A DNA stretch of 54,532 bases from Candidatus Aenigmatarchaeota archaeon (GTDB taxonomy: Archaea; Aenigmatarchaeota; Aenigmatarchaeia; Aenigmatarchaeales; Aenigmatarchaeaceae): the NCBI GenBank assembly GCA_016933455.1, contig JAFGAZ010000001.1:1-54532 (forward strand). The letters are read 5' to 3'. The notes under the pieces were generated by a model. That model saw only the letters and a list, made by a program, of their open reading frames with translations. It did no database searches and was not told where the DNA came from. Positions 1 to 54,532 of the stretch are shown here, in pieces. Position 1 is the stretch's first letter; each line of letters opens with the position of its first letter. A program made the translations under genes and the position numbers.

Positions 1-2
1 AG

Positions 3-157
3 CGCCGACGGCAGGATTCGAACCTGCAAGCCCTTGCGGGCACTAGATTTCTAGACATCATTTCGCCTATCATTCCTCATTTCGCCGCATTCGGAGTCAA
101 GCCATTTAATCATTTGTCCTCAAGTCTAGCGCAATGACCTGGTTCTGCCACGTCGGC
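3..157 (-). tRNA. tRNA-Ser (anticodon UGA), class II, with a ~70-nt intron in the anticodon loop region
   Basis: The reverse complement gives acceptor GCCGACG/CGTCGGC plus discriminator G, a 3-bp D stem (GCA/TGC), and anticodon stem CTAGA/TCTAG with loop CTTGA(G). It also has a long variable arm GCCC-GCAA-GGGC and T arm GCAGG-TTCGAAT-CCTGC. About 70 extra nt lie between the anticodon and the 3' half of the stem. No CCA is encoded. The architecture parallels the intron-less tRNA-Ser at 30748..30831. Confidence 0.8.
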
Positions 158-182
158 ATAAACTCATTTAAAATTCTTAACC

Positions 183-190
183 TTTTAAAG
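183..190 (-). promoter_or_regulatory. TATA-box-like element upstream of tRNA-Ser(UGA)
   Basis: CTTTAAAAGG on the minus strand lies about 26-33 nt upstream of tRNA position 1. All four tRNAs in the window show the same spacing. Confidence 0.4.
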
Positions 191-233
191 CTTATAGAAA
201 TTATGCTCTTTCACATATGCTTGAAAAAACCTA

Positions 234-536
234 TTACTTTGTTGCTAGTTTTCTTCTCTTGATGTATTGCCAAACTTTCTTTGTCATCTCGGAAGGAGTA
301 ACAGCCTTGTTGCCAACTATCTTTGCAAAGTTTTCATCAGGGTTTATCTTGTAACCGCCAAAGGCCTTGCCTTTCTTGGTTGTCTTTCTCTTTGAGGTTC
401 TTTTCTTTGCGGTTGTCCTTCTTGCAGCAGTCTTTCTCTTTACTGTTCTTCTGCTTGCAACTTTTTTCTTTGCTGTTTTTCTCTTAACAACTTTCTTTTT
501 TGTTGTCTTTTTCTTTTTTCCTAATCCAAATACCAT
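234..536 (-). CDS. Small Lys/Arg-rich basic protein with a C-terminal SWIB/MDM2-like half domain (putative chromatin/DNA-binding protein)
   Basis: 100 aa. The N-terminal ~55 aa are almost entirely K/R/T/A (histone H1-like tail). The C-terminal INPDENFAKIVGNKAVTPSEMTKKVWQYIKRRKL resembles the SWIB core (LAxIVG...R[TS]E..KK.W.YIK...L). Confidence 0.6.
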   Translation of the reverse strand: MVFGLGKKKKTTKKKVVKRKTAKKKVASRRTVKRKTAARRTTAKKRTSKRKTTKKGKAFGGYKINPDENFAKIVGNKAVTPSEMTKKVWQYIKRRKLATK

Positions 537-560
537 TTAATCACCTGCTACTAAATTGTA

Positions 561-1406
561 TTATCTGCTTATTAAATTTAGTTTGATCATAAATCTCAAT
601 CCAAGCTCCATAAAATTTCTTATTTTTCTAACAGGCCTTATTCTTCTGTCATACTTTTTCATGACATCGGATATCGACTCGCCCAAAACCTTTATTTCAT
701 CTTCTTTGTAGTTCAAAAGCCTAAGGTATTCGATTTCTTTAGGGTCTACTCCCATGCACCTTGTCGCAACAACATCAACGCTAAGAGCGTCCTTGCCGCC
801 TATCATTATGTTGGACCTTTTCGGGATAACGTAGAACTCGTCGTTTTGCCCGCCCACTATGCCGTCGACTATGTTAAGATTTGGCTTTAGAATCTGCATG
901 TAATCATGTATGGCATCGTCTATATGCGGATGCATGAGCATCTTGTCGGTTCCTGGAATGCATCCAAAAAGGTTCTTGAGACTCATGGTAACGCCCGCAT
1001 GGTTGTGTATCTTTAGCTTTGATACGTTGATGAAATAGTCGCAGTCAAAGCAGCAGTCTGCTATTGGTATCTTTTCAAATCTTATCGGCCTTTTGACTTT
1101 TCTGTAGACCTTCTTTTGCAAGTCGATGTCAACAAGCTTGACGCCATAGTCAATAAGGTCATAATAGTTGTTTATCCTAAACGATTTGCCCATTATGCCG
1201 ACATTTCCTCCGACTAAAATCTCGCAGTTGCTAAGGCGGCTAACTATTGCCTTTATGACCCGAACGTCTGTAGAAGGCAGCTTTGCCGGATGCACATTGG
1301 TCTTTATGAAAACCTTCTTGTTTCTTAGCGAGAACTTCATCTTGTCCAAAAGCTCTTGCGTTGCCTTGTATGGTTCCTTGCCTTTTACTATGTAGACTCT
1401 TTCCAT
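561..1406 (-). CDS. DUF362 domain protein
   Basis: The blocks VFIKTNV, LKIHNHAGVTMSLKNLFGCIPG and MHPH are typical of DUF362. The ATG at 1406 is preferred over the TTG at 1418 used by the track. Confidence 0.7.
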   Translation of the reverse strand: MERVYIVKGKEPYKATQELLDKMKFSLRNKKVFIKTNVHPAKLPSTDVRVIKAIVSRLSNCEILVGGNVGIMGKSFRINNYYDLIDYGVKLVDIDLQKKVYRKVKRPIRFEKIPIADCCFDCDYFINVSKLKIHNHAGVTMSLKNLFGCIPGTDKMLMHPHIDDAIHDYMQILKPNLNIVDGIVGGQNDEFYVIPKRSNIMIGGKDALSVDVVATRCMGVDPKEIEYLRLLNYKEDEIKVLGESISDVMKKYDRRIRPVRKIRNFMELGLRFMIKLNLISR

Positions 1407-1451
1407 GGAAATAACCAAGATATTTTATTTTAATTATCGCATCTATTATAT

Positions 1452-3452
1452 ATGAAAATACGATTTGTGCTGCTTTTTTTGCTGCTGCTTTCGACCAATG
1501 CATACGCCCTCTCATGGTCGGATGCCTCAGCAAACCCCGCATCAGGTTCTCAGTACAGCCCGGGCAAAAACTATAATTTCCAGATATCTTGGAACGGCGA
1601 CGGGGAAACTGTCACAGGCGTTCTATTCGAGCTAACAGATGTCTCTGCTGGCACGAAAAGCAATAACACGGTCTATAATGTAATGAACCTGTATTATGTT
1701 AATTTCACAGGCCTTGAGCCTTCTGATTACTCTTTTCGATGGTTTGCAGAGGACAGCTCGTCAAACACTAACATCACGGATGCTATATCATATAGCGTTG
1801 TCAAGAACTCTTCTGCAGCAATCACGCTTCTTTTGGACGAAAGGCAGGGAAACAAAAGCTATGCCAAAAACGACATAGCGACTTTTTCCGCATCCCTAAA
1901 CATTCCCGGAAAGACGATATATCTTGACTCCGACTATCCTGGAATTGATGTCAACAACACCACATCGATTATTTACGCCCAAAAGAACCTGACATACGAG
2001 GGGACTTTTATTCTAAACGCATCATGGCCAGGGGATGACTTTTACGAATCGCATTGGAAGGCTTTCTATTTTGACAACAAGCCGCCTTTCCACGGACAGG
2101 TCAATTCATATCCCTGGGACTATACGACATACTCGCCCAATCTGACAATAAACTTTAACACGACATGGTCTGATGTCAATTTGACAGAGGTAAGGTTCGA
2201 GTCAAACCATACGGGCAAAAAGAAGAACTATACAACAAAAACAGAGCCCAAGGTACAGAACATGTCCGGAGTTTTCTGGGTGGATATGGAAAACATATTC
2301 CCTGCAGAGTTTGCCTACAGGTGGTATGCAAAAGACGATGCTAATAACTGGGCAGCAACAGAAGCAAGAACATACAATCTGTTCAAGGCGTTGGCTTTGA
2401 ACGTAAACCCACTGTCAAGCGAGGTTTATGATGGAACGACATCGGTTATCAACTGCTTTTCCATAACAGACGAGATAGACATCAGTGACTTTGAATTCAG
2501 CAGGAACGGAACGAAAATTAGCAACTCCAGCATGATGGACAGAATAGACGCAACAAAGCTTGACATTGGATACTATGAGTACATCTGCGAAACCGAGGGC
2601 AACAAGAACTATTCAAACCAGACAATAGTTGCCAATCTTACTGTTTTATCGAAATACACAAAGCCAAAGCCTGAAGCCAAAAAGGAGCTTAAGATATCAG
2701 ACGTATCGTCTGTTTACGTTCTTTCCGGAGAGAGCACGCAAGGAACATTTAATCTTTCTAGCACTCTTGAAGATACTGTTACTGATTTATCGGTTATAGT
2801 AGAGAACCTAGACGAGGAATGGTATGAAATAGGCAGCCTCCCAAGCGCGATACTGGAGGGCGGATATACTATTGTTGAGATAGATTTTGACATACCCTAC
2901 TATGTGGAAGCGCAGTATATCGGAGTCAAAATAAAGGCAACAGGCCAGACAGACAACGGCTCTGTTTTAGCAACAGGCACAATGCCTCTTTCCATAAACG
3001 AGGAGCAGTCAGCTCCCAACCAGCCTCCCGAATATTTTGATTTCTCAACAACGCCTGCAAAGAAAGGCGAGACGGCCATGTTTTCCTTCATGCTTGATGA
3101 CGACTCTGGCCTTTCAGGCTACATATTCTCGACCAACGAGACAGGTAGCTGGGTTAACGACTCGTGGGTTTTCCTAGACGGCAAAGAGGGCAGCATAGAC
3201 ATAATGAAAGATGTTGCAAGCAATCCAGGAACTGTTGTTGCATGGAAGGTTTATGCCAACGACACCAACAATGCATGGTCATCTTCAATGGAGAACTTTA
3301 TGCAAATAAGGCAGGAAGAAGAGTTTGGTTACATAATACCCCTTGTGATAGTTATAGTAGCAATAGTTGTGGCGGTTGTCATGCTTTTTTTGAACAAGAA
3401 GGAAGCTGCTCCTTCCAAGAAAGTCGTATATGTTTACACGAAAGATAGTTGA
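1452..3452 (+). CDS. Type I membrane-anchored surface glycoprotein (S-layer/adhesin-like) with repeated beta-sandwich-like modules
   Basis: Signal peptide MKIRFVLLFLLLLSTNAYA and C-terminal TM IIPLVIVIVAIVVAVVMLF followed by a basic tail. I counted about 25 N-X-S/T sequons by hand. A module ending Y.[FW][RK]W[FY]A.D..[SN]N recurs three times. Confidence 0.75.
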   Translation: MKIRFVLLFLLLLSTNAYALSWSDASANPASGSQYSPGKNYNFQISWNGDGETVTGVLFELTDVSAGTKSNNTVYNVMNLYYVNFTGLEPSDYSFRWFAEDSSSNTNITDAISYSVVKNSSAAITLLLDERQGNKSYAKNDIATFSASLNIPGKTIYLDSDYPGIDVNNTTSIIYAQKNLTYEGTFILNASWPGDDFYESHWKAFYFDNKPPFHGQVNSYPWDYTTYSPNLTINFNTTWSDVNLTEVRFESNHTGKKKNYTTKTEPKVQNMSGVFWVDMENIFPAEFAYRWYAKDDANNWAATEARTYNLFKALALNVNPLSSEVYDGTTSVINCFSITDEIDISDFEFSRNGTKISNSSMMDRIDATKLDIGYYEYICETEGNKNYSNQTIVANLTVLSKYTKPKPEAKKELKISDVSSVYVLSGESTQGTFNLSSTLEDTVTDLSVIVENLDEEWYEIGSLPSAILEGGYTIVEIDFDIPYYVEAQYIGVKIKATGQTDNGSVLATGTMPLSINEEQSAPNQPPEYFDFSTTPAKKGETAMFSFMLDDDSGLSGYIFSTNETGSWVNDSWVFLDGKEGSIDIMKDVASNPGTVVAWKVYANDTNNAWSSSMENFMQIRQEEEFGYIIPLVIVIVAIVVAVVMLFLNKKEAAPSKKVVYVYTKDS

Positions 3453-3456
3453 TGTA

Positions 3457-3723
3457 ATGAATAAATTTGAAAAAATACTGATAGTTTGCCTTCTTGTTTT
3501 CGGGCTTTTGTATTCCGCTTATGTCACGATATACACTAATGACTTTTATGTTGGCCTTGTTCTAGCACTAGTAACGCTCGGCTTTTCTGCGACCATCTAC
3601 ATACTTGACAAGAAAATAAACTACAGGATAATAATATACATCTGGATTGCAATAGTTCTAATTGCCATCATAGCTTTGCTGCTTAGATTGTCATTTAGCG
3701 CAATGGAAATTTTCATTGTTTAG
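3457..3723 (+). CDS. Small integral membrane protein (3 predicted TM helices), function unknown
   Basis: The product is hydrophobic (MNKFEKILIVCLLVFGLLYSAYV...). The ATG at 3457 lies just after the upstream stop at 3450-3452. The track start at 3430 overlaps the upstream gene. Confidence 0.55.
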   Translation: MNKFEKILIVCLLVFGLLYSAYVTIYTNDFYVGLVLALVTLGFSATIYILDKKINYRIIIYIWIAIVLIAIIALLLRLSFSAMEIFIV

Positions 3724-4639
3724 GGTATGTTCCCTTCTTCATTAGGACTCTGTCTATCTTGACCGCTATGCCCTTTTTCTTTGCCATGTCCTTTGATTTC
3801 ATGCACGACTTGCCAATAGCAATGAGCTCTCCTTTGTTCGAGAAGACAGCAACCCATTCGCCTTTCTTTATGTTATCTTCCAGCCTTGCTATGCCTCCTG
3901 TATAAAGAGGCGAGCCGTTGCAAACATTGTCAACTGTCGTGTCAAAAACTATGACCTTTCTTGTTTTTTCCATGGCAATTTCCATGGGCTTTACAACTTC
4001 CTTTACCTTGTTTTGCGCAACGCCGTCCATTAGACCCTGCAAAGTTATCATGTCCTTCTCTTCGAAATTGCCGCTCTTTGTTCTTCTTAATTCCTTTAGG
4101 TGCGACTTTACTCCGAGTCTTTCTCCTATGTCAACAGCCAACCTTCTTACGTAAAAGCCCGCCTGGCACCCTACCTTGAATAGGATGTTTCGGCCTTCTA
4201 TTTCGATTATCTCAAGATAGTAGATTTCTCTTATTCTCTCCCTTCTTGCCACAGCAGATTTTAGAGGCGGCAGCTGCTTTACCTTGCCCACAAAATCATC
4301 AAAGACCTTCCTTATTTTTTCTTGGTCAACGTCCTTGTGAAGATACATTATGCCCACATACTCCTTTTTGGAGGAGAGCATGATCGGCATGAGCTTTGTT
4401 GCGTTCTCTATTGCTATTACCAAAACCCCAGTTGCCCTGGGGTCTAGCGTTCCGGCATGGGAGCACTTGTTTATGTTCAAAATCTCCTTGACCCAAGTGT
4501 CTATCTGGTTGCATGTTGGGCCTGAAGGCTTGTCTAGAATTATTATGCCGTTGTCTACGTAATCCTTAATGGACCTTGCACCAGGGTATGTCCCATAGTC
4601 TGTTAAGGATGCCTCGTGCTTTTTTACAATCCAAGCCAT
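3713..4639 (-). CDS. cbf5: tRNA/rRNA pseudouridine synthase Cbf5 (H/ACA RNP catalytic subunit, TruB family plus PUA domain)
   Basis: Contains KPSGPT...HAGTLDPRATGVLVIAIENATKL (TruB catalytic Asp motif) and a C-terminal PUA-like region. Confidence 0.93.
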   Translation of the reverse strand: MAWIVKKHEASLTDYGTYPGARSIKDYVDNGIIILDKPSGPTCNQIDTWVKEILNINKCSHAGTLDPRATGVLVIAIENATKLMPIMLSSKKEYVGIMYLHKDVDQEKIRKVFDDFVGKVKQLPPLKSAVARRERIREIYYLEIIEIEGRNILFKVGCQAGFYVRRLAVDIGERLGVKSHLKELRRTKSGNFEEKDMITLQGLMDGVAQNKVKEVVKPMEIAMEKTRKVIVFDTTVDNVCNGSPLYTGGIARLEDNIKKGEWVAVFSNKGELIAIGKSCMKSKDMAKKKGIAVKIDRVLMKKGTYPKQ

Positions 4640-4700
4640 GATATAGAATTATCTTTGTTTTTTATATGCTTAATATTAATTTAAAGTTTTTTTCATAATT

Positions 4701-4994
4701 ATGAAAATGAACTTTTACCGTCCGTTTAGTAATAATTATTTCGACATAAGATTTAAAGGCAAGGCCGTAGACGACCTTGAAAGACTTAGAGAGTCTAGCA
4801 AAAGTCTATGTTATTCTGAATTAATACAAAAGTCAATTGATACTTATTCCAAGCTTCTAAATCTTGCAGACAAGAGCATAACAACCGATCATGAAGGAAG
4901 AAATTGTAAGGGAAGAATAGTCATCATAAAGCCGAAAAACTTTCTTGACAAGATTCTAAAGAGAGAAAGAAAGGCAGCTTTGTATATACCTTGA
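4701..4994 (+). CDS. Hypothetical protein, possible ribbon-helix-helix-like N-terminus
   Basis: 97-aa ORF filling the cbf5-uvrC gap. FDIRFKGKAVDDLERLRESSKS..SELIQKSIDTY has a strand-helix-helix pattern. No other recognisable motif. Confidence 0.4.
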   Translation: MKMNFYRPFSNNYFDIRFKGKAVDDLERLRESSKSLCYSELIQKSIDTYSKLLNLADKSITTDHEGRNCKGRIVIIKPKNFLDKILKRERKAALYIP

Positions 4995-4998
4995 AAAA

Positions 4999-6582
4999 TT
5001 ATTTTTTCCTAAATTCTTCCCTTAGTTGCATTTCCCTTCTTTTTTTGTTGTAGCCAATAGAGAACCTGTGCGCCTCGTCGCGTATTCTTCTAAGAAGAAG
5101 CATCATCCTTCCTGTTTTCTTGTAGCTTCTTGGCTCTTGCTCTCCTGGAAGATATATCTCCTCGTTTTGCTTTGCAATACCTATAAGAGGTATCTGAAGG
5201 CCCAGCTCGCACAAAGCCTTCGCAGCAAAGTCCACCTGCAAGGACCCGCCGTCTATAACTATAAGGTCTGGCATTTTAGATTTCTCTTCCAAAAGCCTTT
5301 TGTATCTTCTAGAGACCGCCTCCTTTATAGAGGCAAAATCGTCTTGGCCCTTGACGGTTTTTATCTTGAACTTTCTATAGTTCTTCTTGTCGGGCTTGGC
5401 ATTAGCAAACCTCACCATTCCAGAGACAAGGTGCTCGCCCGAAAGATTTGACACGTCAAAACATTCTATAATTCTTGGAATAGACGGAAGGTTTAGCTTT
5501 TCCTTTATTTCCAAAAGCGAGCTATCCTCCTTTAGGTTGGCATCTATGTTCTTTTTGGCAAGTTCAACAAGCAAAAGCTTGTCTCCTTTTTTTGGAACAG
5601 TCAATGAGACTTTTCCAGAACGAATGTTTGTTAGCATCTTCTCCAATGAAACTTTTTCTTCTATATCCTCCCAGCATTCATGGCTCAAAAGAACTTCCCT
5701 CGGCAGTTTGTTGGCTGTATAGAAGGCCTTGAGAAACTCCTGCTCAACGCCGTCTTGGTAATCGACCTTGAACTCTTTCTTTCCAAGCAAAACACCCTTC
5801 CTAACCCCCATCTGGACGATTATCATTTTTTCATCTAATTTTCTGAAAGCCAAAATATCCTGATCAAAGCTAAGCTCTCTATCGACTATTTGCTTTTTCT
5901 CAAGAAGCTTTATTGATTGTATCTGGTTTCTTATCTCCATTGCACATTCGTATCTTTTGTTTTTTGACTCGTTTTTCATTTGCTTGTTTAGACTTTCAAG
6001 AGTCCTTTCATAGTCTCCAGAAAGAAAAGCCTTTGCATTTTCTATGTTTTCCATATACTCTTCCTTTGTTATTTTACCAATGCATGGGGCAAGGCATGTA
6101 CCTATATGAAAGTTAAGGCAAGCTCTTTTTGGCATCTTCCTGCACACTCTTATCTTGAAGACTTTCGAAACCATTCGTTCAAGGTCCTGCCTAAGATAGC
6201 CGTCCGTATAAGGACCGAAAGTATCGAGCTTTGTTGAAATCTTTCTTGAAGTTAAAATTCTTGGGAATTTTTCCTTTGTCAAAGCGATGTAGGCAAATGT
6301 CTTTGAATCCTTGAGATTTATGTTGTACTTGGGCTTGTTCTTCTTGATTAGTTTGTTTTCAAGTAAAAGCGCCTCGACCTCGTTGTTTACAACAATCCAA
6401 TCGATTGCATTTGCCTTGGACATCAAATGCTTTGTCTTGAGGGCAAGGTTGTTTTTTGAAAAGTAGCTCTTGATTCTATTTCTTAGGTTCTTTGCCTTGC
6501 CTATGTATAGAATATCATCATTGCGCTTGAACATGTAAACGCCGGGCTCTTTTGGCACATTCTTTAGTTCTATTTCAAACAT
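4999..6582 (-). CDS. uvrC: Excinuclease ABC subunit C (UvrC), short form apparently lacking the C-terminal (HhH)2 domain
   Basis: GIY-YIG block GVYMFKRNDDILYIGKAKNLRNRIKSY, a Cys-rich UvrBC region, and the C-terminal endonuclease block IDGG...IRDEAHRFSI. The protein ends about 20 aa after that block (527 aa). Confidence 0.9.
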   Translation of the reverse strand: MFEIELKNVPKEPGVYMFKRNDDILYIGKAKNLRNRIKSYFSKNNLALKTKHLMSKANAIDWIVVNNEVEALLLENKLIKKNKPKYNINLKDSKTFAYIALTKEKFPRILTSRKISTKLDTFGPYTDGYLRQDLERMVSKVFKIRVCRKMPKRACLNFHIGTCLAPCIGKITKEEYMENIENAKAFLSGDYERTLESLNKQMKNESKNKRYECAMEIRNQIQSIKLLEKKQIVDRELSFDQDILAFRKLDEKMIIVQMGVRKGVLLGKKEFKVDYQDGVEQEFLKAFYTANKLPREVLLSHECWEDIEEKVSLEKMLTNIRSGKVSLTVPKKGDKLLLVELAKKNIDANLKEDSSLLEIKEKLNLPSIPRIIECFDVSNLSGEHLVSGMVRFANAKPDKKNYRKFKIKTVKGQDDFASIKEAVSRRYKRLLEEKSKMPDLIVIDGGSLQVDFAAKALCELGLQIPLIGIAKQNEEIYLPGEQEPRSYKKTGRMMLLLRRIRDEAHRFSIGYNKKRREMQLREEFRKK

Positions 6583-6905
6583 TCAACCACGCATTCGACA
6601 TTGAAGATGCTAAGCTTTCCCTTTACAGGAAATTTCTTTATTTTTCTTATGTTTTCTAGAACCCAGGAATAAGATTTGGGTTCAAAATATCCGCCGGATA
6701 ATTTTGCATCCGATTTTTTCATCGGTCTGCAATCAACAATTTCAACAATGCACAAAGCGTTGCCGCTGTTTTCTGTTTTTGGCTTGGCGGATGCGCAAAC
6801 TAGTATGTCGCCTCTATAATTGGTCCTCCATGTCCTAACCTCCACTGTCTTTTCCCCTCTCAATATCATGCTTGCCCAAGGCTCTTTTATCGAGAGCGCT
6901 TTCAT
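6570..6905 (-). CDS. ASCH (PUA-like) domain protein
   Basis: MKALSIKEPWASMILRGEKTVEVRTWRTNYRGDILVCAS matches the ASCH N-terminal signature. It overlaps the uvrA stop by 4 nt and the uvrC start by 13 nt. Confidence 0.75.
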   Translation of the reverse strand: MKALSIKEPWASMILRGEKTVEVRTWRTNYRGDILVCASAKPKTENSGNALCIVEIVDCRPMKKSDAKLSGGYFEPKSYSWVLENIRKIKKFPVKGKLSIFNVECVVECLK

Positions 6906-9754
6906 TTCAACATCTTCCTTAAAAATTTTCCCGTATGGGTATTTTTCTTTGCGATATCTTCCGGCGTTCCCATTGCAACTATAGTTCCCCCGGCGTCCCC
7001 GCCCTCAGGCCCCATGTCTATTATGTAATCGCAGCTTTTCACAACGTCAAGATTGTGCTCAATAACATAAACGGTGTTTCCCTTTTCGACCAAACGATTC
7101 AATACACCAATCAATCTTTTAGTGTCCTCAAAGTGAAGCCCGGTTGTTGGCTCATCAAGCATGTACACGACATGGCCCGACTTTTTCTTGGCAAGCTCTC
7201 GTGTTATCTTGACCCTCTGGCTTTCGCCGCCAGAAAGAGTTGTCGAGCTCTGCCCAAGCTTTATGTAGCCAAGCCCGACATCCAAAAGCGTCTTTAGCTT
7301 CCTGCTTATCGAGGGGACGTTTTCGAAAAACTTGGCAGCCTCGGACACTTCCATGTCCAAAATCTCTGCAATGTTTTTTCCCTTGTAGAATATGTCAAGC
7401 GTTTCCTTGTTGTATCTTTTGCCCTTGCACTCGCTGCACTGCACATAAACATCAGGCAAAAAGCTCATCTCTATTTTTATGACACCGTCCCCCTTGCATT
7501 CCTCGCACCTGCCTCCGGGAACATTGAAAGAGAATCTCCCTGGTTTGTAGCCTCTTGCCTTTGCGTCTTTTGTTAATGCAAAAATCTTCCTGACCTCGTC
7601 GAATATCTTGGTGTATGTTGCAGGATTGCTTCTTGGCGTCTTGCCTATCGGGTCTTGGTCTATGACAACAACGTTTCTTATTGTTTTTGGAATCTTTGAC
7701 AATCTGTGCTTGCCTATATTATCAACCTGCTGGCCAAACTCCTTTCTAAGAATCGGCATCATGGTCTGATTCATAAGGGTGGACTTGCCAGAACCCGAAA
7801 CCCCGGTTATTGCGCACAAAACATTGAGCGGAAACTCTACATCTATCTGCTTTAGGTTGTTTTGGCAAGCCCCATAAAGAGTCATGAAATATTTCGGCTT
7901 TCTTCTCTTCTTTGGAACATCTATTTTCTTTTTGCCGGAAAGGTATTTTCCAGTAAGGCTTTTTTCGCTTTTCATTATTTCTCTTGGCGTGCCAACAGAA
8001 ACTATATGGCCGCCATGAACCCCTGCACCGGGTCCCATGTCAACAATATAGTCGGCGTTTCTTATGGTGTCCTCGTCGTGCTCGACAACAACAAGCGTAT
8101 TGCCTATGTCTCGAAGATTGTGCAAGGTCTTAATTAGCTTCTCGTTGTCTCTTTGGTGAAGGCCGATGCTTGGCTCGTCTAGAATGTATAAAACCCCCAT
8201 CAGGTTCGAGCCTATCTGCGTTGCAAGCCTAATTCTCTGGGCCTCCCCGCCAGACAAGGTCCTTGCAGCCCTTGAAAGCGAAAGGTAGCCAAGCCCCACA
8301 TTGCTAAGAAAGCCAAGCCTCTGGTTTATTTCCTTTAGAACCTGCTTTGCTATGAACATTTCCTTTTTGTTTAATTTTTCAGGAAGCTCTAAGAAGAATT
8401 CGACGGCCTTTTCTATTGACATGTCAGTGACATCTATTATGCTCTTGTTGTTTATCAGAACCGCCAAGACAACTGGCTTTAGCCTTCTGCTCTTGCACTC
8501 GTCGCACGGCGTTGATTTCATAAAGCTCTCTATCATGTTCTTGCGATAGTCGCTGTCTGTTTGCCTATACAGCCTCATGGTCTGGGGTATCACGCCCTCC
8601 CATCCGTCCTCCATGTTCATGTTGGCCCCATTGGACCATCTCCCCCTGATGGGCCTTGGATCCCCGTACAATAAAACATCAAGGCTCTTTCTTTTCATTT
8701 TCTCAATTGGCATAAACAAGTCAAAGCCGTGCTTTTTTCCAACAGCCGATAGCTGCTGCGCCCTCCAGCTAAGGTCCATCTTGCCGTAAACAGCAAGAGC
8801 GCCCTGCATTATGCTCTTCTTTTTGTTGGGTATTACCAAATCCTCTGATATCTCCATTATCTCCCCTAGGCCGTGGCACTTGGGGCATGCGCCGAACGGG
8901 GAGTTGAACGAGAACATCCTTGGCTCAAGGTTTTCAAAAACCATCTCAGGATGGTTCGGGCATGCGCCGAATGTGCTATACATAATCTCGCCCTTGAACC
9001 TGTCTATCTCTCTTTTCTTGCCAGTTTTTTTCTTTGCATCAATAACAATCATTGTCCCCTTGCCGATGTTTAAGGACTGCTCGACTGCCTCTGCTATTCT
9101 CGACCTTTCCTCGTCATCTATCTTTACTGTATCTATGACAGCCTCAATCCAATGCTTCTCGTATCTTGCAAGCTTGACCTGCTTTTTAACAGATTCCAAT
9201 TCGTATATCTTCTGATCAACCCTAACCTTTGTAAAGCCCTGCTTTTTCAAATCATCAAAAACCTTCTCGTGCGTTCCCTTGATGCCTCGAATTATCGGGG
9301 CTAGAAATATCAGTGTCTTTGGCCTTTCAGACATGACAAGGCTTGCAATGTTCTCCGGGCTTTGGGGCTTAATCAAACTGTTGCACCTAGGGCAGTGGTG
9401 CGTTCCTATCCTTGCAAAAAGAAGCCTTAGGTAATCGTAAATTTCGGTGACTGTTCCAACAGTAGACCTTGGGTTCTTGCTTGTGCTTTTCTGCTCAATG
9501 GATATTGCAGGGGAAAGCCCATCTATCGAGTCAACGTCAGGCTTGTCCATTAGGCCAAGAAACTGCCTTGCGTAAGCTGAAAGGCTCTCGACATACCTTC
9601 TTTGACCCTCCGCATATATTGTATCAAATGCCAAGGTGGACTTGCCAGAACCCGAAAGCCCTGTTATTACTATGAACTTGTTTCTTGGAAGCTCTACGTC
9701 GATGTTCTTTAGGTTGTGCTCTCTTGCCCCCTTTACAACTATCTTATCTTTCAT
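6902..9754 (-). CDS. uvrA: Excinuclease ABC subunit A (UvrA)
   Basis: Two ABC modules (GLSGSGKSTLAFDT, GVSGSGKSTL, LSGGE.QR) and CxxC zinc modules. The start is set at ATG 9754 (MKDKIVVKGAREHNLKNI), preceded by GTGATTTT. The track start at 9799 would overlap uvrB. Confidence 0.95.
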   Translation of the reverse strand: MKDKIVVKGAREHNLKNIDVELPRNKFIVITGLSGSGKSTLAFDTIYAEGQRRYVESLSAYARQFLGLMDKPDVDSIDGLSPAISIEQKSTSKNPRSTVGTVTEIYDYLRLLFARIGTHHCPRCNSLIKPQSPENIASLVMSERPKTLIFLAPIIRGIKGTHEKVFDDLKKQGFTKVRVDQKIYELESVKKQVKLARYEKHWIEAVIDTVKIDDEERSRIAEAVEQSLNIGKGTMIVIDAKKKTGKKREIDRFKGEIMYSTFGACPNHPEMVFENLEPRMFSFNSPFGACPKCHGLGEIMEISEDLVIPNKKKSIMQGALAVYGKMDLSWRAQQLSAVGKKHGFDLFMPIEKMKRKSLDVLLYGDPRPIRGRWSNGANMNMEDGWEGVIPQTMRLYRQTDSDYRKNMIESFMKSTPCDECKSRRLKPVVLAVLINNKSIIDVTDMSIEKAVEFFLELPEKLNKKEMFIAKQVLKEINQRLGFLSNVGLGYLSLSRAARTLSGGEAQRIRLATQIGSNLMGVLYILDEPSIGLHQRDNEKLIKTLHNLRDIGNTLVVVEHDEDTIRNADYIVDMGPGAGVHGGHIVSVGTPREIMKSEKSLTGKYLSGKKKIDVPKKRRKPKYFMTLYGACQNNLKQIDVEFPLNVLCAITGVSGSGKSTLMNQTMMPILRKEFGQQVDNIGKHRLSKIPKTIRNVVVIDQDPIGKTPRSNPATYTKIFDEVRKIFALTKDAKARGYKPGRFSFNVPGGRCEECKGDGVIKIEMSFLPDVYVQCSECKGKRYNKETLDIFYKGKNIAEILDMEVSEAAKFFENVPSISRKLKTLLDVGLGYIKLGQSSTTLSGGESQRVKITRELAKKKSGHVVYMLDEPTTGLHFEDTKRLIGVLNRLVEKGNTVYVIEHNLDVVKSCDYIIDMGPEGGDAGGTIVAMGTPEDIAKKNTHTGKFLRKMLK

Positions 9755-9758
9755 AAAA

Positions 9759-11702
9759 TCACTTTTTGGATATTGACTTTTGCATTTCCTCAAGCGCATC
9801 CCTTGCCTCTATTGCCTTTTCGAAATCCAGGTTCTCTGCGTACTCTCTCATCTTGGCCTCAAGCTCTATCATCCTCTTTCTTATGTCGGACTTGGCAAGG
9901 TGCATGGTGCCTTTGATTCTTCTTCCCTTTGCTGAAATCTTCTTTTCTATTGTTTTTGGCACTATTTTGTGCTTTTTGTTAAAATCAATCTGGAACTCTC
10001 TTCTTTTCTTTGTTATCTCCATTGCCTTCTTTATGGAATCGGTCTTCTTGTCAGCATAAAGAACGACCCTTCCGTTTACATTCCTTGCAGCCCTTCCTAT
10101 TGTCTGGATAAGGCTTCTTTGGTCTCTTAGAAATCCTTCCTTGTCTGCATCCAAAATAAATATTGTTGAAACCTCTGGAATGTCTAGGCCCTCCCTTAGG
10201 AGGTTTATCCCAACCAGGATGTCGAATTCTCCCATCCTTAGCTGCCTGACAAGCTCTATTCTGTCAAGGCTCTTGATATCGGAATGAAGATACCTTACCT
10301 TGAAACCCTCCCCTACAAGATAGTCTGTCAGATCCTCCGCCATCTTCTTTGTTATTGTTGTGACAAGCGCCCTATCTCCCCTATCGATTGTCTTTCTTGC
10401 CTCACGCATCAGGTGCTGCATCTGGCCCTTTATTGGATGAAGCTCAACTGTGGGATCCAAAAGACCTGTCGGCCTTGTTATTAGTTCGACTGGCTTTCCG
10501 GATTTTTCAATCTCATAGTCGCCGGGCGTTGCTGAAACGAAAAGAACCTTTTTCATCTTGCCCTCGAACTCTTTGAATTTCAAGGGGCGGTTGTCAAACG
10601 CCGACGGCAACCTAAAGCCGAATTCTATTAGGCTCTTTTTCCTGGCATAGTCTCCGTTGTACATCGCCCTTGCCTGGGGCACTGACTGGTGGCTCTCGTC
10701 GATTATCATAAGAAAGTTATCTGGAAAATAGTCTATCAAAACATAGGGGGGCTGGCCGGGTTTTCTGCCGTCAAAGTGGCGGCTGTAATTTTCAATGCCC
10801 GAGCAAAAGCCCATCTCCTCGATCATCTCAAGGTCATAGTTGGTCCTCTGCTTTAGCCTTTGGGCTTCCAATGGCGCAAGCTCAGGCAGCCTTTTCTTTA
10901 ATTCCAATCTTATGTTTTCTATTGCCTGCTTTTGCTTGTCTTCTGGCACAACGTACTGCCTTGCAGGATAAACCGTAAAGTCCTCGATGTCGTTTTTCAC
11001 CTCGCCTGTTAGAAGGTGAACCTCTCTTATCTTTGAAACAATGTCTTCTTTTAGCTGCACGCGTATTATGTCCTCTTCGTATATAGGCACAATGTCTATT
11101 GTGTCGCCCCTTACTCTGAACTTGCCGGGTTCTAGGTTCACATCGTTTCTTTCGTACTGGATTTCTATTAGCTTGCCGATTAATTCCTTTCTTGAAAGTT
11201 TGTTTCCAACCCTAAGGTCGACTGCCAGCTCTTTGAAATAGTCTGGGTTGCCAAGGCTGTAAATGCAGCTTATGCTTGCAACAATTATGGTATCCTTCCT
11301 GCTAACAATGCTAGACACCGCATGCATTCGCATTTTTTCTATCTGCTCGTTGACAGACGAGTCCTTTTCTATGTAGGTATCGGTTGTTGGTATGTAGGAT
11401 TCTGGCTGGTAATAATCATAGAATGAAATAAAGTATTCGACTCGGTTGTTTGGAAACAGTTCCTTAAGCTCTGTGTATAGCTGGGCTGCCAATGTCTTGT
11501 TGTGAGCAATTATCAAGGTGGGCCTTTGCAACTTGTTTATTATATTGGCCATTACAAAGGTCTTGCCAGAGCCTGTTATGCCAAGGAGCGTTTGCTTGTC
11601 CTTTTTCTTGAAATTCTTCTCCAGCATGTTAACAGCGTCTTCTTGACCAGGAGACATCTTGTATGGAGAATTGAGTTCGAACCTCATAAGAAAACCTATC
11701 AT
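9759..11702 (-). CDS. uvrB: Excinuclease ABC subunit B (UvrB)
   Basis: GITGSGKTF Walker A, DESH box, helicase motifs and the C-terminal UVR motif (FEKAIEARDALEEM). An alternative start ATG lies at 11687 (MRFELNSPY). Confidence 0.95.
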   Translation of the reverse strand: MIGFLMRFELNSPYKMSPGQEDAVNMLEKNFKKKDKQTLLGITGSGKTFVMANIINKLQRPTLIIAHNKTLAAQLYTELKELFPNNRVEYFISFYDYYQPESYIPTTDTYIEKDSSVNEQIEKMRMHAVSSIVSRKDTIIVASISCIYSLGNPDYFKELAVDLRVGNKLSRKELIGKLIEIQYERNDVNLEPGKFRVRGDTIDIVPIYEEDIIRVQLKEDIVSKIREVHLLTGEVKNDIEDFTVYPARQYVVPEDKQKQAIENIRLELKKRLPELAPLEAQRLKQRTNYDLEMIEEMGFCSGIENYSRHFDGRKPGQPPYVLIDYFPDNFLMIIDESHQSVPQARAMYNGDYARKKSLIEFGFRLPSAFDNRPLKFKEFEGKMKKVLFVSATPGDYEIEKSGKPVELITRPTGLLDPTVELHPIKGQMQHLMREARKTIDRGDRALVTTITKKMAEDLTDYLVGEGFKVRYLHSDIKSLDRIELVRQLRMGEFDILVGINLLREGLDIPEVSTIFILDADKEGFLRDQRSLIQTIGRAARNVNGRVVLYADKKTDSIKKAMEITKKRREFQIDFNKKHKIVPKTIEKKISAKGRRIKGTMHLAKSDIRKRMIELEAKMREYAENLDFEKAIEARDALEEMQKSISKK

Positions 11703-11795
11703 GAATCTTTGATTTGAAAGTTTTAAAAGATTGTCAATTGGGCAAAATCTTGCAATGAAAAACTTTAAGAAGTTGGCATAATCATTATTTTTTCT

Positions 11796-11990
11796 ATGAC
11801 TAACATGAAAATGATATCAAAAGAACAGGCCCTTGGCGTTGCTTGCGAGGACTGCAGGAATTTTATCAACTCCCATGAGATGGTGGAGGGAACTCCTTCC
11901 TACATAACCAAGAGCAATGACTGCAGAAAGTGCAAGCTGCAAATAGACATGATGAGCGAGAAAATTGCCGTCATATGGAAGGAAATCTAA
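11796..11990 (+). CDS. Small hypothetical protein with CxxC...CxxC motif
   Basis: 64 aa with CEDC...CRKC, possibly a zinc ribbon. Confidence 0.4.
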   Translation: MTNMKMISKEQALGVACEDCRNFINSHEMVEGTPSYITKSNDCRKCKLQIDMMSEKIAVIWKEI

Positions 11991-12089
11991 TTCTTTTTTT
12001 CATAATTCGATTTTATTATTTCTAAAACAAAAAGTCACCTTACATCAAGGCTACATAGAGATTTATTGTTGTTCTGGCAACAATTTACG

Positions 12090-13202
12090 ATGAGATTTCT
12101 AGCAGGAGCATTCTTTGTATTCATAATATCAGCTGCATTTTTTTCTCTGTATTTGTCACAAAACAATTTGCCAAAAGAGAAAATAACGTCTTTTGGCATA
12201 GCAAATTCGAATACAGTTAGTGTTTCAAGTTATGTTGACATTAGAGTAAAAAGGGCGCTGAATTATGGCAGCATAGGAAGCGTTTCAGGAGGCTCTTCGG
12301 GAACTGTTCCTGATGTTGCCCCGGATGAAACAGTAATTGTTGAAGAAGGCAATTCTATTAATGAGATTGAAGAAAACAACACTATCGAAGAAGATGAAAC
12401 AGCCAATGAATCTAATTATTTGTTCGTAGAAAGCAAAATCCTAGCGGGCTGGCGGTCGTCAATGTATGGCTATCAGCAACAAAAGCCCCCGTCTTATTGG
12501 GTGGATGTTGCAAAGGACATATCGTCAAAGTTTCCTGGAACTGTGCCTGGAGGCATATGGCTTGTGGGAGAAACCGACGGCAGCGGTCCTGGAACATTAT
12601 TGTATATGAAATCAACTGGCTCTTATCCAAACATAGCATTCGAAAAGGGGGACGTGTCAGAAGAATACCTGAATGCTTTTGACAAAGCAAATGTCAAGGT
12701 AATTCTACAGGTGGAGCCGATGAGCGCAGACATCAACACGCTAATAGACATAGTGATGAGCCAATACAAGCATCATTCTTCAGTAATTGGCTTTGGTGTG
12801 GACATTGAATGGTACGGCACTTGCAATGACGGGTGCAAGCCATCAGCAGAGGATGTTATTTCATGGAATGACAAACTTCATTCCATAAACCAAAACTACA
12901 CCCTTATGATAAAGCACTTTGAGGAATCAAAGCTGCCAACAGGAATACCGTCCAATATTCTTATTGTGTGCGACGACGAGGAGAACGGAAAACTGAACAC
13001 GCTGGTATCCGAGCATGCACTAATGGAGAGCAAGTTCAAAAACAACCCGTTCGGGGCCCAGTACGGATATCCAAGCGATAAGAACATCTGGCAGGACATG
13101 CAAGACCCGATAAAGCAGTTAGGCAATGCAATAGAAGATAGGATTGGCAGGCCAATAAGCCATTTCTGGGTGGACTTTAGCATAATGGATTTGTATCCTT
13201 AG
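12090..13202 (+). CDS. N-terminally membrane-anchored hypothetical protein, possibly a glycoside-hydrolase-like TIM-barrel ectodomain
   Basis: TM segment FLAGAFFVFIISAAFFSLYL and an acidic linker. The block VILQVEPMS...VIGFGVDIEWYG is reminiscent of GH-like barrels. The functional call is weak. The ATG at 12090 is preferred over the TTG at 12066. Confidence 0.55.
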   Translation: MRFLAGAFFVFIISAAFFSLYLSQNNLPKEKITSFGIANSNTVSVSSYVDIRVKRALNYGSIGSVSGGSSGTVPDVAPDETVIVEEGNSINEIEENNTIEEDETANESNYLFVESKILAGWRSSMYGYQQQKPPSYWVDVAKDISSKFPGTVPGGIWLVGETDGSGPGTLLYMKSTGSYPNIAFEKGDVSEEYLNAFDKANVKVILQVEPMSADINTLIDIVMSQYKHHSSVIGFGVDIEWYGTCNDGCKPSAEDVISWNDKLHSINQNYTLMIKHFEESKLPTGIPSNILIVCDDEENGKLNTLVSEHALMESKFKNNPFGAQYGYPSDKNIWQDMQDPIKQLGNAIEDRIGRPISHFWVDFSIMDLYP

Positions 13203-13252
13203 GTTAGAAAAATTCTATTCGCTTTATCAATTTTCAATGTATAACAAATATC

Positions 13253-13435
13253 ATGAAATGCAAGCTCTGTGAAAAGGAAATAGAAAACTACAGCCAAGAG
13301 TTCAACCAGCTAGTCATCGATAATTCTAAGGTTAACATCTGCAGCAACTGCCTAACAAAGATAGCAAAGTGGCAGACCAAAAATTTTGCAAAGTTCTTTC
13401 CCACAAAGGCTATGAAAAGGCTGCAAAGAAAATAA
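13253..13435 (+). CDS. Small zinc-ribbon-like protein
   Basis: 60 aa with CKLC...CSNC. Confidence 0.45.
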   Translation: MKCKLCEKEIENYSQEFNQLVIDNSKVNICSNCLTKIAKWQTKNFAKFFPTKAMKRLQRK

Positions 13436-13467
13436 CAAATTTATTCTTTTCTGTTCCATGTATTCGA

Positions 13468-13881
13468 ATGATAAAATTGAAACTGCTAGAAAAGGACCTA
13501 GATTTGCTAAAGAAAAGCGTGCCGAAAACAGAAATAAAAGATGTAGACGCTATAGTCACGGCGAATCTTGAGAACAGTGAAATATACAGAGTAAGAAAGA
13601 ATTTTGTAACGGCAAAGTACATTAGATGGAAGGATTTTCTAAATAGAAAAAGTTGTAATTTCGTCAAGACAAGAGAGAACTCGTCGTACAAGAACGGCCT
13701 TATATTCTACAACAAGTTCGGTCATAAACATCTTCTAAAAGGAGAAGAAGAAAAGGGAAATAAGATAATTCCTGTTGAAGGAATCGGCGAATCTTTTGCG
13801 CAGATTTTCCAGAAATATTACGGAGAAGATGTGAAAAGAAAAACCAGAAGAGACAACAGGCTCATTGTATATTCTGTTTGA
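13468..13881 (+). CDS. Hypothetical protein
   Basis: Internal ATG of track ORF 13369..13881, chosen to avoid overlap with 13253..13435. No recognisable motif. Confidence 0.4.
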   Translation: MIKLKLLEKDLDLLKKSVPKTEIKDVDAIVTANLENSEIYRVRKNFVTAKYIRWKDFLNRKSCNFVKTRENSSYKNGLIFYNKFGHKHLLKGEEEKGNKIIPVEGIGESFAQIFQKYYGEDVKRKTRRDNRLIVYSV

Positions 13882-14065
13882 TCTTCTCGATTATAATGTC
13901 AAAGGCTTCTTCGGAAGTTTGAGCCTCGCCCTTGAAGGCAACGCCCTTTTTGGAATTTAACACAACGCAGTACGTATAGTCCTTGCCGTTGATAGAATAG
14001 TGGTTCATTGCCGCAATGCCAAAGCCATTCTCACGGATTGTTCTTTCGAATTCTTCGAACTTCAT
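13862..14065 (-). CDS. Small hypothetical alpha/beta protein
   Basis: 67 aa. It converges on and overlaps the previous ORF by 20 nt. G.AFKGEAQTSEEAFDIIIEKIK has a faint UPF0150/HicB-like pattern. Confidence 0.45.
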   Translation of the reverse strand: MKFEEFERTIRENGFGIAAMNHYSINGKDYTYCVVLNSKKGVAFKGEAQTSEEAFDIIIEKIKQNIQ

Positions 14066-14096
14066 AAAATAAGATTAGAAATTAGAAAATAAAAGA

Positions 14097-14405
14097 TTAC
14101 TTTTTGGCAGCCGGCTTTTCCTTCTTGGCAAACTCGCGCTTTTCTGGAATCTTTATCTCCAAGGTCTTGATTAGCTCCGAGTTTCTCCAGACCTTTTCAA
14201 CTGCAGCATCGTCGCCAGCTCCGATATCAAGCATGTGGCTTGTGGGCTCGACGTGGTCGACGTTGCACTTTCTTCTCTTAACGCCGGTTATAGCCTTTGG
14301 GCCTGTTATGATCACAAAGCCGTCGTTCGAGTTCTCGACAACGACCGCGTACTTGCCAGCTTCCCTGCCAGCTATCTTTAGAACAATTCTTCCCTTTGCT
14401 AGCAT
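14097..14405 (-). CDS. rpl14e: 50S ribosomal protein L14e (eL14)
   Basis: GRIVLKIAGREAGKYAVVV...ITGPKAITGVKRRKCNVDHVEPT (KOW motif plus eL14 signature). Confidence 0.9.
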   Translation of the reverse strand: MLAKGRIVLKIAGREAGKYAVVVENSNDGFVIITGPKAITGVKRRKCNVDHVEPTSHMLDIGAGDDAAVEKVWRNSELIKTLEIKIPEKREFAKKEKPAAKK

Positions 14406-14406
14406 A

Positions 14407-14652
14407 TCATTTCACCGTTTCCTTGATTTTTTTCCTCATGCACTTGGAGCAAAGCTCAGGATAAGGTCTTTGTGGCCTTCTCTTGGTCTTGGGCAGCTTT
14501 TTTATCTGAGAGCCTGTAAGCTTGGCCCTGTTGAGCTTGGCGCCGCACACATAGCATAAAACGTGCTCTGGCTTTTTCTTTTTTATGTGAACAACGGTCC
14601 TGCCGCCTGAAGCCTTTCTGCATATCTTTCTTTGCGATTTATTGTTTCTCAT
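14407..14652 (-). CDS. rpl34e: 50S ribosomal protein L34e (eL34)
   Basis: GGRTVVHIKKKKPEHVLCYVCGAKL...KRRPQRPY..LCSKC. Confidence 0.9.
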   Translation of the reverse strand: MRNNKSQRKICRKASGGRTVVHIKKKKPEHVLCYVCGAKLNRAKLTGSQIKKLPKTKRRPQRPYPELCSKCMRKKIKETVK

Positions 14653-15083
14653 AATTCAACACCTAGTATCTTTCTGAAGATTGAATTTAATGGTAGCGAA
14701 AGTATAAAATACCATGCCATCCATCCAAAATCGCTCCCAAAGTAGGGCAATGTGAACGGAAGGTTGACAACAGAATCTGGAAACAGCTGCGGCATTATGG
14801 GCAAAACCAGCATGAACACAATTAGGCTAACAATCATTGGCTTCATTGTAAGTTTCATCTGGTTTTGAGAGAGCTTTAGCATCTCGTTCATGACCTGGTT
14901 TGCCTCGTCGGGATTTGTCTTTTGGATTTCCTTTAGCCTTTCCTGCTTTTCCTTCTGCTTGCTCTTTATCTCCTTTAGCTTCTCATGGTCGAGCAAAAAC
15001 TTGTATATCAAAGATGATCCGAAAAGTATTAGCGCAACTAGCAAGAACTCTTCAATAGCTGCTGAAAGTCCTAAAATGCTCAT
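14649..15083 (-). CDS. DUF106/EMC3-TMCO1-like membrane protein (archaeal Oxa1/YidC-superfamily insertase candidate)
   Basis: Three TM segments with a charged coiled-coil insert (KEIKSKQKEKQERLKEIQK...MKLTMKPM). It occupies the conserved position between the kinase genes and L34e. Confidence 0.7.
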   Translation of the reverse strand: MSILGLSAAIEEFLLVALILFGSSLIYKFLLDHEKLKEIKSKQKEKQERLKEIQKTNPDEANQVMNEMLKLSQNQMKLTMKPMIVSLIVFMLVLPIMPQLFPDSVVNLPFTLPYFGSDFGWMAWYFILSLPLNSIFRKILGVEL

Positions 15084-15649
15084 TCTTTTGCACCGTCGTA
15101 GCTTATCAATTCGTTTGGCCTAAACCAGAGATTAATTTCTCTTTGCGCTTCGTCAATCGAACCTGAAGCGTGAACAAGGTTCTCAACTGCGCGTCTTTCA
15201 GCGTTTGCCTTTTCAGGCGAATCGCAACCAAAGTCGCCTCTTATGGTTCCCTTTTCAGCCTTGATCGGCATGGTATGGCCTGTTAGTTTTCTTACCTTCT
15301 TTACAGCGTCCTCTCCCTCAAGCACCATGGCAATGACAGGATGAGACGTTACATACTCTATTAGCCACTTTCTTAGCATAAAACCTATCTCCTTGGGGTT
15401 GTCTGTATTGAAGATCTTGTACATGTCCTCCGTGCTGTTGTTCTCCTTTGCAGACTCCAAGGTCTTCATGCCCATGCCCACAATCTGCTCGTCGCAAGTA
15501 GTATAATGCTTCTCGGCAAGCTCGGTATCTGGAAACACGACCTTCATTCCGACTATCTTAAGGTCTGCCTCGTGGTACCTCTTTATTATGTCGCCTGCTA
15601 GCCTTCCTCTCATGCCGTCGGGCTTTACCATTACAAATGTTCTTTCCAT
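15080..15649 (-). CDS. ndk: Nucleoside diphosphate kinase, long form with internal insertions
   Basis: MERTFVMVKPDG...GTIRGDFG...NLVHASGS (catalytic His). At 189 aa it is longer than the ~150 aa typical of the family. Confidence 0.88.
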   Translation of the reverse strand: MERTFVMVKPDGMRGRLAGDIIKRYHEADLKIVGMKVVFPDTELAEKHYTTCDEQIVGMGMKTLESAKENNSTEDMYKIFNTDNPKEIGFMLRKWLIEYVTSHPVIAMVLEGEDAVKKVRKLTGHTMPIKAEKGTIRGDFGCDSPEKANAERRAVENLVHASGSIDEAQREINLWFRPNELISYDGAKE

Positions 15650-16281
15650 TTTATCGCGTCCTTTATTCTTTGATTTAAGATGTCAACATCTAAATCTGCT
15701 TTCTCACATCTTATAATCCTAAGTATTCCCTTGTCTTTATAGTATTCTGTCAAGGGTTTTAAATTTTTCTTATCCTCTTCGATTCTTCTTTTTGCAGCTT
15801 CGGGCAAATCGTCAGCCTTCTGGTGAAGGTCGCATCCGCACTTGTTGCATATGCCCTCGTTTTCTGGCTTCATGAGCTCTGTGTTGTATACCTCTCCGCA
15901 GTTTTTGCAAACAACTCTTGATGTTAACCTCTGCATTACGATTTCGTCTTCAACGTCCATGTAAATTGCGCTATCGATTTTCTCCATTTTGTCAAACTCG
16001 ATTGCCTGCTTTACTGTTCTTGGAAAGCCGTCAAGTATGAAGCCGTCCTTGCAGTCCTGCTCCTTTAGCCTCTCTTCCACAACTTCAAGCACCAAATCAT
16101 CAGACAAAAATTTGCCGTTGTTAAACACTTGCTCTATTTTCCTGCCAAGTTCTGTGTTCTTGGCGACATTCGACCTAAATATCTCGCCTGTGGAAATATG
16201 AGGAACGCCAAGTTCGAGCGCAAGCCTTGAAGCGCAAGTGCCCTTTCCAGAACACCTAACGCCCAAAAAAACAAGCCTCAT
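15631..16281 (-). CDS. adk: Adenylate kinase (long lid with Cys4 zinc motif)
   Basis: P-loop region GVRCSGKGT, GFILDGFPRT, and lid CKNCGEVYN...CNKCGCDL. Confidence 0.9.
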   Translation of the reverse strand: MRLVFLGVRCSGKGTCASRLALELGVPHISTGEIFRSNVAKNTELGRKIEQVFNNGKFLSDDLVLEVVEERLKEQDCKDGFILDGFPRTVKQAIEFDKMEKIDSAIYMDVEDEIVMQRLTSRVVCKNCGEVYNTELMKPENEGICNKCGCDLHQKADDLPEAAKRRIEEDKKNLKPLTEYYKDKGILRIIRCEKADLDVDILNQRIKDAIKWKEHL

Positions 16282-17817
16282 TTACGCACCCAAAAATTTC
16301 CTTATTGAAGGGGGTATGTCGTCGCCATGCTGCTGCATTATCTGCTCGTATAGCTGATAGATTATCATTACAGTAAGCAAAAGACCTGTTCCAGAACCTA
16401 TGGCCGATGTCAAGTCCGCAAAGGTTGCAAGGAATCCAACAAACGCTCCTCCCAAAACAGTGAGAGCGGGTATGTAGCGGTTTAGGACCTTTTCGAATAT
16501 TCTAGGGTCGTGCCTAAAGCCTGGAATCATTATGGAGTATGACTTGAACTGCTCTGCAACGGACTTGGCATCCATGCTTGCAGTGCTTGTCCAGAATACG
16601 GAAAATATAACAGACGAAACTATGTAGACTGACATGTAGGTTATCGCCCTAACTATTGTTGTGGTCGATATAGTTGAAATGTTGAAGATTGTTATTAGCA
16701 AGTAGCCAAAAACAAGTCCTAACAAAGCCCCTGCAATTGCCATTCTCTTGGTGTACTTTTTGAGGTACTTTATTGACAAGATGGCAAAAGACAATGCCAA
16801 AACGCTTGCAAGAACTGTCATTATGATAAGGCCCACCTCACCGGAAGGTGCGGACAGATAATACATGAGCCCGCCGGATATGTTGCCGTCAGCATCATAT
16901 GTTCCAAGTATTGTTATGCCCCTTTGGAAAAGCATCTTGCCCATAATCTGCATATTGGCAAGAACAGCAGCTGTTAGTATGACTGGTATGTTTGATGTAT
17001 ACAGGAACTTTAGCGGCCATCTTCTGGCAGCGAACTTGCCAAAGGGCATGGAGAATGCCATAGGCACCTCGACTCTAACATCCATTATGTAAACTGTTAG
17101 TATGAAAACAACAAGAGTTGAAACAAGGGGCAAAAGCGAGATGAACGCAGGGTTTCCCTCGATGAAAGATGCTATAAAGCCGGGTATTATGCCTGCAGGC
17201 AAATCGCCAATGCTAAGGTCTGGTATGCCTCCTGTCTGGCTTAGCGGGTTGAAGGTTCTAAGCATTATGGTCTTGGCAACACCTGCTGCGATGAAAAGCG
17301 AAACTCCCGAACCAAAGCCCCATTTTGATACAACCTCGTCCATGTACATGACGACTATACCACCAATAGTTAGCTGAAATATTACGAATGAAACAGTGAA
17401 CATGTCAGGGCTTGCCGGTGGAACAGCCCCTGCCACAACGTATGCTATGCCCTCGATAAGACAAAAGGCAATTGTCATTAATTTTTGCGCTGCGCCGAAC
17501 TTTCTTTTGCCGTCTTCTGTTGACTGGTCCCAGTTTATTATGCCAGATCCGACAATTAATTGCAGAATTATAGAAGACGTAACTATGGGTCCGATACCAA
17601 GCGTTATTATAGAACCGAATTTTGAACCGAAAACAATTTCCAGAAACTCGAATTGGGCAACTGCATCAGAGTTTATGCCCCATATGCTTATGGAACCTAA
17701 AACAAAGAACATTACAAGTATTATCAGCGTCCATTTGGCCTTTTCCTTGAAAGAAAGCTTTTGTACGGGGCTGATGACTGTTGGAATTCTCTCTGCTAGT
17801 CCTACCCAATCAAGCAC
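16282..17817 (-). CDS. secY: Preprotein translocase subunit SecY
   Basis: 511-aa polytopic membrane protein in the conserved position after L15. N-terminal region is SecY/Sec61alpha-like (P.V..P.....FKEK..WT). Confidence 0.93.
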   Translation of the reverse strand: MLDWVGLAERIPTVISPVQKLSFKEKAKWTLIILVMFFVLGSISIWGINSDAVAQFEFLEIVFGSKFGSIITLGIGPIVTSSIILQLIVGSGIINWDQSTEDGKRKFGAAQKLMTIAFCLIEGIAYVVAGAVPPASPDMFTVSFVIFQLTIGGIVVMYMDEVVSKWGFGSGVSLFIAAGVAKTIMLRTFNPLSQTGGIPDLSIGDLPAGIIPGFIASFIEGNPAFISLLPLVSTLVVFILTVYIMDVRVEVPMAFSMPFGKFAARRWPLKFLYTSNIPVILTAAVLANMQIMGKMLFQRGITILGTYDADGNISGGLMYYLSAPSGEVGLIIMTVLASVLALSFAILSIKYLKKYTKRMAIAGALLGLVFGYLLITIFNISTISTTTIVRAITYMSVYIVSSVIFSVFWTSTASMDAKSVAEQFKSYSIMIPGFRHDPRIFEKVLNRYIPALTVLGGAFVGFLATFADLTSAIGSGTGLLLTVMIIYQLYEQIMQQHGDDIPPSIRKFLGA

Positions 17818-18223
17818 TCTCTATCACCTTGCCGCCGGACTCCTCAATTTTCTGCTTTGCCTTTGCAGTTATTTTGCTTACTGTTATGGTCAAAGGCTGG
17901 GTAAGCTTGCCCTTTGAAATGACCTTGTCAAAACCAAGCTCGGAAACATTAATCTCGGTCTTTTTCATGTTCCTTGCAATGACATCAAGTTCCCTAACCG
18001 TCACAGACATTACAACATTCTTTGCCTCGTCATTAATAATGAAACCTTTCTTTCCATAGTGGTTTGGGTCGTTTACAACCATCCAAGTCTTTTTCTGCTT
18101 GTGAAGACCTGCCTTTCCCCTTCCGCCACGAGAACCCTTTCCTCTGTGCTTTTTGGTGCTGCCATAGCCGCAGGTTCTTGTTGCTCTTTGCTTTCTTATT
18201 TTCTTGTTTCTTCTAACAACCAT
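17810..18223 (-). CDS. rpl15: 50S ribosomal protein L15 (uL15)
   Basis: RKQRATRTCGYGSTKKHRGKGSRGGRGKAG. Confidence 0.93.
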   Translation of the reverse strand: MVVRRNKKIRKQRATRTCGYGSTKKHRGKGSRGGRGKAGLHKQKKTWMVVNDPNHYGKKGFIINDEAKNVVMSVTVRELDVIARNMKKTEINVSELGFDKVISKGKLTQPLTITVSKITAKAKQKIEESGGKVIESA

Positions 18224-18648
18224 TAAATCATCCTCTTAAGCAAGGCGTTTATCTCCTTGCCCCTGTAGCCAAGCTCGCCGCCTGGATAGTGCTGCTTTAT
18301 GGATTTCTTAAAGCCCTTTGAGGGTGGTGATAATCTAAAAACTGGCTTTATTCCTTCAGGAAGCTTGCCTGTATCCTTGAGAGACTTTACAGCAGCTTCT
18401 GCCTCTTGTTTTGTAAGTCTGACATTGCCGTTCTTTCTTGCCCTTTTGGAAACAAGATGAGATAAAACTTTGTCGTCAACCTCGCCCCATGTTGACCAGT
18501 CCTTGACCTTCTGGAGCATGCCCTTGACTATGTCTGTTTCCTTCAAGACAACGCAATGCATCTTGCGATTCATCCTCATCATCTTGAAGGTGTCGTTTAC
18601 CTCGTCTCTTAGGTTTATCGATCCTCTTATTCTTATTATTGCAAACAT
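18223..18648 (-). CDS. rpl30: 50S ribosomal protein L30 (uL30)
   Basis: MFAIIRIRGSINLRDEVNDTFKMMRMNRKMHCVV. Confidence 0.92.
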   Translation of the reverse strand: MFAIIRIRGSINLRDEVNDTFKMMRMNRKMHCVVLKETDIVKGMLQKVKDWSTWGEVDDKVLSHLVSKRARKNGNVRLTKQEAEAAVKSLKDTGKLPEGIKPVFRLSPPSKGFKKSIKQHYPGGELGYRGKEINALLKRMI

Positions 18649-18649
18649 C

Positions 18650-19567
18650 TTACTCTACCTTCCCGACTATCATGCCGACGTTCTTTTCGAACTCTGGCTT
18701 TATCTTGTAAACATTAAGCTTTCTTAGCGCGCTAAAAACAGCCATGACAAAGTTTATCCTCATTTTGGTGTTGCCCCTTGACTTGCACCAAACATCACTT
18801 ATTCCTGCAAAGGACATTATCTTCTTTATCTCGTTGGAAACGCAAAGGCCTATTCCCTTTGGAGCAGGTATCAAGTTGACCTTGACAGACCCTCTCTTGC
18901 CGTTAACAGTGAAAGGTATCGAGTGCTTTGCACCGCACAAGCATTCCCACGAACCACAGCCTCTTGCTATGGGTATTATGTTGAGCTTTGCCTTGTCTGT
19001 GGCTTTTTGTATGGCTTCCCTGTGCTTTCCTGCAGGGCTTGCTGCCATGCCCACTCCGACATAGCCGTTCTTGTTGCCAACAACAGCCATAACAGACATC
19101 CTATACCTTCTTCCGCTCTTGTGCATCCTTGATGTTCTCTTGAAAGGCGTTCTTCTAATTCCTCCACCCTTTCCAGTAGATCCGCCTATGAATATGACGT
19201 CTTTCTCAAGACCTGGAATCAAAATGTCGACTATGGCAGGCTCGGCAATCTTAAGACCCTGCGCAAAAACCTGGTTTATGTCGGTTATCTCTCCAGACAA
19301 AACTTTCTTGCCAAGCTCTGTTTTTGGCTTCCACGTTGTGTAGTCGAACTCTTCTTTTTCTTCCCTTCTTCTTCCACCGCGTCTGCCCTTAAAGTCTCTT
19401 CTTCCGCGTCTTTCAGGCCTTTCTTCTTTTTTGTCTTCTTGTTTTGCCTCTTCTTTTGGAGCTTGCTTTTTCTCAGAAACTGCCTTCTTTTCTACAGCTT
19501 CTTTTGCAACAGGCTTTTCCTTAGCAGGGGCCTTTTCTTCTTTTTTTGTTTTATTTTCTTCTGCCAT
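18650..19567 (-). CDS. rps5: 30S ribosomal protein S5 (uS5) with ~80-aa Lys/Glu-rich N-terminal extension
   Basis: uS5 core (VVGNKNGYVGVGMA...AIQKATDKAK...) preceded by MAEENKTKKEEKAPAKEK...RRGRRDFKGRRGGRRRE. ATG at 19567; the track starts at the TTG at 19576. Confidence 0.93.
   Translation of the reverse strand: MAEENKTKKEEKAPAKEKPVAKEAVEKKAVSEKKQAPKEEAKQEDKKEERPERRGRRDFKGRRGGRRREEKEEFDYTTWKPKTELGKKVLSGEITDINQVFAQGLKIAEPAIVDILIPGLEKDVIFIGGSTGKGGGIRRTPFKRTSRMHKSGRRYRMSVMAVVGNKNGYVGVGMAASPAGKHREAIQKATDKAKLNIIPIARGCGSWECLCGAKHSIPFTVNGKRGSVKVNLIPAPKGIGLCVSNEIKKIMSFAGISDVWCKSRGNTKMRINFVMAVFSALRKLNVYKIKPEFEKNVGMIVGKVE
19448..19505. repeat. 58-nt exact repeat, copy A (inside the rps5 N-terminal extension); partner at 25639..25696
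   Basis: ctcttcttttggagcttgctttttctcagaaactgccttcttttctacagcttctttt is identical in both places. The match extends to 65 nt with one mismatch (19441..19505 vs 25632..25696). Confidence 0.9.
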
Positions 19568-19568
19568 T

Positions 19569-20060
19569 TTAACCAACTATCTTCTTTTTTACTTCCTCGA
19601 ATTTCTTAACTGTTTCCTCGGATATGTGCTTTCCCGATATCCTGTCATCCTTTGGAAGTATTTCCTCTGAATGTGGAACAATAATTCCTGCATCAACAAC
19701 TCCCTTTAATGCAGCATAGATTCTTGACCCCTTTGTTGATGTTTGCAATCCCATGTCAAGAACAGCTCCTTCTATCTTCTTTTCCTTGGCCTTCATGCCT
19801 GCCAAAAGACCTGTAAGGTAGGCTGCCGGGACATTGCCGTTCTTTGTCCAGTCGAACTTTTTGAGCTCTGTTGACGAGGCGCATGCTAGCGTCTTGTCTC
19901 CTTCTGGAATATAGTCGACAAACTGGACAGTGATGTTTGAAAGGCTCTTTCTTATTACAAGTCTTGTCTTGCCAGATTTTAGCAAGGCTAGCCTTTTCTT
20001 ATAGTCTGTTTTCTTTTGTCTCCTTCTCTTGAAGGGCATCAAGTATCTTGATCGTTTCAT
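19569..20060 (-). CDS. rpl18: 50S ribosomal protein L18 (uL18)
   Basis: FKRRRQKKTDYKKRLALLKSGKTRLVIRKSLSNITVQ. Confidence 0.93.
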   Translation of the reverse strand: MKRSRYLMPFKRRRQKKTDYKKRLALLKSGKTRLVIRKSLSNITVQFVDYIPEGDKTLACASSTELKKFDWTKNGNVPAAYLTGLLAGMKAKEKKIEGAVLDMGLQTSTKGSRIYAALKGVVDAGIIVPHSEEILPKDDRISGKHISEETVKKFEEVKKKIVG

Positions 20061-20476
20061 TTTTCTCCCTTTAGCATTTTTTTATCTTTGAGGTAGTTTG
20101 TAAGGTGCGTCTTGCTTCTAAACATTCCTCCCTTGACGAGTCTGTATAGTCTTCTGTAAACATTAGGCTCAAGCTTCTTTTGCATCTCGAGCTCCTTGAT
20201 TAGCTTCCTTTGCGGCCTTATTATCCTAAGCCACGAGCTCTTCTTGCCCCTTCTTGCCCCTTTTGAACCTTTTCTGCTTCCCATGTTCTGCTGGGTCTTT
20301 GGGCTGTTCTTGCTTTTCTTCTTTGAGGGCAGCTTCTTTATTGCCCCTTCCTTTACGAACCTTCTGATATCTCTTCTGGTTATCGCCTGCTTTACCTTTG
20401 TGTTGGTCGGGTCTATCCAAACTTTATCAACGCCGCACTTTAAAACTTTTGATGCAAGCTTTTTTTGAACATTCAT
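20057..20476 (-). CDS. rpl19e: 50S ribosomal protein L19e (eL19)
   Basis: QKKLASKVLKCGVDKVWIDP...ITRRDIR. Confidence 0.93.
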   Translation of the reverse strand: MNVQKKLASKVLKCGVDKVWIDPTNTKVKQAITRRDIRRFVKEGAIKKLPSKKKSKNSPKTQQNMGSRKGSKGARRGKKSSWLRIIRPQRKLIKELEMQKKLEPNVYRRLYRLVKGGMFRSKTHLTNYLKDKKMLKGEK

Positions 20477-20631
20477 GAAATCATCCTTTCTCTGTTTTCA
20501 GGTGAAAGCACAATGCCGAACTCGTTGAAAAAAACATTGCAACCAGGGCACACCAAAACGTCAGTGTCTTTCCTCCACGAGTTGCCTTTAACGCCGCAGT
20601 GCGGACATCTTTTTTTACCAACAAGATACAT
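20473..20631 (-). CDS. 52-aa zinc-ribbon protein (not in ORF track) wedged between rpl32e and rpl19e
   Basis: Hand translation gives MYLVGKKRCPHCGVKGNSWRKDTDVLVCPGCNVFFNEFGIVLSPENRERMIS. The ATG lies 2 nt after the L32e stop and is preceded by GGTGTGA. Its TGA overlaps the L19e ATG (ATGA). CxxC-x17-CxxC. Confidence 0.65.
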   Translation of the reverse strand: MYLVGKKRCPHCGVKGNSWRKDTDVLVCPGCNVFFNEFGIVLSPENRERMIS

Positions 20632-20633
20632 CT

Positions 20634-21080
20634 TCACACCTTTTTCTTTTCTTCCTTTTTGTCTTTAATCTTTTTTACCTCTTTGCTTTGAGCCTTTTCC
20701 TTTTTGGCTGTCTGCTTTATTGGGTTTAAAACTTTAATCTTAAGTTCGGCTGCCTTTTTCATTATCTCAAGGCCCTTTCTCTTGCCCACCTTTGACGCTA
20801 TCCTGCATGCCTGGGTTTTGGCATCAAGCTTTTCCAGCTCGCTGATAGTATATATCAGTATGTCTTCAAAGCCCGAAGGATGCAAATTCTTGACTTCTTT
20901 GGGAGAACCATAGCCAGGTCTTGGCAAAAAGCCCCTTGCCTTTTTGTGTTTTCTTAGCTTTGACTGGTTTCCTCTCGGCCTTCTCCAGCCGGTCTTGACT
21001 CTTACATGTGTCTTGTCCCCGGACCTTCTGAAAGATGGCTTTTTCCTCTTGAGCTTTGCTCTTAGCTTTATTTTCTCCAT
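20634..21080 (-). CDS. rpl32e: 50S ribosomal protein L32e (eL32) with Lys-rich C-terminal extension
   Basis: KRKKPSFRRSGDKTHVRVKTGWRRPRGNQSKLR...HPSGFEDILI. Confidence 0.92.
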   Translation of the reverse strand: MEKIKLRAKLKRKKPSFRRSGDKTHVRVKTGWRRPRGNQSKLRKHKKARGFLPRPGYGSPKEVKNLHPSGFEDILIYTISELEKLDAKTQACRIASKVGKRKGLEIMKKAAELKIKVLNPIKQTAKKEKAQSKEVKKIKDKKEEKKKV

Positions 21081-21084
21081 GAAA

Positions 21085-21609
21085 TCACTTTAACCTGAAT
21101 ATGCCGTCCTGGAAAACTCTTCTGTCCCTGTTTTTTATCTTTGTAATAATTTCCATGTTGGCTGACGTTTGTCCAACGTCCTCTTTGTTTATTCCTGTAA
21201 CAATTATCTCGTCGCCCTTAACTTCGACCTTGCAGTCGCCGACTATTGTGGTCTTTCTGGGCTTTTTTTCTCCCAAAAAGTTGTTGATCAAAATGTCTTT
21301 TCCCTCTATCTTTATTGTGAACGGAAAGTGCATGTAAACCATCTTCATCTTTATCGTATAGCCGCTGGTTAGACCCTCGAACATGTTCTTGATGTGCGAC
21401 TCTATTGTTCCAATCATTGCCCCGACCTTTTTTCTCTTCGAGTCAGTGGAAATAATTATCTGCTTGCCGTCTTTCTTCAATACTATGTCCTTTTTGAAAA
21501 GCGGGCTGTAAAAGTCCCTTTCCAAGGTTCCCTTGGGACCCTTTACAGTAGTCTTGAATTTCTCTATGCTAACTTCCATGTTCTCTGGTATGACGATAGT
21601 TTTTTCCAT
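21085..21609 (-). CDS. rpl6: 50S ribosomal protein L6 (uL6)
   Basis: IPENMEVSIEKFKTTVKGPKGTLERDF. The ATG at 21609 is preceded by GTGATAAAA, and the GTG inside that SD is the track start. Confidence 0.93.
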   Translation of the reverse strand: MEKTIVIPENMEVSIEKFKTTVKGPKGTLERDFYSPLFKKDIVLKKDGKQIIISTDSKRKKVGAMIGTIESHIKNMFEGLTSGYTIKMKMVYMHFPFTIKIEGKDILINNFLGEKKPRKTTIVGDCKVEVKGDEIIVTGINKEDVGQTSANMEIITKIKNRDRRVFQDGIFRLK

Positions 21610-21617
21610 TTTTATCA

Positions 21618-22004
21618 CTAGTAAACATATCCGAGCAGCGTTCCGCCGAGGTTGTTTTTCTTTGCCTCGGAGTGAAGCATAAGGCCCTTTGATGTTGAAA
21701 CGATTATGAATCCCATGCCTGCAGCAGGAAGGTATCTCTTCTCGAATTTTTCATAGTCCTCGACCTTTGCATAGTGCCTTGGCCTTATGGCGCTGCAGTT
21801 GTTTATTTTTCCAATGAGCTGTATGCTAAATCTACCGCCCATGTTGTCGTCAACGTACTCAAAGTCCCCGACATAGTTGTGCTTTTGCAGTATCAGCAAT
21901 ATGCCCTTGACCAGCTTTGATGCTGGCGTGTTTGCCCTGCTCTTTCCGGACTTGTCGCCGTTCTTTATTGCAGACATTACGTCTGAAAGTATATCGAATC
22001 TCAT
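21618..22004 (-). CDS. rps8: 30S ribosomal protein S8 (uS8)
   Basis: MRFDILSDVMSAIKNGDK...GGTLLGYVY. The ATG at 22004 is preceded by GTGATAATT. An alternative GTG start lies at 22013. Confidence 0.93.
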   Translation of the reverse strand: MRFDILSDVMSAIKNGDKSGKSRANTPASKLVKGILLILQKHNYVGDFEYVDDNMGGRFSIQLIGKINNCSAIRPRHYAKVEDYEKFEKRYLPAAGMGFIIVSTSKGLMLHSEAKKNNLGGTLLGYVY

Positions 22005-22009
22005 AATTA

Positions 22010-22162
22010 TCACGAATATTTTTTAAAGCCGAGCTCCTTTGCAATTTCCCTAAAACACTGCCTGCAGTACAAAAGGCCGTACCTTCTTATCAGCCCGCCC
22101 TTTCTGCCGCAGCGTCTGCAAACCCTGCTTCCTCTTCCGATTTTTCTTTCTTTTTTCTCCAT
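22010..22162 (-). CDS. rps14: 30S ribosomal protein S14 (uS14, zinc-binding type); not in ORF track (50 aa)
   Basis: Hand translation gives [50 protein letters not shown]. It is preceded by GGTGATTTGAT and sits in the canonical position between L5 and S8. Confidence 0.93.
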
Positions 22163-22163
22163 A

Positions 22164-22526
22164 TCAAATCACCAATAGCGCGCATTTGTTGTTTATGCAA
22201 GCGCATGTCATGTCAGTTGTTCTGTTAATCTCAGGGCATTCTATCTCAAGTGTGAGCCCTGTCTTGCTCTCTATAACTGAATTATACTCTTGTACAAAGT
22301 TCTTGTTGACGCAAACCTCAACGCCGCCCATGTTTGCTGGGCATGCCGAGCCTTTGAACTTGAAGCAGTCGTCAACATCATCGCATGCAACAAAGCGCTC
22401 TTCTGGTTCTACATAGTCTGTGTACGAATATTCATATTTCTCTTCTTCCTTTACACTCAGTTCCTGGATAACAAACACTATGCCTATTGCGATGAGCATT
22501 ATTGAAATCAAAGTGACATTGGTCAT
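22164..22526 (-). CDS. Membrane-anchored Cys-rich 120-aa protein of unknown function inserted in the spc ribosomal operon
   Basis: N-terminal [19 protein letters not shown] and an acidic linker, with 8 Cys in the remaining ~75 aa. The ATG overlaps the L5 stop (ATGA), and the stop is 1 nt from the S14 ATG. Confidence 0.7.
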
Positions 22527-23023
22527 ACTATTTCGACCTTAAAGTTTTTGGTGACCCATTCGCGGGCCTCTTCCGGCTTTATCGTGTGCTTCTTGCCGAC
22601 CTTTGAAGACAGCTTCTTTCTCTTGACGCTAAAACCTGGCCTTTCAAGGGTAACGCAAACATCCATGCCCCATATTCCAATGTCTGGATCGTATTCTATT
22701 CCAGGCATGTCTATGTGCTCTTTTATGCCGAATGAAAAATTACCAGTAGCATCAAAAACCCTTTTGGCAAGCTTGTTTTCAACTGCCTCGAATGCCTTTG
22801 CCAAAAAGTCCATTGCGTCCTTTCCCCTCAAAGTTACCTTGCAGCCTATTGGCCTTCCCTTTGCAGACCCGAAAGTCGTCCTGTTGCTGGTCTTTGTAAT
22901 CACTATTTTTTTGCCTGTTAGCTGGCCTAGCAAATCCTTGGCCTTGTCTAGCCTTTCACCTGCTTCGCCGCAGCCTATGTTTACAGTCACTTTTTCTATC
23001 CTGATGTTTCTCATTGCGTTCAT
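22523..23023 (-). CDS. rpl5: 50S ribosomal protein L5 (uL5)
   Basis: MRNIRIEKVTVNIGCGEAG...GIEYDPDIGIWGMDVCVTL. Preceded by GTGATTAT. Confidence 0.94.
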   Translation of the reverse strand: MNAMRNIRIEKVTVNIGCGEAGERLDKAKDLLGQLTGKKIVITKTSNRTTFGSAKGRPIGCKVTLRGKDAMDFLAKAFEAVENKLAKRVFDATGNFSFGIKEHIDMPGIEYDPDIGIWGMDVCVTLERPGFSVKRKKLSSKVGKKHTIKPEEAREWVTKNFKVEIV

Positions 23024-23027
23024 ATAA

Positions 23028-23693
23028 TCACTCTAATTTTATGATGGGCGCGTCCTTGCCCACAACGACAACAAGGTTCTTTGGTATCTCAAAAAGCTCG
23101 CCGTTGTCTAGCCACAGCCTTTCCTTTTCTATTGTCTTTATCTTGGCCATCTTGCCCGCGTTGCGTCCCTTTACAACAAGCACAGTCGAGCCCTTCTCGA
23201 ACTTGAGGTGGTCGACTATCTTTTGCTCAGGCAGCTCTAAAACTATGGAATCTAAAGTAGAATATTTTTTGTCTGCCAAAATGTTTCTTCCGTCAGCCAA
23301 ATTTAGCTGGTTCTTGTTTCCCTTGAGCGTCTTCTTGTCAACTATCTTGCATATCTTGATTTTCGATTCGCTCTCTGGTATTTCGATAAAGCTAATACCA
23401 TTGTTTGGCACAGCTCTCCAGAACTTTTTCATCAAAGGAATCTCTATAACATCAAATAGTCCAACACCGTACCTGGGGTCTTTTCTCTTCTTCTTGTCAA
23501 CAAGCACATGACCCTCTTTGATTATCTTCCTGGCTTCTGTGTTGGTCTCTGCTATTTTGAGCACGTCCCTTACCAGGACTAGCAAAGGCAGGGAGAATTC
23601 CTTTGAATGGGAACCTCTAACCGCGATTACGAATTTGCTTGTCTTTCTTTCTATTGGCCACCATCTAGGCGCTGACATTCTTTTTAGCTTCAT
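23028..23693 (-). CDS. rps4e: 30S ribosomal protein S4e (eS4)
   Basis: KRMSAPRWWPIERKTSKFV...PLLVLVRDVLKIAET..EARKI. Confidence 0.93.
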   Translation of the reverse strand: MKLKRMSAPRWWPIERKTSKFVIAVRGSHSKEFSLPLLVLVRDVLKIAETNTEARKIIKEGHVLVDKKKRKDPRYGVGLFDVIEIPLMKKFWRAVPNNGISFIEIPESESKIKICKIVDKKTLKGNKNQLNLADGRNILADKKYSTLDSIVLELPEQKIVDHLKFEKGSTVLVVKGRNAGKMAKIKTIEKERLWLDNGELFEIPKNLVVVVGKDAPIIKLE

Positions 23694-24045
23694 TCTTTAC
23701 ACCCTTTCTTTTTATTCTCTTGCCATCATCCATGGCAGGATTAACTATGAGCAAATTGCAAGGCCTTATGGGCACGGCAACTTCCTCACCTGAAACTTTT
23801 TTCGTCTTTACATTTTCCATGTAAACCTTAAGTCTCTTTATGTTGACTTTGGAAATCTTGCCAACAGTCCCTTTGAACTTGCCTTTCATAACCTTTACCT
23901 CATCGCCCTTTCTAACAGGCAATGACCTTTTGCCGACTATCTTTCTTGCGTCCTTTGACAAGTGTGCTGCAAGCATCTTGTGCTTTGTATGCAAAGGTGC
24001 CTGATATATTGCCTTTCTTTGTTTGCTAGGTTTTTTTGTTACCAT
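23665..24045 (-). CDS. rpl24: 50S ribosomal protein L24 (uL24)
   Basis: PSKQRKAIYQAPLHTKHKM...VRKGDEVKVMKGKFKGTVGKISKV (KOW). Confidence 0.93.
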   Translation of the reverse strand: MVTKKPSKQRKAIYQAPLHTKHKMLAAHLSKDARKIVGKRSLPVRKGDEVKVMKGKFKGTVGKISKVNIKRLKVYMENVKTKKVSGEEVAVPIRPCNLLIVNPAMDDGKRIKRKGVKNEAKKNVSA

Positions 24046-24443
24046 TATACCACCATGCTCGCTATCTTGCCTACCATCGAGAACCTCTCCACGACTTCCT
24101 TTGCTATGGGTCCCTTAATCTTGGTTCCCCTTGGCTCTCCCTTTTCGTTGATAAGAACAGCAGCATTGTCCTCGAACTTTATTCTCAGTCCGTTTTTTCT
24201 TCTGTATTCTTTTCTTTGTCTTACGATGACACCGAAAACAACCTGGTGCTTCATCTTTGGGTCTCCTTGCTTTACAGCGCACATGACCCAGCTTCCAACT
24301 CCGCAAGGTGGCGTTCTTGTCTTTACGCCATGGTATCCCTTTACGGATATTATCTGAAGCATGCCAGCTCCGCTATTGTCTGCGCAGTCTATGTAGCTGC
24401 CTACCTGCAGACCCTTTGTCACCTTGGCTGAAATTGGCTTCAT
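24045..24443 (-). CDS. rpl14: 50S ribosomal protein L14 (uL14)
   Basis: GLQVGSYIDCADNSGAGMLQIISVKGY. Confidence 0.94.
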   Translation of the reverse strand: MKPISAKVTKGLQVGSYIDCADNSGAGMLQIISVKGYHGVKTRTPPCGVGSWVMCAVKQGDPKMKHQVVFGVIVRQRKEYRRKNGLRIKFEDNAAVLINEKGEPRGTKIKGPIAKEVVERFSMVGKIASMVV

Positions 24444-24775
24444 TTTACTACCTCAATAACAACGAACTTTTTGGTTTTGGAAAGCGGCCTGCACTCTGCT
24501 ATTCTAACTGTGTCGCCCTTCTTGGCACTGATGCAAAGCGGGCAGTATGCAGCGACCCTTCCGTTCCTTCTCTCGTATCTCTCGTACTTTGTCATGTAAT
24601 TATGATAGTCCCATCTAACAATAACTGTCTTCGATGCCTTTGCGCTTTCCACAACGCCCTTTAGCACAAGCTTCCTAACTGGCAATGTGCCGTGCCATGG
24701 GCATTTCAAATCTTCGCAAACGCCTTCTGGAGGCTTTGCCTCAATTCCTATGTTTCTTGTTTTTTGTTTCACCAT
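24440..24775 (-). CDS. rps17: 30S ribosomal protein S17 (uS17)
   Basis: CEDLKCPWHGTLPVRKLVLKGVVESAKASKTVIV. Confidence 0.93.
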   Translation of the reverse strand: MVKQKTRNIGIEAKPPEGVCEDLKCPWHGTLPVRKLVLKGVVESAKASKTVIVRWDYHNYMTKYERYERRNGRVAAYCPLCISAKKGDTVRIAECRPLSKTKKFVVIEVVK

Positions 24776-25056
24776 TTTTTCACCTTGAGTTTTATCCTGT
24801 CTTCCGGTTTTGCTATTATTCTTTTGCCGTCAACCTTTACTCTTTTTCCATCCGGAATCTTAAATATGAACTGCGTCCCCTTTTTTTGTATTCTCTTTGG
24901 GCCGTCGCATGTTTCTATCGTAAGCATGTTCTTTGTCTCGTCAACAACAACTCCGCTTTTTCCCTTGTTTGTTTTGTTCGTGCTTTCAAAAACCTCGACA
25001 TCAAGACCTATTAGCTCATGACGTATCAGGTTTTTTTCTGAAATCATATCATTCAA
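24769..25056 (-). CDS. rnp1: RNase P protein component 1 (Rpp29/Pop4)
   Basis: HELIGLDVEVFESTNKTNKGKSGVVVDETKNMLTIE, in the conserved position between SUI1/L29 and S17. Confidence 0.85.
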   Translation of the reverse strand: MNDMISEKNLIRHELIGLDVEVFESTNKTNKGKSGVVVDETKNMLTIETCDGPKRIQKKGTQFIFKIPDGKRVKVDGKRIIAKPEDRIKLKVKKW

Positions 25057-25363
25057 CTTCGATTTTTTCTTCAGGGAAGCCCGCGTTGATTAGCAGTTGT
25101 TTCATTTTCCTTATGTGATCGCCCCTAAGTTCTATCTTGTTGTTCTTGAAGGTGCCCCCACAAGCCAGCTTTGTTTTTAGCTTCTTGGTGAGTTGCTTTG
25201 GATTGGCCTTGTCCTCAATGCCTTCGACGACAGTGACTTTTTTTCCGAACCTTCTTTTCTCGACAAAGACTTTGATTTTGGCTTCTTCCTTGGCTATTGT
25301 TCCGCAGATGCAAAGCTCCTTGGGTAAACCACATATCGAACATACTTCAGACAGTTTTTTCAC
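25049..25363 (-). CDS. sui1: Translation initiation factor SUI1 (aIF1)
   Basis: CSICGLPKELCIC...KIKVFVEKRRFGKKVTVVEGI...LKTKLACGGTFKNNKIELRGDH. Confidence 0.9.
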   Translation of the reverse strand: MKKLSEVCSICGLPKELCICGTIAKEEAKIKVFVEKRRFGKKVTVVEGIEDKANPKQLTKKLKTKLACGGTFKNNKIELRGDHIRKMKQLLINAGFPEEKIEVE

Positions 25364-25556
25364 CCCTCCTATTTACCTTGGTAAGTATCCTTGCTATTGT
25401 CTTTTTGACTTCTTTTATCCTTCCGGGATTTGAAGCAGATCCTCCAATAGCAATCTGGCTTTTTTCCTTTGCTAACTCGAGCCTCAGCTCGCTTAGCCTT
25501 GTAGCCAAATCAACATTATTCATTTCATTTAGTTGCTTTTTCTTTATTATCGCCAT
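25347..25556 (-). CDS. rpl29: 50S ribosomal protein L29 (uL29)
   Basis: LNEMNNVDLATRLSELRLELAKEK. It overlaps the KE-rich tail of rps3 by 32 nt. Confidence 0.9.
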   Translation of the reverse strand: MAIIKKKQLNEMNNVDLATRLSELRLELAKEKSQIAIGGSASNPGRIKEVKKTIARILTKVNRRGEKTV

Positions 25557-26367
25557 TATCTTCTACCTTTGCTTTTTTCTTTTGTTCAGTCTTCTTTTCC
25601 TTGGACTGTTTCTTTTCCTTTTTCTCTTTTGGTTTTGTCTCTTCTTTTGGAGCTTGCTTTTTCTCAGAAACTGCCTTCTTTTCTACAGCTTCTTTTTCAT
25701 CTGTCTTTTCTTCAGCCACATCCTGCTCTTCAACAGCTTTCTTTTCTTCTGAAGCAACAGGGGCTTCTTCTTCAACAAAAACCTTCTTGACAACAGTAAG
25801 CTCCCTTGGCAACTCTCTCATAATCCTTACCTGTATGCCTATCATTCCAAGCTTAACATTTGCCTGGGCATATGCTTTGTCGACCATTGTCTCTGCAGGG
25901 TCTCCGGAATAGTTCAAATATCCTGCGTTGAACTTTTCTGTTCTTCCCATGTCGCCACCGAGCTTTCCTGAAATCCTAAGGGCAACGCCTGCAGCTCCAG
26001 CGCCCATCACCCTTTCAAGGGCGATGTTTGCAACTCTCTTAAAGTTAAGTCCCCTTTCTATCGAGGAGGCTATCCACTTTGCGATTATGTGAGCATCAAT
26101 GTCTGGATTTTCTATCTCTTGAACATCAAGCTGGGGGTTTTCGAAACCAAACTTTTCCTTTAGTACTCTTGTTATCATCTCGATGTTCTTGCCACCGCGT
26201 CCTATTATTAGGCCCGGCCTTCTTGCAAATATTGTTATCCTTATGCTAAGGGGTGTTCTTTGTATTATGCTGTGGCTATAACCTGCTCTGTCAAATTCGC
26301 TTGTAAGGAATCCTTCCAAGTCCTTGTTTCTTATGCCCTCTTTGACAAACTTTTTCTCCAAAGCCAT
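25525..26367 (-). CDS. rps3: 30S ribosomal protein S3 (uS3) with ~75-aa Lys/Glu-rich C-terminal extension
   Basis: KH-domain core (RTPLSIRITIFARRPGLIIGRGGKNI) and C-terminal domain, then ...EEAPVASEEKKAVEEQDVAEEKTDEKEAVEKKAVSEKKQAPKEETKPKEKKEKK.... The ATG at 26367 is preceded by GTGAATAGT. Confidence 0.93.
   Translation of the reverse strand: MALEKKFVKEGIRNKDLEGFLTSEFDRAGYSHSIIQRTPLSIRITIFARRPGLIIGRGGKNIEMITRVLKEKFGFENPQLDVQEIENPDIDAHIIAKWIASSIERGLNFKRVANIALERVMGAGAAGVALRISGKLGGDMGRTEKFNAGYLNYSGDPAETMVDKAYAQANVKLGMIGIQVRIMRELPRELTVVKKVFVEEEAPVASEEKKAVEEQDVAEEKTDEKEAVEKKAVSEKKQAPKEETKPKEKKEKKQSKEKKTEQKKKAKVEDNGDNKEKATK
25639..25696. repeat. 58-nt exact repeat, copy B (inside the rps3 C-terminal extension); partner at 19448..19505
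   Basis: Identical to copy A. Both encode ...EAVEKKAVSEKKQAPKEE... in frame on the minus strand. Confidence 0.9.
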
Positions 26368-26368
26368 A

Positions 26369-26785
26369 CTATTCACTTTTTTCCTTTGCAGTCGGCTTCT
26401 TTACAAAGCTGCTGCTTTCGCTTAGCACTGTTTGAACATGACACGCCTTCATCTTCGAACCGAACTTTCTCCACCTTCTCCTTCCCCTGTGCATGGTGGG
26501 TCCTCTGTGAGTCGATATGAAAACATACAAATTGTCAACATCCAGTCCCTCTTTTCTGCCGTTCATCTCAAGCTGATGAAGCATCATCTGCATTTCCTTT
26601 CTTATGTTGTCGTATGTCTTGCCGTTTAGCGTCTTTCTTCCTTGCTTTATTTCCTCAAGGATTTTTTTGGCAACAGACAGTTTCTTTCTGTTTATGACCT
26701 TGCAAAACTTTACAGAGTCCTTGTGCGATATCTTCATTGTAGCCGAAGCCTTTGCCTTTATCCCTGAGTTTATTGCGTATTTCAT
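26369..26785 (-). CDS. rpl22: 50S ribosomal protein L22 (uL22)
   Basis: KASATMKISHKDSVKFCKVINRKKLSVAKKILEEI...GPTMHRGRRRWRKFG. Confidence 0.9.
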   Translation of the reverse strand: MKYAINSGIKAKASATMKISHKDSVKFCKVINRKKLSVAKKILEEIKQGRKTLNGKTYDNIRKEMQMMLHQLEMNGRKEGLDVDNLYVFISTHRGPTMHRGRRRWRKFGSKMKACHVQTVLSESSSFVKKPTAKEKSE

Positions 26786-26789
26786 ATCA

Positions 26790-27170
26790 TCACTTTAATG
26801 GTAGGTTCTTGGAAGCTCTAGTAGCTCCTACACCTGGGGCGCTGTGCATGACCCTTCTTCTTGTGAGAACGAACTCACCGAGTCTGTGCCCTAGCATCTC
26901 AGGTTTTATTGTGACCAGCTGCCAGTCCTTGCCGCTATGAAGCATTATTCTTGCATCAATCATCTGGGGTATTATTACCATGTCCCTTAGGTGCGTCCTG
27001 ACAGGCTTGTCTGATTTCTTTAGCTTTTCCAAGAACTTCTTTTCCTTGTCGCTAAGCCCGTTCTTGACATGCCTTCTTTCCCTTGAAGGTATGAGCTTTA
27101 TGAAATCGTCCAAGCTCATCTTCTGGATTTCCTCTAGCGTCTTTCCCTTGAATGTAAATATTTTAGCCAT
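26790..27170 (-). CDS. rps19: 30S ribosomal protein S19 (uS19)
   Basis: FTFKGKTLEEIQKMS...GHRLGEFVLTRRRVMHSAPGVGATR. The ATG at 27170 is preceded by GTGATAATT. Confidence 0.93.
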   Translation of the reverse strand: MAKIFTFKGKTLEEIQKMSLDDFIKLIPSRERRHVKNGLSDKEKKFLEKLKKSDKPVRTHLRDMVIIPQMIDARIMLHSGKDWQLVTIKPEMLGHRLGEFVLTRRRVMHSAPGVGATRASKNLPLK

Positions 27171-27175
27171 AATTA

Positions 27176-27862
27176 TCACTTCTTCCTCTTACCGCTTCTT
27201 CTAGCCGCAATCGAACCCACCTTTGCACCGGGCGGCGCGTTTCTTGAAATTGTCTTTGGAGTTCCAGGCTTTGTCCTACCACCGAATGGATGGTCGACTG
27301 CGTTCATCTTAACGCCTGATGTTCTTGGCCAGAGCTTGTTTCTTGCGCGGTTCTTGTAAAAGTTCTGACCAGCCTTTACAAAAGGCTTCTCCCTCATGCC
27401 GCCGCCAGCAGGCACGCCCACTGTTGCATGGCATTTTGGATTGAATGTCTTGAACTGTTTTGAAGGCATCTGTATAACTGCCTTGGTATCGTCGTTCGAA
27501 ACAATAAAGGCCTTTGTACCAGCCGATAAGCATAACTTGGGACCTGATCCTGGTCTTGTTTCAAGACCAAAAACAAATGTTCCCTTGGGTATTTTGTTTA
27601 AAGTCATTATGTTTCCAGATGTCGGGTTTCCTTCCTTGTCTATGACATCACCAACTTTCAAGCCCTCTGCTGCAACAATAAGCTTCTCTCCCTTGTCAGA
27701 CATTATCTTTGCCAAAGGAGCGTCCCTGCAAGGATCGTGCACTATGTCTATAACATCAGCCTTTGTAAAGTTGTAGCTAATCTTTCCTGGGAATCTGTGG
27801 CTTGGGCTCTTGTAAGGCGGCCCGCCTTTTCCCCTAGCTCTTTGAATTATTCTTTTACCCAT
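27176..27862 (-). CDS. rpl2: 50S ribosomal protein L2 (uL2)
   Basis: MGKRIIQRARGKGGPPYKSPSHRF...MNAVDHPFGGRTKPG. The ATG at 27862 is preceded by GTGATGATT. Confidence 0.94.
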   Translation of the reverse strand: MGKRIIQRARGKGGPPYKSPSHRFPGKISYNFTKADVIDIVHDPCRDAPLAKIMSDKGEKLIVAAEGLKVGDVIDKEGNPTSGNIMTLNKIPKGTFVFGLETRPGSGPKLCLSAGTKAFIVSNDDTKAVIQMPSKQFKTFNPKCHATVGVPAGGGMREKPFVKAGQNFYKNRARNKLWPRTSGVKMNAVDHPFGGRTKPGTPKTISRNAPPGAKVGSIAARRSGKRKK

Positions 27863-27867
27863 AATCA

Positions 27868-28176
27868 TCACAACATGCCAAGTCTTGTGGCAATGTCAGC
27901 AGCCTGGTATTCCTTTGCCAGCTGCACCCATGCTTTCTTTCTTCCCTTTCTGTCTATTAGTGTCCTAACCTCAATCACCTTTACGTTAAAGGCTTTTTCA
28001 GTTGCCCACTTTACTTGTTTCTTGTTTGATTTTCTATCAACTATAAACACGAGCTTGTTTTCGGTCTCTATCCTGCTAATCGACTTTTCTGTTAGCAAAG
28101 GATACTGCAGTATTGTCCAGGGATCTATCAGTGAAACTTTCTCTTCTTTGTTGTTTGCTTCTTTCTTTTCAGCCAT
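27868..28176 (-). CDS. rpl23: 50S ribosomal protein L23 (uL23)
   Basis: DPWTILQYPLLTEKSISRIETENKLVFIVDRKSNKKQVK. The ATG at 28176 is preceded by GGTGAGATAT. Confidence 0.93.
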   Translation of the reverse strand: MAEKKEANNKEEKVSLIDPWTILQYPLLTEKSISRIETENKLVFIVDRKSNKKQVKWATEKAFNVKVIEVRTLIDRKGRKKAWVQLAKEYQAADIATRLGML

Positions 28177-28966
28177 ATATCTCACCTAAAGCTCTTATTG
28201 CGGATTCGCTCCAGACAACAAGCCTGCCGGCATGTGTTCCTGGCGCCAAAAGTTCGGCATTGAGGTTCTTGACAATTGCAAAATCAGAGCCAGGAATGTT
28301 TTTCACTGCCTTTGATATGCCCTTGTCGTCAGAAACAACAAAAAGAATCGACTTTCTCTTCTTGTACTTTCTTCCCCTTGCCTTTCCCTTTCCTGCCCTG
28401 ACTTTTTTGACACTCGCTCTTTCAAGCTCGTCTTTTAATCCCAGCTTTTCCAAAAACGCTTTGACCTGCTGGGTTTTTTTGAAATCTTGAACATTATCTT
28501 CAACTATAAGAGGCAAGCTTATGCCGTTAATGACATGGCCTCTTTGCACAACAATATCCTTTACAATGGTTGCAGCTATTGCCGACTTTATTGCCAAAAC
28601 CTTTTCCTTTTTGTTTATCTTCTGATCCCACACCTTTTCTACCTGCGGCGGGTGTGCTGCCCTTCCCTTTACTGACTGCGAAACAAATCTTGCCCTCATG
28701 GAAAGATTCGGCGGACCGCCGTGTATTCTCTTCATTCTTGCGGTTTCAGTGTTCATCATGTGGTGGGGTCCTTTTCTAACACCGTGATAATGAGCGGATG
28801 TCCTATGTCCTGCAAGGGGGTCTGTGCCGAACGCCTGCCTGTTGTGGCTCTGTATTGCCAGAACTGCCCTTTTTATCAAGTCGGGCCTGTATGCCGTGTT
28901 GAAAACCTTTGGTAAGGTAATCTCTGCTTTCTGCTTGGCGTTAACATCAACGATATTTGCTTTCAT
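28169..28966 (-). CDS. rpl4: 50S ribosomal protein L4 (uL4)
   Basis: MKANIVDVNAKQKAEITLPKVF...AFGTDPLAGHRTSAHYHG. The ATG at 28966 lies just after the L3 stop. Confidence 0.93.
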   Translation of the reverse strand: MKANIVDVNAKQKAEITLPKVFNTAYRPDLIKRAVLAIQSHNRQAFGTDPLAGHRTSAHYHGVRKGPHHMMNTETARMKRIHGGPPNLSMRARFVSQSVKGRAAHPPQVEKVWDQKINKKEKVLAIKSAIAATIVKDIVVQRGHVINGISLPLIVEDNVQDFKKTQQVKAFLEKLGLKDELERASVKKVRAGKGKARGRKYKKRKSILFVVSDDKGISKAVKNIPGSDFAIVKNLNAELLAPGTHAGRLVVWSESAIRALGEIYG

Positions 28967-28967
28967 T

Positions 28968-29918
28968 TTATGCACCCTGCTTACTCTTTGTTGAAACATA
29001 TTTTATATCAATAGGATAGGTCTTCTTTTCCCTTATGGCAAACCTTAGTCTCACAAGCCTTTTTCTTACTCCCGGTATGCTGCCGTCAAGGACAATGCAA
29101 TCTCCCTTGACCTTTCCGTATTTCAAAAAGTCTCCTGAAATATCAAAGCCCTCTTGTATCTTGAGTATTCTCTTGTTAAATTCTGTCCTTCTGTGGAAAC
29201 CGTGCTGGCCTGCCTGGGGCACAGTGTGCCTTACCTTTCCTGGCTCGTTTTGACCAAGTGGCGCTATGTGCCTTAGCATCTGCTGGGCCTTTCTTCCCTG
29301 CAGCGTTATGCCAAATCTCTTTACAGGTCCCTGGAATCCCTTGCCCTTTGTTATGGCAATAACATCAATAAGGTCTCCTTCCTTGAAAACATCAGAGAGC
29401 TTTATTTCCTTGCCCAGTATTTCCTGAGAATACTTTAGCTGCTCTTCAACAGAACCGCCAAGAGCCATCTCAAAGACCTCTGGCTTTTTCTTGAAAGTAG
29501 GATTGGTATGACAAATAAGACTGATTGAAGTTGCATCCTTTGGCAGCTTTTTTAGTTGCTCTTCAACTTTCTTTGGCTGCTTTGGTGTTTTCATTTTTCT
29601 TGACAAATTCTTGTCAAATTTTTCAGAAAGGACATCAAAAGAAGATTTATTTTTTGTATAGCATCTGAAACCGAAAACAGAAATAGGGGGGCAATCGAGA
29701 ATTGTTATTGGCCTTGTGATCTGCTGGCCTGTTGTCTTGGTATTGGGATTGGAATCCACGACAACGGCGTGCGACATGCCTGCCTTGTAGCCTGCAAAGC
29801 CCAAAGGCTTTACTTCGCTTGATGGCTTCCAGCTCGATATCCTCGGATAGATGCGGCTGGATCTTTTTCTGGGGTAGTATGCTTTACTACCTCTTCTCGG
29901 TCTTTTTACTGATGGCAT
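28968..29918 (-). CDS. rpl3: 50S ribosomal protein L3 (uL3)
   Basis: KRPRRGSKAYYPRKR...GFAGYKAGMSHAVV...ITKGKGFQGPVKRFG. Confidence 0.94.
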   Translation of the reverse strand: MPSVKRPRRGSKAYYPRKRSSRIYPRISSWKPSSEVKPLGFAGYKAGMSHAVVVDSNPNTKTTGQQITRPITILDCPPISVFGFRCYTKNKSSFDVLSEKFDKNLSRKMKTPKQPKKVEEQLKKLPKDATSISLICHTNPTFKKKPEVFEMALGGSVEEQLKYSQEILGKEIKLSDVFKEGDLIDVIAITKGKGFQGPVKRFGITLQGRKAQQMLRHIAPLGQNEPGKVRHTVPQAGQHGFHRRTEFNKRILKIQEGFDISGDFLKYGKVKGDCIVLDGSIPGVRKRLVRLRFAIREKKTYPIDIKYVSTKSKQGA

Positions 29919-29940
29919 AAAACCAATTTCTCTTTTGAAT

Positions 29941-29950
29941 ATATTTAAAT
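29941..29950 (-). promoter_or_regulatory. TATA-box-like element for the L3-led ribosomal operon
   Basis: ATTTAAATAT (minus strand) lies 23-32 nt upstream of the rpl3 ATG. No SD motif lies between them, so the spacing suggests a leaderless or near-leaderless first gene. Confidence 0.4.
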
Positions 29951-30014
29951 CTATCAGAACACGCTACCACGAAAACTTTCCGTATGTTAATACGACAAGA
30001 AGGTATATAAAGAT

Positions 30015-30194
30015 TTATTTTGTTTTCAGAACTTGAGATACGTATCTTAAATCTTTGTTGCATTGCTTCTTAGAGACCGGGTTTTTTCCAAAATATATTT
30101 TCTTATATTCTTCTAATCGATCGGGAATGGTCGCGCTTAGAACCGTTTCGTTCTTGACTAGAAGATTTCTTATTTTGTTGTAAATTGAAACCAT
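30015..30194 (-). CDS. Small hypothetical protein
   Basis: 59 aa from the ATG at 30194, preceded by GTGAAAAAA (the track uses the TTG at 30212). No motif recognised. Confidence 0.4.
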   Translation of the reverse strand: MVSIYNKIRNLLVKNETVLSATIPDRLEEYKKIYFGKNPVSKKQCNKDLRYVSQVLKTK

Positions 30195-30246
30195 TTTTTT
30201 CACTAATTCCAAAAATAGTATGTAATCTCAGAAATTTAAGTCTATT

Positions 30247-30711
30247 TCAAACAGAAACTAGGAACTTCAAAACTTCAATAAAGCCAAGGATTGTTGACAA
30301 AATTATCAAGCCGCCTATTGTCGAGCCTATGGCAATTGCTATGAAAGATTTCTTCCAGTCGAGGTTCAAAAGCCAGCTTAGAATAGATGCCGTGTAGGTC
30401 CCTGTCAGGGGGGTAGGAAGCGATATGAAAAGCGTTAAGCCTAAAACCCCGTACTTGTCAACGTATGGCTGGCCCTTCTTTCTTGCCTTTTCCAAGTATC
30501 TGTTGAATATTTTTATTCTTGAAAATACCTTGTCGTAGAAAATTTTCAGTCCGAAATATATTGGAAAGAAGAGTGCGCAGTTAACGCAAAGAGAAACAAG
30601 AAATGAATAAACAGGATCAAGGCCCAGTGCAACCCCAAGCGGTATGCCAACTATTTGTTCTCCGGTCGGGATAATATTTGCAATTATGACTGCCATGGTC
30701 TCTTCAAGCAT
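30247..30711 (-). CDS. Small polytopic membrane protein, resembles the COG2426 'putative small multidrug export' family
   Basis: Four or five TM segments. GIPLGVALGLDP...YVDKYGVLGLTLFISLPTPLTGTYTASI resembles that family from memory. Confidence 0.5.
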   Translation of the reverse strand: MLEETMAVIIANIIPTGEQIVGIPLGVALGLDPVYSFLVSLCVNCALFFPIYFGLKIFYDKVFSRIKIFNRYLEKARKKGQPYVDKYGVLGLTLFISLPTPLTGTYTASILSWLLNLDWKKSFIAIAIGSTIGGLIILSTILGFIEVLKFLVSV

Positions 30712-30747
30712 GAAAGAATAATTATGTTCCTAATTTAAAAAAGAAAG

Positions 30748-30831
30748 CGCCGAGAGAGGGATTTGAACCCCCATATCCTTGCGGAAACTAGCTTTCCAGG
30801 CTAGCGCAATACCAGGTTATGCGATCTCGGC
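30748..30831 (-). tRNA. tRNA-Ser (anticodon GGA), class II, no intron
   Basis: GCCGAGA-TC-GCA..TGC-G-CTAGC-CTGGAAA-GCTAG, variable arm TTCC-GCAA-GGA(T)A, T arm GGGGG-TTCAAAT-CCCTC, then TCTCGGC plus G discriminator. 84 nt, no encoded CCA. Confidence 0.88.
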
Positions 30832-30856
30832 ATAAGATAATAGTTCTTCGAAAGAA

Positions 30857-30865
30857 CTTTTAAAT
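30857..30865 (-). promoter_or_regulatory. TATA-box-like element upstream of tRNA-Ser(GGA)
   Basis: ATTTAAAAG (minus strand) lies about 26-34 nt upstream of tRNA position 1. Confidence 0.4.
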
Positions 30866-30887
30866 CTTGAATTTTTCAATTATTTAT

Positions 30888-31130
30888 ATGCCAACCCAAT
30901 TCGACATGGATACGAACTTTGTCAAGTTCCTATTTACCTTCTGCATCATACTTGTTCTTTTTTCAATGTCGTTTATAGCAATGCCATACACAATGGGTTT
31001 GCAAAACAAGAACATTCAACACATGGGCATACTGTTTCTAATGCTTTTGATACTGCTCATAGGATTTGTCTTTGGGATATTTGTAAAATGGTTTGTAAAA
31101 TACAAAAACAGTCTGATAAGGCCCTACTAG
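30888..31130 (+). CDS. Small membrane protein (2-3 TM), function unknown
   Basis: ATG at 30888 (the track starts at the TTG at 30867). Hydrophobic segments FLFTFCIILVLFSMSFIAM and ILFLMLLILLIGFVFGIFV. Its 3' end overlaps the convergent rps10 by 4 nt. Confidence 0.45.
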   Translation: MPTQFDMDTNFVKFLFTFCIILVLFSMSFIAMPYTMGLQNKNIQHMGILFLMLLILLIGFVFGIFVKWFVKYKNSLIRPY

Positions 31131-31447
31131 TCCTTTAGCTGTATAGAAATAGAAACTCCGTCAGGTATTGTGACCCTCATTATCTGTCTTAGAGTTCTTT
31201 CATCAGCAGAGATGTCTATTACTCTCTTGTGGATTCTCATCTCCCACCTGTCCCATGTGGCGTTTCCGTGACCGCAACCGTCTCCGCATGGAGTTTTCAT
31301 GGTTGTAATCTTGAGCTTCTTTGTTGGGAGCGGGATTGGACCATGCATCGCTACCCCGAACTTGTCTGTTATCATCTTAAGCTCGGTGCACACATTGTCT
31401 ATTTTTTCCGTGTCTCTGCTCATTAATTTTATTCTTGCTTTTTGCAT
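31127..31447 (-). CDS. rps10: 30S ribosomal protein S10 (uS10)
   Basis: MQKARIKLMSRDTEKIDNVC...GPIPLPTKKL...ATWDRWEMRIHKRVIDI. Confidence 0.94.
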   Translation of the reverse strand: MQKARIKLMSRDTEKIDNVCTELKMITDKFGVAMHGPIPLPTKKLKITTMKTPCGDGCGHGNATWDRWEMRIHKRVIDISADERTLRQIMRVTIPDGVSISIQLKD

Positions 31448-31468
31448 ATCTCTAACTATTTGCGAAAG

Positions 31469-31479
31469 TATTTAAATAT
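31469..31479 (-). promoter_or_regulatory. TATA-box-like element for rps10
   Basis: ATATTTAAATA (minus strand) lies 22-32 nt upstream of the rps10 ATG, inside the 103-nt gap after tuf. Confidence 0.4.
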
Positions 31480-31550
31480 CTACTGCATTGCATAGAGAAA
31501 AGTCTAACAAGAAAAATAAAAAGAAAAAGTAAATTGAAAAATTAAAGAAA

Positions 31551-32819
31551 TCACTCTGCAGGAACTACTTCTAAGCAGATACCTGCTGCGATTGTCTGTC
31601 CCATGTCTCTAATAGCGAATCTAGAAAGTTCCGGTATGTCCTTGGAAGACTCTACAACAAATGGTTTGTTTGGAACGCACTTGATGACTGCAGCGTCTCC
31701 TGTCTTGATAAAGTCGGGGTTTTCTGCTACGACCGCTCCGGTTTTTGGATCGATCTTCTTCACTATCTCCGTAACCTTGCAAGCAACCTGTGCTGTGTGG
31801 CAGTGGAAGACTGGTGTGTATCCCTTTGTTATGACATTGGGGTGCTGAAGCACAATTATCTGTGCTGTGAACTCCTTCGCAATCTTTGGAGGATTGGAAG
31901 CGTGTCCTACAACATCTCCTCTTTTAATGTCAGCTTTGTTTACACCTCTTACGCTAAAGCCCACGTTGTCTCCAGGCTCGGCCTGTGCTACTTGCTCATG
32001 GTGCATCTCGATTGTCTTAACTTCTCCAGACTTGCCAGATGGCTGGAAGACTACTGTCTCTCCAGTCTTTAGAATACCTGTCTCGATTCTTCCAACAGGC
32101 ACTGTTCCAATTCCAGTGATTGTGTAAACGTCCTGTACAGGAAGCCTCAAAGGCTTATCTATTGGCTTTTCTGGTGATGTAAGTGTATCAAGTGCTTCTA
32201 CCAGCGTAGGTCCGCTGTACCACTTTAGGTTATCAGACTTTTTAGCAACATTGTCGCCCTTGTAACCAGATGTTGGAACAAACAGTATCTTGCTGACGTC
32301 GTATCCAACGGTCTTGAGAAGCTTTGTTGCAGCCTCTTTTGTCTCGTTGAACTTTGCCTCGTCGTATTCTACTGCGTCCATCTTGTTGATGGCCACTATG
32401 ATCTGCTTTACTCCCAAAACCTTTAGGAGGAAAACGTGCTCTTTGGTCTGCTCCTGCACACCGTCCTTTGCTGAACAGACAAGTATTGCTGCATCGGCTT
32501 GCGATGCACCCGTTATCATGTTCTTTACAAAGTCCCTGTGTCCTGGCGCGTCGATAACTGTAAAGTAATACTTTTGAGTATCGAACCTCTGGTGCATTAC
32601 GTCAATAGTAACTCCCCTTTCTCTTTCTTCCTTAAGTCTGTCCATGGCGTAGGCGAATTCCCAAGTTTCCTTCTTCAAGTCCTTTGCCATTTCCTTGAAC
32701 TTTCTCATCTGCTCCTCGGGCAAAGCTCCTGTGTCAAACAGGACTCTTCCGAGTAGAGTGGATTTGCCATGGTCTACATGGCCTACAGTTACTAAGTTTA
32801 AATGTGGTTTTTTTGCCAT
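31551..32819 (-). CDS. tuf: Translation elongation factor aEF-1 alpha
   Basis: [10 protein letters not shown]...DAPGHRDF...NKMD plus domains II/III. Preceded by AAGGTGAAATT. Confidence 0.96.
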
Positions 32820-32889
32820 AATTTCACCTTTTAGCTAATTACACTAGCAATCTATTTAAATGTTTATATTAGAAAAGAAGAAAAATTCG

Positions 32890-35076
32890 CTACTCTGCCT
32901 TTGGAATTTCCTTTGGCATACCCTTTCTTTCTCTGATCTTTAGGGCAATCCTATCTCTTAGGTCGCCAGGTATCTTTTCGAAAGTAACGTCAACCATTGA
33001 CTGGAAGCCCTTTCCGGCTGTGGAAGACTTTAGCGCTCCCTCAAAACCAAACATCTCTGCAACTGGCAGCTTTGCTGTTATGATAGAAGAGTACTCCTCC
33101 TGCTCCATGTCCAAAACCTCTCCTCTTCTGTTGCCAAGCTCTGCTACAACGTTTCCTATATAGTCCTGAGGCGAGTCGATTCTAAGTATCTGCTTTGGCT
33201 CAAGGAACGAAACACCTGCCTTTAGCATGCCCTGGTTTATGGGATGCCTAATTGCTGGCATTATCTGCGCAGGTCCCCTGTGAACAGCGTCCTCGTGCAA
33301 GGCAGCATCGTGAAGCCTAACTATCATGGCAGAACACGGCTCTTTTGCCAAAGGTCCGCTCTCAACAACATCAATGAAAGCGCTTTTTATGTTTTCCATT
33401 GACTCGTTAAGGTACTGTATACCCTTTGTGCTGTCAATGAACATGCAGTGATTATGAATCAAAACAACGCTCTTGGAATCCTCCTTGGTCATGCCAAGGT
33501 CGACTAGTTGCTGCCTCAAATCAAGCGCCTTGCCCTTTATCTCGCCGTCCTTTATCTTACCTTCTGTCATGGCCTTGTAGAGCTGCTCTGGAACAGGCTC
33601 AACTGAGATGTAGAACTTGTTGTGCTTGTTTGGGGACTTGCCCTCTATTACGGGCGATTCCGAGAATATGCTTTCCCTGTAAACAACAATAGGGGGTGAT
33701 ACGATTATGTCAACTCCCTTTTCTCTAATCTTTCTTTCCACTTTTGCATCCAAATGAAGCTCGCCAAGACCTGAAACTAGCGTCTCTCCTGTTTCCTGGT
33801 TAACATTGATCTTAAGGGTCGGGTCCTCTCTTATTAGAGTCTTTAGTATATCGATAAGCTTTGGCAAATCCTGTGGGGATTTAGGCTCGATTGATTTTGT
33901 GATAACAGGCTCGAAGATGTGCTTTATTGCCTCGAACTTTTCTATTGGATTTTCCGGCTCGCACATGGTGTCTCCAACAACAGCCTCTGTCAGACCAACA
34001 AGACCAACAACGTTTCCTGCCAACGCCTCCTCAACAGGCATTCTCTTTAGGGCAATGAAAGTTGTGACTTGCTGCAATTTTATTTCCCTGTCACTGTCAA
34101 CCAAATAAACATTCTGACCTCTTGTTAATTTTCCTGAAAATATCCTGGCAGTAGAAATCATTCCTGCATGCGGGTCGTACACGACCTTGGTTATAACAGC
34201 ACCAAGCTTTCCGTTAGGATCGCAGTCAATAAGCTGCTTTCCTGTATCGCTTTCAGGGTCGCCTGTCCAAAGCCTCTTTATCCTGTATTTCTGAGCCTCC
34301 TTGGGAGAAGGAAGGTGCTTGATAACCATGTCCAAAACAACAGTGTTCATTGGGGCTTTCTTGCAAAGCTCTTCGTCCTTGTCGTTTGCGCACATGTCGA
34401 TTATTTCTTTGAACGTAACTCCTGAACTTTGCATGAATGGAACAGATATTGCCCATTTTCTTAGAGCAGAACCGAAAGCAACAGAACCGTCTTCGACCTT
34501 TACAACCCAGTCATTCTTGAACTGGGGCTCTACGTACCTTTGGATGAACTTGTTAACATTAATCACAATCTTGGCAAGCCTTTTTTGCAGCTGCTCCGGG
34601 GTTAGCTTGAGCTCCTTTATTGCCCTGTCAACCTTGTTGATAAACAATGTCGGCTTTACTCTCTCGTTGATTGCCTGCCTTAGAACTGTTTCTGTCTGGG
34701 GCATTATGCCCTCGACTGCACAGCACATGACAACAGCGCCGTCAACAGCCCTCATGGCCTGCGTAACGTCTGCTCCAAAATCAATGTGTCCTGGGGTGTC
34801 CAAAAGGTTGATAAGATATGTCTCTCCCTCATACTGGTGAGGCATTGTGACAGTTGCGCCGTATATGGTCATTAGCCTTTCTCTTTCCTGGTCATCGACC
34901 CATGTAAGCATTCTTTCACCCACAAGCTGGTTGGCCATAAGGCCTGCAGCTGCAGCAAGGTTGTCTGTTAGTGTTGTCTTGCCGTGGTGCACATGACTTA
35001 CAATACCGATATTTCTGATATTCTTGGGATTGTTCATGAGTCTTTGTATTTCCTCGGAGTATGTTTCTTTTGCCAT
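32890..35076 (-). CDS. fusA: Translation elongation factor aEF-2
   Basis: NIGIVSHVHHGKTTL...DTPGHIDF...NKVDR, and the diphthamide loop HEDAVHRGPAQ. Confidence 0.96.
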   Translation of the reverse strand: MAKETYSEEIQRLMNNPKNIRNIGIVSHVHHGKTTLTDNLAAAAGLMANQLVGERMLTWVDDQERERLMTIYGATVTMPHQYEGETYLINLLDTPGHIDFGADVTQAMRAVDGAVVMCCAVEGIMPQTETVLRQAINERVKPTLFINKVDRAIKELKLTPEQLQKRLAKIVINVNKFIQRYVEPQFKNDWVVKVEDGSVAFGSALRKWAISVPFMQSSGVTFKEIIDMCANDKDEELCKKAPMNTVVLDMVIKHLPSPKEAQKYRIKRLWTGDPESDTGKQLIDCDPNGKLGAVITKVVYDPHAGMISTARIFSGKLTRGQNVYLVDSDREIKLQQVTTFIALKRMPVEEALAGNVVGLVGLTEAVVGDTMCEPENPIEKFEAIKHIFEPVITKSIEPKSPQDLPKLIDILKTLIREDPTLKINVNQETGETLVSGLGELHLDAKVERKIREKGVDIIVSPPIVVYRESIFSESPVIEGKSPNKHNKFYISVEPVPEQLYKAMTEGKIKDGEIKGKALDLRQQLVDLGMTKEDSKSVVLIHNHCMFIDSTKGIQYLNESMENIKSAFIDVVESGPLAKEPCSAMIVRLHDAALHEDAVHRGPAQIMPAIRHPINQGMLKAGVSFLEPKQILRIDSPQDYIGNVVAELGNRRGEVLDMEQEEYSSIITAKLPVAEMFGFEGALKSSTAGKGFQSMVDVTFEKIPGDLRDRIALKIRERKGMPKEIPKAE

Positions 35077-35186
35077 AAAATCACGTAATGATTTGAATAA
35101 TATCGAGTAATATTATTTAAACTTTTTGGAAAGTTTGAAACAAAGGCTGTTAATTGGAAAATTCTTTTTTGAAAAGAAAATTCAAA

Positions 35187-35789
35187 CTATCTAGCGCCGC
35201 TTGCTTCTCTTTCCATTCTTTCCTTTGCCTTCATCGCAAAGGAGTTCTGCGAATCGCCGTTAAAGGCTGCTAGCAGCTCTTCAGCAAGGCATACAGCCAT
35301 CTTCTTTGGGCTCTTGAAGGCCTTCTGGTATGAGCCTTGTGTTATGTACCTCAAAGCAAGATCTACTCTTCTTTGAGGAGATGTTATGACAGCCTTTCTG
35401 ACAATGATGCCTCCGACCTGGAAGGAAGTTACCTCTTCTCTTACAGCAGAGTTCTCAACAGCCCGAACAAAAACCTCAACAGGATTTTTGCCGGCCTTTT
35501 TCTCAAGAATATCAAAACAATCAACTATGATGTCGGTCACAGCAAGGGTCTTGCCAACGTTCATGCCGCTGGTTATCCTGTGCTTCTTTCCCCTATGGCC
35601 TGCAACAAACATTCTGTTCATTAGCCTTTCCACGATGTGCATCTGGGACTTGTGGAACTGCTTGCCGCTAGACCTTCCGAATGATCTTGGGACTATGATC
35701 GGCTTTAGGTTCACGTATCTTTTCAAGCCCATGTCCTCTACAGCAATGCCTTCTGTATCCCATTTGTCAAAGAGCTTTATTTCAGACAT
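35187..35789 (-). CDS. rps7: 30S ribosomal protein S7 (uS7)
   Basis: KLFDKWD...VERLMNRMFVAGHRGKKH...REEVTSFQVGG. Confidence 0.94.
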   Translation of the reverse strand: MSEIKLFDKWDTEGIAVEDMGLKRYVNLKPIIVPRSFGRSSGKQFHKSQMHIVERLMNRMFVAGHRGKKHRITSGMNVGKTLAVTDIIVDCFDILEKKAGKNPVEVFVRAVENSAVREEVTSFQVGGIIVRKAVITSPQRRVDLALRYITQGSYQKAFKSPKKMAVCLAEELLAAFNGDSQNSFAMKAKERMEREASGAR

Positions 35790-35800
35790 TATCTATCACT

Positions 35801-36214
35801 TTACTTTTTCGCCTTGCCCTTTAGCAAGGACTTTAAAGGAATCTTATTAACAATAATTACTCTGTGCCTTAGTCCGTGCTGGGAACCTATTGGTCCTCCC
35901 TGAGAACCGCCGATTCCCTCGATAACTACCTCGTCGTGCTCGTTGATAAAACCAATGCCGCCCGACTTTGGCACAAAAGCGGTTAGTTCCTTTTTGTTTT
36001 TGAGAAGCTGAACTCTAACGACCTTGATAAGACCGGAGTGAGGCTGCTTTTGCTCAATGGCTCTCTTGGCTATGACAATTCCCTTGGCGCTTGGTGCGCC
36101 TTCAAGAGGATCGTTCTTTGCTTTGAGGCCTAAAGTTCTGACCTTGTATTTGGTCTTCTTCCATCTGTACTTCTTTTTTCTCTTTTTGAGCTCTCTTCCG
36201 CTAAACAAACCCAT
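35801..36214 (-). CDS. rps12: 30S ribosomal protein S12 (uS12)
   Basis: PLEGAPSAKGIVIAKRAIEQKQPHSGLIKVVRVQL.KN.KELTAFVP. Preceded by GTGATTAC. Confidence 0.94.
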   Translation of the reverse strand: MGLFSGRELKKRKKKYRWKKTKYKVRTLGLKAKNDPLEGAPSAKGIVIAKRAIEQKQPHSGLIKVVRVQLLKNKKELTAFVPKSGGIGFINEHDEVVIEGIGGSQGGPIGSQHGLRHRVIIVNKIPLKSLLKGKAKK

Positions 36215-36270
36215 GTAATCACTAACTATTTACATTACAAACAATACTTTAAAAGCCTTTTGGTTAATAA

Positions 36271-36381
36271 TAGCCCCGACCAGATTCGAACTGGTGTCTC
36301 AAGGTTACTTCGTCATCCTGAAATCAGATCTTTAGAGACAACTCCAAAGCCTTGCATCCTTGACCACTAGACGACGGGGCT
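36271..36381 (-). tRNA. tRNA-Gln (anticodon UUG) with ~38-nt intron at or near position 37/38
   Basis: AGCCCCG acceptor (A1:U72, typical of archaeal tRNA-Gln) and discriminator A. D arm GTCT-AGTGGTCAA-GGAT, anticodon stem CAAGG/CCTTG with loop CTTTGG(A), and T arm ACCAG-TTCGAAT-CTGGT. About 38 extra nt follow the anticodon. Confidence 0.82.
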
Positions 36382-36408
36382 GTATGAGTTAATATTTCTT
36401 GTCAAAGG

Positions 36409-36417
36409 TTTATAAAA
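36409..36417 (-). promoter_or_regulatory. TATA-box-like element upstream of tRNA-Gln (near-palindromic, may also serve the divergent + strand gene)
   Basis: TTTTATAAA lies 28-36 nt upstream of tRNA position 1. It is also 21-29 nt upstream of the ATG at 36438 on the + strand. Confidence 0.4.
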
Positions 36418-36437
36418 CGTTTTATCAAAGTTATACT

Positions 36438-37307
36438 ATGAGGTTGCTTATACTGGGGGATTTGCACGGCCAAAAGCCCAGGTTTCGTTTCAAGGACTTT
36501 GACGCAGTTATAACGCCGGGGGATTTTTGCTATCCCAATGATTTGAGAAAGTATCAGTTCAGATTCATCAGAGAAAAGCTAAAGAACCCGGAAATAAAAT
36601 ACAAGTGGTACGACATTGTTGGCAAGAAAAAAACAAGGGCTCTCATAAAAAAGTCTTTGTTCAAAGGAAGAATGGTCCTGGAAAGCCTTGATTCCGTTGG
36701 TGTTCCTGTCTTTATAGTGCCGGGAAATTGGGACTTTACTCAGGAGAGAGATTCTAAGTGGAATTTTCTAAAAAAGGGGCATTTCAAGAATTTGATATCA
36801 GGTCTGAAAAACGTAAAAAACACGCACATGAAAATATCAAACTTCAAAGATTATGCGATAGTGGGTTATGGAATTTCAAGCGGACCTGAAGTTCCGCAGC
36901 ACAAAGAAGACATGAAAAACGTCGAGAAAAAGGTTCTTGAAAAAAAGCTAAAAAAGTCAAAAAAAGAGTACGAGCAAAAATATCAGAGGGTGTCAAAATT
37001 ATTTGGAAAGGCGAAAAAACCAATCATCTTCCTATCACACAACGTCCCTTTCAATACAAAGCTTGACAAGATTACGACCAAAAGCTCTCCAAGGTACGGC
37101 TATCATTACGGCTCTTTGATAACAAGAGACATTATAGAAAAATACCAGCCTCTGATTTCCATAGCAGGCCACATGCACGAGAATTTGGGTAAGACAAAAA
37201 TAGGCAAAACTGTCTGCATAAATTCTGGTTTTGGTTCTAAGGTTAATGTTCTTTTGGAACTAGAAGGAAAGACGATAAAGAAAATAAAATTCCACAATGG
37301 AAAGTGA
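36438..37307 (+). CDS. Calcineurin-like metallophosphoesterase
   Basis: MRLLILGDLHG, ITPGDF, VPGNWD, SHNVP, GHMHE motif series. The ATG at 36438 is preferred over the TTG at 36399, which lies in the tRNA promoter. Confidence 0.8.
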   Translation: MRLLILGDLHGQKPRFRFKDFDAVITPGDFCYPNDLRKYQFRFIREKLKNPEIKYKWYDIVGKKKTRALIKKSLFKGRMVLESLDSVGVPVFIVPGNWDFTQERDSKWNFLKKGHFKNLISGLKNVKNTHMKISNFKDYAIVGYGISSGPEVPQHKEDMKNVEKKVLEKKLKKSKKEYEQKYQRVSKLFGKAKKPIIFLSHNVPFNTKLDKITTKSSPRYGYHYGSLITRDIIEKYQPLISIAGHMHENLGKTKIGKTVCINSGFGSKVNVLLELEGKTIKKIKFHNGK

Positions 37308-37346
37308 TTTAATAATTAAATCACCATAAATTAAAAGTGATTTTAC

Positions 37347-39260
37347 ATGGTTAAGATAACACTTCCAGACGGCTCGGTTCAGGATAAAAAAGACGGCATA
37401 ACGCCTGCTGAAATAGCCAAGGAAATAGGCGAAGGGCTTTTCAGGGCAGCTTTGGCAGCAAAGGTCAACGACGTTTTGGTGAATCTTAACGAGCCGATAA
37501 GTTCTGATTCAAAAATTGAGATAATTACTTTCAAGCAAGACGATGGCAAGAAAATATACTGGCACAGCACGTCCCATGTCATGGCAGCTGCTGTCAGAAA
37601 GTTGTATCCAGAAGCAAAGTTCGGCATAGGGCCTGCGATAGAAGAGGGCTTCTATTATGATTTTGACAATCTAAAAATATCAGAAACTGATTTGGAAAAA
37701 ATAGAAGAAGAAATGAAGAGTATAATCAAGCAAGATCTAAAATTTGAAAAGAAAAACATCTCTAAAAAAGAAGCAAATAGTATTTTCAAAAACCAGCCTT
37801 TCAAATTAGAATTAATAAAAAACATTGAGGAAGAAACAGTTTCTGTTTATTCAATAGGAAATTTTGTTGATCTATGCAAAGGTCCCCATGTATCATCTTC
37901 TGGAAAATTAGAATCAATAAAGTTGTTAAAATTTTCAGGGGCCTACTGGATGGGCAATTCAAAAAACCCGATGCTCCAAAGAATATACGGCATATCGTTC
38001 CCTTCTGGCAAGGATTTGAAATCATATCTTAAGATGAGAGAAGAAGCCGAACAGAGAGATCACTCAAAACTCGGAAGAGACCTTGATTTGTACATAACAC
38101 ATCCTGCTGTAGGCAAAGGGCTTCCATTGTTTACTCCTAAAGGAACAACGATGCTTATGATACTTCAAAGGTGGGTGGAAGACGAGGAAATAAAGAGGGG
38201 CTATCAATACACAAAAACGCCTGTCATGGCCAAAACAGACCTTTACAAGATATCAGGTCATTTGGATCATTACAGAGAAAACATGTTCATCTTTAAAACT
38301 GATGAAGACGAGGAAGTCAGCCTAAGACCGATGACATGTCCGTTTCAGTTTATGATTTACAAGAGTAAATCAAGAAGCTATAGAGATCTACCTATAAAAT
38401 ACACTGAAACTTCACCTCTTTTTAGAAAAGAACTTTCAGGAGAGTTGCACGGTCTTATAAGAGTTTGGCAATTTACACTAGCAGATGGTCATATAATTTG
38501 TCTTCCTGAACAGCTAGAAGAAGAGTTTGAAAAGGCACTTGAACTTGTACAATACATAATGAATACTTTGGGTTTTGATGATTACTGGTATAGGTTCTCT
38601 AAATGGGACCCTAAAAACAAGGAAAAATACATTGACAATCCAGAAGCATGGGAAAAGTCTCAGAAAATAATGAAGAAGATAATAGACAAAATGGGATTAA
38701 ATTATGTCGAGGCTGAAAACGAAGCCGCTTTCTATGGACCAAAGCTAGACGTCCAAATGAAAAATGTTTGGGGCAAGGAAGACACTATGTTTACAGTGCA
38801 GATAGATTTCGCCCTTCCGGAAAGATTTGACATGAAGTATATTGACAAAAACAACGAGGAAAAAAGACCCATGGTAATACATCGTTCATCAATAGGATGC
38901 TATGAAAGAACTCTAGCGTTCTTAATAGAAAAATATGCAGGAAACTTCCCACTCTGGTTGTCTCCAACCCAGGTCAGGATTCTAACAGTAAGCGAAAAGA
39001 CAGTTGAATTTGCAGAGAAAGTCAATAAACTAATGAAAGAAAATGGAATAAGATCCGAACTTGATTATAGTTCTAACACTTTGGAATACAAGGTAAGGAA
39101 CGCCGAACTGGAAAAAATTCCCTACACAATAACAATAGGCGAAAAGGAAGAGCAAAACAACACTTTGGCCGTAAGGCCAAGAAGCGGCAAGGTAAAATTC
39201 GGCGTGAAAACAGAAAATTTCATAGAGGACATTCTAAAGGAAATCAAGGAAAAAAAGTAG
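37347..39260 (+). CDS. thrS: Threonyl-tRNA synthetase, bacterial/eukaryal-type architecture (TGS, editing domain, class II core, anticodon-binding domain)
   Basis: N-terminal TGS (MVKITLPDGSV), HSTSHVMAAAVRKLYPEAKFGIGPAIEEGFYYDF editing block, class II motifs (RDHSKLGR..., FRKELSGELHGLIRVWQFT) and a C-terminal ABD. Confidence 0.94.
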   Translation: MVKITLPDGSVQDKKDGITPAEIAKEIGEGLFRAALAAKVNDVLVNLNEPISSDSKIEIITFKQDDGKKIYWHSTSHVMAAAVRKLYPEAKFGIGPAIEEGFYYDFDNLKISETDLEKIEEEMKSIIKQDLKFEKKNISKKEANSIFKNQPFKLELIKNIEEETVSVYSIGNFVDLCKGPHVSSSGKLESIKLLKFSGAYWMGNSKNPMLQRIYGISFPSGKDLKSYLKMREEAEQRDHSKLGRDLDLYITHPAVGKGLPLFTPKGTTMLMILQRWVEDEEIKRGYQYTKTPVMAKTDLYKISGHLDHYRENMFIFKTDEDEEVSLRPMTCPFQFMIYKSKSRSYRDLPIKYTETSPLFRKELSGELHGLIRVWQFTLADGHIICLPEQLEEEFEKALELVQYIMNTLGFDDYWYRFSKWDPKNKEKYIDNPEAWEKSQKIMKKIIDKMGLNYVEAENEAAFYGPKLDVQMKNVWGKEDTMFTVQIDFALPERFDMKYIDKNNEEKRPMVIHRSSIGCYERTLAFLIEKYAGNFPLWLSPTQVRILTVSEKTVEFAEKVNKLMKENGIRSELDYSSNTLEYKVRNAELEKIPYTITIGEKEEQNNTLAVRPRSGKVKFGVKTENFIEDILKEIKEKK

Positions 39261-39306
39261 AGCATTAGCTAACTTTTTCTAGTAAAACAAAGAAAATTTG
39301 AACTAA

Positions 39307-40113
39307 TTAGTTCTTTGACTTTTTCCAGACCATCTCGAACATGGGCTTGAGCAAATTGTCTGCCACATGGTCGCTTTGGCTCCAAAGGGACATGTCCTGA
39401 GTTGGGTGCACTTTCTCGTCTGTCAAAGACATCACAACATGCGAGCCGTCAATTATTGCAAATCTGCTGCCAATGGCATCTTCTTTTGCAACGCCCCTTA
39501 TGTCTGCAACGTCCTTTAGCCTTTCAACTGCCTTCATTGTTTCCTTGCCAAAGGGCGCGGCTATCCTGACATTAACGCCTCTTTTTGATGCTTTCTTTAG
39601 AAGGTTATAGTGCTTCTTCTCAAGGTCTTGCAAGCCCTTTTCAGTTGTTAGAACAGATATGTCCTTTTTTGCTCCCTTGAATACTGTCTCCAACTGCTGG
39701 TGAAGTGCATTGCTTCCCTTTAATGAACTTGTCATCTCGCCTGGCTCGACAAGCTTGAAACCTTTCTTGTGAAGGTTTTCAAGCTGCTTGAGCGCAGCAG
39801 AACTTTGAAGCTTTGTTATCCTGTTTATGGTAATGTCTGCTTCTTCTGTTATCTTCTTCTTTGACCTTTCCAAGGCTTCGTTTGGAGGAACTGCCACATA
39901 CTTTAATGGCTTGGAGGACTGCGTCATGACAAATCCCTTTTCTGTCAGAGATTCCAAAACGTCATACGTCCTGCTGTGGGGCACCTTTGCCAAAGAGGAC
40001 AGCTCTCCTGCTGTTGATGTTCCTCTTGAAAGCAGGGCTACCCATAGCTTTCTCTCGTAGAGATTCAAACCAATCTGTTTTAGTTCGTCCAAAACTGCTT
40101 GTGAAACAATCAT
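39307..40113 (-). CDS. TrmB-family transcriptional regulator
   Basis: LKQIGLNLYERKLWVALLSRGTSTAGELSSLAKVPHSRTYDVLESLTEKGFV (TrmB wHTH) plus a C-terminal effector-like domain. Confidence 0.85.
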   Translation of the reverse strand: MIVSQAVLDELKQIGLNLYERKLWVALLSRGTSTAGELSSLAKVPHSRTYDVLESLTEKGFVMTQSSKPLKYVAVPPNEALERSKKKITEEADITINRITKLQSSAALKQLENLHKKGFKLVEPGEMTSSLKGSNALHQQLETVFKGAKKDISVLTTEKGLQDLEKKHYNLLKKASKRGVNVRIAAPFGKETMKAVERLKDVADIRGVAKEDAIGSRFAIIDGSHVVMSLTDEKVHPTQDMSLWSQSDHVADNLLKPMFEMVWKKSKN

Positions 40114-40286
40114 CTTATCACTCTATATTAATCTGACTTTGATATTTAAACTTTGTTACTTTCAAGTCATTATTTGTAGTAGTTAATTGAAATGAAAACT
40201 ATTTAAATACTTACTATGAGGTCGTAAATTGTCTTCATTCTGTCTATATTATGTCAAATAACAATTTAAATCTCAAATTGCCCATA

Positions 40287-40303
40287 TTATAACAGTGTTA
40301 TAA
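40287..40303. promoter_or_regulatory. Perfect 8-1-8 palindrome (candidate operator) abutting the start codon of the HTH gene
   Basis: TTATAACA-g-TGTTATAA ends 1 nt before the ATG at 40304. It lies in a 190-nt divergent intergenic region with three ATTTAAA(T/C) boxes. Confidence 0.45.
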
Positions 40304-40678
40304 ATGAAACCCTACTGCGAAATAGTTGCCCAGATAATTCTGCCCAACATAAGGGCTCTTGTAGCAAAGGAGCTCATGGAAAAGTACGGCTTTACGCAGC
40401 AGGCTGCTGCAAAAAAACTGGGCCTAACACAGTCTGCCATTTCCCAGTATCTGAGAAACTTAAGAGGCTCTCAGACCAATGTTTTGGAAAAGGACGAGAA
40501 GATTTCCAAGCTAATAGAGGACTTTGCAGGAAAGCTTGCATCCGGTGAAATGGACTCTTGCAAAACAGTCGAAGCCTTCTGCACATTGTGCAAGGAGCTT
40601 AGAAAAAGCAAAATCCTATGCAAACTCCACAAGGACGCGTTCCCAGAACTTGAGAACTGCAACATCTGCACTTGCTAG
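40304..40678 (+). CDS. HTH (XRE-like) transcriptional regulator with C-terminal Cys cluster
   Basis: YGFTQQAAAKKLGLTQSAISQYLRN (HTH). The C-terminal part has 7 Cys, including CTLC and CNICTC. Confidence 0.7.
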   Translation: MKPYCEIVAQIILPNIRALVAKELMEKYGFTQQAAAKKLGLTQSAISQYLRNLRGSQTNVLEKDEKISKLIEDFAGKLASGEMDSCKTVEAFCTLCKELRKSKILCKLHKDAFPELENCNICTC

Positions 40679-41154
40679 CAGATATTCTGACCAACTTCTT
40701 CCAAAAGAGTCTGGTTTAGGTATATTGTTGAATTGGTCCTTAGGGCAAGGGCTATTGCATCAGAAGGCTTGGAGTCTAATTTCAAAATCTTGTCATTTGA
40801 TTTTAGGACAAGATTGGAATAGTATATGCCGTCGACATAGCTATCCAGCGTGACATACTCCAAGCTCAAATTAAAGCTTCTTAGGGTTTCGGCAAAGATG
40901 TCATGCGTGTTTGGCCTGTCATCTATTATTCCAGCAATGCCAAGCTCTATGGAGTACGCTCTTTCAGGGGATGTCTCTGCCACGATTGCCAGGCAGTCGC
41001 TTCCTATCAGAACTATGCTGCCCTCAACCTCTATTATGTCAGCCTCGACATAGCCGTCAGGCTGCAATGTGCTGATAACAGCAACAACTCCTATGGCAAG
41101 AAGGGATAGAATAATGAAAGCTGAAAATGAAAGCCCTGTTTTTTTCTTTGCCAT
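40675..41154 (-). CDS. Membrane-anchored bifunctional nuclease domain (DUF151/BFN) protein
   Basis: N-terminal MAKKKTG plus TM FSAFIILSLLAIGVVAVI. Then IVLIGSDCLAIVAETSPERAYSIELGIAG...RPNTHDIFAETL...DGIYYSNLVL...LDSKPSDAIALALR, typical of DUF151. Confidence 0.75.
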   Translation of the reverse strand: MAKKKTGLSFSAFIILSLLAIGVVAVISTLQPDGYVEADIIEVEGSIVLIGSDCLAIVAETSPERAYSIELGIAGIIDDRPNTHDIFAETLRSFNLSLEYVTLDSYVDGIYYSNLVLKSNDKILKLDSKPSDAIALALRTNSTIYLNQTLLEEVGQNIC

Positions 41155-41166
41155 AAAATCAAAAAC

Positions 41167-41334
41167 TTATTGTTTCTTTCTAACCATTGGCAGGCCTGTC
41201 CTGGAGTTTTCAAAAACCTCTAGGTTTTCAGGCAGATCAATAGCATCTTCTGGTTTCTTGGAGAAAAAGAAAAGTCTCCCCTTGCTGTGCAACCAATAAG
41301 TGTTGCCCTTGCTGTTTGTGTGACTGTAAGCCAT
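41167..41334 (-). CDS. 55-aa conserved-looking small protein (not in ORF track)
   Basis: Hand translation gives MAYSHTNSKGNTYWLHSKGRLFFFSKKPEDAIDLPENLEVFENSRTGLPMVRKKQ. A strong SD (GAGGTGAAAAAA-ATG) overlaps the upstream pilin stop. The pattern Y.L.SKG..(L/Y)FFSK....A.DLP.....E..RTGLP..KK recalls a widespread small-protein family. Confidence 0.6.
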   Translation of the reverse strand: MAYSHTNSKGNTYWLHSKGRLFFFSKKPEDAIDLPENLEVFENSRTGLPMVRKKQ

Positions 41335-41347
41335 TTTTTTCACCTCA

Positions 41348-41767
41348 TTATTTTAGATTAACCCATGTTGTCCTAACGTCAGGGCAGTTTCCTGCAACGA
41401 CTCTCACTCTGTTGCCGACAATAACACCAGTTCCTGAAAAGTCCGCCCTTATTGTGCCTGAACTTCCAGCGGATATCGAAGTGGCGCCGGTTGCCGTCAC
41501 AGTATTAACATCACCAGTTGAGTTTATGGCCTCTATCTTGAAACCAGACATGTCAACACTTGAAACATCTATTATAGCAACAATCATGCTGCCGCTAAGC
41601 TGCGGATAGTCCGCTGTTGTAAACGTTATTGTCCCGCCAACGCAGCTCTCAAGCTCAGATAAGCTCTGCTGCGTATAGCTTGAAACAAAGCTTGCCAGAA
41701 TGGCGGCAAGCGTCATTGTTATGGCAATAAGCAGTACTGATGCAATCAACGGCGATACTCCTTTCAT
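41348..41767 (-). CDS. Archaeal type IV pilin-like protein (class III signal peptide)
   Basis: MKGVSPLIASVLLIAITMTLAAILASFV is the classic archaeal pilin/DUF1628 N-terminus (K-G then a hydrophobic helix). Confidence 0.8.
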   Translation of the reverse strand: MKGVSPLIASVLLIAITMTLAAILASFVSSYTQQSLSELESCVGGTITFTTADYPQLSGSMIVAIIDVSSVDMSGFKIEAINSTGDVNTVTATGATSISAGSSGTIRADFSGTGVIVGNRVRVVAGNCPDVRTTWVNLK

Positions 41768-41813
41768 GTTGCTCAGTTTTTATTTTATAAAAGCTGTTAT
41801 ATAAACCTTTGTT

Positions 41814-42302
41814 TCAAACTTGCACAAGAAGCATTTGTTTTTGATTTAAAGAGTCATAACCGACGTTTCTTATCACCATGCTGTAGGTGCCGTCACCGAA
41901 TTCCGAACTGCCCGTGACATTGTACGATGAAAGGTCCAAAGAAAGGTATATTCTTCCCTGATCCGCGGTGATGTTTATGCTGTCCTCTATCTTTGAGACG
42001 TTCGCTGCAACTATCTGCGAAAAGGTGTCCATGGTAAACATTATTTTCTCGTTCTCGCCATCAACAGTATAGTATCCGCCCTGGACAGAAATGTCCAAGG
42101 TCCTAGTCGAGCCCTCTCCCTCGCTAAGAACAGTGGAAACTGCGTTATTTATCCTAACAAGATTCCTTTTGGCGTTCTCCATGTTCAGTATCTCATTTGA
42201 CCTGTCAAACGCAGGACCGCTCATCTGCAAAGCCATGTAAACAACAGTTATGGATATCACTATCACGATTGTGCTTGCAACTATGACGCTAACACCCTTC
42301 AT
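41814..42302 (-). CDS. Pilin-like protein (class III signal peptide)
   Basis: MKGVSVIVASTIVIVISITVVYMAL. The ATG overlaps the upstream stop (ATGA). Confidence 0.75.
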   Translation of the reverse strand: MKGVSVIVASTIVIVISITVVYMALQMSGPAFDRSNEILNMENAKRNLVRINNAVSTVLSEGEGSTRTLDISVQGGYYTVDGENEKIMFTMDTFSQIVAANVSKIEDSINITADQGRIYLSLDLSSYNVTGSSEFGDGTYSMVIRNVGYDSLNQKQMLLVQV

Positions 42303-42673
42303 TGAAACACCAAAACATCTCTTCTAATTATTAGGCTCTCGCTAAGATAAGAGTTGCTGCTTTGAAGGGTGATGTTTAGCAAGACTGCTGTTTGGTTTGA
42401 AGTTCGGCTTACAGAGTATGCGACAGTCTGGTTGTAGCCCTTTCTTGCATAGAAATCCTCTGTAAATGAAATGAAATCGTCAAGATTGCCCTCAACACTT
42501 TGCCTGTTTAGCAAGGATGTGTCAATAGTGCTTACTATTTCCGATTTGAGGTTGTTGAAATCATCAAGAAACATGTCGCTTTGCATTATTTCAACTGTCT
42601 CTGTTCCTGCTCTTAGAGAGAATAGGAAAATTAGCACGAATATAGAAATTAGTATGAAAACCTGGCCCTTCAT
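42299..42673 (-). CDS. Pilin/pseudopilin-like protein
   Basis: MKGQVFILISIFVLIFLFSL from the ATG at 42673, which overlaps the upstream stop (ATGA). The track ORF extends to 42778 through the upstream gene. Confidence 0.65.
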   Translation of the reverse strand: MKGQVFILISIFVLIFLFSLRAGTETVEIMQSDMFLDDFNNLKSEIVSTIDTSLLNRQSVEGNLDDFISFTEDFYARKGYNQTVAYSVSRTSNQTAVLLNITLQSSNSYLSESLIIRRDVLVFQ

Positions 42674-43038
42674 TTTAACCACACCCACAAATTGATAATT
42701 CTTGGCTCGTATGTCAAATACCCCCTCATGACATAGCTTGACAAAACAATATTGCCGTCCGGCAGATTTTCTGTGCAAGGACTAGACGAGCATACCTTGA
42801 AAGTATAGTTGGAGGTTTTCGGCAGGCATTCATACAAGCTTGTGTTAAGCTCGCTGTTCATGCTGTTGTAAGCATAGTATCTAAGGTCTCCTGAAGCATC
42901 AAGCTGCTTTAGGCAGTTGTAACCATGGTCGCTGAAAACAAACTCACTACTTTGCTCAATTGGAAATATGCTAATAACGCCTATCAAAAGTATCAAGGTC
43001 CCCATGACCGCCTCGACAGTATACATAGTAGCCTTCAT
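42670..43038 (-). CDS. Pilin/pseudopilin-like protein
   Basis: MKATMYTVEAVMGTLILLIGVISIF. The ATG at 43038 overlaps the upstream TAA (TAATG) and is preceded by GGTGTGG. Confidence 0.65.
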   Translation of the reverse strand: MKATMYTVEAVMGTLILLIGVISIFPIEQSSEFVFSDHGYNCLKQLDASGDLRYYAYNSMNSELNTSLYECLPKTSNYTFKVCSSSPCTENLPDGNIVLSSYVMRGYLTYEPRIINLWVWLK

Positions 43039-43733
43039 TACCACACCTTCAGTATAACATAACTGCTTTCTATCGAACCGTTTGTGTTCTCAATAACAAC
43101 TGGCACGCTCTTAACCAGGATGTTTCCTGCCTCAGGCGGCTCTTCCCCGTAAACACAGTAGTTGTCTATTCTAAACCTGTGCGCAATTCCCAAATTGTTT
43201 CTTACATCATTGTAAGAAAGGCTCTGAAGATTGGAGCATTTTTCCTTGGAAAGAACATTGACATGGCTTTGTGAAAGCACAACAGCCGTTATGTTATTTG
43301 CTGTTATGTTGTTATCATATGAAATGTTGGCTGCTGCTCCAGAATATACCATTGTCACATAGCTTTCCATGTTGGGAGTAAAGCCCAGTTCAAAACCAAC
43401 ACCGTCTTCAATAACTTTTGCTTCTATCTCATCCATTGTTGAATCGTAAACATGCAAAGAGTCGACTGCTTCTATTGTGATGTTGATACTTTCTGTGTGG
43501 GAATAACCCCCGATTTCTTTAAAGACAATTTTTGTTGCGTTAAGCATTGTCATAAGACTGTTGATGTTTTTTGAACCGAATAAACTTTCTGACAAAGAGT
43601 TTGCCGAAGCTTCCAGTTCCTTGTTTTTAAAATATTCAAAGTCCTGCGTAAGCGAGTTGGATACAAAAAATATTGCATAAGATACCATCATGAAAACAAC
43701 CACGAACGCAACTGCAAAATCTATCTGTGCCAT
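43038..43733 (-). CDS. Pilin/pseudopilin-like protein (largest, 231 aa)
   Basis: MAQIDFAVAFVVVFMMVSYAIFFV hydrophobic N-terminus. The ATG at 43733 overlaps the upstream TGA (TGATG). Confidence 0.65.
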   Translation of the reverse strand: MAQIDFAVAFVVVFMMVSYAIFFVSNSLTQDFEYFKNKELEASANSLSESLFGSKNINSLMTMLNATKIVFKEIGGYSHTESINITIEAVDSLHVYDSTMDEIEAKVIEDGVGFELGFTPNMESYVTMVYSGAAANISYDNNITANNITAVVLSQSHVNVLSKEKCSNLQSLSYNDVRNNLGIAHRFRIDNYCVYGEEPPEAGNILVKSVPVVIENTNGSIESSYVILKVW

Positions 43734-44158
43734 CAAACCAAATCCATTGTTATTGTATCCCCGATTTTAGTGACAAAAAGAGACGCAGGCATCATCTTTT
43801 CCCCGCTCATTGAAACATTTATGTCAACAGGCCTTTCAAATTCCAGCATCTGGTTTTCAAAGGGTAGCATTATTTTTATCGTGCTATTTGAAAGGAGCAT
43901 TGTGTATCTTTGGTCCCCGATTTTTTCCGGCAGTCTAAGCAAAAACATGCCGCTAAAGTTGCCATTGCCCTGCATGGTCGAGTATATCTTTAGCATGTCT
44001 GATCGCATTGTTTCTGTGACAAACTCCATTTGAGAATCAAGAAGGTCTCTTTCCGTGTCAGAAAGCGTTGAAGAAACCGAGGCTATTATCATGGCCATTG
44101 CGCCAAGGCCTATTATCAGCATTATGCTGTGGGAAAGAATCGGATGCACGCCTCTCAT
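43733..44158 (-). CDS. Pilin/pseudopilin-like protein
   Basis: MRGVHPILSHSIMLIIGLGAMAMIIASV (R-G then a hydrophobic helix). Confidence 0.7.
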   Translation of the reverse strand: MRGVHPILSHSIMLIIGLGAMAMIIASVSSTLSDTERDLLDSQMEFVTETMRSDMLKIYSTMQGNGNFSGMFLLRLPEKIGDQRYTMLLSNSTIKIMLPFENQMLEFERPVDINVSMSGEKMMPASLFVTKIGDTITMDLV

Positions 44159-44190
44159 AATAAGAGATTGCCGCAGCCCTAATAAAAGTT

Positions 44191-44988
44191 TTACATGAAA
44201 AGGAAGAACACGCCGTATCCTATGATAGTTAATACCATGGAATGCTTAAGGCCTGCAACTATGCTGCCGTGGGCCATCTTGCCAACTACAAGACCCGAGA
44301 AGAAGCCCTCTATGACAATTAGCCACTGGAAGGTGTTGTCGTAGAACTGGTCAATGTTTTTCACGCTGCTAACCGACGTGCCGAAAGAGAAAAGGCTTGG
44401 AACAAGATAGGTCTTTAGTATGACCAAAACTCCAACGAACATGAAGAAGACAGCATAGCCTGTTAGCATCTGGTTGTACACAGAGGAGAACCTCTCCTGC
44501 TTTATCTTGTTTATCTGCTTTATGGTGTCTCCCGCAGCTGTCAGAACATGCGATATGTCCCCTCCTCCCTTGTAGGTCTCAAGTATTGTTGACACGGTCT
44601 TCTTGATTAGGGGGGTGGAGTTTCTTGCAAAGTCCAAAAGTATCCTTTCGAACGGAACAGCCCAGTCTATCTTGATTATTATCTTTTTTACATAGGGGGT
44701 TAGAACCCCGTACTCGTTGTCCTTGGTGGCCTTGATTGCCTGCGTCACTGTCATTCCTGTTTTTATGTTTTGCGTTATGTCCCTTAGGAAATCCGGGAAC
44801 CTTTCCTCTATTTCCTTGTTCTCCTTATAGTCGTTGTACTTTAGAACAAGGGGAGTTGTAACAACCATGACAACGGCAACCCCGCCAACTATGCCGGACT
44901 TTACCGTAAGAAAGTTGCCCAAAAATATGGCCATTCCAAGGAATGCCAGAATTATTATTGCAAGCGATTCGTCTCTTATTTTTTTCAT
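44191..44988 (-). CDS. Type II secretion system F-domain membrane protein (TadC / C-terminal half of FlaJ-PilC-like platform)
   Basis: Single T2SSF domain (FPDFLRDITQNIKTGMTVTQAI...TYKGGGDISHVL) flanked by TM segments. Preceded by GTGATTTT. Confidence 0.8.
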   Translation of the reverse strand: MKKIRDESLAIIILAFLGMAIFLGNFLTVKSGIVGGVAVVMVVTTPLVLKYNDYKENKEIEERFPDFLRDITQNIKTGMTVTQAIKATKDNEYGVLTPYVKKIIIKIDWAVPFERILLDFARNSTPLIKKTVSTILETYKGGGDISHVLTAAGDTIKQINKIKQERFSSVYNQMLTGYAVFFMFVGVLVILKTYLVPSLFSFGTSVSSVKNIDQFYDNTFQWLIVIEGFFSGLVVGKMAHGSIVAGLKHSMVLTIIGYGVFFLFM

Positions 44989-44992
44989 AAAA

Positions 44993-45949
44993 TCACATTT
45001 TCGGCTGCGTTAGCTGTATGAACGCAAGGAATATCATGTTTAGCACAATCAATGAGCCAAGGCCCAGTGTCATTGTGGTCTCAAGGCTAAGCCCCATCAC
45101 ACTGCCCCCTATGACGCTAAGGGTTGAGATGACAACAATGAATATCATGGGGGCTGCCACCAAAAGCGCTGTGTACAAATCAGCGTATGTTGAAAGCACC
45201 TCGTTGTACTTTTCCCTTTTCAGGGTATAGTCAAACATCGTCTTGCCTGCCTCGTCTTTTAGGTACGACCTTATGTCCCCCCCTGTCTGGATGGTCGATA
45301 GCATGCCCTGGAAGATGCTTCTTAGAACAGGGGACGGCGACTTTGTTGCCCTATCCCTTATGGCGCTAAGCTCGTCTAACCCGAACTCCTTGACGTTTCT
45401 TGTTATCTTCTCAGCTTCCTTTGATATCTCGCCGTACTCCTTGAACTGGGCAAGTATCCTAAATATTGTCAAGGGAGGAGCGCCCGACTCTGCAATGGCA
45501 GACATGTGCGTCATGGCAAAGGGCAAATTAGCCTCAATGTCTCTTTTCTTGCTTTCTGCAACTGACATCGGGTATGCGAAAATCAAAAGGAATGTTAGAG
45601 ATGATATGAAAAGCGGCATGACAAAAATTCCCATCAAAAAAAGCATTATGCCAAGGCGCGCCACTATTGCAAATATGAAGGTGGCTGCAAACGTTATGGC
45701 AAATGCTAGAATGGTTGAGAAGAATAATAGCGACAAAAACGTCCTGTACAAAATCTTGACATCAGACATTATCAAGTACTCCTTTAGCATGTAGAATTCC
45801 TTGGAATACAAGTCAGCGTACTTGCCGCAGCATTTTATGGCAAGCATCTTAACAGAATGTTTATAGTCTTCTTTTTCCCTTGGCTTTTTTGTTGGCCGTA
45901 TCCTCTTTGCTTTTGCAGGCTTTTTTCTTTTAGCTGATTTCTTGGGCAT
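44993..45949 (-). CDS. Type II secretion system F-domain membrane protein (TadB / N-terminal half of FlaJ-PilC-like platform) with basic N-terminal tail
   Basis: MPKKSAKRKKPAKAKRIRP..., TM segments, then a T2SSF domain (LPFAMTHMSAIAESGAPPLTIFR...IQTGGDIRSYL). Confidence 0.8.
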   Translation of the reverse strand: MPKKSAKRKKPAKAKRIRPTKKPREKEDYKHSVKMLAIKCCGKYADLYSKEFYMLKEYLIMSDVKILYRTFLSLLFFSTILAFAITFAATFIFAIVARLGIMLFLMGIFVMPLFISSLTFLLIFAYPMSVAESKKRDIEANLPFAMTHMSAIAESGAPPLTIFRILAQFKEYGEISKEAEKITRNVKEFGLDELSAIRDRATKSPSPVLRSIFQGMLSTIQTGGDIRSYLKDEAGKTMFDYTLKREKYNEVLSTYADLYTALLVAAPMIFIVVISTLSVIGGSVMGLSLETTMTLGLGSLIVLNMIFLAFIQLTQPKM

Positions 45950-45978
45950 ATAGTAAATTTAGAAAAGGTCCATATATA

Positions 45979-46674
45979 TTACTTGACAATTGCTTCCTCT
46001 TCGGGATAGATGACAACGCCCTTTTCGGTTATCTTGTAGGGATGCATCTTCGACGAGTGCGAAGAGCCTCTCATCTTCCAGACCGTGACAGACCTTGCGA
46101 ACTGCGAATCGACTCTGGAATAGTATAGAACAATGACGTTATCTGTTACGAACTCCTCAACCCCGAACCTTGAAAGCGCTGACTGCTGCGGAGGTATCTC
46201 GGATATTAGAATTGAAGAGCAGTTTAGCCTTCTTAGCAAGAACGATATGTTGAAAATCATTCTTCGAATTTCCGAAGTTTCCTTGACGTAAAGGCCCAGG
46301 GCTGATATCGAGTCTATGACAACCCTTTTGGCGTCTATCTTCTTGATGTTGGTTTCGATTAGCTCGTATATGTCCTCTATGTGGAACGGGTCGTACTTTA
46401 CAAAAATGATTTTTCCCTGCTCCTCAAGCTCGGTAAAGTCCATGCCGTGGTTTACGCAGCTGCTTTTTATGCTGTCTATGGGCTCCTCGAATGTAACGTA
46501 CACTCCAGGCTCGTTGTATTTCTTTGCGCCCTCGTAGAGGAACTGCGTTGAAACAGTGGTCTTACCAGTACCAGCCGTGCCTGTGAGAAGAACAAGGTTC
46601 TTTGGGATAAACCCGCCCCCGGTTATCTCGTCTAGGCCTGGGACGCCTGTTTTTGTACGTTCGCAAGTCGGCAT
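45979..46674 (-). CDS. KaiC/RecA-superfamily ATPase (FlaH/ArlH-like)
   Basis: GVPGLDEITGGGFIPKNLVLLTGTAGTGKTTVSTQFLYEG (Walker A) and RVVIDSISAL (Walker B). A single KaiC-like domain of 231 aa. Confidence 0.82.
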   Translation of the reverse strand: MPTCERTKTGVPGLDEITGGGFIPKNLVLLTGTAGTGKTTVSTQFLYEGAKKYNEPGVYVTFEEPIDSIKSSCVNHGMDFTELEEQGKIIFVKYDPFHIEDIYELIETNIKKIDAKRVVIDSISALGLYVKETSEIRRMIFNISFLLRRLNCSSILISEIPPQQSALSRFGVEEFVTDNVIVLYYSRVDSQFARSVTVWKMRGSSHSSKMHPYKITEKGVVIYPEEEAIVK

Positions 46675-46708
46675 AATAGAATAACACCATCCATTTTAAA
46701 TAAAACTG

Positions 46709-46783
46709 CGCTCCGGACGCGATTTGAACGCGCGACCCCTTGCTTAGGAGGCAAGTGCTCTATCCAAGCTGAGCTACCGGAGC
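46709..46783 (-). tRNA. tRNA-Arg (anticodon CCU)
   Basis: GCTCCGG-TA-GCTC-AGCTTGGATA-GAGC-A-CTTGC-CTCCTAA-GCAAG-GGGTC-GCGCG-TTCAAAT-CGCGT-CCGGAGC-G. 75 nt, no intron, no encoded CCA. Confidence 0.9.
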
Positions 46784-46808
46784 TTATTGAATAGATAGAC
46801 AGAATACG

Positions 46809-46816
46809 TTTTAAAT
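46809..46816. promoter_or_regulatory. Shared/bidirectional TATA-like box between tRNA-Arg (-) and ORF 46839 (+)
   Basis: TTTTAAAT lies 26-33 nt upstream of tRNA-Arg position 1 and 23-30 nt upstream of the ATG at 46839. Confidence 0.4.
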
Positions 46817-46838
46817 GTTTAATTGTTGAAATATCTTT

Positions 46839-47054
46839 ATGCTTCTTAGACAAAATAAAAAAGATCTAGCAAAACCAAGTGATTTGCCAAAAAGGTTCAA
46901 CCTAAACAACAAAGATCACGAAGCTCTAAAAAATCTACATGAAGACGTTCTATTTAATACGAATTATAATGGTAATATAAAATTGGGTAATTCTGAACTT
47001 TTGTTAACATCCAAAAATTCTACGTATTATCTTTCCAAAGAAGAAAACGATTAA
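46839..47054 (+). CDS. Hypothetical 71-aa protein
   Basis: ORF with leaderless-type spacing to the TATA-like box. No motif recognised. It converges on the ATPase gene. Confidence 0.35.
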   Translation: MLLRQNKKDLAKPSDLPKRFNLNNKDHEALKNLHEDVLFNTNYNGNIKLGNSELLLTSKNSTYYLSKEEND

Positions 47055-48851
47055 TCAGATAAAGACTTTGATGTCCTTTTTTGTTGTGACAGTTCTTAGA
47101 AGCGACTTGCCAAGGTCAGAACTTTTTGAAACCTTTATCTGGCCGGTCCTTCCGATTGTTGCAGAAAACAAATATTCCTTGTTTATGTAAACGCTCGCGT
47201 TCCTTCCAGAAAGCTTCTTGCTAAAGCTAAGAACAATATAGCCACCCGTCTCGTTGATTTCAAAGCCGATTTCCTTTCCCATTGACTCGACCTGGGGCTG
47301 CACCTCTATTGACATGCCCAGCTTTTCCTCGATCTTCTTGATATTGCTACCCTCCTTGCCGATTATCCTTGCTATCTTGTCGTTTGCAGCCTTGACCAAA
47401 ATCTTGTTGTCCGAAAGAAAGTCAATTTCAGCTGTTCTGTCAAACTTTCTTATCTCTTTTTTTATCTTCGAAATGGCAAGCTTTTGCAAGCCCGATATTT
47501 CCTTTTTCTTTACAGGAACAATGACTGTCTGCTCGCCGTAGGTATAAATCTCATACTCTAGTTTTCCGTTTTCAAAGTCAGTGACCTCAACCAAAGGTCT
47601 TGCAAGGTCTGCTTCTGCCATGCCTGTTGGGACCCTGACCGTCAAGTTCAAGGAAAACACTTTGAGAATTTGTCCGTCCTTTATGAAAAGAATGGTGTCA
47701 ATTACATGAGGTATCATGCCAAGCTCGATTTTTCCAATGAACCTTTGTATTGCGTCAATCGGGTCTGTTGCATGCACGACCCCTATCATGCCAATGCCGG
47801 CCAGCCTCATGTCTGAAAATATCAAAAACTCGTTTCTCTTCCTTATGTCGTCGAAAATGGTATAATCGGGCCTTACCAAAAGCAGGATGTCGGCGGTTTT
47901 TTCGAACTTGCCCTTCAGGGGCGCGTACTGGGTTATCTCCTTTGGCACCTGCAGATCCCTTGGCTGCTCCATTGTTTTCACAATCTTGCCCTTTTTCATG
48001 TAAAATTCGGCCAAAGAAGCTGCCAGAGTGGACTTGCCAGAGCCTGGAGGGCCTGCCAATAAAACGCCCTCTGCCTTTTCATCCAGCCTTTTCTTTAATT
48101 TTTCAGAAAGCTTGTAATCATCCAAAACAAGCTTGACAGTGGGCCTAACCAGAGTTATCTCCAAGCCATCTGAGAAAGGCGGCCTTGCTATGGCAACCCT
48201 CTTGTCTTTTAATTGCACAACAGTTGCCCCGTGCTCCCCGTATTCCACAAAGGAGTCGTCCTCATACCTTGCAGCATCTAATATCTCTGTTGCAATGACG
48301 TTTAGCTCTTCCTCTGTCATGGGATTTTTCCTCAAAGTGACAAAGTCCACGCCCCCGGGCCTTCCCCTTTTGGCAAAGGGCAGTGCCCCGTCCTTTAGGT
48401 GCAAGGACATGGTGTCATCTGTTAGAAAATCTTCAATCTTTATTCGTTCAGCCTTCTCATAGGCCTCGAAATACTTTACCTTAAGGCCCTTGACCTCGGC
48501 AATTATGGCCTGCAGCCTGTCGGATGTGATGAAAATTGCCTTGTTTTGTTTGGCAACGTCTATTATCATGGCGTCTATTCTGCCGGATTTTGCCAATAAT
48601 ATATCTTCATAGCTCTGCCTTTCGCCCAGAAAATTTATCGTGAGCTTGTGCTTTTTTTCCAGCTTTTGTATTTTCTTTATCTCCTCAAGCCCGATGTAAC
48701 CAATCTCCCTTCCCTTTGATGCCTGGGCCTGCAGTTCGGACAAGACCAACTCCGGGATTATTAGCTCGGATTCGTCTAGCTTCTTGTCCTCTATCATCTG
48801 CGTTAGCTTGCCGTTGATAACAGAGGATGTATCAACACAGAACTTTTTCAT
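47055..48851 (-). CDS. PIN domain - PilT/VirB11-like ATPase - KH domain fusion protein (COG1855-type 'PilT family ATPase')
   Basis: N-terminal PIN-like region (KKFCVDTSSVINGKL...). Then LLAGPPGSGKSTLA Walker A with VRPDYTIFDDIRK and GVVHAT (T2SE-like core). C-terminal KH GxxG (KIARIIGKEGSNIKKIEEKLG). The ATG at 48851 fits TATA spacing better than the one at 48860. Confidence 0.82.
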   Translation of the reverse strand: MKKFCVDTSSVINGKLTQMIEDKKLDESELIIPELVLSELQAQASKGREIGYIGLEEIKKIQKLEKKHKLTINFLGERQSYEDILLAKSGRIDAMIIDVAKQNKAIFITSDRLQAIIAEVKGLKVKYFEAYEKAERIKIEDFLTDDTMSLHLKDGALPFAKRGRPGGVDFVTLRKNPMTEEELNVIATEILDAARYEDDSFVEYGEHGATVVQLKDKRVAIARPPFSDGLEITLVRPTVKLVLDDYKLSEKLKKRLDEKAEGVLLAGPPGSGKSTLAASLAEFYMKKGKIVKTMEQPRDLQVPKEITQYAPLKGKFEKTADILLLVRPDYTIFDDIRKRNEFLIFSDMRLAGIGMIGVVHATDPIDAIQRFIGKIELGMIPHVIDTILFIKDGQILKVFSLNLTVRVPTGMAEADLARPLVEVTDFENGKLEYEIYTYGEQTVIVPVKKKEISGLQKLAISKIKKEIRKFDRTAEIDFLSDNKILVKAANDKIARIIGKEGSNIKKIEEKLGMSIEVQPQVESMGKEIGFEINETGGYIVLSFSKKLSGRNASVYINKEYLFSATIGRTGQIKVSKSSDLGKSLLRTVTTKKDIKVFI

Positions 48852-48872
48852 AATGAGCATTTGTTTATAGAA

Positions 48873-48883
48873 TTATTTAAAAA
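48873..48883 (-). promoter_or_regulatory. TATA-box-like element for the PIN-ATPase-KH gene
   Basis: TTTTTAAATAA (minus strand) lies 22-32 nt upstream of the ATG at 48851. Confidence 0.35.
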
Positions 48884-48975
48884 GATTTTCTAACTCTCGT
48901 TTTTGCGTATATTTTTCTTAACCTATATGTCAGAGTAAGAATATGCTTAAGAGTTTTGGGAAGGAATGAAATGTT

Positions 48976-49104
48976 ATGGAAGCAAAAATTGCATATCCAA
49001 GGATGATTTGCCCTGAATGCGGGTGCGACAAGTTGCAAAGAGCCATGGGAGAGACCAGCTGCCGCAAGTGCGGCCTTATTATCGACGAATTAGTCATGAT
49101 GTAG
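48976..49104 (+). CDS. 42-aa stand-alone TFIIB/TFB-type zinc-ribbon protein (not in ORF track)
   Basis: Hand translation gives MEAKIAYPRMICPECGCDKLQRAMGETSCRKCGLIIDELVMM. CPECG-x12-C..CGL(I/V)I(D/E)E matches the N-terminal ribbon of archaeal TFB. There is no B-reader or cyclin-fold region downstream. Confidence 0.5.
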   Translation: MEAKIAYPRMICPECGCDKLQRAMGETSCRKCGLIIDELVMM

Positions 49105-49186
49105 TTACAAAAATCAGTTACTTTCTTATTTCTAGTGCCAGACACCGGGTGTTAACTTAATATTTAAGGGTAGTGATAAATCTATT

Positions 49187-49780
49187 ATGCCGGTAAACAT
49201 TCTTCAAGTGATTCTGATAACCGGGGTTTCGGTCGCAATCGTGGCCTTGGCCTTTCCCTGGGCTTTGGCTACCATAAACCAGTCAATGGACATGGTCGAG
49301 GTTAGCTTCATCAAGTCGCAGTTCGACACGTGCTCTGATAGGATTTTGGAGACTGCTAGAACCGGTACTAATAACAAGTGCTTCTTTAACATCAATAGAG
49401 GGGAATTGGTTGGAAGATCAGACGGCCTTTCCTACGCAATATCCAGCTCTTCAGACCTTTGCGACGAGCACAGCTTTGTTCAGATAGACGAGAAACGCCA
49501 CATCTGGCAAAGATGCTCTGTTGACAGCGGTGTTACCATCTACGAGATGAAATGGATGTTTCCAGTTGAGCTTGAAATCCAGGGTTCTGAGGTGACTGGG
49601 ATTATAATGGAAGGCGAGACCCAGACAGGCGATATCTATTTTGCTTCTTCATTAAATTTCAGGACTTTGACAGTATTTGTCAATTTCGACTACAATGAGG
49701 GCGAAAGCGGCAGGATAGTTGACATCACAAGAACGACCATAACAGAAGATGACGTTACTTTAAAAGTGGTGTTCCAGTAG
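49187..49780 (+). CDS. N-terminally anchored extracellular protein, unknown function
   Basis: MPVNILQVILITGVSVAIVALAFPWAL hydrophobic N-terminus followed by a predicted beta-rich domain with 4 Cys. Preceded by GTGATAAATCTATT. Confidence 0.6.
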   Translation: MPVNILQVILITGVSVAIVALAFPWALATINQSMDMVEVSFIKSQFDTCSDRILETARTGTNNKCFFNINRGELVGRSDGLSYAISSSSDLCDEHSFVQIDEKRHIWQRCSVDSGVTIYEMKWMFPVELEIQGSEVTGIIMEGETQTGDIYFASSLNFRTLTVFVNFDYNEGESGRIVDITRTTITEDDVTLKVVFQ

Positions 49781-49826
49781 TACAGAATTAAGACAGATTT
49801 TTAAAGCTTTCTGTTGAATTATTGAT

Positions 49827-51836
49827 ATGAGCGGTTTCGCATCATATCATCCATCGATTGATTCAGGAATCAATGGTAGTGTACGTAAGAAAATGAAGGA
49901 AACTGATGATTTATACCAGGCTTTCAAAGACGCAGTTGGTGTTAGAAACATCTTTAGCAGGAAAAGAAAGCAAAAAAACCTCCAAAAAACTCAAGATTAC
50001 TTTGAAAAAATAGGCAAATCCAAGGATTTGGAGCATATTAACAAAGTCGAGGAAAAAATAGCCAACATGGCTAGCGATCCGAGATATTCTAGCAGACAAG
50101 CTCAAAAGCAACGCGAACAGGAAAGAATAAAGAAAGAAAATGACATGAAGGAGCTTGAAAGGGAAAACAACAGACAACTTCTTAGGGAAAGAATTTACAA
50201 CGGTCTGAATCTTGTAAAGGTAGAAAAGAAGAAAAAACTCGGCTTTATTCCATCATATGAGACTACTTTTGACCTTGAAAGCGGCTACGAGGACCTTTTC
50301 AAGAATGCCACCATAAAAACTGACAAGTATTTTGTGCATTCAGAGATGGCAAGAATGGAAAAGGAGGAAACCAATCCAAAAAAGAAACTAAAATTAACAG
50401 GTCTTAAGAAGACTTATGCTAAAAAAGAAAAAGTTCATAGAAAGAAGATTTGGAGCGGTATTTTCTTGGGTCTAACGGCCGGAATGGTTGGAACGGCGTT
50501 TGCAATAGATGTTCTAAATAATAACAATAATAAAGAATTGGACAGTGATGGAGACGGTATACCTGATTATAAGGATCCTGAACCTTTTGTTTATAACAAT
50601 CCAAATCAAAATGATAATACACCTGTTTATAACGAACCGACTCAAAATAATGAGCCTGAAACTGTTACAAATCCGGTCGTTCAATACGCAGAAGGCAAGG
50701 GTTTGTCAAAATCTGTAATTGATACTTTAAAAGTTCTTGGAGATGACGGTGATATGAGCCAAAGCGACAAAGCGCTTGTGGACACAGTCTCTTATGTGGG
50801 CTCTAGCCTAATACCTTCGGGCGTAAAGGTATACTATACGGACAATGAAATCCAGGATATACAAAATGATATTATACATTCTGTTCTTAGTGATGGAAAA
50901 GTTGGTTCCGTTGAGACGGAGGCCATGTCCAAATTGCCAAATGAGAGATGGTATGTTGTAAAGGATATAATTGATGCTGGAATGGTTAATGATGTTGCTT
51001 TGTCAGAAAATTGGGACGGTAGTGGACCTAGCAATATAGAAGAGATAAGGCAGGGTACCAACCCCTTGAATGATTTGGAAGATGTTCCTGGAGATTTTAG
51101 TGACAGGTATGCTGTTTTAGTGGAAACTTTAGGTTCTCCAGGTGCTGTAGGAAGGGTTTTAGGAACTTATCATCTTTTGAAGAAAAACGGTTATTCTGAC
51201 GACAAGATAAATTTATCAATAAAACTTAGTCCGGAATTTGAGGAAAGTGATATAAGTTTAGATAGAGGAGGTCTTGCGAGTGGATTAGAATGGTTAAAGG
51301 AAGACTTGAAAGGAAATCTTATTCATGATTACAAAACAGTAATAGACCATAGGGATGGAGAAATTACACCTATTACTATTTCTAGTTGGATAAAGGATTT
51401 GAATTCTGATGGAAACGACAGTATTTTCATATATCATAATGGTCATGGTGGTCAGCTCGGTTCAGGAGAAGAATTGAATAATGCTTTAAATCTAATAAAT
51501 TATAAAAATCTTTTAATTTTAAACGATTCATGTAGTGCAGAAGGACTTGTAAAGTCATTAAATGGACAAAAACAGCTTAAAAATGTAGTGGCAATAGCAT
51601 CAAGTTCTGAAGGAGAGGATGTAGGGTCTTTATTCTCAGATTCTTTCTTACCGCTTGTTAAAGAAGGTTTGAATGTTGACGACGCTTATGAATCTGCAAA
51701 AAAAATTGTTTTAAATGAGGATTTACGTGAACAAAATCCTGTCATATACTCTTTCGATACTTCTATAAATCAACCTAAAAACAGCAAACTTCCATGGCTG
51801 AGCAGTTTTAACTTCTTCAAATACATAAAAAAGTAG
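49827..51836 (+). CDS. Membrane-anchored clan CD cysteine peptidase-like protein (legumain/C13-like His-Cys dyad) with KE-rich cytoplasmic N-terminal region and TSP3-like Ca-binding motifs
   Basis: About 200 aa of K/E-rich N-terminus, then TM IWSGIFLGLTAGMVGTAFAI. Motifs DSDGDGIPDYKDPEP and GTNPLNDLED. Peptidase blocks RYAVLVETLGS...HLLKKNGYSDDKI, IFIYHNGHGG (His) and LLILNDSCSAEG (Cys). Confidence 0.6.
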   Translation: MSGFASYHPSIDSGINGSVRKKMKETDDLYQAFKDAVGVRNIFSRKRKQKNLQKTQDYFEKIGKSKDLEHINKVEEKIANMASDPRYSSRQAQKQREQERIKKENDMKELERENNRQLLRERIYNGLNLVKVEKKKKLGFIPSYETTFDLESGYEDLFKNATIKTDKYFVHSEMARMEKEETNPKKKLKLTGLKKTYAKKEKVHRKKIWSGIFLGLTAGMVGTAFAIDVLNNNNNKELDSDGDGIPDYKDPEPFVYNNPNQNDNTPVYNEPTQNNEPETVTNPVVQYAEGKGLSKSVIDTLKVLGDDGDMSQSDKALVDTVSYVGSSLIPSGVKVYYTDNEIQDIQNDIIHSVLSDGKVGSVETEAMSKLPNERWYVVKDIIDAGMVNDVALSENWDGSGPSNIEEIRQGTNPLNDLEDVPGDFSDRYAVLVETLGSPGAVGRVLGTYHLLKKNGYSDDKINLSIKLSPEFEESDISLDRGGLASGLEWLKEDLKGNLIHDYKTVIDHRDGEITPITISSWIKDLNSDGNDSIFIYHNGHGGQLGSGEELNNALNLINYKNLLILNDSCSAEGLVKSLNGQKQLKNVVAIASSSEGEDVGSLFSDSFLPLVKEGLNVDDAYESAKKIVLNEDLREQNPVIYSFDTSINQPKNSKLPWLSSFNFFKYIKK

Positions 51837-51885
51837 TTCTGTAGAAGGTTTATATTGAAGCTTAAAAATATTTAATTAGAGCGAT

Positions 51886-52899
51886 ATGGAAAGAATTCAC
51901 TTGATATTTTTGTTGGTATTTTTATCTATTTTAGTGCTACCAACACTTTACTTTTATAACACATTTTCGATAGAAGACAATGCACGCAACAAAGTCTTGA
52001 ATATTTTGGAAGAAAAAAATAAATTCTGTGAAATTCAAAAAATGGATTTTGATACTTCGAGTAAAATAGGAAAATTCTGGCTTATTTGCAACGGACGACC
52101 TTTTTATGCCGATTATAACAACGAATTAGTTAGTTATGACCTTAATGGATGGAGCTGGTTAAAAGAAACGAAATATTGGGATGAATTGAAAGAATGTGAT
52201 GTTTACAGAATAGAAAACGGTACAATTTCTTTTTTCTGTCCTAAAAACATATCTAAAGAAACAACAATAAAGTATTTTGACGCAAACAAACCGTTTTCAC
52301 TAGAAAAACAAAAAGAAAGTATTTTCTTCAAAGTTCTTCTCGAAGACGTGCAGAACACACAACACAACATCAGAGGTTGCATATTAGAGGACTATGAAAC
52401 TGTCATAGGAGGGAAAAAACCCGTCTCTGATTTGAAGTTGAACCTTGAATGCGATGATGGATTATATCAAGTATCCACAGATTTATCTTTCATAACTCCC
52501 TTTTCGTCATTGGGAGATGGGTCTGATAATATAATTAAATCCTTTGAAAAATCATTTGACGTCACGCCACAATTAAGTGGTCTAACAGCTAGTTACGATT
52601 TTGGAAATTGGAAAATCGACGTTTCATATCCTCAAGAAAAAGGTATTTCAGGCTTGAGATATTACATAACTTTAGAAGATGAAAACGCTTTACTTGATGT
52701 TATAAAGAGATTTGCCTTATTTGTCTCTGAAGGAGAATTAGAATTCATTAAAGAAGAAGAAATAAACATTGAAGACGAGAGCTTGTATATATCATTCAAG
52801 ATAAGTTATTATAGGCTTGATGGAAGGATTTTAAGAGTATATACTCAAAATGAAAAAATAATTAGAATTGATTCGATTGTGGAGGGTTTTTATGAATAA
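51886..52899 (+). CDS. Signal-anchored hypothetical protein
   Basis: MERIHLIFLLVFLSILVLPTLYF N-terminus. No motif recognised in the rest. The stop overlaps the next ORF's start by 8 nt. Confidence 0.6.
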   Translation: MERIHLIFLLVFLSILVLPTLYFYNTFSIEDNARNKVLNILEEKNKFCEIQKMDFDTSSKIGKFWLICNGRPFYADYNNELVSYDLNGWSWLKETKYWDELKECDVYRIENGTISFFCPKNISKETTIKYFDANKPFSLEKQKESIFFKVLLEDVQNTQHNIRGCILEDYETVIGGKKPVSDLKLNLECDDGLYQVSTDLSFITPFSSLGDGSDNIIKSFEKSFDVTPQLSGLTASYDFGNWKIDVSYPQEKGISGLRYYITLEDENALLDVIKRFALFVSEGELEFIKEEEINIEDESLYISFKISYYRLDGRILRVYTQNEKIIRIDSIVEGFYE

Positions 52900-54532
52900 A
52901 AAAATACTGTTCATTGTTTTGTTGATTTCATTTTCAATCATAATATCAGAATATGTGTATGCTTGTACACTCAATTATCAGACATTTTATCAAGAAGCAG
53001 AAAATACTATGTTCTGTAATCTTAGCACCCCTATAAATAAATGGGATTTTGAATTTGATGCTATAAATTCAGGATGTGCTTGTGGAATTTCAGTATGCTG
53101 TTGGTATGAACAACAATCACCGCCTTTATTTACAATTCCTAGATGTTATGGACCAGAAGCCAAATGGAAGCCTTGTTCACAAGGAACATCAAGTGATGAA
53201 GGGACGATATGTAAAATAAGGTCCGGCTTATATTGCGAAGATACTTTTGAAGGAAGATGGGACAACGACGAAAAACAATGCGTACAATGCAACGGTAATG
53301 CACAGTCAATGGCACGTGTTTGTGGTACGACTGCTTATAGCCTAACTCAGACATGTGAACAAGCATGTGGTGCTTCTGAAGTATGTGACGAGGGATGCGC
53401 AGAATCGATGGTTTCCTCCACTATTATTTGTAACAGCAATTGTATTGCTGAAACATGCAATTCTGGAAACAATTGTCAGGTAAGAAATGATAGAAGTACC
53501 TTTTGTGGTGTAGGTCCAAGACCTCTTACAGTTAGAACATGCAATTATGACAGCAACTGGGCTTGGAGAGATTATCAGATTTCAGAAAACACAGATGCAC
53601 GTTGCAGTGACAATATAGATAACGATTGTGACGGTTATACCGATTGTCTTGATTCAGATTGCATCGGACGTGCTAATTGTTGCCAGACAAATTCAGATTG
53701 TGGAACTTATAGAGACTGTTGTGTTTATGCTTGTCAGTTAGGATCTAAGGAATGTACAACATCAAGTTGGTATAGAGACAATAGTCTTTGTTCAGGTAGT
53801 GAAACTTGTGGAACAGATTGTTACTGTACAGGTACATGTTCAAACGAAGGAGGATCATGTTCTGTTACATCAGATTGTTGTTCAGGTCAAGACCTAACTT
53901 GTGTTGGAGGAATTTGTGTAAAACCTGAGCCGGAACCAGGTCCATGTACACACAATTTTCCCACTGTAACAATATCGGGTTATCAAACAGGTTGTCCGGG
54001 AGACTCTTTAACATACACAGTAACTGTAAGAAATAATGATGTTTCAGAATGTCCTTCTTCAGTTTTTCAATTGTCACACAACAGTTTTACTTCATGGTCA
54101 ATTGGTTTTAGTGGAGGTTCAACACTTACAATTCCACCACAAAGCACAAGATCGACTTCAATAACATATACATCACCACTTTCAGCAAGTAATGGTAATT
54201 ATCAGGTTAGAGTAACAGCAACCAATACAGTGGATTCTTATTTTTCATCATATGGAACATCAAGATACACTGTAGACAACTCTGTTTGTGGAGGTTGCGA
54301 CAACGACGGTTCTTGTGAATCTTCTAGAGGAGAAACATGCTCAAATTGTGGCGACTGCTCATGTTCATCAGTTTATATTTGTAGTAGTGGAACTTGTATA
54401 CCACAAAGTTCAGGTTGTGACCCGATATATTACGTAGGTGAATGTGGACAAGATTGCCATTGGGCAGGTCAATGCGCGCCAAACGAAAGATGCTACCAAT
54501 CTGATCCAGACCCATGTGACGCATCTCCTATG
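52892..54532 (+). CDS. Secreted Cys-rich surface/adhesin-like protein, 5' partial (runs off the window end; not in ORF track)
   Basis: Hand translation is open for 547 codons from the ATG at 52892 to the window end. Signal peptide MNKKILFIVLLISFSIIISEYVYA. Very high Cys content. The DNIDNDCDGYTDCLDSDC motif resembles the Cys-rich metal-binding repeat of surface proteins. A CARDB/NEW3-like beta-sandwich is present (CPGDSLTYTVTVRNNDVSEC...NGNYQVRVTATN). Confidence 0.8.
   Translation, partial: MNKKILFIVLLISFSIIISEYVYACTLNYQTFYQEAENTMFCNLSTPINKWDFEFDAINSGCACGISVCCWYEQQSPPLFTIPRCYGPEAKWKPCSQGTSSDEGTICKIRSGLYCEDTFEGRWDNDEKQCVQCNGNAQSMARVCGTTAYSLTQTCEQACGASEVCDEGCAESMVSSTIICNSNCIAETCNSGNNCQVRNDRSTFCGVGPRPLTVRTCNYDSNWAWRDYQISENTDARCSDNIDNDCDGYTDCLDSDCIGRANCCQTNSDCGTYRDCCVYACQLGSKECTTSSWYRDNSLCSGSETCGTDCYCTGTCSNEGGSCSVTSDCCSGQDLTCVGGICVKPEPEPGPCTHNFPTVTISGYQTGCPGDSLTYTVTVRNNDVSECPSSVFQLSHNSFTSWSIGFSGGSTLTIPPQSTRSTSITYTSPLSASNGNYQVRVTATNTVDSYFSSYGTSRYTVDNSVCGGCDNDGSCESSRGETCSNCGDCSCSSVYICSSGTCIPQSSGCDPIYYVGECGQDCHWAGQCAPNERCYQSDPDPCDASPM

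Follow-up and report, generated by a model that had tools for sequence, protein, structure and literature searches.

The 54,532-nt window analyzed here (54.5 kb), which is apparently an entire contig from a small-genome lineage of Aenigmatarchaeota (DPANN), contains a minus-strand operon (40675-46674) that we interpret, with a probability of about 0.75, as encoding the platform and pilins of an Epd-like/Tad-like archaeal type IV pilus, the FlaI motor of which is encoded at a second locus. The operon comprises a KaiC-like ATPase, two T2SSF proteins, six small anchored proteins (pil1 to pil6), a 55-aa ORF (orf55) and a BFN nuclease (Table 1). Because the motor ATPase is a lone gene ~50-70 kb away in related genomes, this is most likely an ordinary pilus system spread over two loci and not a re-wired machine.

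Table 1. Features of the pilus operon and its surroundings (a slash marks the predicted prepilin cleavage site).
Feature	Position	Strand	Basis
BFN (DUF151) nuclease, membrane-anchored	40675..41154	-	PF02577, E 9e-23
orf55, small basic cytoplasmic protein	41167..41334	-	ATG at 41334
pil6, candidate major pilin (139 aa), MKG/VSPLIASVLLIAITM...	41348..41767	-	Pilin_N, TIGR02537, solved-pilin matches
pil5, pilin-like (162 aa), MKG/VSV...	41814..42302	-	motif and homology
pil4, minor pilin-like (124 aa), MKG/QVF...	42299..42673	-	signal motif
pil3, minor pilin-like (122 aa), MKA/TMYTVEA...	42670..43038	-	signal motif
pil2, pilin-shaped accessory protein (231 aa), MAQIDF...	43038..43733	-	model shape; without canonical class III motif
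pil1, minor pilin-like (141 aa), MRG/VHPILSH...	43733..44158	-	signal motif
Platform C-terminal half, one T2SSF domain	44191..44988	-	PF00482, E 3e-12
Platform N-terminal half, one T2SSF domain	44993..45949	-	PF00482, E 6e-15
KaiC-like ATPase (231 aa)	45979..46674	-	PF06745, E 1e-69
Spacer between KaiC gene and tRNA-Arg, 33 nt	46675..46707	-	read from sequence
tRNA-Arg(CCT)	46708-46783	-	upstream of KaiC gene
PIN-ATPase-KH protein PINA	47055..48860	-	NCBIfam PRK13764
p197, seventh pilin-like gene, divergent from PINA	49187..49780	+	orthologue N-termini and position

A preliminary description, made from the letters of the window, had proposed a tightly packed type IV pilus or Tad-like operon headed by a KaiC-family ATPase, and this part of it stands, including the identities of platform, pilins and ATPase; all of its genes were recovered, at the same coordinates or a few codons off. 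The junctions between the small genes read TGATG, TAATG (where pil3 overlaps pil2), ATGA (where pil4 overlaps pil3) and ATGA, using the refined starts given in Table 1; a longer TTG-start ORF for pil4 was an artefact of choosing the first start codon. A TATA-like TTTATTTAAAA lies ~25 nt upstream of the ATG of the KaiC gene, and the spacer that holds it would be the operon promoter. The 46-nt spacer ahead of pil6 contains TTTATATA / TTATAAAATAAAAA, a TATA-like element that may serve this gene as a promoter of its own. Conservation of the operon extends over more than 15 Aenigmatarchaeota loci, with the full operon in L001-L004, L014, L016, L018, L020, L021, L023-L027 and L034, and 13 Aenigmatarchaeota genome loci were retrieved.

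The split of the platform, also reported earlier, is genuine. The product of the upstream T2SSF gene aligns to ArlJ 18-249 of 555 and UpsF 23-253 of 484, and that of the downstream gene, after a gap of only 4 nt, to UpsF 286-413 of 484 and ArlJ 193-451 of 465; judged by these alignments, the two one-domain genes correspond to the N-terminal and C-terminal halves of an archaeal platform protein. The N-terminal half is a separate ORF in every ortholog and paralog inspected, and it carries a Lys/Arg-rich N-terminal tail of a kind seen only in KaiC-linked loci. Two tadC-like genes have been described in type IV pilus operons (PMC4858521), and Methanococcus maripaludis pili need both of two PilC paralogs (PMC4371748).

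Five of the six small proteins start with M-[KR]-[GA] and then a hydrophobic stretch. When the whole 54.5 kb was scanned in six frames for ORFs of 80 aa or longer with a start M-x(0-4)-[KR]-[GA] and a 20-residue hydrophobic stretch, exactly five matches resulted, and since all five fall within the operon, the clustering of the signal motif goes beyond chance. The motif recurs among orthologs of pil1 (16/17, with the hydrophobic stretch), pil3 (15/16), pil4 (15/15, with M-K-G-Q invariant) and pil5 (16/16). With an E value of 2e-7 each, pil6 matches TIGR02537 and the Pfam family Pilin_N, and its family profile finds five archaeal pilus subunits of solved structure, 8rey_M (E 4.5e-4), 8fj5_A, 8gi2_A, 9myg_A and 8fk7_A. 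Mature chains that begin at residue 1 (8rey_M, Iho670) align from position 4 of pil6, in other words directly after MKG. Among the six proteins, pil6 shows the highest conservation, with 77-84% identity in close relatives. The N-terminus of pil5 is homologous to that of pil6 (hhalign probability 95.8%, E 8e-9), and its profile matches the solved archaellin 7txi_A (E 0.0035). Its orthologs range from 162 to 1085 aa, the window copy being a short form, and their extensions contain Gp53-like_C or GH114_assoc domains, so that pil5 in relatives probably carries a variable, adhesin-like module at its C-terminus. For pil1, hhalign gives a weak profile match to the N-terminus of pil6 (probability 56%, E 1e-4), next to a faint DUF7266 match, and pil3 has T7, E9 and four Cys as invariant positions; a PDB sequence search detected no homology of pil1, pil3 or pil4 to solved pilins.

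The remaining protein, pil2, has the [KR][GA] motif in none of 17 orthologs. Its AlphaFold2 model (mean pLDDT 82) consists of a helix at residues 2-52 and then a beta-rich head; Foldseek with this model found nothing significant in the PDB, and a similar ‘QIDF’ protein is located in the FlaI-type locus L008. We regard pil2, from the shape of its model, as a putative pilin-shaped accessory protein that lacks a canonical class III motif. The earlier count of six pilin-like proteins holds for five by signal motif, two of which (pil5 and pil6) are also homologous to archaeal pilins or archaellins of solved structure, with pil2 as the one without motif. Outside the operon, the N-terminal motif of p197 is degenerate in the window (MPVNILQ...); its orthologs begin MKA/V, MQG/V, MRG/A or MHG/A, followed by a hydrophobic stretch. 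Its position is kept in L001, L002, L018, L020, L023, L026 and L034, and no Pfam family was found for it.

Two further genes are co-directional with the pilins. The orf55 gene starts at its ATG behind a GAGGTG Shine-Dalgarno sequence, has a mean column identity of 76% across 14 orthologs and has no Pfam or PDB match; it is absent from L014 and L101 and accompanies the operon only in the clade of the window, so that a core role in the pilus is improbable. The last gene encodes a nuclease with an N-terminal MAKKKTG and a TM segment, followed by the PF02577 domain (residues 64-156), which is predicted, by the positive-inside rule only, to lie outside the cell. Considering that natural transformation in M. 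maripaludis depends on type IV-like pili as well as on a putative nuclease bound to the membrane (PMC10133366), and that this predicted outward-facing nuclease is syntenic throughout the clade, the filament could conceivably be mainly a device for DNA uptake or nucleotide scavenging, a reading of its role that is compatible with the machinery proposed here. We consider it unlikely: L014 and L101 have no such nuclease beside the operon, neither a ComEC-like protein nor any other DNA channel came to light, and the linkage may be mere synteny, since the clade conserves unrelated flanking genes too. A link of the nuclease to the pilus is uncertain.

In agreement with the preliminary description, the window encodes neither a FlaI/PilB motor nor a prepilin peptidase: no T2SSE motor or Peptidase_A24 was found among the ORFs scanned, tblastn of Aenigmatarchaeota FlaI and PibD queries against the window found nothing, and the window has no sequence in common with the relatives' FlaI loci. 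In three of three relatives verified on the same records, a lone FlaI is located on the contig of the operon, 51-71 kb away (JAZDKZ010000001.1, KaiC at 7.9 kb and FlaI at 60.0 kb; Ga0480576_000008, ~71 kb apart; Ga0315285_10000004, ~51 kb apart). A fourth relative has an identical lone-FlaI setting, presumably on the contig of its operon, and FlaI homologs occur on contigs equal in size to ~10 KaiC-locus contigs. In all four relatives, the gene is flanked by Radical_SAM/Wyosine_form(-) and Lon_C(-), without a T2SSF or pilin neighbor. Sister lineages keep parts of the system together. In L014, FlaI lies between these same two genes, and the locus also holds the whole KaiC-T2SSF-T2SSF-six-pilin block; L101 has FlaI-KaiC-T2SSF-T2SSF in a row; in L032, FlaI and KaiC overlap by 4 bp; and L102 has FlaI, KaiC and Peptidase_A24 within 6 kb, the peptidase 0.8 kb from the KaiC gene. 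The window's own genome presumably encodes such a FlaI as well.

Paralogous loci in the phylum have a 570-600 aa T2SSE ATPase directly ahead of a similar split T2SSF pair. The FlaI of such a complete FlaI-T2SSF-T2SSF locus (type B) might serve the pilus promiscuously in place of the lone FlaI: at least one genome of the clade, that of A. subterraneum, has a type B locus (L010) in addition to its KaiC-type locus (L004), and ATPase/TadC modules reportedly function with different sets of pilins (PMC4858521). This seems improbable to us. In NJ trees (simple distance trees without support values), the lone FlaIs cluster with the KaiC-linked FlaIs of L014, L101, L032 and L102, to which they are orthologous, and type B FlaIs fall into a clade of their own; this grouping is matched by a clade of the KaiC-linked platform halves. 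The agreement of the two trees suggests that lone FlaI and KaiC-linked platform are one system. In addition, Sulfolobus PilB paralogs gave no mutual complementation (PMC4371748).

The KaiC-like protein consists of a single domain, has KaiC CI domains and PH0186/PH0284 as its best PDB matches and scores only 35 bits against the NCBIfam ArlH model (cut-off 215). Its Walker A motif (GTxGTGKT), FEE Glu pair and Walker B motif (VIDS) do not vary among 16 orthologs, the mean column identity of which is 76%, and the T2SSF pair follows directly downstream in ~20 related loci. By analogy, the protein most likely acts as an ArlH-like accessory to the FlaI motor, with which it would be in contact. The preliminary description had instead suggested a reduced or re-wired machine. 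A KaiC-like hexamer that replaced FlaI and itself drives assembly on the split platform would fit the KaiC gene occupying the FlaI slot of the paralogous loci, its invariant catalytic motifs, the strong constraint on it and the lack of FlaI within 10 kb of the operon in more than 12 loci. We nevertheless judge this very improbable, given the FlaI retained on the same contig in the three verified genomes and the joined arrangements in L014 and L101; the gene order in L101 shows KaiC to be an addition and not a substitute, and KaiC remains with FlaI, not with the platform, in L032 and L102. No RecA/KaiC-type ATPase is known to drive a T2SSF platform. The preliminary description had named a canonical FlaI/PilB plus PibD next to the locus, with the locus fitting an already classified pilus clade, as a finding that would speak against it; a canonical FlaI on the full contig and a locus of a classified kind are essentially what the relatives present, except that FlaI is not adjacent.

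The neighboring PIN-ATPase-KH protein, which has a PilT/VirB11-like core with a weak T2SSE match (E 6e-6) and which in most of the clade's loci adjoins the operon, is hardly credible as the motor: by its sequence it is a housekeeping PINA outside the pilus system (full-length, PRK13764 790 bits vs cut-off 340; PINA model 480 bits), of a DNA branch-migration and DNA repair ATPase family conserved across Archaea (PMC6061704), with a separately spaced tRNA gene between it and the operon and without adjacency to the operon in L014, L101, L102 and L032, and its adjacency is lineage synteny, since the clade also conserves the unrelated neighbors TrmB and ThrRS.

In the two-locus pilus that we favor, prepilins pil1 and pil3-pil6 would be inserted into the membrane and cleaved after M-[KR]-[GA] by a PibD-type A24 peptidase encoded elsewhere. 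The two T2SSF half-proteins would form the membrane platform, on which a FlaI-type hexameric ATPase, encoded in this clade by the lone gene ~50-70 kb away, would power assembly; the KaiC-like ATPase may dock to FlaI and/or the platform and gate the activity of FlaI, as ArlH does for ArlI. With its own TATA-like element, pil6 would be the major subunit, and the translationally coupled pil1-pil5 may be a minor-pilin initiation/tip set, with pil5 bearing the variable adhesin-like module in relatives. The pilus would likely serve attachment to host cells or surfaces.

Compared with known systems, the operon shares a fissioned platform, a short major pilin and a secondary RecA-type ATPase with Epd-like/Tad-like pili, and its N- and C-terminal platform halves take TadC-like and TadB-like positions, respectively. 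The KaiC-like protein is analogous to ArlH, which interacts with ArlI (bioRxiv 10.1101/2021.03.19.436134), in its proposed role, but its score far below the model cut-off sets it apart from ArlH orthologs. The earlier claim that FlaH accompanies FlaI only in archaella is contradicted by the literature, considering that KaiC-family ATPases occur in operons of non-archaellum type IV pili (Makarova 2016, PMC4858521) and that Epd-like loci show a FlaH-like secondary ATPase and platform fission (Denise 2019, PMC6668835); both KaiC/FlaH-like ATPases and fissioned platforms are thus already described for archaeal non-archaellum pili.

The operon comprises 11 co-directional, closely spaced genes and occupies 46674 to 40675 on the minus strand of the window (see the table). 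Pfam and NCBIfam matches, together with refined gene starts, agree with the content listed in the preliminary description: a KaiC-like ATPase, a split T2SSF platform, six small genes (pil1 to pil6), a 55-aa ORF (orf55) and a membrane-anchored nuclease. In the two-domain archaeal platform models of NCBIfam, the first platform protein (the N-half) covers positions 18-249 of 555 in ArlJ and 23-253 of 484 in UpsF, and the second (the C-half) covers 286-413 of 484 in UpsF and 193-451 of 465 in ArlJ. As the two match opposite halves of the platform, the split is a true fission of one platform, and the halves are separate ORFs in all relatives examined. With two PF00482 halves and a small protein, pil6, that is homologous to solved archaeal pilins, the assignment as a type IV pilus/Tad-like operon with a split platform holds. 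TGATG, TAATG, ATGA and ATGA overlaps join the pil genes, and the spacer before pil6 measures 46 nt and contains TTTATATA / TTATAAAATAAAAA. The orf55 product is basic, with the pattern MAYSH.NSKG.TYWLHSKG.LFFFSK.PE..IDLP..LEVFEN.RTGLPMVRKK and a mean column identity of 76%; it matched neither a Pfam family nor a PDB chain. The N-half carries an N-terminal Lys/Arg-rich tail, of about 14-39 residues in the KaiC-linked loci (the window and the relatives' loci L001, L004, L016, L018, L024, L014 and L101); the N-halves of loci with FlaI only are without it.

Coordinates of the operon, its neighbours and the corresponding features in relatives (a slash marks the cleavage position in the motif; positions are those of the window unless a locus or contig is named)
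Feature	Position	Strand	Remarks
KaiC-family ATPase	45979..46674	minus	1st operon gene; 231 aa, single-domain; PF06745 E 1e-69
N-half	44993..45949	minus	2nd gene; one T2SSF domain, PF00482 E 6e-15
N-half N-terminal tail	45850-45949	minus	Lys/Arg-rich; MPKKSAKRKKPAKAKRIRPTKKPREK...
C-half	44191..44988	minus	3rd gene; one T2SSF domain, PF00482 E 3e-12
pil1	43733..44158	minus	refined start MRG/V
pil2	43038..43733	minus	refined start MAQIDF
pil3	42670..43038	minus	refined start MKA/T
pil4	42299..42673	minus	refined start MKG/Q
pil5	41814..42302	minus	refined start MKG/V
pil6	41348..41767	minus	refined start MKG/V
orf55	41167-41334	minus	55-aa ORF; preceded by GAGGTG motif
BFN-domain nuclease		minus	last operon gene; N-terminal membrane anchor
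tRNA-Arg(CCT)			33 nt upstream of KaiC gene; TATA-like TTTATTTAAAA in the gap between
PIN-ATPase-KH protein	47055-48860	minus	PIN, T2SSE-like and KH_1 domains
p197	49187-49780	plus	197 aa; divergent from the PIN-ATPase-KH gene
669-aa protein	49827-51836	plus	mid-sequence membrane segment; thrombospondin-type-3-like DSDGDGIPDYKD repeat
100-aa protein	234-536	minus	long Lys-rich N-terminus; SWIB/MDM2 domain E 9e-6
UvrC-UvrA-UvrB cluster	4999-11702	minus	complete, bacterial-type
Long pil5 orthologues	L016:14327-15784; L021:8710-10218; L024:14665-17229; L023:9155-12295; L027:11697-14861; L034:14351-17608
Divergent module between FlaI and KaiC operon	L014:6962-9949; L102:7957-9920
Peptidase_A24	L102:11606-12439		PF01478 E 6e-11; 0.8 kb from KaiC orthologue
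KaiC and FlaI, JAZDKZ010000001.1	KaiC 7.9 kb; FlaI 60.0 kb		window's closest relative; ~52 kb apart; same record confirmed
KaiC and FlaI, Ga0480576_000008	KaiC ~182.9 kb (computed); FlaI ~112.1 kb (computed)		~71 kb apart; same record confirmed
KaiC and FlaI, Ga0315285_10000004	KaiC ~79.6 kb (computed); FlaI ~130.9 kb (computed)		~51 kb apart; same record confirmed

All six small proteins had been described as starting with class III signal-like N-termini. Judged by a regular expression together with hydropathy, this is the case for five of them, all except pil2. A six-frame scan of the whole window returned five ORFs with M-x(0-4)-[KR]-[GA] followed by a hydrophobic 20-mer, every one of them within the operon. 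In each of the five families (pil1 and pil3 to pil6), M-[KR]-[GA] and the hydrophobic stretch are kept in 15-16 of 16 orthologues, and this N-terminal stretch is the sole membrane segment. For pil6 and pil5, homology to solved subunits adds to the motif: pil6 matches Pfam Pilin_N and TIGR02537, and its family profile matches the archaeal pilus subunits 8rey_M (E 4.5e-4), 8fj5_A, 8gi2_A, 9myg_A and 8fk7_A, with residue 1 of the mature chains 8rey_M and Iho670 aligned to pil6 position 4, exactly after MKG. The N-termini of pil5 and pil6 are homologous (hhalign 95.8%), and the pil5 family profile matches a solved archaellin. Orthologues of pil5 range from 162 aa (in the window) to 1085 aa, with variable C-terminal extensions that carry Gp53-like tail-fibre C-terminal or GH114_assoc domains, as expected of an adhesin-bearing minor pilin; in this family, a pilin stalk seems to bear an exchangeable adhesin module. 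The profiles of pil1, pil3 and pil4 gave chance-level matches to PDB sequences, and these three are predicted to be pilin-like from their signal motif. The cleavage motif is absent from every pil2 orthologue checked. An AlphaFold2 model of pil2 (pLDDT 82) shows one helix (residues 2-52) followed by a beta-rich head, and Foldseek against the PDB returned nothing better than E 0.01 or TM 0.26, so that its shape is compared with pilins through this helix and beta-head topology; we consider pil2 pilin-shaped in the model, but unproven as a pilin. Beyond the operon, p197 is a seventh pilin-like gene whose position is kept across the clade. Its orthologues start with MKA/V, MQG/V, MRG/A or MHG/A and then a hydrophobic stretch, the motif having decayed to MPVNILQ in the window and L001.

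A search with the platform N-half, using one genome per species, retrieved 13 loci, 11 labelled Aenigmatarchaeota/Aenigmarchaeota and 2 labelled "uncultured archaeon". The whole block is present in 4 of these 13, and also in metagenomic contigs found with the KaiC protein (L014, L016, L018, L020, L021, L023-L027 and L034). It consists of KaiC, the N-half, the C-half and the six small genes, whose order is kept, usually with orf55 and the nuclease. KaiC, the split T2SSF pair and the six pilin-like genes thus travel together, and the nuclease usually goes with them, though not in L014 and L101. This bears on a possible role in DNA uptake, in which the pilus would act jointly with a nuclease predicted to face outward, a combination for which M. 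maripaludis offers a precedent (PMC10133366). In those two loci, however, the nuclease is unlinked from the operon, and within the clade the unrelated neighbours TrmB and ThrRS are just as syntenic as the nuclease is.

As the preliminary description had stated, the window holds neither a FlaI/PilB motor nor a prepilin peptidase: no T2SSE motor or A24 peptidase was found by Pfam among its larger ORFs, and tblastn of Aenigmatarchaeota FlaI and PibD against the window gave no match. By tblastx, the window and the FlaI loci of relatives have no sequence in common, and the FlaI neighbourhood lies outside the window, whose collinearity with the L001 contig is lost beyond ~35 kb. In other Aenigmatarchaeota loci, a T2SSE ATPase of 570-600 aa directly precedes a homologous split platform pair; the split is therefore old and normally accompanied by FlaI. 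Using as query the FlaI-like protein whose gene in L014 lies 3 kb upstream of the KaiC operon, we found FlaI homologues (58-67% identity) on contigs that appear to match about 10 of those with the KaiC operon. For three relatives, KaiC and FlaI are on the same record, tens of kilobases apart; a fourth relative has FlaI in the same setting, probably on the contig of its KaiC operon. In all four, FlaI has no T2SSF or pilin neighbour and sits between two genes of the opposite strand, Radical_SAM/Wyosine_form and Lon_C. Between these same two genes, L014 holds a pilin, FlaI, a divergent KaiC2-V4R module and the complete KaiC-T2SSF-T2SSF-six-pilin block. L101 has the order FlaI-KaiC-T2SSF-T2SSF, FlaI and KaiC overlap by 4 bp in L032, and L102 has FlaI, the KaiC orthologue and Peptidase_A24 all inside 6 kb; in a tblastn search of the relatives' loci compared, Aenigmatarchaeota PibD turned up in no second copy. 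Distance trees of Aenigmatarchaeota sequences group the lone FlaIs with the KaiC-linked FlaIs, apart from the other FlaI clade, and the tree of the platform N-half agrees. Five FlaI homologues (P0139, P0179, P0202, P0208 and P0219) carry a SWIB match (PF02201), which is odd on a pilus ATPase.

These arrangements are most simply read as variants, from lineage to lineage, of one system, in which the platform-pilin block and the motor gene lie at separate sites in the window's clade. While the identity of the parts was correctly recognized earlier, the proposed reduced or re-wired, motor-less machine is not supported, since FlaI is present elsewhere on the same contig in three relatives and in L014 and L101 is linked to the operon. 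A motor gene missing from one contig window does not mean that the genome lacks a motor, and before "missing" components are read as reduction, the parts have to be listed correctly, also those whose genes lie beyond the obvious operon. The PIN-ATPase-KH protein, which had been pointed out as the T2SE-like core nearest to the operon, can be set aside as a pilus motor, as it belongs to the PINA family (PRK13764, 789.9 bits vs a cut-off of 340; PINA model of NCBIfam, 480 bits) and does not neighbour the operon in L014 or L101. PINA, which is conserved throughout the Archaea, acts in branch migration as a hexameric ATPase (PMC6061704), and by its family scores we take the present protein to be a housekeeping neighbour.

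Further along the window, the 669-aa protein gives a match to Peptidase_C13 (legumain-like) that is faint and below threshold, around an H-G...C pattern, and lies beside p197 also in L002; it could be a surface protease. The UvrC-UvrA-UvrB genes form a complete nucleotide-excision-repair cluster in a small-genome archaeon, and a SWIB/MDM2-domain protein is encoded near the window's start. Base composition is even across the window, and there is therefore no sign of a foreign island. The window probably represents a complete assembled contig, since its length equals that of the longest contig (54532 bases) recorded for its own KaiC and pil2 proteins.

The KaiC-like protein has a single alignment to the ~519-aa KaiC, over its CI half, and is closest in sequence to the single-domain archaeal KaiCs (PH0186/PH0284; TIGR03877/TIGR03880 families), while scoring under the curated cut-offs of every named NCBIfam KaiC family. 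It is not an ArlH orthologue (ArlH, 35.2 bits vs a cut-off of 215; FlaH subfamily, 31 vs 194), nor does it belong to a KaiABC oscillator, having one domain instead of two and no KaiB- or KaiA-like product in the operon. Its orthologues form a discrete group (at least 54% identity; next match 44%, in L033; matches at 40% or less are generic KaiCs) in which no change is seen in Walker A, the FEE glutamate pair or Walker B. Among relatives its identity is 62-91%, while that of the small proteins drops from ~85% to 25%. Single-domain KaiC homologues of the PH0186/PH0284 type have reportedly been proposed as signalling hubs. The operon's protein shares with them the single RecA-like domain, intact Walker A/B and the catalytic Glu pair, but differs in its fixed genomic tie to T4P platform and FlaI genes, in an operon without a KaiB-like partner. 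Its linkage is to FlaI alone in L032 and L102, to platform and pilins in the window's clade, and to both in L014 and L101. The divergent module of L014 and L102 may be a sensory or regulatory add-on; besides another KaiC-like ATPase (PF06745 + DUF7504), it encodes a pair of small membrane proteins and either one or two proteins with a V4R domain.

Prepilins would be cut after [KR][GA] by an unlinked A24 peptidase, the two half-platforms would form the membrane core, and assembly would be driven by the hexamer of a lone FlaI, predicted to be encoded elsewhere in the genome of the window. We propose pil6 as the major subunit, because it is the best conserved, has its own putative TATA-like element and is homologous to solved pilins; pil1 to pil5 would form a minor set with coupled stoichiometry. 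For the attachment of DPANN archaea to hosts, type IV pili are leading candidates, and attachment may be the role of this pilus. The KaiC-like hexamer would be an accessory ATPase acting on FlaI and/or the platform, in parallel with ArlH, which binds ArlI phosphorylation-dependently (bioRxiv 10.1101/2021.03.19.436134). A stronger version, which we hold to be tentative and rather less probable than its converse, makes it an obligatory third core part of the motor, an ArlH counterpart that bridges FlaI and the fissioned platform, perhaps via the Lys-rich tail found only on KaiC-linked N-halves, and not a peripheral regulator. Tight KaiC-platform coupling, if real, would explain why it was KaiC rather than FlaI that remained beside the platform genes after the split of the locus. 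If the stronger version were true, the three-part design of ArlH-ArlI-ArlJ would not be an archaellum invention, but an older feature of Epd-like pili preserved in DPANN. Being strongly conserved and linked to FlaI, to platform and pilins or to both across lineages, the KaiC-like ATPase is the point of wider reach, and a candidate for asking what role KaiC/ArlH-type ATPases have in non-rotary type IV filament motors.

Several seemingly unusual features have been described before. Epd-like archaeal pili and bacterial Tad both have a platform fissioned into two one-domain genes and short major pilins (PMC6668835), many euryarchaeal loci contain two tadC-like genes, with components modularly reshuffled (Makarova et al. 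2016, PMC4858521), and both PilC paralogues are needed in M. maripaludis (PMC4371748). Prepilin peptidases are commonly unlinked from pilus loci (PMC6668835). A FlaH-like ATPase had been considered an archaellum-only feature, but Epd loci carry a FlaH-like secondary ATPase (PMC6668835, Denise et al. 2019). With the fissioned platform and the secondary ATPase already described, these features are therefore not new.

Like the archaellum ArlH-ArlI-ArlJ, L101 encodes a RecA/KaiC-fold ATPase with a FlaI-type ATPase and a T2SSF platform, and its gene order suggests an accessory-ATPase role comparable to that of ArlH. Unlike in the archaellum, the platform is split instead of a single ArlJ, the subunits are small pilins and the ATPase is no orthologue of ArlH; Pfam and NCBIfam searches of the operon products and their neighbours turned up no archaellin, ArlF/G, ArlC/D/E or ArlX. 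The operon shares with bacterial Tad (type IVc) the single-domain platform pair (TadC-like, then TadB-like), short pilins and several minor pseudopilin-like genes, but differs in its archaeal-type signal motif and pilin N-terminus (Pilin_N) and in the KaiC-type accessory ATPase. No TadZ/CpaE (ParA/MinD) ATPase, TadA, secretin or TadD/G-type components were found among the window products scanned.

The closest systems are the M. maripaludis Epd pilus (EpdA-E pilins, EpdJ/EpdK platform pair and EpdL ATPase) and the "clade 1/2" euryarchaeal T4P of Makarova et al. 2016, a likeness that is drawn from features and published descriptions, our trees being within Aenigmatarchaeota. Shared with Epd-like pili are the two contiguous one-domain T2SSF genes from fission (PMC6668835), a short (~140 aa) major pilin whose cleavage motif is KG/, as well as a KGQ pilin (PMC4371748), several minor pilins, and pilus genes that are probably divided among two or more loci, no peptidase lying next to the operon; a locus-associated secondary FlaH/KaiC-type ATPase is shared with both Epd-like and clade 1-2 pili (PMC6668835, PMC4858521). 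Unlike in Epd, where the order is platform-platform-ATPase-FlaH (PMC6668835), the order here is (FlaI)-KaiC-N-half-C-half, and unlike in Epd-like and clade 1-2 pili, the window's clade has the ATPase unlinked from the platform; the ATPase/TadC module usually stays together (PMC4858521). The secondary ATPase also differs in scoring as a generic KaiC and not as ArlH/FlaH, and the host is a DPANN archaeon, a group not mentioned in the text of the 2016 census (Makarova et al.). Particular to the present system are thus its phylum, the order FlaI-KaiC-N-half-C-half, the separation of FlaI from the platform in one clade and an ATPase that scores as a generic KaiC.
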